The position numbers and the translations under genes are program-made. A DNA stretch of 34,446 bases from a virus (Duplodnaviria; Caudoviricetes). Positions 1 to 34,446 of this stretch are shown here, in pieces. The stretch lies in IMG/VR virus record IMGVR_UViG_3300034410_000436, positions 1 through 34,446 of that record; one strand, given 5' to 3'. The notes under the pieces were generated by a model that was not told the origin of the DNA, did no database searches, and saw only the letters and a program-made list of their open reading frames with translations. Position 1 is the first letter of the stretch. Every line of letters starts with the position of its first letter.

Positions 1-1750
1 TATTAAATCGTAACATACCTGCTTGACCAATAGGTCTTAAAGCAGTATTTGCTGACGGCATTTTAACAGCGCCAGTTGTATCGAATACTATCGTTTCATC
101 AGAACTTGTAATAGTATCGACATGAATTTTATGCCAGTTTTTAGATGCAGAACCAAGAGAATAAATTCTATCTTGATCTGGTATAATATGAGAAGTAACG
201 TCTGCAGCAAATGCTACTGTATCTGAATCTTGATCACCGATTGTAAGATTACCAGCAATACCAACATCACCAGTAAAGTCTACTCTATTTGCTTCAAAGG
301 TTGCAGATAATGTGCCACCGGCAAAAACTTGTATTTGATCATTATCAGCGCCAGGAGTTGACTCTGCAGTAATTTTTGTATCTTGGTCAACATCAATAAC
401 ACCACCAAGACCTGACCAAGCAATACCATCGTATCCCTCGAATTGCCCGTCGTTAGAATTAAATCGTACCATGCCTTGTACAGCAGTAGGACGATCAGTA
501 GATAAACCTACCGGTAACGTTAATGCTCCTTCACCTGAAATGGTAAGAACGTCACCAGCTCCTGTGGGAGTAATTGCTGTAAGTGGTAAAGTACTATCGA
601 CATTAAACTCAGTACCATTAAGTGTTAAACCATTACCAGCTAAGAATGTTCCTTCGCCTTGGAACTGAGTCCAAGTAACATCGTCATCATTAATGCTGAA
701 CGAAGATGCGTCTTCAACCGTTGCAACCCAACCAGTTCCGCCGTTTACTGTACCATCTGTAACAAACTCATATGAACCTGGAAGTTCTGAATCTTCGTTT
801 GACCAAACTGTTCTTTGGAATACCCAAGCAGTATTAGCACTACCTTGTTGGATAAGATCATATGAACCGTTTTGAGTAGCATCAGTTTGATCTTTTACAA
901 GTAAGTTATCGCCAATATCCCAAGTAGTAATATCATCGATATATAAAACGTTGACTGGAGGTAGAGTAAGTGTATCTGAATATGTGTTATTACCTTGAGC
1001 AAAAGTTGCCCCGAGATCGGTTGTAGTTGCACCAAGAGCTGATGGACGTACTACCAGACCTTTAACAATATTATCTACATATCTTTTGTTAGTAGCATCA
1101 GTGGGCAAGATCGGGTCATCGAACACCTTAATAGTTGTTTCTACTCGATCTAATTCAAATTCTAAATATCTTTTGTTAACTACGTCTTGTTGATTAACTG
1201 GATCTTCAACGTTAATAATACGATGAGTACCAATGTTAACAACTGCATCTGATAATGCAAGATCAAAGTTAAGATCTGCTGGTACCGAAATAGTATTAGC
1301 AGTAATACTAAATTCGCCAGCTTCTATAAGATTTAATTCTCTTAATTCGTTAGTTGATTCGCCTAACGTAATTGATGTATTACCAATTGTAAAATCTTTT
1401 GTATTGATTAAACCATCTGCAACAACAAAGTTATTAGCATTTAACCCTGAATTGGAAACACCAAGTACGTGACCAAACGTATCAAAAGTAGCATTTTGTA
1501 AAAATTGTAAGCTACTATTAACTGTGTTTGCTACTGAACTTGTATTGGAATGTGATATTACAAGGTTTGCTGATTCGGTATCATTTTCTGGTGTTATGAT
1601 AATACCTTGTCCGCCGTCTACCGCGCGAACATATTCACCTACTGTATCTATACCTAATGCAATAGAATCTGGTACGATGACCGGTCTTTTTTCGCCTGCT
1701 GCTACGAGGCGAATATTTTTAGTTTGACCAACTTTAACTTTTACGGCCAC
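1..1750 (-). CDS. Tail-fibre/virion structural protein, 3'-truncated at the window edge (not in the ORF track)
   Basis: GTG start at 1750, just after the TAG of the upstream gene. Manual translation gives VAVKVKVGQTKNIRL..., two stalk-like motifs (DPVNQQDVVNKRYL, DPILPTDATNKRYVD) and GDNLLVKDQTDATQNG. It also has two copies of a fibre repeat seen in T4-like marine phages (LPVGLSTDRPTAVQGMVRFN...FEGYDGIAWSGLGG; MPSANTALRPIGQAGMLRFN). The frame appears open to position 1. Confidence 0.85.
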   Translation of the reverse strand, partial: MAVKVKVGQTKNIRLVAAGEKRPVIVPDSIALGIDTVGEYVRAVDGGQGIIITPENDTESANLVISHSNTSSVANTVNSSLQFLQNATFDTFGHVLGVSNSGLNANNFVVADGLINTKDFTIGNTSITLGESTNELRELNLIEAGEFSITANTISVPADLNFDLALSDAVVNIGTHRIINVEDPVNQQDVVNKRYLEFELDRVETTIKVFDDPILPTDATNKRYVDNIVKGLVVRPSALGATTTDLGATFAQGNNTYSDTLTLPPVNVLYIDDITTWDIGDNLLVKDQTDATQNGSYDLIQQGSANTAWVFQRTVWSNEDSELPGSYEFVTDGTVNGGTGWVATVEDASSFSINDDDVTWTQFQGEGTFLAGNGLTLNGTEFNVDSTLPLTAITPTGAGDVLTISGEGALTLPVGLSTDRPTAVQGMVRFNSNDGQFEGYDGIAWSGLGGVIDVDQDTKITAESTPGADNDQIQVFAGGTLSATFEANRVDFTGDVGIAGNLTIGDQDSDTVAFAADVTSHIIPDQDRIYSLGSASKNWHKIHVDTITSSDETIVFDTTGAVKMPSANTALRPIGQAGMLRFN

Positions 1751-1752
1751 AC

Positions 1753-2082
1753 CTATACCTCCGTGATTGTTGATACAACGAATACTATTCCATCAACTAT
1801 TTTTGACAATTCTCCGGTTGGTTTTCTCATAATCACGTCATATTGATACTTTCCTGGCTTAAGTTGACTTGTTACAAGTGCATCCAGTTTTAAAGTAATA
1901 TCATTTTCATTTTTTTCAAATTCAAACTCCGCGGTTCTTTTTGAAGAGTATAGCTTTCTTATATCTCCGAAAAAAGAATAATTCGCTATTGGCAGATCTA
2001 AGTCATCGTCATCAAATAATTCGACGGTAAGCCTAAAATCTGTACCTTGGTCTATATAAATGTTTAATTGGGAACTACTCAT
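1753..2082 (-). CDS. Small virion structural protein (NIYIDQGTDF-type, beta-sandwich-like)
   Basis: 109-aa ORF with N-terminal LNIYIDQGTDF and C-terminal GKYQYDV...IVDGIVFV, a pattern common in T4-like structural modules. A late promoter lies just upstream. Confidence 0.75.
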   Translation of the reverse strand: MSSSQLNIYIDQGTDFRLTVELFDDDDLDLPIANYSFFGDIRKLYSSKRTAEFEFEKNENDITLKLDALVTSQLKPGKYQYDVIMRKPTGELSKIVDGIVFVVSTITEV

Positions 2083-2119
2083 CTTATCTATTATCTCTTT
2101 TATAAAAGCTATTTTTCTT

Positions 2120-2127
2120 TATTTATA
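2120..2127 (-). promoter_or_regulatory. T4-type late promoter TATAAATA
   Basis: Plus-strand tatttata at 2120-2127 reads TATAAATA on minus. It is intergenic, about 38 nt upstream of the ATG at 2082. Confidence 0.8.
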
Positions 2128-2151
2128 ATAGAACAACATAGGATAATATCG

Positions 2152-2174
2152 AAAAAAGGGGGCGGAAGCCCCCT
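2152..2174 (-). terminator. Rho-independent terminator after the collagen-like fibre gene
   Basis: Minus strand reads AGGGGGC-TTCC-GCCCCCT followed by a T run, about 20 nt after the stop at 2196. Confidence 0.85.
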
Positions 2175-2195
2175 ATTTGTCACGTGCAAATTCTA

Positions 2196-5100
2196 TTAGC
2201 CTTTAAGATCGTTAACTTCGTCTTTAAGTTCTTTAATTGCTTCTACTATGAGTGCAGTAACGTTACCATATGCAACACTCTTAATTCCATCATCTCCTTC
2301 AGTAACAACTTCCGGTAATACACTTTCAATTTCTTGAGCAATAAAGCCGGCTTTTCTTACACCAGGTCTTGATTTCATATCGAAGTAAACACCTCTTAGA
2401 TCACAAACTTTTTCAAGAGCAGAATCGATAGTTACGATATTCTCTTTTAATCTTTCGTCTGAGTTAGCATTTAAATCACCGGTTGCAGTAAAGTCACCAG
2501 TTGTCATATCGAATGTGAATACGTCAGCGTTGGTGCCACCTCTAAATGCAACAGTTGGCATGTTACCAGAATCGCCTCTAATAACATAAGCATTTGAAGC
2601 AGTTTCGTATAATGTCTCAACGTAAGGTGAACCACCAGTACCACCAAATCCTAATGTTTGATCAGCTGGAATCCAGAAAGAACTTGTGTTACCATCAATA
2701 CCTGCGGCTGTTAATGTACCAACAACTGTAAGATTACCTTCAACTTGAATATTTTCTACTGTTAATTCGTCATCTTCAGAAGTATAGAAGAAGTTAGATT
2801 CTCCACCTGGGTTTGGACCAGTTGTACCCATCATTGGTCGAGATGTGTTACCACCTTCGAACATTGTTATGAATACTGGAGTACCTTGTAATCCTGTTTC
2901 GTGGATGTTCTGTAAGTTATTAACTCCACCTTCAGGACCAAAGCCCTGCATACCTTGAGTACCTTGGAATCCGCGTTCGCCTTGGAAACCTTGAGCAGCC
3001 TGTGTACCTTGAATACCTTGAGTACCTTGACCTGGGAAACCCTGAATACCAAGATCACCTTGCATACCTTGAGTACCTTGGATACCTTGTGAACCAACTC
3101 CTGGAGGACCTTGGAAACCTAAGTCACCTTGGAAACCCTGTGCACCTTGGTTACCGTCATTACCCAATCCACCGCCGATACCTTGGAAACCTTGTATACC
3201 CAAGAAGCCTTGAACACCTTGAGAACCGCCTTCACCTAAATCACCGATTAGACCTTGAGTACCTTGGAAACCGAAGAAACCCTGTACACCCTCATCGCCG
3301 ATACCAGCTGGACCTTGGAAACCTTGTAGACCTTGAATACCGTCTCCGGCGTCACCTTGGAAACCTTGAACACCGTCGTCGCCGTCAATACCTTGAATAC
3401 CTTGAACACCGCCTTCACCGATACCAGTTAAGCCTTGTAGACCTTGAATACCTTCGTCGCCAACTTCGCCGTCTAATCCTTGTGGACCTTGAATACCTTG
3501 TATACCAGCTCCTGGAGGACCTAAGTCACCTTGAATACCTTGGTGTCCTTGTAATGCGTCACCTTGAATACCTTGGAAACCTTGAATACCAGTAGCACCG
3601 ACTCCAGCAAAACCTTGGAAGCCTTGGAAACCTTGTGTACCCTGATTAGCCGTACCTTGGAAACCTTGAGTACCTTGTGATCCTTGGAAACCTTCGTCTC
3701 CATCAGCACCAGCAATACCTTGAACAGATTGTGTACCTTGAGTACCCTGTGAACCTTGTGTACCATCGCCACCAATAAATCCTGCTTGACCTTGGAAGCC
3801 TTGAGTACCTTGCATTCCTTGGAAGCCTTGAGTACCAGCTTCACCTGGACCGCCTTGAAGACCTTGTGATCCTTGGAAACCTTCAAAGCCTTGAAGACCT
3901 TGGATACCTGCTGGACCAATATCACCTGTTCTTGCGAATGTAATGATAATATCTTCGTCTTGACTAAAGTTCGATACTGATCCACTTACGTATGCAGCAT
4001 CTATATCAAAGTACCCACTTGATTCTGTTAATGCAGAAATTGTAAAGATTACAAAGTTTGCTGGAGTAGCTTTTTCTGATATTTTAAAGTGACCTTTAAT
4101 AGGACTTGTTGAATCATCAACTGTTCTAAGGAACGGCTGAATATCTACAAAGTTATCGTCTCTATCATCGATAAACAATTTAGTTGCAGATGCAAGAGTA
4201 GCATTATTGAATTTTAAATAACCAGTACTATCTGTGCTACTTGGATCGGTAGCTGCTGTATTTGTACTATATGTGTAATCAAATGTTACACCACCAAATC
4301 CACCAGTTGAACCTTGGAAACCGCCTCCACCTTGAAGACCAGTAAAGCCTTGAACACCTTGTGGTCCAATTGGTCCTGGGAAACCTTGAATACCTTGGAA
4401 ACCAAGATCACCTTGGAAACCGTCTGTACCTTGAAGACCAGCACCTGTTGAACCTTGGAAACCTAAGTCACCTTGGAAACCTTGAATGCCCTGTAATCCT
4501 TGAATACCTTGTAAGCCCTGTTCACCAGCTCTTGTAAAGGTAAAGATTATGTCTGTATTATTTGTAAAATATGTTGCGTCAGCATTAGTAGATTTAGTTA
4601 AATACGTAATGCTTAAGTTATAATAAGTTGAATTTTCTACTAAACCTGTTAAGCTATAAAGTAAGAATTCTGCAGGATCAGCAATAGAAACAATCTTGAT
4701 ATAACCAAGCATTGCAGAACCACCATCATCTAAACTTCTTAGATAATCATCGAGGTTTGCACCATTTGTTTCTGTATCCGACATGCGCATAATTGTAGCT
4801 GCAGTAAGATCAGTATTGTTAAATTTAATTAATCCTGAAGCTGGACCTGTAGGTGTTGTACTTGGAGTAAAGTCATATTCAAATGAAGCTCCACCGTAAG
4901 CACCAGCAATACCTTGAGCACCTTGTGTGCCTTGGAATCCTTGTATACCTTGATGGCCTTGAGTACCTTGTGTTCCTTGGAATCCTAAGAAACCTTGTAA
5001 GCCTTGAGTACCCTGTGCACCTTGAATACCAGCATCACCGCGTGGAACAAAGTTAATTAATGTTTTTGCAGTATGACCAGAACCAATAACATCTAAATCC

Positions 5101-6974
5101 CAGCTGTAACTATTACCTGAAGTAAGTCCATATTGACCTACATATGTAACATCGAAGATAACAAAGGTTTTAGTACCACTTGTATCCCAGTTAACTGCTG
5201 AAAATTCGTATACTACTTGATGGTGTCCACCAGGACCATTGCCATCATCAAAACTTTCTATTACAACAAGACCTTTTGAGGATCCTGGAATAGCTGCTAG
5301 CCAATCAAACATTTCATCAAGTTCACCAGTATAGTTACTTAATGGAATATCGTCTAATACTAATTTAGTCGCGCTTTGAACATTGGTGTTGTTAATTTTC
5401 CAAGCAGAAATGCCTGGATTAGTAGTTGGGTCAAGATCATTAGTGAAAGCCCACTCATATGTTAAACCACCGTACCAACCAACAGCACCCTGTAGTCCCT
5501 GAGTACCCTGGAAGCCTTGAGTTCCTTGGAACCCTTGGATACCTACATCACCCTGTAAACCTTGAACTCCTTGGAATCCTTGTGTGCCTTGATGGCCTTG
5601 AGTACCTTGGAAGCCTTGCGTTCCTTGAACACCTTGATGTCCTTGAGTACCTTGCGAACCTTGGAAACCTTCGTCACCTTGTAAGCCTTGTACACCCTGA
5701 GTTCCTTGCATCCCTTGAATGCCGGTAAAACCTTGGAAACCCTGTGTACCTTGAATTGATTGTGGACCTTGAGTACCTTGAAGACCCTGTAAGCCTTGAA
5801 GACCTTGTAATCCTTGAACGCCCTGTGTACCCTGAATACCTTGATCGCCTGCTAAGCTAAATGCAACTAATGTTGGAAGCTGTTGAGTGGTGCCTGGGTT
5901 TGGAGTATTTAATTGAACGAAGTCGCTCTTAATACCATCGCCTGATAAGAAAGTAACATCTAATTCCCAATAACCTGTTCTATCTGTTGCTCCCTGAATT
6001 TGGAAGATCATATAGTTTGATGGGTTATTACGAAGAGTTATCTTCATAGTACCTTTATTTGCAGTACCTACAGCAGCAATAGCAGTATATAAACCTTCTA
6101 AGTTTACACCATAGAAAGCTTCATCGTCAATCCAAATTTTTGTAACTGAACTAAAGTTATCACCAGGATTAGGCGCACCATTTAAGATCATGTCACCAGT
6201 GCCTGGATCGGCTTCTACAATTCCATCATCGATTCTAAATTCTACTACGTGACCAGCATCGTCTCCACTAAATCCTTGGAAACCTGTATCGCCTTGGATA
6301 CCTTGTGTACCCTGCATACCTTGAATTGACTGCGGTCCTTGCGTACCTTGAATACCGAAGTCGCCCTGTATTCCTTGGACACCTTGCACACCTTGTGGTC
6401 CTTGTGTCCCTTGGTTACCTTGAATACCTTGCAAGCCTTGAACACCAATAAAACCTTGTAAGCCCTGCGTACCTTGGAAACCTCTAAAACCTCTTGATCC
6501 CTGAATACCTTCTTCACCAATAGTACCTTGGTTACCTTGTAAACCTTGGATACCAGTGAAACCTTGTACGCCTCTGAATGAACCAATGTTTACCCAAACA
6601 GCTCCATCATATACCCATAACTCATCGTCAGTATTATCGACAACTGCGTTACCAAGAACTGCTGATGGGAATGCAGCGTTTAATGTTGCTTGTTGGTCTC
6701 CACCAGCATCAACATCGGCAACAGAACCGATTACATCGAATCCTGGGCCATAATCTCCTTGTAAACCTTGAAGACCAGCAGGTCCTGTTGTACCTGTAGT
6801 ACCTTGAACACCAGCACCAACTGCTGTCCAAACTGTTCCATTTGATACATATATAAGACCATCGCTACCATAAGCGACCGCACCTGTATATGGAGCTGGA
6901 TCGAGTTGAATAGGGACCTGTTGCGGTTGGCCCTGTCCAACGATTTTGCTACCGCTTATTGATCTAAAAGCCAT
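2196..6974 (-). CDS. Collagen-like (Gly-X-Gln) tail fibre with four globular inserts and a C-terminal peptidase S74 intramolecular chaperone
   Basis: 1592 aa with long GXQ triplet runs. The C-terminus has NSDERLKENI...GFIAQE...VAYGNVTALIVEAIKEL, the S74 autocleavage/chaperone signature. Confidence 0.9.
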   Translation of the reverse strand: MAFRSISGSKIVGQGQPQQVPIQLDPAPYTGAVAYGSDGLIYVSNGTVWTAVGAGVQGTTGTTGPAGLQGLQGDYGPGFDVIGSVADVDAGGDQQATLNAAFPSAVLGNAVVDNTDDELWVYDGAVWVNIGSFRGVQGFTGIQGLQGNQGTIGEEGIQGSRGFRGFQGTQGLQGFIGVQGLQGIQGNQGTQGPQGVQGVQGIQGDFGIQGTQGPQSIQGMQGTQGIQGDTGFQGFSGDDAGHVVEFRIDDGIVEADPGTGDMILNGAPNPGDNFSSVTKIWIDDEAFYGVNLEGLYTAIAAVGTANKGTMKITLRNNPSNYMIFQIQGATDRTGYWELDVTFLSGDGIKSDFVQLNTPNPGTTQQLPTLVAFSLAGDQGIQGTQGVQGLQGLQGLQGLQGTQGPQSIQGTQGFQGFTGIQGMQGTQGVQGLQGDEGFQGSQGTQGHQGVQGTQGFQGTQGHQGTQGFQGVQGLQGDVGIQGFQGTQGFQGTQGLQGAVGWYGGLTYEWAFTNDLDPTTNPGISAWKINNTNVQSATKLVLDDIPLSNYTGELDEMFDWLAAIPGSSKGLVVIESFDDGNGPGGHHQVVYEFSAVNWDTSGTKTFVIFDVTYVGQYGLTSGNSYSWDLDVIGSGHTAKTLINFVPRGDAGIQGAQGTQGLQGFLGFQGTQGTQGHQGIQGFQGTQGAQGIAGAYGGASFEYDFTPSTTPTGPASGLIKFNNTDLTAATIMRMSDTETNGANLDDYLRSLDDGGSAMLGYIKIVSIADPAEFLLYSLTGLVENSTYYNLSITYLTKSTNADATYFTNNTDIIFTFTRAGEQGLQGIQGLQGIQGFQGDLGFQGSTGAGLQGTDGFQGDLGFQGIQGFPGPIGPQGVQGFTGLQGGGGFQGSTGGFGGVTFDYTYSTNTAATDPSSTDSTGYLKFNNATLASATKLFIDDRDDNFVDIQPFLRTVDDSTSPIKGHFKISEKATPANFVIFTISALTESSGYFDIDAAYVSGSVSNFSQDEDIIITFARTGDIGPAGIQGLQGFEGFQGSQGLQGGPGEAGTQGFQGMQGTQGFQGQAGFIGGDGTQGSQGTQGTQSVQGIAGADGDEGFQGSQGTQGFQGTANQGTQGFQGFQGFAGVGATGIQGFQGIQGDALQGHQGIQGDLGPPGAGIQGIQGPQGLDGEVGDEGIQGLQGLTGIGEGGVQGIQGIDGDDGVQGFQGDAGDGIQGLQGFQGPAGIGDEGVQGFFGFQGTQGLIGDLGEGGSQGVQGFLGIQGFQGIGGGLGNDGNQGAQGFQGDLGFQGPPGVGSQGIQGTQGMQGDLGIQGFPGQGTQGIQGTQAAQGFQGERGFQGTQGMQGFGPEGGVNNLQNIHETGLQGTPVFITMFEGGNTSRPMMGTTGPNPGGESNFFYTSEDDELTVENIQVEGNLTVVGTLTAAGIDGNTSSFWIPADQTLGFGGTGGSPYVETLYETASNAYVIRGDSGNMPTVAFRGGTNADVFTFDMTTGDFTATGDLNANSDERLKENIVTIDSALEKVCDLRGVYFDMKSRPGVRKAGFIAQEIESVLPEVVTEGDDGIKSVAYGNVTALIVEAIKELKDEVNDLKG
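2940..6570 (-). repeat. 9-bp-periodic coding repeat from Gly-X-Gln triplets, in five blocks separated by globular domains
   Basis: Recurrent accttg(N3) on the plus strand corresponds to CAA-GGT (Gln-Gly) codons on minus. Confidence 0.9.
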
Positions 6975-7396
6975 TATACATCATCCTCCTCGGATTGACC
7001 AAGGGTAAAGGATAATGAAGCATCCACGGCTAAGTTTGTATCAGTTTTTAATTCTAGTAAATCTCCAGATTTAAAGAATTGTCCATTGAGTGGTAAAGGA
7101 ATTGTGTCATACGCAGGAATTTGAAGATTTCTGATAATCCAAAAAGTATCATTATCTTCATACCTATACGTTCTTACGTCAACCATTACTGTGTTTGCTG
7201 TAAAGTTACATAAGATGAGAGGAGAAATAACTTCTCCTACTCCAGGTTCTACCGTTGTTGAACCACCAAACACTAATTCAGGTACCTCATAATTTGGTAC
7301 TTCAATCATAGTCTGCCAATTCGTACTCAACGTAAAGGACTTGGCTACCGGTTTAGCATCTGGTGCCTGAGATGTTACGATTGTTGTAATAGTCAT
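6974..7396 (-). CDS. Hypothetical 140-aa beta-rich protein, probable fibre adaptor
   Basis: Shares TAATG stop/start overlaps with both neighbours. Has alternating beta-strand patterns and GDLLELK. Function is inferred from context only. Confidence 0.7.
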   Translation of the reverse strand: MTITTIVTSQAPDAKPVAKSFTLSTNWQTMIEVPNYEVPELVFGGSTTVEPGVGEVISPLILCNFTANTVMVDVRTYRYEDNDTFWIIRNLQIPAYDTIPLPLNGQFFKSGDLLELKTDTNLAVDASLSFTLGQSEEDDV

Positions 7397-10300
7397 TATA
7401 GTGATGCCCTTGAGTTAGATGCCCTTCGTGCGAGTTTTCTTACCGATGATGTAAACGGTCGACCTTCGATTCGACCTGTTCTACCATTAATCTTCAATCC
7501 TCGTGCGAAGTACTGGTTATTTAATTCGTCTGATCCAGACCATCTGATTCGACCGCCATTTTCTGATAATACCGAAGCATTAGCACCGATAGCAGCACCA
7601 ACGTTCCTGAAGTTCAATGGTAAGGCGTTTCTGTTAACACCTGCCGAAGCACCGTTGAACTGGTGAGCAATGGATTCAACTAGCGATCCAAATACTAGGA
7701 AGTTAGGTCGTATGACACTATCTATAATTACGTTATCAATCAATTCGGTTACCATATTTCTATGCGTTAGGTCCGGAGCAATATTGTTATTTATATAAGT
7801 TTTCATCTGTGTCCAAGCGCCTGTGAATGCGTCAAGTAAATCAGTATTATTCTGACCAACTGATGCCCAAGCTACGCCTGTCCAGTGGAAGATTTCGCCA
7901 ACATAACGATTATCGTTATTATTAGTTGGAATAATATATGCATCCCAACGTTTCATATCAGTTAATGCGTCTCTTGCAGCTGCATCAACGACCGTACCTT
8001 TGAATCTTAAGTTTCTCCAATTAGCAAATGATGCTGGCGGATTGAACACTGGGAATACATGTTGTGCATCGATATTAAATAATGCGCCAACGAAAGATCT
8101 AGAAGCTTGATCAGCACCCGCACCAGAAACGTTATATAAGTTATTTGGATTAAGTGATGGATCAGTATATCTAAAGTCGTTTTGGATAACTTTAAGGAAG
8201 TTACCTGCATCACGATAAGTTTTAGGTAGATCAATAAACTTGTATTCAGAAGTAATGAATCTTTGTACTTCACGCTGTATTCGAGTTCTGTTATCGCCAA
8301 GAATATCTTTAGCAAACTTGAATGTTTTATCAGTTTCCCAACCAAAGTCTGGATCAATTGATGGTCCAAGCTTATTAACATCATTGTAGAATAATGCGTT
8401 GTAGAAGATTAATCCTAAATCTGTTGCTTGCTTAGATTGTACTTCAGTACCAAGTTCAGATCTAATAACCTGACCAGGATATGTACCTCTAACAATTTGT
8501 GCAACAATGTAACCAAGTTGACGATATGCTTGAGCAGTTGCTTCTCTTGTATCTTCAGGAACTCTTAATTCGTTATTCCAGAAGTAGAAGTTTGCATTCC
8601 ATCTTGTTGCAAGGTTACCACCGTAGTTAAGATCCCAAGACATAGCATCTAGAATATAACCAGCATCTCTACGACATTTAGCTTTGCTGTAATCAACAAT
8701 TGTAAATGTATCTTTTAAGAATTCAGTTACATCATCTGCAAGTTCGTCAAGGTTTTCATCGATTGAGTTAGCAGCTGCTATTCTATCAGCGTCAACCCAA
8801 GATAGATCAGGTTCAGTAATTGCTGGGATAGCATCAATTGAATCTCTTCTAATTGTATCTTCAACTATTCTTACAAGATCAGCTACTTCTTCAGCTTCAA
8901 CTGCGGTAGCGGCTGTAACTGCCACTTGAGTTGATGAACTATGCTTGGATATTGAAGTATCAACTGTTCCACCAACTACGATCTTCTCGACAGTGTCTGC
9001 TAATTCAGTAAAGAATCTTGCAGTTTGTTGTCTTTGATCTGCTGGTAATACTGATACTGCATTTACAAAGTAAAGACCTGCAGTTTGAACAGTTGCATAG
9101 TTTGTTGAGTAGTTAACATCGTGAGATAATGCATCGATCATTGTACCAACGTCTCTTCTACATTTCTCTTTAGAGTAACTAATACCATTGTAAGTATCGT
9201 AAATGTATGTTTGTAGATCAGTAGCCATTTGAACTGTATTATTATCAATAACGTTTTTAGCAGCAAGAATATCTGCATCGATCCAGTTTGTGAATGGCTC
9301 AACTCTTGCAGGTATTGCTGATGGACTGTTATCGTCTGAAACTTTGCTTAACATTAATGCTAGGTTCATAGCTTCAGTAGCAATAGGTCTTCTAGTTGCT
9401 ATGGTTGGCATTTCTTGTTTAACGTGGTTACCAGTAACATGTGATATTGCATTGAGTGATGCTCTTACGAATGTATGAGCTCCACCGCCTTTACCGTAAG
9501 CAACTTTACCAACTTGCATTGTAATTGTAGTTGCATCAGCACTTGTAATGTAATATGGGTTACCATAGTATGGATCGCCAAGTTGTGGAGATGGATGTTC
9601 TGCAATATCTCCGTCTAGGCTACATGTAAATACGATACTTTCAGGAGCAATCATTACATGATCACCAGCTGTAAGACCGTGTCCTGTACCTAATGTTGCT
9701 GTAAAGATTCCTGAATCAGGATCATATGATGCGCTTGTAGGAGTAAATTGATTACCAATTTCTCTTTCAACTGGCTCGTTACGAACAACATGTTGAACAA
9801 CTTTAGCCATATATTCGAAGGCTTCTCTTGTTGCTTGACGTTGATCGATTGGTAAGATATTTACTGCATTCTTGAAGTAAAGTTCTGCAGTTCCATGCAT
9901 TGCAGCGTTACCACCGTATTGAATATCATGTGATATTGCATCGACGATATAACCTGTATCTCTTCTGCATCTTGCTTCTTCGTATTGTAGGAATGCAAAC
10001 TTATCATTTAAGTATTGAACAACTGAAGATCCTAGAGCTTCTTTACGTCCAAGGATAAGATCTTTTTCAGTTTCAAAATTATAACCAGTAGCAGCAGCGT
10101 CAGTAATTGTAGCTTCTCTTGCTTGTGGTAGATTAATTAATGAATCATCAGTAATAATATCTGCAACGATCTTAATAAGTAACTCAACCTCGATACCAGA
10201 TGCGCCAACAACGTTACCGAATCCAGATGTTACCTGAGAAACTCCATTACCTGTTGTAGGGGTAACTGTTTGCTTAAGAACGACTTGTTCAGCTACTGCA

Positions 10301-13300
10301 GCTAAGTGGTTATATAATGCGGCAGTTGGAGCTCTTTGAGCTTCAGGTAATCCAACATTAATACCATTTTCGAAGTATAGTTTAGCAAAGTCTCTCATTG
10401 CAACATTAGAACCGTGTCTAATATCGTAAGCTGTAGCTTCAACTAAGAATCCAACGTCTCTTCTACATTTTGTTTCGTCATAAACTAATGAACCGTGATT
10501 TTGTGCAATCCAAGCAATAGCTTCTTCTTGTAAGAATGGAATGTTAAGAGTTAAGCCTTGAGTTGCAGCTGCATCTGAGTTACCAACATTTGCAATACCG
10601 TAATCATAAGTAACTCCAGCAGTACCGTTCTTCATAATGTTAATTACATTATTGAATGCGTTTGTTGCTCTTGTTAATGCAGCACCAGATAGTCTTGGTA
10701 GAATATCGTCTTGTACATATTCGATAGCTTCAACTGTTTCTGATAATTGCTCATTAATTACATTTTGAGCAAGTGCTGTACCTACTCGATAAGCTTTACC
10801 GTAGTATTGTGAAGGATAATCAGAACCAGTTTGTACGTCTCTTGCAACTGCATCGATAATAAATCCTACGTCTCTTGCACATTTTGCTTCATCGTAAGTA
10901 TAGTTATTATCTCGTACAAAACGAACAACTTCTTCTTGGATAAACTCTCTGTTCCATTGTAAAGTCTTTCTTGCAAATGTTCTTGCAGGATCCATTAAAG
11001 GACCGCCCGTAGCGACTGGTAATGGACGTGGTGTTTGTTGTCCAACCGATATGTCAAGTGATCCAGTATAATCTGGAACTACTAATCTGTCATCTACTAC
11101 GTTAGCAATAATCATTGCAAGGTTCTTAGCAGCTAATCCTGTTGCAGCGTCAGCGGCATCAAGAGTAACATTTTGCATTTCAAGGTTACCAGTAACTTGT
11201 GATAATCCATCAGTTAATGCACTTACAAATGTATGAGCTCCGGTATATGCTCCAGCAGCTGATACCCACATTGTAATAGTTGTACCTGATACTCCAATAA
11301 TTGGGCAAGGCTTGTGGTGGAATCTATGATGTGCTTCTGGACTTGCGTGATCTTGTGCACCAGATCCTGTATCACAACTAAATGTAATTGCACCTTCGGT
11401 AAACCAAATATAATCGTCAGTTGTTAATGTGTGAGTACCAATCGTTGCTACCATAATACCAGTTACTGGATCGTAAGTAGCGTTAGTTGGAGTAAATCTA
11501 GAACCGAATACTGGCTCATTGATTTCGTTCTTAACAACTTTTTCCATTACATCAGCAATATGTGTAAATGCTAATCTTGATGGTTCTCTTTGATAATATG
11601 GTAATGTATTTACTGCGCCTTCGAAGTAATATCTTGCGTTGTAAACTGTAGCAGTATCTCCACCATACTCTAAATCTTCTGAGATTGCATCAACAATGTA
11701 ACCAACGTCTCTAGAACATTTGGTAACTTCGTAACCGTGACCATCGAATGTTTCGTAAATATGATCGATAATTTCAGTTTGATACTTAGGCTTCTGACCA
11801 AGTATTGCTTCTGATTCAGACTTAAGTGGATAGTTTGAAGTTAATTTATAAACTGGTTCTACAACTGTTGGAACTGTTCCATCATTTTGTTCAAGTGTTT
11901 CACCAATTTGAGCAAATAAGTTTACAGCCCTTGAAGCAATGCTTACACCAAGTGATCTTCTTAATCCGTTAGTTGTAGCACTTACAAATGTATGGACTTT
12001 ATCAACACCGGCTTTACCAACTTGCATTGTAATAGTTGTTGAAGTTACTGAGTCAATTCTAACAGGCTTGTTAAAGATTGGATCAGTAGGTCTTGGGTGT
12101 GAGATATTAATCGGTGTAGGATCAGAATCTGATGTTGGGCAACTAAATGTAATTGCGTTTTCATCAAAGATTACGTGATCACCTTTAACAAATCTATGTC
12201 TGTCACCAAGTGTCATTGTCATAACACCGGTTAAGTGGTTATATGCAATGTCTGTTGCTGTATAAGCGTCAGCCATAGTAGCTCTTCTAACACTGTTAGC
12301 AGTAGCACTAATGAAACTATGTACATCAGTATTTGAACCGGCTGAGCCTGCATTTACTGTAATTGTTTGAGCAGCAATGTCTGTAATTACGTATGGCTTA
12401 CCAAGATTAGGATCATTTGCATTTGGATGAGAATCTGTACCACCGCCATTAAATGCGCATTGGAATGTAATTGCATTAGGATCGATACTAATACGATCGC
12501 CAATTGCGAAAGTATGAACTCCAATTGTTAATACCATAACACCAGTTACTGGATCGTAAGTAGCATTCGATGGAGAGAAAGATTCTTCATCAGTTAATAC
12601 TTGAGTTTCTGTACCTTGTAGAGGAGTAACTGTTTCGCCTCTTACAATTTGTCCTACCAAGTAAGATACAAATTCATATGCACCTGATGTTGGAACAATT
12701 TCTTCATCACTTAATACTGGTAAAGCATTTTCGAAATAAAGTCTTGAATTATTTACTGTTGCAGCGTTTCCACCGTGTTGTAAGTCCCAAGAAGCTGTAT
12801 CAACGAAGATACCTAAGTCTCTTTCACAAGCAGCTTGATCATATGTAAATCCAGGATGATTAGCAGCAATCCAAGCAATAACTTCTTTTTGTATAAATGC
12901 TTTGTTATTTTGTAATGCAGTTTTTGCAGCGTATGCGTCAATCGATACTGATTGTCCACCAAATACTAATGCGTCAGCAGCAGCATTTCCGTTTGACATA
13001 ATATCGATAATTTCATCGAATGAAGCGTTTGATCTTGCGATTGCAGTAGCGTCAGTTAATACTTCAGTTGCAATCTTATCTTTTAACCAAGTAATAGCTC
13101 CAACTGTTTCAGTAAGCTGATTATTAACTACGTTGTTTGCACCAACTGTACCGATTCTATAACCTTTACCAACATATATTGAGTTAACGTTTGAATCAGT
13201 TGCAATATCTCTTGCTACAGCATTTAAAATAAATCCTGTATCTCGCATACATTTATCTTTGTCATAGATGAAGTAGTTATCATTCATATATGCATCGACT

Positions 13301-16300
13301 TCAGCTTGTAGATATGCTTTGTTCTTTTGTAAGATTCTCGATGCATATACACCTTGTTGAGAACCTGCGACTTTAATAACTGCACCTTCGTCTGCACTTA
13401 CAAATGTATGGGTATCTGTATTTGTTCCTGCAGTACCGCAATAAACTGTAACAACATCACCAGCAACGTTTGTAATTGCTAATGGTAACTTGTATGACCA
13501 ATCACCGATACGTGGTGAGAAATCAGTACCGCCACCATTGTGTGCACAACTAAATGCGAAACTTTGTGGTTGTAATTCGATATGATCGTCAGTTGTAAGA
13601 TCGTGACCTGGAATTGTAATATCTAAAATACCTGTTACTGGATCATAATCTGCAGTTGTAGGAGTATAAGCTTTTAATACTTTAGCAGGATCTGAGAAGA
13701 ACAATGCGTTAGCATCGATACAATCAGATGTTGCACTTACAAATGTATGGTTATTAGCATGGCCATTTGCATTACCTACGTTTACTGTAATTGTATTACC
13801 TGTTACTGCTTTAACTCTTACTGGTTCTTTATATGCAGGGTGGTCGTATAATGGAGCAGCATCTGTTCCTGTTACACCGCCAACGTCACAACTAAATACA
13901 ATTGATTCTGGAGCAATTTCAATCCATTTACCAACTGGTAGATCGTGATTACCAATTGTAAGTTCCATATCGCCTGATACTGGATCGTATGTTGCAGTTT
14001 CTGGAGTAAATGTTCCTGTCCACATATCACCTTCGCGAATAGCGTTGGTTGTTGCAGATACAAAGGTATGAACTGATGTGTCACTTGACTCACCAACATT
14101 TACTGTAATTGTTGTTGCATCTCTATCAGAAATCTTAATTGATTTCTTATATGCAGGATGTCTTTTTTCTGCTTGGATAGCGTTAGTTTCTGCTGATACA
14201 AATGTATGTAATCCACCGCCATTTGCGACTCCACCAACATTCATATGAATCGTATTACCATCAACTCTATCAATAACAATTTGTTTCTTGTAGAATGGGT
14301 GATGTGATTCAGGAGCTGGGTGGTTTGTTATGTCACCATCTAATGCACATGTAAATACAATTGAGTTTGGTTTGAACTCTACAAGATCGCCAGCTTTAAG
14401 AGCATTTGTTCCAATGTTTGCACTGAACTCGCCAGTTGCTGGATCATAAGATGCAGTTGTAGGAGTATAGTTAATAAACTCAGTAGTTGGATATGAATGC
14501 TCAGTAACGTTACCGTCTAATGCGCATGTAAATGTTAAACTATTTGGTTCAATAAAGATACTATCGCCAATTTGGAAATCGTGAGAACCAATTGTAAGTA
14601 CTGTTGTACCTGATGTCGGAGTATATACTGCATTTGTAGGAGTATATTTCTTACCATTATTGTTAAGCAATCTAGTCATTTCATCGAATGCTTTATTTGC
14701 TCTATCTTCAGCAATTGAATTAGTTACTAAGTCTGCAGTTTCTGCTTTTAAGTAATTAATTGAACCAACTGTTTCGACCAACTGATCAGTAACACTAACT
14801 TCTCCAGACTTAGTACGATAAGCCGCACCAGTTTGAATTGAGTTATAGTTTGTACCAAGCATTACATCTCTTTGAACTGCTGGTAAGATATATTCTTCTG
14901 TATCTCTGTGACATTTCTTACTGTCATAGAAGTAGAATTCATTATCTACCCAGTCCATCATGTAATCTTGTACGAACTCTCGGTTTAATTGTAAACCTGC
15001 TCGAGCATTACGCTTATTAACATCGATAGATGAATTATCGCTGAATGTAATTGCGTCGCCGATTACTGATACTGCATGATCTTTTGCTTCAACAAATCTA
15101 TGTTCGAAATTAGCTTTTCCTAATCCTGGATTAACTGTAATCGTTTTAGCTGATACAGCAACAATTGGTAATGCAGCCAAGTAAGCTTTATCAACTTTTC
15201 TTGGATGACTGATTTGTGTTTTAAAGTTATCAGAAGCACATGTAAATGTAACCCCGCCTTCTGCAATATTAACATAACGTCCAACTGTTAAATCGTGGGT
15301 ACCAATTGTAATAACCATTCTACCAGTTTCTGGATCATATGTTACTTTAGTTGGAGTATATTTCTTACCTGAGTTAGCAAGAGCATTAATGATCGTATTA
15401 AATGATGCATAAGCGTCTACTGCGCCAGCAGGAGAATCGTCTTGAATAATTTCATCAGTTGTTTTACGTAATCTTTCGAAAGCAGCTACTGTTTCATTTC
15501 TTTGATTTTCAAGAGATGTTCTAGCAGTATTAACATAGTATGCTAATCCAGTAGTTACAGCATTATAGTTTGTATCCAATAACATGTCAAACTTAGTTGC
15601 TGGTAAGATATATTCTTTTACGTCTCTTTCACATTTATCGCCATCGTAAGCATAGAATTCATCGTTGTTATCGATCCAATCTACAAACTCATCAATGATT
15701 AAGTTTCTGTTATCTTGAACAAGCTCTCTTGCCGCAACTGCGTCTGTATCGCCAGTATTAGCAAAGATAATATCTTCGGCAGCTTCTTCACCATTTTGAA
15801 GAATATTTAATGTTTCATCTAAAGATCTATCTAAACGAGTTTGTACTTCGCCTGATTGTTCGTTAGTAAAGATATGATTAATGTCTGCTTTAATATGTTC
15901 AATAGAACCTACTGTTTCAGTCATTTGATCGCTAATAACAACATATGAAATTGGCGAACGATATGTGATACCGTTTAAACGACCCCAGTAGTTAGAATTT
16001 GTTGCAACGTCATAAGATGCAGAATCAACAATTAATCCTGTATCTCTGAAACATTTATCAGCATTATAACCTTGATAACCAAGTCCTGGTCCGCCTTCAA
16101 ATCCTGTTGTAGTATTTGCAGTTAAATAATCGATCATATTATCGATAATTTCAGCTTGATTTTCATCAATTGTATCTGCAAAATCTGTATTAGAAATTAG
16201 GTTAAGGTCATTAGCTTGTGCAGGTTTAATAATAACGGTTGAACCTCTTGCACGCATTGAGATGTCACCGAACTGAGAACCTGAGTTGTTCAATGTCATT

Positions 16301-18462
16301 TGACCACCGTCTAATGCGAAGAACGCTTGACGTGTAAAGATCGAAAGTGAACCAATACCGTTAACACCAGCACCGTTCTTAGCAACGTAACCTGTACCGT
16401 TTTGAGTACGAGGTGTGAAACCGAAACAAAGTACGTAGGTGTATAGTGAGTCAGTATCAAGTACCGCTCTATCCGCTAAAAGACAACCACCACCACGGCC
16501 AACCAATCTATTTGGGAAGTCGTCAATTCCAATAGATTCCACTGTACCCGTACCACCACGTTGGGCGTAAAGCATATCTCCAACATCTACATTTCCTTTC
16601 AAGTTCCTTACGTAAATCTGGCTTGCTGAATCAATATCTGCAATGTAAGAAATATAGCCGCTTGCTCCGCTTGAGAATGTTACTTCGTCATCAATCTGAA
16701 ATTGTGCTTGAGGAGAGTGACCAGCTTCTAAATAAAACTCTTGGCCTAAATCAAGAATATTACCTTTTGAGTTAAATGGATTTAGAGGTGGTTCAACATC
16801 TAGACGGTTGAAGTTTGAAAGCTGCGAGCTATCTCTTAAGTATGGAGATCTTCTTAACAATGCACCTGGACGATATGCAATAGCGAAACCGCCTTCAGGT
16901 TGGTCAAAGTTATCGACCTCGAAGTTCATGTATGAGAAGCCTTGTACATAACAACCAGAACCAACTAAGATACCGTTTGTTTTCTCGTAACCTTTCTTCT
17001 TTTGAATAACTGTAGCATATTGACCTGCAGTAGAAGTTAATGAACAATCATCTGGAAGACTGATTGGCTCATCTACATAATAGGTACCTGGGCCACAGGA
17101 AATATGAACTGCGTTATTAATATCGTTACGATCAAAAGATCCACCGGCTTTTTGTAAAGCAAGTTCTTCCGCTCTTTTAAGAGTACGAATTGGTTGAAGA
17201 ATTGTACCAGGATTTTTATCATCGCCGTCTGTTGAAACGTGAACCTTAAGTGATTTTTCTGTTTTCTTCGAGAACTCATCGTACAATTGACGATATGTCA
17301 TTCTCTCAGTATCACCGGTCTGAACGTTCTTCAGTGCAAAGTAACTGTCTTCGTCAAGCAATGGTTCAAATTGCTTAGTAAGATTCATATCAAAGTCAAC
17401 TAGTTCTGTTTCTTCGATTGTTGTATTAGAAATCGTAGAATCTGATATATCAGAATTTTGAATAGTTGATCTTTGCTGTACTAAATCTTCGGATGTTGAA
17501 CTTCCAATAGAGATATTTTCTGCAACAACATCATTCATTGCACCAGTTAAGGTTGCATTTTCTAATGTTGGATTAGTAAAGGTGTTATTATTACCAGTAC
17601 CATTTGAGAAATCTGAATCAGTAATTTGAATATTATTAGCAGTAGTATCTCTAATTTCACCATTTGCAAAAACTGAATTAGTAATAAGAACGTTATCAAG
17701 ATCACTGTCTGAAATGTCCGTATCAGTAATTACGCCATTTGCAAAAGTTGAAGTACTAATAGCAGCACCAAGAATAGTACCTGAGTTCAGTTCGAACCCA
17801 TTCGTGACTGAGTTGGTAAAGGAAGAATTAGCAACTATTAATCCAAAGGCTTGAGTATCAAACTGAGTACCACCTTGAATAGAAGAGTCTTCTATAGTTG
17901 AATTGGAGATGCGCGATTCATCTATTACAGCTCTTGCAAGACCTGAGTTATCTATGAATAAATTATTAGCTGTGCCAGCTTCGTACGTTCCGTTGTTGAA
18001 TAACGAATCGTCGATAGTAGAATTAGTGAATAGGTTATTGTTACCAGTACCGTTATTGAACTGGCCAAAATCTATAATCGTGAATGTGAATACGTTGTTG
18101 TTACCTGTTCCATCAGAGAAGTCTGAGTCTACAATCGTAACATTAGAAACTTCAGTACGCGCCATTGTACCATCGAGGATTTCGTTATCGTTAAGAACAG
18201 AATCGTTAACTGTACCGTCGTCGAAATCGTTACGGTTCATCTGGTTGTCTTCAATTGTAGAGTTGAAGATTCTTACACCTGAGATGCTACCGCCAGTAAT
18301 GGTTATTCTATCAAATATTTCATATTGTAAGGCTTGTACGAGTTCTTTTCTCGTAATATTTTTAGTACCGTCATCACCTTGGATAAGGTTAACGATAACA
18401 AAAAGGTCTTCAGAGCGAGTATTGGCACCTTTAATCGGACCTAATTCTGAAATCTTTGACAT
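7396..18462 (-). CDS. Giant 3688-aa virion fibre/appendage protein: acidic solenoid, beta-helix, 12 phycobiliprotein-like globin repeats and 9 beta repeats
   Basis: Fibre-type N-terminus (MSKISEL...EDLFVIVN...TKNITRKEL) and a beta-helix entry motif (VHVSTDGDDKNPG...PIRTLKRA...GPGTYY). Repeated YxxxKCxRDxGxxxxA and YDPxTG...FxC...HTFVSA units follow. A late promoter lies upstream. Confidence 0.9.
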   Translation of the reverse strand: MSKISELGPIKGANTRSEDLFVIVNLIQGDDGTKNITRKELVQALQYEIFDRITITGGSISGVRIFNSTIEDNQMNRNDFDDGTVNDSVLNDNEILDGTMARTEVSNVTIVDSDFSDGTGNNNVFTFTIIDFGQFNNGTGNNNLFTNSTIDDSLFNNGTYEAGTANNLFIDNSGLARAVIDESRISNSTIEDSSIQGGTQFDTQAFGLIVANSSFTNSVTNGFELNSGTILGAAISTSTFANGVITDTDISDSDLDNVLITNSVFANGEIRDTTANNIQITDSDFSNGTGNNNTFTNPTLENATLTGAMNDVVAENISIGSSTSEDLVQQRSTIQNSDISDSTISNTTIEETELVDFDMNLTKQFEPLLDEDSYFALKNVQTGDTERMTYRQLYDEFSKKTEKSLKVHVSTDGDDKNPGTILQPIRTLKRAEELALQKAGGSFDRNDINNAVHISCGPGTYYVDEPISLPDDCSLTSTAGQYATVIQKKKGYEKTNGILVGSGCYVQGFSYMNFEVDNFDQPEGGFAIAYRPGALLRRSPYLRDSSQLSNFNRLDVEPPLNPFNSKGNILDLGQEFYLEAGHSPQAQFQIDDEVTFSSGASGYISYIADIDSASQIYVRNLKGNVDVGDMLYAQRGGTGTVESIGIDDFPNRLVGRGGGCLLADRAVLDTDSLYTYVLCFGFTPRTQNGTGYVAKNGAGVNGIGSLSIFTRQAFFALDGGQMTLNNSGSQFGDISMRARGSTVIIKPAQANDLNLISNTDFADTIDENQAEIIDNMIDYLTANTTTGFEGGPGLGYQGYNADKCFRDTGLIVDSASYDVATNSNYWGRLNGITYRSPISYVVISDQMTETVGSIEHIKADINHIFTNEQSGEVQTRLDRSLDETLNILQNGEEAAEDIIFANTGDTDAVAARELVQDNRNLIIDEFVDWIDNNDEFYAYDGDKCERDVKEYILPATKFDMLLDTNYNAVTTGLAYYVNTARTSLENQRNETVAAFERLRKTTDEIIQDDSPAGAVDAYASFNTIINALANSGKKYTPTKVTYDPETGRMVITIGTHDLTVGRYVNIAEGGVTFTCASDNFKTQISHPRKVDKAYLAALPIVAVSAKTITVNPGLGKANFEHRFVEAKDHAVSVIGDAITFSDNSSIDVNKRNARAGLQLNREFVQDYMMDWVDNEFYFYDSKKCHRDTEEYILPAVQRDVMLGTNYNSIQTGAAYRTKSGEVSVTDQLVETVGSINYLKAETADLVTNSIAEDRANKAFDEMTRLLNNNGKKYTPTNAVYTPTSGTTVLTIGSHDFQIGDSIFIEPNSLTFTCALDGNVTEHSYPTTEFINYTPTTASYDPATGEFSANIGTNALKAGDLVEFKPNSIVFTCALDGDITNHPAPESHHPFYKKQIVIDRVDGNTIHMNVGGVANGGGLHTFVSAETNAIQAEKRHPAYKKSIKISDRDATTITVNVGESSDTSVHTFVSATTNAIREGDMWTGTFTPETATYDPVSGDMELTIGNHDLPVGKWIEIAPESIVFSCDVGGVTGTDAAPLYDHPAYKEPVRVKAVTGNTITVNVGNANGHANNHTFVSATSDCIDANALFFSDPAKVLKAYTPTTADYDPVTGILDITIPGHDLTTDDHIELQPQSFAFSCAHNGGGTDFSPRIGDWSYKLPLAITNVAGDVVTVYCGTAGTNTDTHTFVSADEGAVIKVAGSQQGVYASRILQKNKAYLQAEVDAYMNDNYFIYDKDKCMRDTGFILNAVARDIATDSNVNSIYVGKGYRIGTVGANNVVNNQLTETVGAITWLKDKIATEVLTDATAIARSNASFDEIIDIMSNGNAAADALVFGGQSVSIDAYAAKTALQNNKAFIQKEVIAWIAANHPGFTYDQAACERDLGIFVDTASWDLQHGGNAATVNNSRLYFENALPVLSDEEIVPTSGAYEFVSYLVGQIVRGETVTPLQGTETQVLTDEESFSPSNATYDPVTGVMVLTIGVHTFAIGDRISIDPNAITFQCAFNGGGTDSHPNANDPNLGKPYVITDIAAQTITVNAGSAGSNTDVHSFISATANSVRRATMADAYTATDIAYNHLTGVMTMTLGDRHRFVKGDHVIFDENAITFSCPTSDSDPTPINISHPRPTDPIFNKPVRIDSVTSTTITMQVGKAGVDKVHTFVSATTNGLRRSLGVSIASRAVNLFAQIGETLEQNDGTVPTVVEPVYKLTSNYPLKSESEAILGQKPKYQTEIIDHIYETFDGHGYEVTKCSRDVGYIVDAISEDLEYGGDTATVYNARYYFEGAVNTLPYYQREPSRLAFTHIADVMEKVVKNEINEPVFGSRFTPTNATYDPVTGIMVATIGTHTLTTDDYIWFTEGAITFSCDTGSGAQDHASPEAHHRFHHKPCPIIGVSGTTITMWVSAAGAYTGAHTFVSALTDGLSQVTGNLEMQNVTLDAADAATGLAAKNLAMIIANVVDDRLVVPDYTGSLDISVGQQTPRPLPVATGGPLMDPARTFARKTLQWNREFIQEEVVRFVRDNNYTYDEAKCARDVGFIIDAVARDVQTGSDYPSQYYGKAYRVGTALAQNVINEQLSETVEAIEYVQDDILPRLSGAALTRATNAFNNVINIMKNGTAGVTYDYGIANVGNSDAAATQGLTLNIPFLQEEAIAWIAQNHGSLVYDETKCRRDVGFLVEATAYDIRHGSNVAMRDFAKLYFENGINVGLPEAQRAPTAALYNHLAAVAEQVVLKQTVTPTTGNGVSQVTSGFGNVVGASGIEVELLIKIVADIITDDSLINLPQAREATITDAAATGYNFETEKDLILGRKEALGSSVVQYLNDKFAFLQYEEARCRRDTGYIVDAISHDIQYGGNAAMHGTAELYFKNAVNILPIDQRQATREAFEYMAKVVQHVVRNEPVEREIGNQFTPTSASYDPDSGIFTATLGTGHGLTAGDHVMIAPESIVFTCSLDGDIAEHPSPQLGDPYYGNPYYITSADATTITMQVGKVAYGKGGGAHTFVRASLNAISHVTGNHVKQEMPTIATRRPIATEAMNLALMLSKVSDDNSPSAIPARVEPFTNWIDADILAAKNVIDNNTVQMATDLQTYIYDTYNGISYSKEKCRRDVGTMIDALSHDVNYSTNYATVQTAGLYFVNAVSVLPADQRQQTARFFTELADTVEKIVVGGTVDTSISKHSSSTQVAVTAATAVEAEEVADLVRIVEDTIRRDSIDAIPAITEPDLSWVDADRIAAANSIDENLDELADDVTEFLKDTFTIVDYSKAKCRRDAGYILDAMSWDLNYGGNLATRWNANFYFWNNELRVPEDTREATAQAYRQLGYIVAQIVRGTYPGQVIRSELGTEVQSKQATDLGLIFYNALFYNDVNKLGPSIDPDFGWETDKTFKFAKDILGDNRTRIQREVQRFITSEYKFIDLPKTYRDAGNFLKVIQNDFRYTDPSLNPNNLYNVSGAGADQASRSFVGALFNIDAQHVFPVFNPPASFANWRNLRFKGTVVDAAARDALTDMKRWDAYIIPTNNNDNRYVGEIFHWTGVAWASVGQNNTDLLDAFTGAWTQMKTYINNNIAPDLTHRNMVTELIDNVIIDSVIRPNFLVFGSLVESIAHQFNGASAGVNRNALPLNFRNVGAAIGANASVLSENGGRIRWSGSDELNNQYFARGLKINGRTGRIEGRPFTSSVRKLARRASNSRASL
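8100..16200 (-). repeat. Array of 12 helical CxRD repeats (phycobiliprotein/globin-like)
   Basis: Cys codons at about 16051, 15631, 14911, 13249, 12826, 11716, 10879, 10465, 9967, 9160 and 8674, with a degenerate TYRD copy at about 8218. Spacing is 138-166 aa where no beta repeat intervenes. Confidence 0.8.
9445..15366 (-). repeat. Nine ~100-aa beta-rich repeats with conserved Cys and His
   Basis: Consensus (Y/F)TPTxAxYDPxTGxMxxTIGxHxLxxGDx(I/V)xIxxxxIxFxC...P...TITVxVG...HTFVSA, counted nine times in the translation. Confidence 0.85.
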
Positions 18463-18502
18463 TTGATGATACCCTTATGTGTTATAGCTCGTTGTTTAAC
18501 TT

Positions 18503-18510
18503 TATTTATA
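18503..18510 (-). promoter_or_regulatory. T4-type late promoter TATAAATA
   Basis: Plus-strand tatttata at 18503-18510, intergenic, about 40 nt upstream of the giant gene ATG at 18462. Confidence 0.8.
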
Positions 18511-18536
18511 TAAAATAGGATGCGCAATTCCAGTTC

Positions 18537-18884
18537 TTAACTAATAAACTTTAATGCGTCATACTCCTCTATTACATAAACTCGTACATAACTACGACCG
18601 CTATTTTGTGCTTTTAATAATCTGTGTCGACCATCTATCATTCTATAAGGTTTATCTGCAGGATTTTTCATACCTTTAACTACTATACCTGCGAGATCTA
18701 TGTCAGCTTGTTTGTATCGACTATCTCTTGTTTCTATTGTTCTCGTTGTTTTGTGGCCTATATCATCTATATTTATCGAAATTGGTTCTATGTTTTTCAG
18801 CTTAACCCACTCATAGATTTTACTACAATCTATTTGTGTTGGCACATTAAATAATTGCCAATCGCCGTCCATCATATGTATCAT
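18537..18884 (-). CDS. ParB/sulfiredoxin-like N-terminal domain protein
   Basis: 115 aa with YRMIDGRHRLLKA, matching the ParB/Srx DGxHR motif. No HTH domain. ATGA overlap with the upstream gene. Confidence 0.7.
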   Translation of the reverse strand: MIHMMDGDWQLFNVPTQIDCSKIYEWVKLKNIEPISINIDDIGHKTTRTIETRDSRYKQADIDLAGIVVKGMKNPADKPYRMIDGRHRLLKAQNSGRSYVRVYVIEEYDALKFIS

Positions 18885-19414
18885 CTTATAGAAAACCCAA
18901 AACTTAATCTATCTGTTTCCGAACCTACGCAATGCCAAAGGAATGGTGGTTCGCCAGTTACTTCAAATAAACGACTTGTAAGTCCTTTATCATCATAATC
19001 TGTAATTACTTTTTCATCTTTTATATATCTAAAAAAAGATTTGTCTGCTTCATTTGTCCAAGTTAAATAAAGTCTTTTACAAGGATCGTTCCTATTGGTA
19101 TGCCATCCCATATATCCTGTTGGAGGATAATGAAAAAAGCCCGTGGCACGAACAACTTGTTTTGGAAATAGTTTTTGAATTAATTGCGTTATTTGTTGAG
19201 TAACTCCTAACCCTTCGAAACTTACCATATTAGTTTCGTTACTAATTGAGAGGTTTGAAGTGCTAAGATATTCTAGGGTTAACTTGTCAGCCCAATCTTT
19301 TACTGTTTTTGCTCCGGCTATTCTTGTATTTAAGAGCATATCTCTATAATTCTTCTCAATTATTTTTTCAGCTTCTATTTTAGTTTCATCCGGAAGATCA
19401 AACCTTATGCTCAT
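18881..19414 (-). CDS. 2OG-Fe(II) oxygenase-like / cupin (DSBH) protein
   Basis: YPPTGYMGWHTN ... WHCVGS ... RLSFGF gives proximal His, distal His and a terminal RxS motif typical of DSBH 2OG oxygenases. The usual HxD is HxN here. Confidence 0.65.
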   Translation of the reverse strand: MSIRFDLPDETKIEAEKIIEKNYRDMLLNTRIAGAKTVKDWADKLTLEYLSTSNLSISNETNMVSFEGLGVTQQITQLIQKLFPKQVVRATGFFHYPPTGYMGWHTNRNDPCKRLYLTWTNEADKSFFRYIKDEKVITDYDDKGLTSRLFEVTGEPPFLWHCVGSETDRLSFGFSIR

Positions 19415-19905
19415 GCTAGCTTAGGATTATATTTAGCTTCAAAATCAATGAAAGCGTTAGGAACTGCTTCATATGCAGTCCAATAGTCAGTAGCACGTGA
19501 TAAATCAACAGTATTCGGTAAATCTCTTAACTTTTGTTTATCAGCTTCAATTTCTGTAACAACATCATTTAAACCTTTTGTTAAGGCTCTCATCGCAAGT
19601 GTATCTAACATATTTAATGCCATACCACGTTGGTTGCGTATTAAACCTAAAATATATACTTGAACAAGTTCCATATCCCATTCAACTCTTGAAGGCTTTT
19701 TAACATTATTAAATTTTAAATATTCAGGCATACCAACCATAGACCAATCTTCACGACTTGAATTTTCGTCAATGTATGGTACTTCAACATAACCTGCACC
19801 TTTTGGTATTACTCCATCAGAAATAAGTTTACTTACTTTTTGAGTAGTACTAATAACTGATACTTTTGGAGTATTTAATGGTGAATTGAAAAATATGGTT
19901 TTCAT
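19411..19905 (-). CDS. Putative tail-fibre assembly chaperone-like protein
   Basis: Lies directly downstream of a fibre gene. The C-terminal helical IRNQR...LDTLAMRAL...KQKLRDLP resembles phage tail assembly chaperones. Confidence 0.55.
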   Translation of the reverse strand: MKTIFFNSPLNTPKVSVISTTQKVSKLISDGVIPKGAGYVEVPYIDENSSREDWSMVGMPEYLKFNNVKKPSRVEWDMELVQVYILGLIRNQRGMALNMLDTLAMRALTKGLNDVVTEIEADKQKLRDLPNTVDLSRATDYWTAYEAVPNAFIDFEAKYNPKLA

Positions 19906-19919
19906 TTGTTATTCTCTCT

Positions 19920-21296
19920 TTAATATAATATTGCGATATTAATTAATCGCGGGTTCACGGTTGTTATACCAAATGTAGCACCCGTATTGTTATCGTTACC
20001 GCCAAAGTGTTGATAATCAATAATAGTTCTAGTAGCTTTAATAACGAATGAACTTGTAGTTTGTGATTGAACCCAAGCGTTATAGTTTGTAAATGCTTGT
20101 GTTACACCTTGAGCGTCACGCGCAGTAGAAGCCGTTACAGCAGTTTGTTTATCGTCTACGTTACCAATAACGATTGCATAATTATCATTACTTGTTGGTC
20201 TTCCGCCAGCAATATTAGATGGAATAGTTACAGTATAAGTACCAGTAGCACCTTTTGATACTGTTAAACCACCACCGCTTGAAAATACGGTCCCGTTTGC
20301 ACCATCGAAACTAATATAACCTTTTACTAATTGAACAATACCTGTTAACTCTGAACCATCGCCAGTGAACTTATCTGCATCTACAGTCCCTGTTACTGTA
20401 GCGTCACCGGCTACTGTAAGATCTCCATCAACGTCAACGTCGTTAAAAGTAACATCGTCATTTGTTCCAACGTCTTGACCAATAGTAATTACACCATCTA
20501 CACCGTCATAAGATACTCCAACTCCAGGACTTAATGATGCGATTGCTCTTGCTTCTGTAAAGTAAAGATTGTCATCGCCTTCGCTTAAACTATCTGTGTC
20601 GTGATTTGTTAATGAACTTACTGTACCATTTACGTTACCAGTAAATGTTGCTGGTACGTTGGCAGCTGGTCCACCGTTTTCGAAAATTTTGTTTCCTGCT
20701 GGATGGTAAATATCACCTGTAAAATCACCAACAAAGGTACCAGTAAAATCACCACTTGCTCCTGTTTGTACAACAAGGTTATTTGCAGTAAGTATTCCTG
20801 GTACTGTTAAATTCGTACCAATTTGAACATCAGCAGAAGTTACGAGACTTGGAACAGTTAATACGCCGGCAGTTGATAAAGAAAATTGACCGCCTCCGCC
20901 ATTATTCATTTCAAAAGAAGAATCGCCTCCAGCAGCGTAACCAATATCCCAATTCGTTTGGTTATCAGTAAATCTTGCTTTACCTCCGCCAGAAGCGAAG
21001 GCAATTGTTATTCCGATTGCATCAGCAACTGGAGTAACACTAATTGGCGAGGCAAAAGAAACTGGAGTAGCTGGAGTCCTAGACTCAATTGTATCTGTGC
21101 TTACTTTAACTACACCAATTAGCTCGTTTGCAGTAAATTCTCCATTGAGAATTGCATCTCCGTCTGTGGTATCTGCCGTACCCGCTTGAGCAGTGATTGC
21201 AGAATCTCGGAAGATATTAACCATCTCATTAGTTTTATCAAACCAATTTTGAAATGTTTGTGTCGTAGCTATGTTTTGAATATTTGGTTTGGCCAT
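19920..21296 (-). CDS. Tail-fibre-like structural protein
   Basis: N-terminal TQTFQNWFDKTNEM baseplate-attachment-type motif, FTGD/FTGNV beta repeats, TDSLSEGDDNLYFTEARA and a C-terminal KGYISFDG...GTYTV domain. Confidence 0.75.
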   Translation of the reverse strand: MAKPNIQNIATTQTFQNWFDKTNEMVNIFRDSAITAQAGTADTTDGDAILNGEFTANELIGVVKVSTDTIESRTPATPVSFASPISVTPVADAIGITIAFASGGGKARFTDNQTNWDIGYAAGGDSSFEMNNGGGGQFSLSTAGVLTVPSLVTSADVQIGTNLTVPGILTANNLVVQTGASGDFTGTFVGDFTGDIYHPAGNKIFENGGPAANVPATFTGNVNGTVSSLTNHDTDSLSEGDDNLYFTEARAIASLSPGVGVSYDGVDGVITIGQDVGTNDDVTFNDVDVDGDLTVAGDATVTGTVDADKFTGDGSELTGIVQLVKGYISFDGANGTVFSSGGGLTVSKGATGTYTVTIPSNIAGGRPTSNDNYAIVIGNVDDKQTAVTASTARDAQGVTQAFTNYNAWVQSQTTSSFVIKATRTIIDYQHFGGNDNNTGATFGITTVNPRLINIAILY

Positions 21297-21485
21297 TTAT
21301 CTCTTCTCTATTTTATCTACCCTATCGCTCAGTCTTTTCAAACAGGCTTTAGCTTCGTTAAGTTCGCTTTGTAATCTATCTACTTTTCTATATAATGCTC
21401 TTTCTGATTTATATTTATTAAGAGCTTGTATATCAGTATTTATTACTGCTCCGCTGTCATCTCGTACTAAAGCTGGCTTGATCAT
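21297..21485 (-). CDS. Small conserved coiled-coil protein
   Basis: LVRDDSGAVINTD followed by a heptad-like helix. This type of gene commonly follows VrlC-like genes in T4-like marine phages. ATGA overlap with the upstream gene. Confidence 0.7.
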   Translation of the reverse strand: MIKPALVRDDSGAVINTDIQALNKYKSERALYRKVDRLQSELNEAKACLKRLSDRVDKIEKR

Positions 21486-24400
21486 GTCAATGCAATGCCT
21501 CTATAGTCTTTTACAAATGGTGCATTATGAATGCTGTCAGCAATTAAGTCAATTCTTATTGCAAACTTTCTATATCCAAGGAATGTACCTGCATCACTTG
21601 TATATGTTAATACACCGGTATCTTTGTTTGCATCTGCTACAGCATATCTATATTCTCTAAAGTCGTCTAAATTAGAAGATGACGAGAAGGTTTGTGCGCC
21701 TTCAATAGTTTCTAATTCAATCCAATCAATAGTATCTTCTGCAGAGCTATCTTGTGCATGTTGTGGTCTAATATAAACTTTAATTTCAGTTCCTGCTGGT
21801 CTATAACCTGTTAAGTACAGATTTAAATCTTCAGCATCTAAGTCTTCAGCTAATTCAACAGTCTTAGAAATATATTTAGATGTTGTAACAGTTGAATCTG
21901 TTACTTTAAATTGATATGCTAATAGCGTTGCTAATTCTAAATCAACAATTGGAGTCGAAGTAGAGTTAGATGAGTTAGTCATAGCCACATTAATTAAGAA
22001 TGGTTTTGGATTTACAAAGTTGTTTGACCTAGAATAAATAACAACACCATTTTGAGTGAAGAAGTTATTATCACCAAACTTCATTGGCATATCATATGAA
22101 TTAACAACGTTTGCTGGATCTGTAAACGTACCACTGATTGAAGTTGTTGTTACAGAATCGTTTGTTTTCTGAATTAATGGTTGTACATAACTTAAATTAA
22201 TATTATCAACCGATCCAATTGTACCAGTTGTTGTTGAATCAAGACCTGTAAGAGTATCACCAGCAACAAATTTCTTAGACATAATCGAAGAACTTTGTTT
22301 TAAGTGAAGTGTAGATGCAGTATACTTGTTGTAATGTGAAATGATACCAGCAACAATTGGAATACCAGAAGATGTTGCGCCATTGAATGAACAAGGTTTA
22401 TCTGTAGTCATTTCAGTAGCTGAATCAACACTTACAATTCTAAATATATCCCTTGCAGTATTACCTGAATTAATTACAAGAATATAATCGCCTGCTGCAT
22501 AATCAGCAGTAAAGTCATTACCCGATTGAGTAATAATATTTGTTCCTTGTATCATTGAAACTGAATATCCTACATCAATTTGCTTATAAGCATATTCATT
22601 AATATTGAATCTTCCAGTCCAATCAGATAATGTTAAGAACTCGTGATCATCATTAGTAAGAGAAACACTACCTGTTGCAGCGTTAAAGTCGTGACGATAT
22701 AAGTTAAACTTAATATCTTCGTCTTGTACTGATTGCCATGCTCTATTGTTTGTAGATGTGAATAGAACTCCATCACCCCAGTCCATTACAACTGCTTGAC
22801 CTTGAGTAGGACCGGCAGTAAGATCATCACCACCAACTTTAGAAGTATAATGTAAGTAGTTTGGATCGTTAGCATCTGGCATAATTACCACTGCATATTC
22901 TTTTTCAACATCCATTCTAATCGGAGCATCAAATTGAACTTCTGTAACTGCCGAAGCGTCGTCTGATACACTTACTTCTGAAGGAGATAAATGAGTCTTA
23001 GAGAATGGTAAAATAATATTAGATGGATAACCATTAATAACTTCGCGTATTGTAATAGTAACACCGTTAATATTTGATTTACGTTTAAAGAATAAATCAA
23101 CTTTAGATACAAAGATTGAATTAGATCCACGACCCATACCTTGTTTAATAAAGAATGTTTGAGCTAATGGATCGCCTCGTCTTGTTACCTGAGTCATACG
23201 AGATGCTAAGTTTCTTGATGTAGCAGTTTCTTCTGTACCAAACTCTGGCATTCTTGTTGCGATGGTTGCTTTGTTCTGTGTAATATTATATGCGTGATAA
23301 GCAATTTCACCTTTTGAAGTAGAAGCTGATTCAATACTTGAATATTGACTCACATCAACTGCGGTAAGTACTCTATCACCTACATAGAATTGACCTTGTG
23401 GAATTCTAAATACAGCTCTTAAAATACCGTTTGAATCGGTTGTAACTGCAGCTCCGCGATCTCCAACTTTTTGTACATTTCTTGCATCCATTGCAGCAGG
23501 AGAGCCTGGAGCAACATGTGCATTAACATCAACACCATCAAAGAAGAAGTAGTGTTGTGTATCAGGACGTAGACCAGAGATGAATACTTTAACGTTTCTT
23601 GATCTCATAAATGGTTGGAATTGAACGTTAGTAACAAAGTCACCAACTTGATCTAATCCACCATCGTTTACAGTAAGACTTGATATTGTACCAGCTTGAG
23701 TCCTAGGAGTAATTGTAGTTGTCGTTCTACCAGAAGTAATACTAGTTGAAGGACCGTTGGTAATTGGACCATCCCAGCTTGTACCAGTGATTGGTAATAC
23801 TTCTTGTAAATCTTGGAATACACCCGCTAAATCAATTTCTAATGGTACTGGATTTTGAATAGTATCGTGAGCCATATCGTGGCTTGGAGAAATCTGAGCA
23901 TTACCATCATATTTCCAGAAGTTAGATACACAGTTTCTAAAGTTTGTAGCATAAGGCTGACCAATTAACTTAACATTAGCATTTCTACTTAATGAAGCAA
24001 CTTCAGCACTATTAACATCTGGGAATATAGTTGCGCCTGCGGCAGTACTATATTTAAGATCTATTGGGAATGTATTCAATGCAGGAGTAAGAATTTTCTT
24101 ATCAAAATGAATAGCAGCTTTATAGTTAGGATCTTCTGTATTAGCAATATCTGCATCATTCATTGGATCTACAATGTAACCATTCTTAAATCTTGATAAA
24201 CCATTTTCATCTAAAATTAATAGATTTTCTGAGCTTTGTTCTAATTGATTTAAACTAATGTAATATTCAAGACCTTCAATTCTTTTTTCGATCTTTTCAA
24301 TATCACGCATTGTATAGTTTGGAGTACCGACTGATTTTACTTGTACAGCTGACGAGAACTTACCTTGCTCTGACGCTTCTTTTTGTGATAAGGCAGGATA

Positions 24401-26842
24401 ACCAGGAATAAACACTGTTGAAACAATTAATTGATCTGATCCAACTTTAGGTGTAATTGGATTCTGGCTTTCTTCACCTTTAATAATTTGTGAGTTACCA
24501 TATGAATCGAAACAAATAGCATCAACTCTTGATAGATAACTTTCAACGTCTGATGTGATTGCAGATTCCAATGCCGGTACTAAGAATGTACCAGTAAATG
24601 TTGGTGTAACACTTTGTACTGCGGCTGTTACAACTCCAGCTGCTCCTTGAGATACATCAGTATAATCAACATTTGAATCTTTATCAGCATATGGTCTAAA
24701 ATCAAAACAATTTCTTAATTGATATAATTTACCATTAGTAGCTTTATAGCTTTCTAAATCAGATGATCTTACAAATCCATCTGGTAATGTTGCTGTATCG
24801 TCATCAATAGGATAACTATTAATGTTAAAGAAGTGTTGTCCTTGCGAAGTATTACGCTGGTAAACTGCAAGTTGTACAACTAATTGTTGACCATTTGCTG
24901 GTTGTGGACGACCTTGGATATATTCCATATATGATCGATCATAGAAATGGTCGTTTTGATTTGTGTGTAATTTAAAACTGTCGGTAAAATCTGTTCCACC
25001 AGGTCCAGTACTAACACTAATAATTTTGTATACATCAGGGAAACCTAAACTGTATTTAGAAGTAACAGTTGCAAAGTTAACTTTGATATATGGTTTAACT
25101 GATGTTTTAGGATGTGGTATTGCGTTCGTTAATCTCTTATTGAAGTATACCTCTGCACCACCGGCTGCTGCGCCTGGATCTAATGCAATAGTCATTACTG
25201 AATCTGCTAATGTTTTGGTAACACTTACTACTGAAATAACTGTATTTGTGGTATCGACTACGAGAATATCATCTTGATTTACTGCAAAGTCTTCGCCAAC
25301 TGCAGCTGTAATTTCAATTTCATCATTAACTACAGATACAGCTTTTTGAGCTCTAACTGGAATAACCATATCGGTAAATTCTTTAATGTATGGAGTACCT
25401 GTATCGAAAACAACTGGTGACTTATTAATTTCTCTTACTTTGTCATTTGCAGCAACTGTGATCTCACCGGCAGATCCAACAATTTTTACAACTTCATTAA
25501 AGTTATTAGGTAAGAGCATTTTAACGCCCATTAAATATACTCGAGTAGGTGTAAGGTTTTTAACGTATGCCTTACCAATCGTACCATTTACTGAGTTTTT
25601 AAGATCTACTATTGCATAGTTAGTATCCACTGTACCAGAAATAGCTACTACATTAAGATAAGATCCATAATCTATACTTGTTGCTTGGTTAGGTTGAATC
25701 GCAGTATTAGCGACATCGTCAATTGCAAAATCTAATTTACCACTGTTTTCTACTCTGAAACCTTTAATATAAGCCGTGCCTTTACCAACAAGAGCAGTAA
25801 GCTCATTGTTTCTTCGGTCCATATCAACTTTAAAGTTTTCTAAAACATAGTTACCTGATTCTTCGTATGTTCTTTTTGCCATTTCATCAGCAATAGAATT
25901 GAACTGAGCAACGTCACGTAAAGTAACTGCTGAGCCATTTTGATAACGAATCAATGTAAAGAATACAGGATCTACGTCTGCAACTGCAGTATCTTTTACA
26001 ACTAATTTTGGAACCATTGAAAGTCTATCAGCACCAGGTGCATTTTCATTCTGCGACCCGTTTGCATTATCATACAAAGTGTTATCTTGTAATGAACTTA
26101 CTAATAATTCGTCAACTTCATAACCAACTGATAAATCATCAGGTTGATCGTTGTATTTTGATACAACTAATGTTTGATCTTTTGTAAATAGGAAATGACC
26201 TTTTTGGAAAATAACACCGGCCGATGCTCTAATACCGAATGATTTACCAACAGGATCATTTTGTAATGTTACGTTAATTTGCCATAAAGCAGCGTCTGCT
26301 CCAGATCCGCCTTCTTGTAATGCGCTAACTAAAACTGAACCGTTATAAACATATTTCGTAATTGTTAATGCTTCACCAGTTTGGAAACGTTGAACAGCAC
26401 CATTTGTATTCAAATAGTTAATAAAGAAAGTATTAAGATCTGGTGGTCTTGTTTCAAAACCGCGAGTAGCAGCAATGATATTAGCTTTAAGACCAGCAGC
26501 ATTTGATACCTCGTATACAACATCGACGTCTGTTACTAAGCCGTCAATAATTGCTGTACTTGGACCAGATACGTATGATTCAACATCGAAGTCAGTTTTA
26601 TCGGTTAACCTTACAAATTCTAAACCGTTAAGGTTAGTAAAGTTACAACCTTTAATAATAGTACCTTCCTGGTAGATATTATCTCCGAATTGCTCTACTT
26701 GATTTTGAAGAATTGATTGAAGTTGAGTCAGCTCTCTTGCTTGTACAGCATATGCTGGCTTAAACAGAATCTTATAGAACTGCTTTTCGACATCAAAGTC
26801 ATCAAAATATGGTGCAATATTTAAATTTGTATTAATAGGCAT
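21482..26842 (-). CDS. VrlC-like / DUF4815 large virion structural protein
   Basis: Motifs NLNIAPYFDDFD...FKPAYAVQARELTQLQSILQNQ, APGADRL, AKRTYEESGNY, YTMRDIEKIEKRIEGLEYY, DPLAQTF and the terminal PFVKDYRGIALT. Confidence 0.88.
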   Translation of the reverse strand: MPINTNLNIAPYFDDFDVEKQFYKILFKPAYAVQARELTQLQSILQNQVEQFGDNIYQEGTIIKGCNFTNLNGLEFVRLTDKTDFDVESYVSGPSTAIIDGLVTDVDVVYEVSNAAGLKANIIAATRGFETRPPDLNTFFINYLNTNGAVQRFQTGEALTITKYVYNGSVLVSALQEGGSGADAALWQINVTLQNDPVGKSFGIRASAGVIFQKGHFLFTKDQTLVVSKYNDQPDDLSVGYEVDELLVSSLQDNTLYDNANGSQNENAPGADRLSMVPKLVVKDTAVADVDPVFFTLIRYQNGSAVTLRDVAQFNSIADEMAKRTYEESGNYVLENFKVDMDRRNNELTALVGKGTAYIKGFRVENSGKLDFAIDDVANTAIQPNQATSIDYGSYLNVVAISGTVDTNYAIVDLKNSVNGTIGKAYVKNLTPTRVYLMGVKMLLPNNFNEVVKIVGSAGEITVAANDKVREINKSPVVFDTGTPYIKEFTDMVIPVRAQKAVSVVNDEIEITAAVGEDFAVNQDDILVVDTTNTVISVVSVTKTLADSVMTIALDPGAAAGGAEVYFNKRLTNAIPHPKTSVKPYIKVNFATVTSKYSLGFPDVYKIISVSTGPGGTDFTDSFKLHTNQNDHFYDRSYMEYIQGRPQPANGQQLVVQLAVYQRNTSQGQHFFNINSYPIDDDTATLPDGFVRSSDLESYKATNGKLYQLRNCFDFRPYADKDSNVDYTDVSQGAAGVVTAAVQSVTPTFTGTFLVPALESAITSDVESYLSRVDAICFDSYGNSQIIKGEESQNPITPKVGSDQLIVSTVFIPGYPALSQKEASEQGKFSSAVQVKSVGTPNYTMRDIEKIEKRIEGLEYYISLNQLEQSSENLLILDENGLSRFKNGYIVDPMNDADIANTEDPNYKAAIHFDKKILTPALNTFPIDLKYSTAAGATIFPDVNSAEVASLSRNANVKLIGQPYATNFRNCVSNFWKYDGNAQISPSHDMAHDTIQNPVPLEIDLAGVFQDLQEVLPITGTSWDGPITNGPSTSITSGRTTTTITPRTQAGTISSLTVNDGGLDQVGDFVTNVQFQPFMRSRNVKVFISGLRPDTQHYFFFDGVDVNAHVAPGSPAAMDARNVQKVGDRGAAVTTDSNGILRAVFRIPQGQFYVGDRVLTAVDVSQYSSIESASTSKGEIAYHAYNITQNKATIATRMPEFGTEETATSRNLASRMTQVTRRGDPLAQTFFIKQGMGRGSNSIFVSKVDLFFKRKSNINGVTITIREVINGYPSNIILPFSKTHLSPSEVSVSDDASAVTEVQFDAPIRMDVEKEYAVVIMPDANDPNYLHYTSKVGGDDLTAGPTQGQAVVMDWGDGVLFTSTNNRAWQSVQDEDIKFNLYRHDFNAATGSVSLTNDDHEFLTLSDWTGRFNINEYAYKQIDVGYSVSMIQGTNIITQSGNDFTADYAAGDYILVINSGNTARDIFRIVSVDSATEMTTDKPCSFNGATSSGIPIVAGIISHYNKYTASTLHLKQSSSIMSKKFVAGDTLTGLDSTTTGTIGSVDNINLSYVQPLIQKTNDSVTTTSISGTFTDPANVVNSYDMPMKFGDNNFFTQNGVVIYSRSNNFVNPKPFLINVAMTNSSNSTSTPIVDLELATLLAYQFKVTDSTVTTSKYISKTVELAEDLDAEDLNLYLTGYRPAGTEIKVYIRPQHAQDSSAEDTIDWIELETIEGAQTFSSSSNLDDFREYRYAVADANKDTGVLTYTSDAGTFLGYRKFAIRIDLIADSIHNAPFVKDYRGIALT

Positions 26843-26857
26843 CTATTTGAGTTTCCT

Positions 26858-28510
26858 TTAAAATTCTAAGACCAACTTATATTCTTCTCTTGAACTTTCA
26901 GCCCGATTTAACGGGAAAAAGTCTTCCATAAAGTATACTGTTCCGGATCTTTGAGTATATCTTGATTCAATAACATTATTAGCTACTGGTATATTTATCT
27001 GTATTCTTTGTCCTGTTGCATTAATCAGGTCCTTATCATAGTCTAATGATATGTCATTATTAGCACTATTTATTTGCGGTCCCATATAGTTACAGATAAA
27101 GACTGTATTGGAACTTGCTTGTATATCATGTATACGACCACTAAAAGTGATGTTATTATTTATATCGACCTGAGTAACAGTTGTATCTACTTCAAACTTT
27201 CCATAATCATCGGTAATAATTTCTATTCTATTATCAAATACTTCAGGTGAAGCAGTGTTTGCTGTTTCTGGGTCAGGCGTAAATTCTGGATTCTTTACAA
27301 TTCCAACAGCAGAATAACTATTAGATTTGCCAATTTTATTATTGTCTGTTTCTGTAATGTATGCATATAATAAAACGTGTCTGCAATGCATTTCATCAAT
27401 AAGATTAAAACCGTGATAACCTAATGGAGATAATACTGGTCTTAATGTTGCTCTTACATCGACAGGATTATCATCTTCATCTGGTTCAAAATCAAAAATA
27501 GGATCGACAATACGAGCTGTAATATTATTATAGTTTGAGCCTGTTTCTAATAATTCGATATTAGTAATTGTACCTTCTACAACTCTTGGAATAGCAACAG
27601 CACCTTCGCCATCACCTAATATTTCAACCGTTGGTACGATTTTAAGTGTTGAGTTAATAATAACGCCATCACCTTTTGGATCTCCAACAACTCTTAATCT
27701 TACTACTCGAGCTGTTTCATCATAGGTAGAACTATCAACAACGTATGTATACGCAACGTTATTTGGAGTATTTAAATATATTGTCATACCAGCATAGTAG
27801 TTAGAAATCTGGCTTAGGAAAGAAGATTGAATTACAATTTCACCATTATTACCTGGAGGACCAACCACGATACCACTTTCTAATGTAGGATAACCTGCAT
27901 TATCAATATAGTTTTCTACAAAAATATCAGAAACTTCTGAACCTGTAATGACGTTATTAGCATCTGCTTCAGGATCAGGATTAATTTCAAATGTACCAAC
28001 TAAAGGAATAAAACCAGAAGCATTATAAGCTTCAAATTGTTGCTCAGTTAAATAATACATAAACTTCCAAACATATCCGTCTGGCATTCTGTAAATCTGA
28101 TTTTCAGTTGTTGGATTATAATTTGGTGGTACTGTAGAAAGAGCACCATTATTATTTGAAAGGCATTTATAAATTCTGTAATCGCCTGAATCGTTATTTG
28201 TAGGACCCACAACAGAATAAAAGTTTGACTGTTCTAAGTCAATAAGATCATCGTACTGAGTATATAATGCATCTTTTTGCCAAGGATAATATTTAATCAT
28301 AAACTTAATATCAGAGTTAAATACTTGCTTGCCGAAAAGAATGCTTTCTTTAAATTCCATCTTCGAGTGCAGTGAGTTAACAGCAGGAATACGATTCAAC
28401 TCGCCGATAACGGTTGAAGAAATCATAAAATAGAACTCATTATCGAGAAGTTCTTGATAGAAATCTCGAGTAATGTCGTTCTTCATCGTTGTAGTTAAAA
28501 TTTCTGGCAT
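26858..28510 (-). CDS. gp8: Baseplate wedge subunit (T4 gp8-like)
   Basis: YRIYKCLSNNNGALSTVPP...DGYVWKFMY, SPLGYHG and the C-terminal SGTVYFMEDFFPLNRAESSREEYKLVLEF. Confidence 0.85.
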   Translation of the reverse strand: MPEILTTTMKNDITRDFYQELLDNEFYFMISSTVIGELNRIPAVNSLHSKMEFKESILFGKQVFNSDIKFMIKYYPWQKDALYTQYDDLIDLEQSNFYSVVGPTNNDSGDYRIYKCLSNNNGALSTVPPNYNPTTENQIYRMPDGYVWKFMYYLTEQQFEAYNASGFIPLVGTFEINPDPEADANNVITGSEVSDIFVENYIDNAGYPTLESGIVVGPPGNNGEIVIQSSFLSQISNYYAGMTIYLNTPNNVAYTYVVDSSTYDETARVVRLRVVGDPKGDGVIINSTLKIVPTVEILGDGEGAVAIPRVVEGTITNIELLETGSNYNNITARIVDPIFDFEPDEDDNPVDVRATLRPVLSPLGYHGFNLIDEMHCRHVLLYAYITETDNNKIGKSNSYSAVGIVKNPEFTPDPETANTASPEVFDNRIEIITDDYGKFEVDTTVTQVDINNNITFSGRIHDIQASSNTVFICNYMGPQINSANNDISLDYDKDLINATGQRIQINIPVANNVIESRYTQRSGTVYFMEDFFPLNRAESSREEYKLVLEF

Positions 28511-28534
28511 TTCACTTAACCCTAGCTTTTGTAA

Positions 28535-28542
28535 TATTTATA
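28535..28542 (-). promoter_or_regulatory. T4-type late promoter TATAAATA
   Basis: Plus-strand tatttata at 28535-28542 in the short intergenic gap, about 25 nt upstream of the gp8 ATG. Confidence 0.8.
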
Positions 28543-28549
28543 AACACTT

Positions 28550-31120
28550 TTAACCTCTTCTGCGAATACGTTGCCGTGGATAAACTGTTCCTGATTCCGG
28601 CCTCGCATTAAAATTCTTTTGTGGAAAACTATTTCCCGATACACTTCTTTGATTTATCCAACGCAACATTCTATTGGGTGCACCTTGTAAACTGTCTCTA
28701 TCCATAGGATCATCAGTTCCGGTGTCTGCCATTAAATCTTTATTAGAGTTATTTATTATCCATTCTTGCGCCTGAGCCTGATTCATGTTAGGCCAAGATT
28801 CTGCAAGAATAGCAAGTACACCAGCAACCTGTGGTCCAGCCATACTTGTTCCTTGATACTTACCTAACTGATACGTACTATTTCTTGGATCAGCCGTACC
28901 GCCTGAATGTAAGCTACTTTGAATACCTTCACCAGCAGCATAGACATCTACTTGAGTTCCACAGTTACTAAAGTTAGCTTTATCTTCATTCTCATCATTT
29001 GATAAAGCTCCAACATTAATACTTGCGGCTAAACCTGCAGCTGAGCCAGAACCTCGGTGTAAAAAATTAGTAAAAGAATTTCCAAGAAAATCTAATGTAT
29101 ATTCATTATCATAATCTTGATCTCCAGATGCAGTTGTTTTCCAACTCGCATTTCCAGCAGAACATACAATAATAATACCATCAGCAATTGCGTCTTCCAT
29201 ATCTGCATTTCTTGAATCGAACCAGTTAGGAATAGTCATTGATAAATCAGCGTTTGGAGCGTAACAACCTCTTGCTTGCAATTCAGCTTGATTTAAAGCT
29301 GCGCCATAAGTATTAGATGTAGCACCACGATAAGTAATCTGATATATATATCCAAATCCATTTGTACCAGGTGTTGTAATTGATCCATAACTATTATTTG
29401 TAATTGTTGGATTACGTCGACCAGTTTCTGGATTAATAGGTTTTGTATTGTGCCATTGTCTTATATAGTCCCATATCCTTGTACTTGATAAACTATTTGG
29501 ATTTGTACCATATGGACTAATGTTATAAATGTTAGCATCTCTTGCCCAACCCTGAGAATTACCTGCTACTGTTCCTGCACAATGGCATCCGTGATTATTA
29601 TCATCTTCGTCAGTTTCATCTGTATACAAACCACTTCTATCATAAGTGTATGTACCATTTGAACCAAATCCTAAAGCACTTGTTAACGAAAACCAATTAA
29701 ATTGATTAATTCTTGAAGCGCCGTTTGCTGCTGGTGTATAATATGAAGGACCGGTATCATTATCCCTAAAAATATCTCTTAAAACAGCAAAGTCTGGTTT
29801 ACTTAACACTGGTTCAAAATATGATTTAAATAGGGCGTACCCTTTCGGATTATTAGTTAACATTCCAGATGGAGTTTTTACTGAGTCAGACCATTCCGGT
29901 GACAGTGATCCGCCATCCCAAAAAGTACTCATATCCCACATTGACCAGTTCATCAAATACATATATTCTTTATAAGCTACCTCAGCTGCCTCATCCACTG
30001 TTGCCCAATCGGATGCATAACCAGACGGATCAAAAAATCCGCCATCAATAGCTTCTTTCATAGCAAGGTGCAATTCTGTTGTTTGCCAATTAGCATTATT
30101 AGTTGCTAACCAATTCACAGCTGTTGCAGATCCCGGCACCGCACCCATAATACCAAACAAATGTATTGTGTGCATAAGATGTTCTACAAGTTCTTCAATA
30201 TCTCTATCACCAACCGATGGGCTTGGCCCGCTAATATTAGCATACCAAACCATATCGTTATGTACGTGGTCATCTAAAAAATCTACGTATCCTGCATACT
30301 GTGCAGCGCCTGCGTCTGTTAAAAAGTTTGGACTATATTCAGAACCACCACCGTATGCAATTCTTTGAACGGCAGGAAGTCCTGCGTGTATAGTTCCTGT
30401 AGCGCCTTGTAATGTTTTAATTAAATTGATTTGATGGTCTACATTAATAAGAGGATATGTTGGATCAATTAACAATGTTACCATTTTGGCAGTTTTTTCT
30501 GCCCACATATCAGGTACTGCGGTTTGACCTCCAACTGCGCCCGCAACAACCATCTTTAAACCACGAGCTGTTATTTGTCTATCAAATACTGCTCCATTAG
30601 ATGAGTCATTTACAAGTGCACCATTTGAATAATCTATCCCAGTTCCAATTGCTGCAAATTCTGGGTGGGCAGGATTAATATGACCATCTACAATTACAAC
30701 ATCAACATTTTTACCTGAAGCAGTAACTGTTAGCGTATCAGTTATATTTGGACTACTACCGTCAGAGCCCCAGTTACTTCTATTTGCTTCTTCGGAATGT
30801 CTAAGCAAACCCCAGTTTACGTCGTCTACATCTGTAAACCAATCTTTAGAAAACTTTTCAGTTACTTTCCAACCAGCAGGACGCGTTGTGAGTTCTATCA
30901 TTTCTACGAGTTCAACAGCTCTTACTCTATCGTCTTGTTTAATGAGCATTGCTTCAGCATGTTCTAACATGTAATGAGTGTTACGACTTATTTCTCTTCT
31001 ATGGGTAAGCCCGACCGCTCTGTTTGGAATAAACAAATCACCGCCTTCTGTTTCCATATCATCATAAAAAGATTCTAAATCTTCTCTATTATGAAGTGTG
31101 ATGATCCATTCCTGTAGCAT
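28550..31120 (-). CDS. Subtilisin-family (S8) serine protease with a ~300-aa inserted domain
   Basis: Catalytic motifs DVVIVD145G, H510GCHCAG, SAGN657 and GTS759MAGPQVAG. The N-terminal ~75 aa resemble a propeptide. Confidence 0.9.
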   Translation of the reverse strand: MLQEWIITLHNREDLESFYDDMETEGGDLFIPNRAVGLTHRREISRNTHYMLEHAEAMLIKQDDRVRAVELVEMIELTTRPAGWKVTEKFSKDWFTDVDDVNWGLLRHSEEANRSNWGSDGSSPNITDTLTVTASGKNVDVVIVDGHINPAHPEFAAIGTGIDYSNGALVNDSSNGAVFDRQITARGLKMVVAGAVGGQTAVPDMWAEKTAKMVTLLIDPTYPLINVDHQINLIKTLQGATGTIHAGLPAVQRIAYGGGSEYSPNFLTDAGAAQYAGYVDFLDDHVHNDMVWYANISGPSPSVGDRDIEELVEHLMHTIHLFGIMGAVPGSATAVNWLATNNANWQTTELHLAMKEAIDGGFFDPSGYASDWATVDEAAEVAYKEYMYLMNWSMWDMSTFWDGGSLSPEWSDSVKTPSGMLTNNPKGYALFKSYFEPVLSKPDFAVLRDIFRDNDTGPSYYTPAANGASRINQFNWFSLTSALGFGSNGTYTYDRSGLYTDETDEDDNNHGCHCAGTVAGNSQGWARDANIYNISPYGTNPNSLSSTRIWDYIRQWHNTKPINPETGRRNPTITNNSYGSITTPGTNGFGYIYQITYRGATSNTYGAALNQAELQARGCYAPNADLSMTIPNWFDSRNADMEDAIADGIIIVCSAGNASWKTTASGDQDYDNEYTLDFLGNSFTNFLHRGSGSAAGLAASINVGALSNDENEDKANFSNCGTQVDVYAAGEGIQSSLHSGGTADPRNSTYQLGKYQGTSMAGPQVAGVLAILAESWPNMNQAQAQEWIINNSNKDLMADTGTDDPMDRDSLQGAPNRMLRWINQRSVSGNSFPQKNFNARPESGTVYPRQRIRRRG

Positions 31121-31123
31121 TTA

Positions 31124-32194
31124 TTAAGCCTCTAACTGAAGAACATTAAGTGTTACTGTAATAGCCGTTGTGCCACCGCTTTTATTTCTTACTTTAACAG
31201 GTATGTTTGTTGTTGGTGTTGATTCTAAATTATAACCAATTACACCAGGAGAGATCATTACTGTTTGAGCTCCGGTTGTAATTACTTCTGCAATAATACC
31301 TGAATCTGGAGCAGGATCTGTAGTTTCTAATCTTGAATTATCTGCACTACGTGCTGTGTTGGTAGCATAAATTGTTACCCAAGCTGCAGCTGATGTTGTG
31401 ATTGTATATAATCCGTATCCTTTAAATCCTGTAATATCAATATCTGTTGATACTCCGTTTGCAATAGAAGCTGTTGCGGCTGACTTATCTGAACGAGATG
31501 GTAAACCACCTCCGCCACCAACTTCTGATTGATTTGCTAATCTTACCCAAGAACCTGAGTGAGCAAAATATGCCGCGCCTGTTCCATGTACGTGTGCAAA
31601 CATACCGTGATATGTTGAAGCACTTGGTAAATCGCCTTCTGCAGAATATACGTTACCAAATAATACTTTATTGCCACCCATATCTAAATCTGCGCCAACT
31701 ACCGCTGCAATTGCGTCAGAATCTGAATATGAAGCGCCTGAACCTGCTTGATCTACCCACGCATAATCAGATCCATTCCAACTTAGAATTTTTCCTGATG
31801 GAGTAGATGAATTATTTAAATGAGCGTCTACATCAGCATTTGCATATGATCCACCGCCACTTGCTGCAGCAATCCAATCATAATCACTACCATCCCAGGA
31901 TAAAATTTGACCTGAACTTGCAGTAGATGTATTTAAATGTACGTCAACGTCAGCATCTACATATGCTGAACCGCCGCCAGAACCACCAGCAGCAAAAGAG
32001 AAAGTACCGTCGCCGTTTGCCGTAAGCACCTGCCCATCTTCACCGTCTTCAATATCGAGATCTAGTAATGTTAAATCTCCAATATTGTCATACAGTTCAG
32101 TAAAGTTAGCATTGGTTTTCGACATGGCTGAACGAATTGGATCACCCGTTCCGTCATTGGCTTCCTCGCCTATGTTAATTATTAATTTAGCCAT
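31124..32194 (-). CDS. Baseplate/fibre connector with T4 gp9/gp10-type N-terminus
   Basis: INIGEEANDGTGDPIRSAMSKTNANFTELY is the gp9/gp10 N-terminal motif. AGGAG ribosome-binding site at 32200-32204. Confidence 0.8.
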   Translation of the reverse strand: MAKLIINIGEEANDGTGDPIRSAMSKTNANFTELYDNIGDLTLLDLDIEDGEDGQVLTANGDGTFSFAAGGSGGGSAYVDADVDVHLNTSTASSGQILSWDGSDYDWIAAASGGGSYANADVDAHLNNSSTPSGKILSWNGSDYAWVDQAGSGASYSDSDAIAAVVGADLDMGGNKVLFGNVYSAEGDLPSASTYHGMFAHVHGTGAAYFAHSGSWVRLANQSEVGGGGGLPSRSDKSAATASIANGVSTDIDITGFKGYGLYTITTSAAAWVTIYATNTARSADNSRLETTDPAPDSGIIAEVITTGAQTVMISPGVIGYNLESTPTTNIPVKVRNKSGGTTAITVTLNVLQLEA

Positions 32195-32230
32195 GTGTAC
32201 TCCTATAAGTTTTATATAGCTTTAATAGCT

Positions 32231-32238
32231 TATTTATT
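32231..32238 (-). promoter_or_regulatory. Probable late promoter variant AATAAATA
   Basis: Minus strand reads TAAATAAATA across the gp7 stop codon, about 37 nt upstream of the ATG at 32194. One mismatch to TATAAATA. Confidence 0.5.
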
Positions 32239-34446
32239 TAACCGTTATCGACAGTAAACGTAAGTGTATCGTCTACTGTATATACAAAATTGTCTGCCCT
32301 AACTGTTTGGTCGCCCGTATCTTGATTAGGACCAACAATAGGATCTCCACCTTTAACATAATCATCTTTACGTATTATTTGGAATCGAGATGAGACCTTA
32401 GGACCTGTTGTTTGTTCGTATGAAAATCTACCAAATAGTTTAGATCCTGCAAGGTGCATTGTATCTTTTACAACCTTATCATATTTCTTTTGATCTACCG
32501 TTGATTTAATTACATAAGAATATTCTTGATAGTAATCACTATCTTGAACCTTCATATCTGAATCATAGTATTTAAATACTTTATCGATTGGATCAGTAAA
32601 ATAACCATTGATATGAGAGCTTTTGCTTCCCCAGAATCCAGCTGTAATACCTTGTGTCCTTGCACTTAATATTCCACTTGCTTGAATTTCATCGAGATCA
32701 TTAGTTAAAAATACAGTTTCTCCATCAATATAACCAAAGCCAGAGTTTCTTATTTCTGCTGCTTTAATTCTTCCTTCAGAGAATAATGTTCTGTTTTCAA
32801 TATCGGCATTTAATCCAAACTTTTCAGAACCATAATCTCTATTAACTGCTAATATATCGTATTCATTACCTTTATGAACAAACTCTGCATTGGCTGCCGC
32901 TGTTCTTAATCCATAATAACTATATGGTGTAACATATAAAATACCAGCATCATTATCAACTTTATTAATAACAGCAGTAGTACTCGTTAATGCTTGGGTA
33001 ATTGTATCGCCAACTGAGAATGAGGCAGAGAAATTATCAACAATAATAATTTGATCGTATCTTTCAAACGCTGCCATTTGTTCATCTATTGCAATACTAA
33101 ATGTATCATTAACATATTCTGAACCAGGATTTATATTTTCAAAAGATTTAATAGTACCAATATCAAATGGTGTTAAATCGAATGCTTGATTTAAAGGTGT
33201 TGAAAGAGTTACTGGAGAAGCGGTACCTGACATTGGAATTAATGCCGGTGGAACTGCATTATAATCAGATGAGTTAATTGGTACTGCAGTAAAGTTTCCA
33301 ACAATATCTGTAATTAAAGAAACACTTTCAATGTTTTCTAACTCTTCTACTTTAACGTCAGTTATAACTCCTGTGTTTGCATATAAAGCACCAGGTGAAG
33401 AGTTATTTACTGCCGATACACCGAATATATCTCCGGTTCCATCTTCAGGATCATATGCAGTAATTGTAAAGTTATCAGGATTTCCGTTTTCGTCTTCGCG
33501 ATTTATTGTAGAAATTGGTCTGCCAATTGCAAATGTATCGCCAGGTTCCATTTTAACGCCAACTGCAATAGAGTTTTGGCCTATAACTGTACCTTCATTA
33601 CCTTGATTATCTCTTAATACTTCGAGTTCTCGGAATCTAAAATCTTCGTTTGGTAAAACAACAACTAAATCTGATACTAATAATTTTGTATTGTCAATGG
33701 TATAACCGAATCCACCGTCTTTAATAGTATAATCAACTGTACCAGTAAATTCAGTTTGCAATTCAGTTACAATCGCAGTACCGCCTTTACCGTATTCTGA
33801 TTTAATATTAAAAATATCACCAACGTTATTACCTGTGGTTCCACCATAATCTAAATCGATTGCAATTTCATTTGCTGAACCATTTAATTTACCAAAGGCA
33901 ACATCTTCGCTTCCGATTCTACACATAATATCATCGAACTTAACGAATGTTCCTTTTGTTCCTGTAATATAAATGATAGGTGTTAATGTACCATTTAAAT
34001 AAACAAAGTTAATTTTATCTACAATTGCTTTTGCTTTAGAAATAGATCCATAAATGTTTCTACTTAATAAATCGTTATATTCATATCTTGATCCTAATCT
34101 CGATACAAAACTATTATTATTTGGAAGGATTTGTAAGTAAGTACCGGTTTTCCAAATAGAATCAGATGCTTTTAACATATACTTTGCAGGATACATTACT
34201 TGAATGTCTTCTTTATAGAACATTCTAAAGAATAATATTAAACCTGCTTCTGTACCTTTTCGACGATATAAATCTAAAATATTACGTATAACAAATTTTA
34301 CTGTTTTATCATCTTCAATTGGCGGCATATCTGCCATATATTTCTTCTTAAAGAAAATTAACATTTCAGAAAGAGTCGTACCAACATCTCTATATTCAAA
34401 TAACCTACGTGAGTTATAAACACCCATATTAGGCTGGGTTTCTACG
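32238..34446 (-). CDS. gp7: Baseplate wedge subunit (T4 gp7-like), probably 5'-truncated
   Basis: YRDVG...FFKKKY...ILDLYRRKGT...LFFRMFY at the N-terminus and KVQDSDYYQEYSYVIKS...HLAGSKLFG near the C-terminus. The frame stays open beyond the ATG at 34427 (VETQPNM) to the window edge. Confidence 0.8.
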   Translation of the reverse strand, partial: VETQPNMGVYNSRRLFEYRDVGTTLSEMLIFFKKKYMADMPPIEDDKTVKFVIRNILDLYRRKGTEAGLILFFRMFYKEDIQVMYPAKYMLKASDSIWKTGTYLQILPNNNSFVSRLGSRYEYNDLLSRNIYGSISKAKAIVDKINFVYLNGTLTPIIYITGTKGTFVKFDDIMCRIGSEDVAFGKLNGSANEIAIDLDYGGTTGNNVGDIFNIKSEYGKGGTAIVTELQTEFTGTVDYTIKDGGFGYTIDNTKLLVSDLVVVLPNEDFRFRELEVLRDNQGNEGTVIGQNSIAVGVKMEPGDTFAIGRPISTINREDENGNPDNFTITAYDPEDGTGDIFGVSAVNNSSPGALYANTGVITDVKVEELENIESVSLITDIVGNFTAVPINSSDYNAVPPALIPMSGTASPVTLSTPLNQAFDLTPFDIGTIKSFENINPGSEYVNDTFSIAIDEQMAAFERYDQIIIVDNFSASFSVGDTITQALTSTTAVINKVDNDAGILYVTPYSYYGLRTAAANAEFVHKGNEYDILAVNRDYGSEKFGLNADIENRTLFSEGRIKAAEIRNSGFGYIDGETVFLTNDLDEIQASGILSARTQGITAGFWGSKSSHINGYFTDPIDKVFKYYDSDMKVQDSDYYQEYSYVIKSTVDQKKYDKVVKDTMHLAGSKLFGRFSYEQTTGPKVSSRFQIIRKDDYVKGGDPIVGPNQDTGDQTVRADNFVYTVDDTLTFTVDNG

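Follow-up and report, generated by a model that had tools for sequence, protein, structure and literature searches.

Eleven predicted phycobiliprotein-like domains in a giant putative tail protein of a T4-like phage whose species very likely encodes predicted bilin-forming enzymes

The window, by which we mean the entire 34,446-nt stretch of phage DNA analysed (positions 1 to 34,446 of IMG/VR record IMGVR_UViG_3300034410_000436), carries a giant gene, P0001, among genes for baseplate and tail-fibre components. P0001 is a single open reading frame whose product opens with N-terminal Asn/Asp/Ser/Thr-rich repeats, continues with 12 globin repeats and about nine beta-barrel repeats, and closes in a conserved C-terminus. 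Its PHROG matches are to families of virion and tail-fibre proteins (E down to 1e-142); PHROGs 701, 5342, 18802 and 4527 correspond to the giant virion, tail-fibre and gp7 proteins of cyanomyoviruses. A late promoter, a position in the tail cluster and the virion-family matches give P0001 the traits of a T4-like tail or baseplate protein. The parts of the locus are the following.

18503..18510, minus strand: T4-type late promoter TATAAATA, 48 nt upstream of the P0001 start codon
7396..18462, minus strand: P0001, giant gene of 3688 aa (open reading frame)
17383..18462, minus strand: N-terminal ~360 aa, low-complexity and pentapeptide-like (Pentapeptide_4 below cut-off: E 0.003, 18 bits against 38)
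15787..16188, minus strand: globin repeat 1, CFRD at aa 804 (16042-16053); PF00502 match strongest here, at aa 760-879
15367..15768, minus strand: globin repeat 2, CERD at aa 944 (15622-15633); motif and repeat alignment
14647..15048, minus strand: globin repeat 3, CHRD at aa 1184 (14902-14913); motif and repeat alignment
12985..13386, minus strand: globin repeat 4, CMRD at aa 1738 (13240-13251); motif and repeat alignment
12562..12963, minus strand: globin repeat 5, CERD at aa 1879 (12817-12828); motif and repeat alignment
11053..11850, minus strand: globin repeat 6, CSRD at aa 2249 (11707-11718); in the model, a small beta-barrel separates its last two helices
10078..11010, minus strand: globin repeats 7 and 8, CARD at aa 2528 (10870-10881) and CRRD at aa 2666 (10456-10467); AlphaFold model, pLDDT 85.6
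9703..10104, minus strand: globin repeat 9, CRRD at aa 2832 (9958-9969); motif and repeat alignment
8896..9297, minus strand: globin repeat 10, CRRD at aa 3101 (9151-9162); motif and repeat alignment
8410..8811, minus strand: globin repeat 11, CRRD at aa 3263 (8665-8676); motif and repeat alignment
7954..8355, minus strand: degenerate repeat 12, TYRD at aa 3415 (8209-8220); motif and alignment of relatives
21482..34427, minus strand: upstream context, genes for baseplate wedge, gp9/10-like, S8 protease, gp8-like and DUF4815 proteins (Pfam/PHROG matches)
2196..6974, minus strand: downstream context, tail fibre with collagen repeats and S74 chaperone domain (Pfam/PHROG matches)

The 12 repeats can be aligned across about 130 aa, and the CxRD motif occurs in P0001 11 times against an expectation of 0.09 and a maximum of two among 2000 shuffles. 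The twelfth repeat is degenerate and reads T-Y-R-D; since its Thr is invariant among 25 aligned full-length relatives, the attachment Cys is absent from it. Two beta repeats that follow globin repeat 5 are likely inserted ahead of that repeat's last helix. The first-pass annotation of this DNA had described a late-promoter gene with 11 potential chromophore sites in a window devoid of bilin enzymes, and both observations hold: TATAAATA stands at 18510-18503 on the minus strand, 48 nt before the ATG, the CxRD count is exactly 11, and Pfam and PHROG scans of 18 ORFs in the window show no member of the heme oxygenase, bilin reductase or lyase families.

The repeats of P0001 are predicted to be phycobiliprotein-like globin domains with an intact attachment motif. 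PF00502 matches the whole protein above the Pfam cut-off (E 4.2e-9), spanning 33-150 of 155 positions, and is matched by 3 of the 12 repeats when each is searched singly. At E<=10, a profile of all 12 repeats retrieved 14 PDB sequences, among them 12 phycocyanin chains; every match is weak, and CxRD is in register with the phycocyanin chains in the three alignments shown. With phmmer, the whole of P0001 gave only chance-level matches in the PDB (E 0.09-0.84). An AlphaFold model of repeats 7 and 8, built with 39 sequences, contains two globin domains (pLDDT 85.6). Compared with 48161 chains, this model has phycobiliproteins as all of its top eight matches at Z 11.7-14.1, in a range where values under about 13 can be common among helical bundles; 8imk_G aligns with Z 12.7 and an rmsd of 1.9 over 116 residues. 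Photocobilins follow the phycobiliproteins in this ranking, and heme globin sensors come after them (Z up to 10.6). Foldseek returned nothing from the PDB for the same model at E<=0.001; the rows listed above that value are mostly phycoerythrin chains, with a target TM of about 0.6-0.76. Repeat 6 is modelled at lower confidence (pLDDT 75), with a small beta-barrel placed between its final two helices. Its top three rows are again phycobiliproteins (Z 8.0-8.3), the barrel resembles a phage endosialidase domain (Z 7.3), and most of the viral matches that carry a name are tail and baseplate proteins of cyanophages.

The giant-protein family is large, with 1393 clusters at 50% identity and up to 31 motifs per protein, which adds to the importance of the finding. 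Among 1217 domains sharing less than 60% identity, the full CxRD is present in 1111, with Cys in 94%, Arg in 95% and Asp in 99%, figures that are upper bounds because the domain profile itself favours CxRD. His reaches at most 14% in any column of this set. Among the relatives found, no clear case of a stand-alone single-domain protein emerged, and the five short relatives resemble fragments.

The genome beyond the window was reached through near-identical contigs. Contig C110 matches the whole window at 98.5-99.3% identity, and its end overlaps that of contig C105 by an exact 55 bases, the sole end overlap among nine contigs tested. An independent contig, G001, crosses the junction and is 92-97% identical to both. 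C105 encodes a heme oxygenase and a reductase of the PcyA/PcyX branch, adjoining genes that we interpret as gp33-, gp59- and gp32-like; the distance to the giant gene is about 91 kb. The identity of C110 to the window, the 55-base overlap and the bridge formed by G001 together make it very likely, judging from these alignments, that the window's phage species encodes both enzymes. The first-pass annotation had proposed a search of the remaining genome for heme oxygenase, reductase and lyase genes; the first two were found on C105, joined to C110, and no CpeT was found in the complete relative G035. The enzyme genes and the giant gene are not clustered.

The linked reductase is of a distinctive subtype. 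Position 76 is Glu in PcyA and Asp in PcyX (PMC13446030), and it is Lys in the reductases of C105, G035, G041 and C173, which retain His88 and Asp105 and stand in a cassette with hemO. By comparison, the reductases of Pelagibacter phage Mosig and of genome G052 carry Asp76, the canonical PcyX type, in genes that adjoin neck genes; the G035 and Mosig reductases are 33% identical. Of 15 distinct sequences upstream of hemO, 9 have the late promoter TATAAATA 37-41 nt ahead of the gene (5 of 20 rows, in which the locus edge cuts the gene, having been dropped). The baseline is 16 among 181 ORFs over 191 kb of G035, with 30 kb of structural genes set aside, and the nine sequences are closely related to one another. 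On C105, a permuted tmRNA sits between the late promoter and hemO, directly after the promoter, and we take its type to be an alphaproteobacterial sign for the host.

C110 and C105 both derive from G051, a genome bin titled Rhodobacteraceae bacterium, which holds three giant genes, three heme oxygenase–reductase loci and nine capsid-gene matches. It also contains three phage-like genes for ALAS and one stronger-scoring copy; the three contigs with the phage-like genes show no end overlap tying them to the window's phage. The bin, given without a completeness value, showed no heme oxygenase or reductase of bacterial origin. The bin title, the best baseplate matches and ALAS indicate that the host is probably an alphaproteobacterium, with the caveat that binning may mislead.

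The 102 relative loci were traced to their source records; among the 50 longest of these, two, G035 and G041, have both heme oxygenase and bilin reductase genes. G035, the only complete relative (221 kb), has a giant protein that is 63% identical to P0001, together with heme oxygenase, reductase, an intact ALAS gene and a DUF454 gene; psbA, CpeT and a Fer2 ferredoxin match were sought in it and not found. In G041, both enzyme genes occur together with the giant gene. The remaining 48 contigs have neither enzyme, and we did not score them as absences because none is more than 56% complete, and because G001, by alignment, and probably G043 end before the enzyme region. An indirect pairing comes from the giant protein P0008 and the reductase P0276, for both of which the longest source contig is 160405.

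To what extent do the domain and the bilin genes travel together? A tblastn search with two repeat regions against 50697 phage records matched 172 and 161 of them, only cyanophages and marine single-cell viruses. Our panel comprised 21 complete genomes, namely 19 cultured phages, G052, which entered through its capsid gene, and G035, which entered through its giant gene; one 69%-complete record was left out. Nine genomes had been picked by hand for bilin genes, three for the domain and the rest as outgroups. Domain and reductase co-occur in eight genomes, four have the domain only, four the reductase only and five neither, so scored without association (Fisher p=0.40 for these 21 hand-picked genomes, with kinship ignored). 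The four domain-only genomes are all Synechococcus phages, and a bilin source, whether an own reductase or a Synechococcus host, is present in 12 of 12 complete genomes with the domain. The four reductase-bearing genomes (of 12) that lack the domain are the PebS cyanophages P-SSM2 and S-SSM6a and the two with canonical PcyX cassettes, Mosig and G052; all four are domain-negative under three local profiles used with no filters. The link is therefore one-way. A capsid-gene route to an unbiased panel yielded 80 loci, only two of them on contigs >100 kb, and a domain search of 11 contigs, all fragmentary, gave no match.

These counts divide the first-pass proposals. Of the suggested co-occurrence, what stands is that every complete genome tested with the domain has a bilin source, and the overall association with the reductase falls away. 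That phage bilin enzymes supply a phage-encoded apoprotein is supported for this lineage, through C105 and G035, and not for PcyX at large: a general link from PcyX to the fibre is rejected, both canonical-PcyX genomes being without the domain and the panel showing no overall association of domain and reductase (p=0.40). We limit our explanation to this lineage because the two canonical PcyX genomes lack the domain and the linked reductase has Lys76; phages with canonical PcyX need a different explanation.

In cyanophages, the homologues are annotated as tail fibre, gp7 or virion protein, and their 47 domains are more variable, with CxRD in 24, CxDD in 13, CxTD in 5 and the Cys missing in 5. 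Here the CxRD domain tracks the CpeT lyase, as far as gene content tells: CpeT was scored in 8 of the 11 genomes that have the domain and in none of the 3 that lack it (n=14, p=0.055, hand-picked panel, kinship ignored), and p becomes 0.011 if two sub-threshold candidates are counted, one of them annotated cpeT. The cpeT gene lies upstream of the CxRD giant gene by 1.4 kb in S-PM2 and 0.7 kb in Syn1. The domain is present in P-HM1 and P-HM2 and absent from P-SSM2. In the dark, P-HM1 and P-HM2 show no adsorption, whereas P-SSM2 adsorbs and light enhances it, and the same source ascribes light-dependent cyanophage adsorption to changes, as yet unidentified, in receptors or tail fibres (PMC6628666).

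Taken together, the 11 predicted biliprotein-like domains and the enzyme genes in a 99%-identical phage suggest that the particle carries bile pigments of its own. We consider it somewhat more probable than the contrary that a tail or baseplate-fibre protein bears eleven CxRD phycobiliprotein-like domains, each with one covalent bilin made by the phage's heme oxygenase and reductase. In this scheme, the heme oxygenase, assigned to its family by sequence, would open heme to biliverdin, and the Lys76 reductase of the PcyA/PcyX branch, similarly assigned and equipped with His88 and Asp105, would reduce ring A. Each Cys, partnered by Arg and Asp, would then take up a bilin. A lyase is probably not needed, by analogy with the bilin biosynthesis-associated globins (BBAGs); as BBAGs bind bilins without lyases, this would explain the missing CpeT in G035. 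In cyanophages, the bilin would come from host or phage and be attached with the phage CpeT. The loaded protein would finally join the particle, as the promoter, gene neighbours and family names suggest.

The purpose of such a pigment is the weakest step. Light-dependent control of attachment to light-energised hosts is the purpose that we favour, on the thin grounds of the contrast in dark adsorption between P-HM1/P-HM2 and P-SSM2, and we regard it as doubtful; we give about the same likelihood to a pigment that screens passively or serves as a structural cofactor. The broadest form of the reading, also held as a speculation that is probably wrong in some part, would have a widespread group of aquatic T4-like phages build biliprotein arrays into their tails, with a bilin that is self-made late in infection by the non-cyanobacterial members (ALAS, HemO and the new-type Lys76 reductase) or, in cyanophages, drawn from host or phage and attached with CpeT, the fibre acting as a photoreceptor that permits attachment only in light. 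If so, the true substrate of CpeT in cyanophages would be the phage fibre.

A pigmented particle whose bilin protects or stiffens the fibre in sunlit water, by passive screening, as an antioxidant or as a cofactor in folding, shares all four steps with the explanation above and differs in purpose alone. We rate it as less likely than not. Up to 31 motifs in one protein would suit a bulk role, repeat number varies among close strains (G001 is unmatched at window positions 10547-12856), and adducts of phycoerythrobilin with Cph1 show no photochemistry (PMC10151467), but the adsorption contrast among P-HM1, P-HM2 and P-SSM2, drawn from two lineages only, fits a role for light.

The captured fold could instead be a pigment-free spacer or host-binding module, with Cys kept for disulphides or metal and the bilin genes serving host metabolism or iron release. 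The four complete genomes with bilin genes and no domain, the ~91 kb separating the enzymes from P0001 and the frequent replacement of Arg in cyanophage copies all agree with this, and iron supply has been discussed as a purpose of hemO (PMC11480375). Against it, the entire C-x-R-D set is kept in 1111 of the 1217 divergent domains, all 12 complete genomes with the domain have a bilin source, and the 172 records matched among 50697 are all cyanophage or marine; heme oxygenase alone would suffice for iron release, leaving the reductase superfluous, and hemO often stands behind a late promoter. We think this module unlikely.

It is more improbable still that P0001 acts as a bilin-binding sink, scaffold or decoy inside the cell during infection and forms no pigmented part of the mature particle. 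The virion location of P0001 is inferred only, and BBAG-like acceptors in the cell have been proposed for phage bilins (PMC11480375), but the late promoter, the baseplate and fibre neighbours, the PHROG virion and tail-fibre matches and the structural annotations of the cyanophage homologues all argue for the particle. Heme binding as in ordinary globins, for an iron store or sensor, draws on the globin fold, the heme globin sensors at Z up to 10.6 and the ALAS and DUF454 genes of G035, and is very improbable and rejected as an identity for these domains, because the proximal His is not conserved (at most 14% in any column) and phycobiliproteins outrank heme globins.

Among known systems, phycobiliproteins are the closest in predicted structure. 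Compared with phycocyanin alpha, allophycocyanin, phycoerythrin and the bilin domain of ApcE, the P0001 repeats share the predicted globin fold and the PF00502 match, and place C-x-R-D on the same helix as phycocyanin alpha. They differ in forming 12 copies within one 3688-aa phage protein with beta-barrel inserts, at 12-19% identity. Phycobiliproteins are free subunits of 160-180 aa in the phycobilisomes of oxygenic phototrophs, whereas the complete relative of the window's phage has no psbA, and their N-terminal X/Y helices serve alpha-beta pairing. As the single-domain structural matches begin at target residues 33-50, these pairing helices are absent from the P0001 repeats. With neither X/Y helices nor a free subunit, membership of the light-harvesting phycobiliproteins is rejected.

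The chromophore motif itself has been defined as CXRD (PMC10151467), a definition that 11 of the 12 repeats satisfy. BBAG-1 and BBAG-3 are CXRD globins outside light harvesting that bind bilin without a lyase, single-domain bacterial proteins whose genes cluster with those for pre-PcyA, heme oxygenase, V4R and Fe-S proteins (PMC10151467). P0001 resembles them as a CXRD globin accompanying a heme oxygenase and a PcyA-branch reductase; its globins are, by contrast, tandem, viral and ~91 kb from the enzymes, in a window free of such neighbours. Since it is not clustered with heme oxygenase, pre-PcyA, V4R and Fe-S genes, P0001 is not a BBAG proper.

The phage cassettes hemO-pcyX, hemO-pcyA* and valaS offer a second parallel, in that hemO stands beside a PcyA/PcyX-branch reductase in a non-cyanobacterial phage, with ALAS elsewhere in G035. 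The C105 reductase shares His88, Asp105 and the hemO cassette with PcyX and differs by Lys, not Asp, at position 76 (the Glu76 site of PcyA), and the canonical PcyX phages tested lack the CxRD protein. The purpose of these genes in phages of non-photosynthetic hosts has been called "enigmatic", with BBAG binding named as one possibility (PMC11480375). The giant cyanomyovirus proteins, such as S-PM2 p218 and the S-RIM2 virion structural protein, share globin and beta-barrel repeats with P0001; in the records examined they are annotated only as structural or hypothetical, and they are less constant in the motif, with CxRD in 24 of 47 domains.

Full-text searches of the open literature surfaced no account of domains of this kind in a phage protein; the globin tree in Fig. 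S11 of PMC10151467 could include phage sequences. Should the particle prove pigmented, a virion protein bearing chromophores would have no counterpart among the systems described in the literature searched. A phage-encoded acceptor with an intact motif makes the purpose of hemO and the reductase testable together with light-dependent adsorption.

Among the cyanophages of the tested panel, CpeT matches were confined to genomes carrying the phycobiliprotein-like domain. The CxRD giant gene is closely preceded by a cpeT lyase gene in both S-PM2 and Syn1, with ATAAATA motifs ahead of cpeT and of the giant gene alike.

S-PM2 (locus L333), 163910-164476 and 165889 onward: cpeT and CxRD giant gene
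Syn1 (locus L334), 19914-20474 and 21156 onward: cpeT and CxRD giant gene

Within the cyanophage domains themselves (loci L290-L319), the motif reads CxDD in 13 of 47 and CxTD in 5 of 47, variants that could reflect a different chromophore or binding mode.

In the window, a 2.3-kb segment holding three CxRD motifs (10547-12856) has no counterpart in G001, an independent 96%-identical contig; the giant gene seems to vary in repeat number from strain to strain. A second TATAAATA lies within the 3′ end of this gene, ~400 nt ahead of the next ORF (6974-7396). One of three small ORFs ahead of the giant gene (18881-19414, minus strand) resembles a 2OG-Fe(II) oxygenase by eye, with no match in Pfam, PHROG or NCBIfam, and the baseplate gene cluster includes a subtilase domain protein.

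7788-7795, minus strand: second TATAAATA
18537-19905, minus strand: three small ORFs
28550-31120, minus strand: subtilase (Peptidase_S8) domain protein

On C105, a contig of the window's phage species (bin G051), the order is late promoter, permuted tmRNA (tag ANENFAPSGLALAA) and heme oxygenase gene (hemO); on C173, another hemO-reductase contig, a second permuted tmRNA lies ~0.9 kb upstream of hemO. A gene that looks porin-like by eye, without a match in NCBIfam, directly precedes hemO in C173 and in the complete relative genome G035. The latter also encodes an intact ALAS, followed by a DUF454/YbaN-like gene (match below cut-off); the gene immediately ahead of ALAS resembles a ribonucleotide reductase, as judged by eye.

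L261:788-1161: permuted tmRNA, C105
L263:9613-9945: permuted tmRNA, C173
L104:1-579 (G035) and L263:8828-9628 (C173): porin-like gene
L154:1501-3158: ALAS and DUF454/YbaN-like gene, G035

In the Pelagibacter phage Mosig and the complete genome G052, both lacking a CxRD domain, canonical hemO-pcyX adjoins neck genes within the late structural cluster.

Mosig, L118:39650-40886: hemO-pcyX
G052, L335:9103-10378: hemO-pcyX

The bilin may have another phage acceptor.
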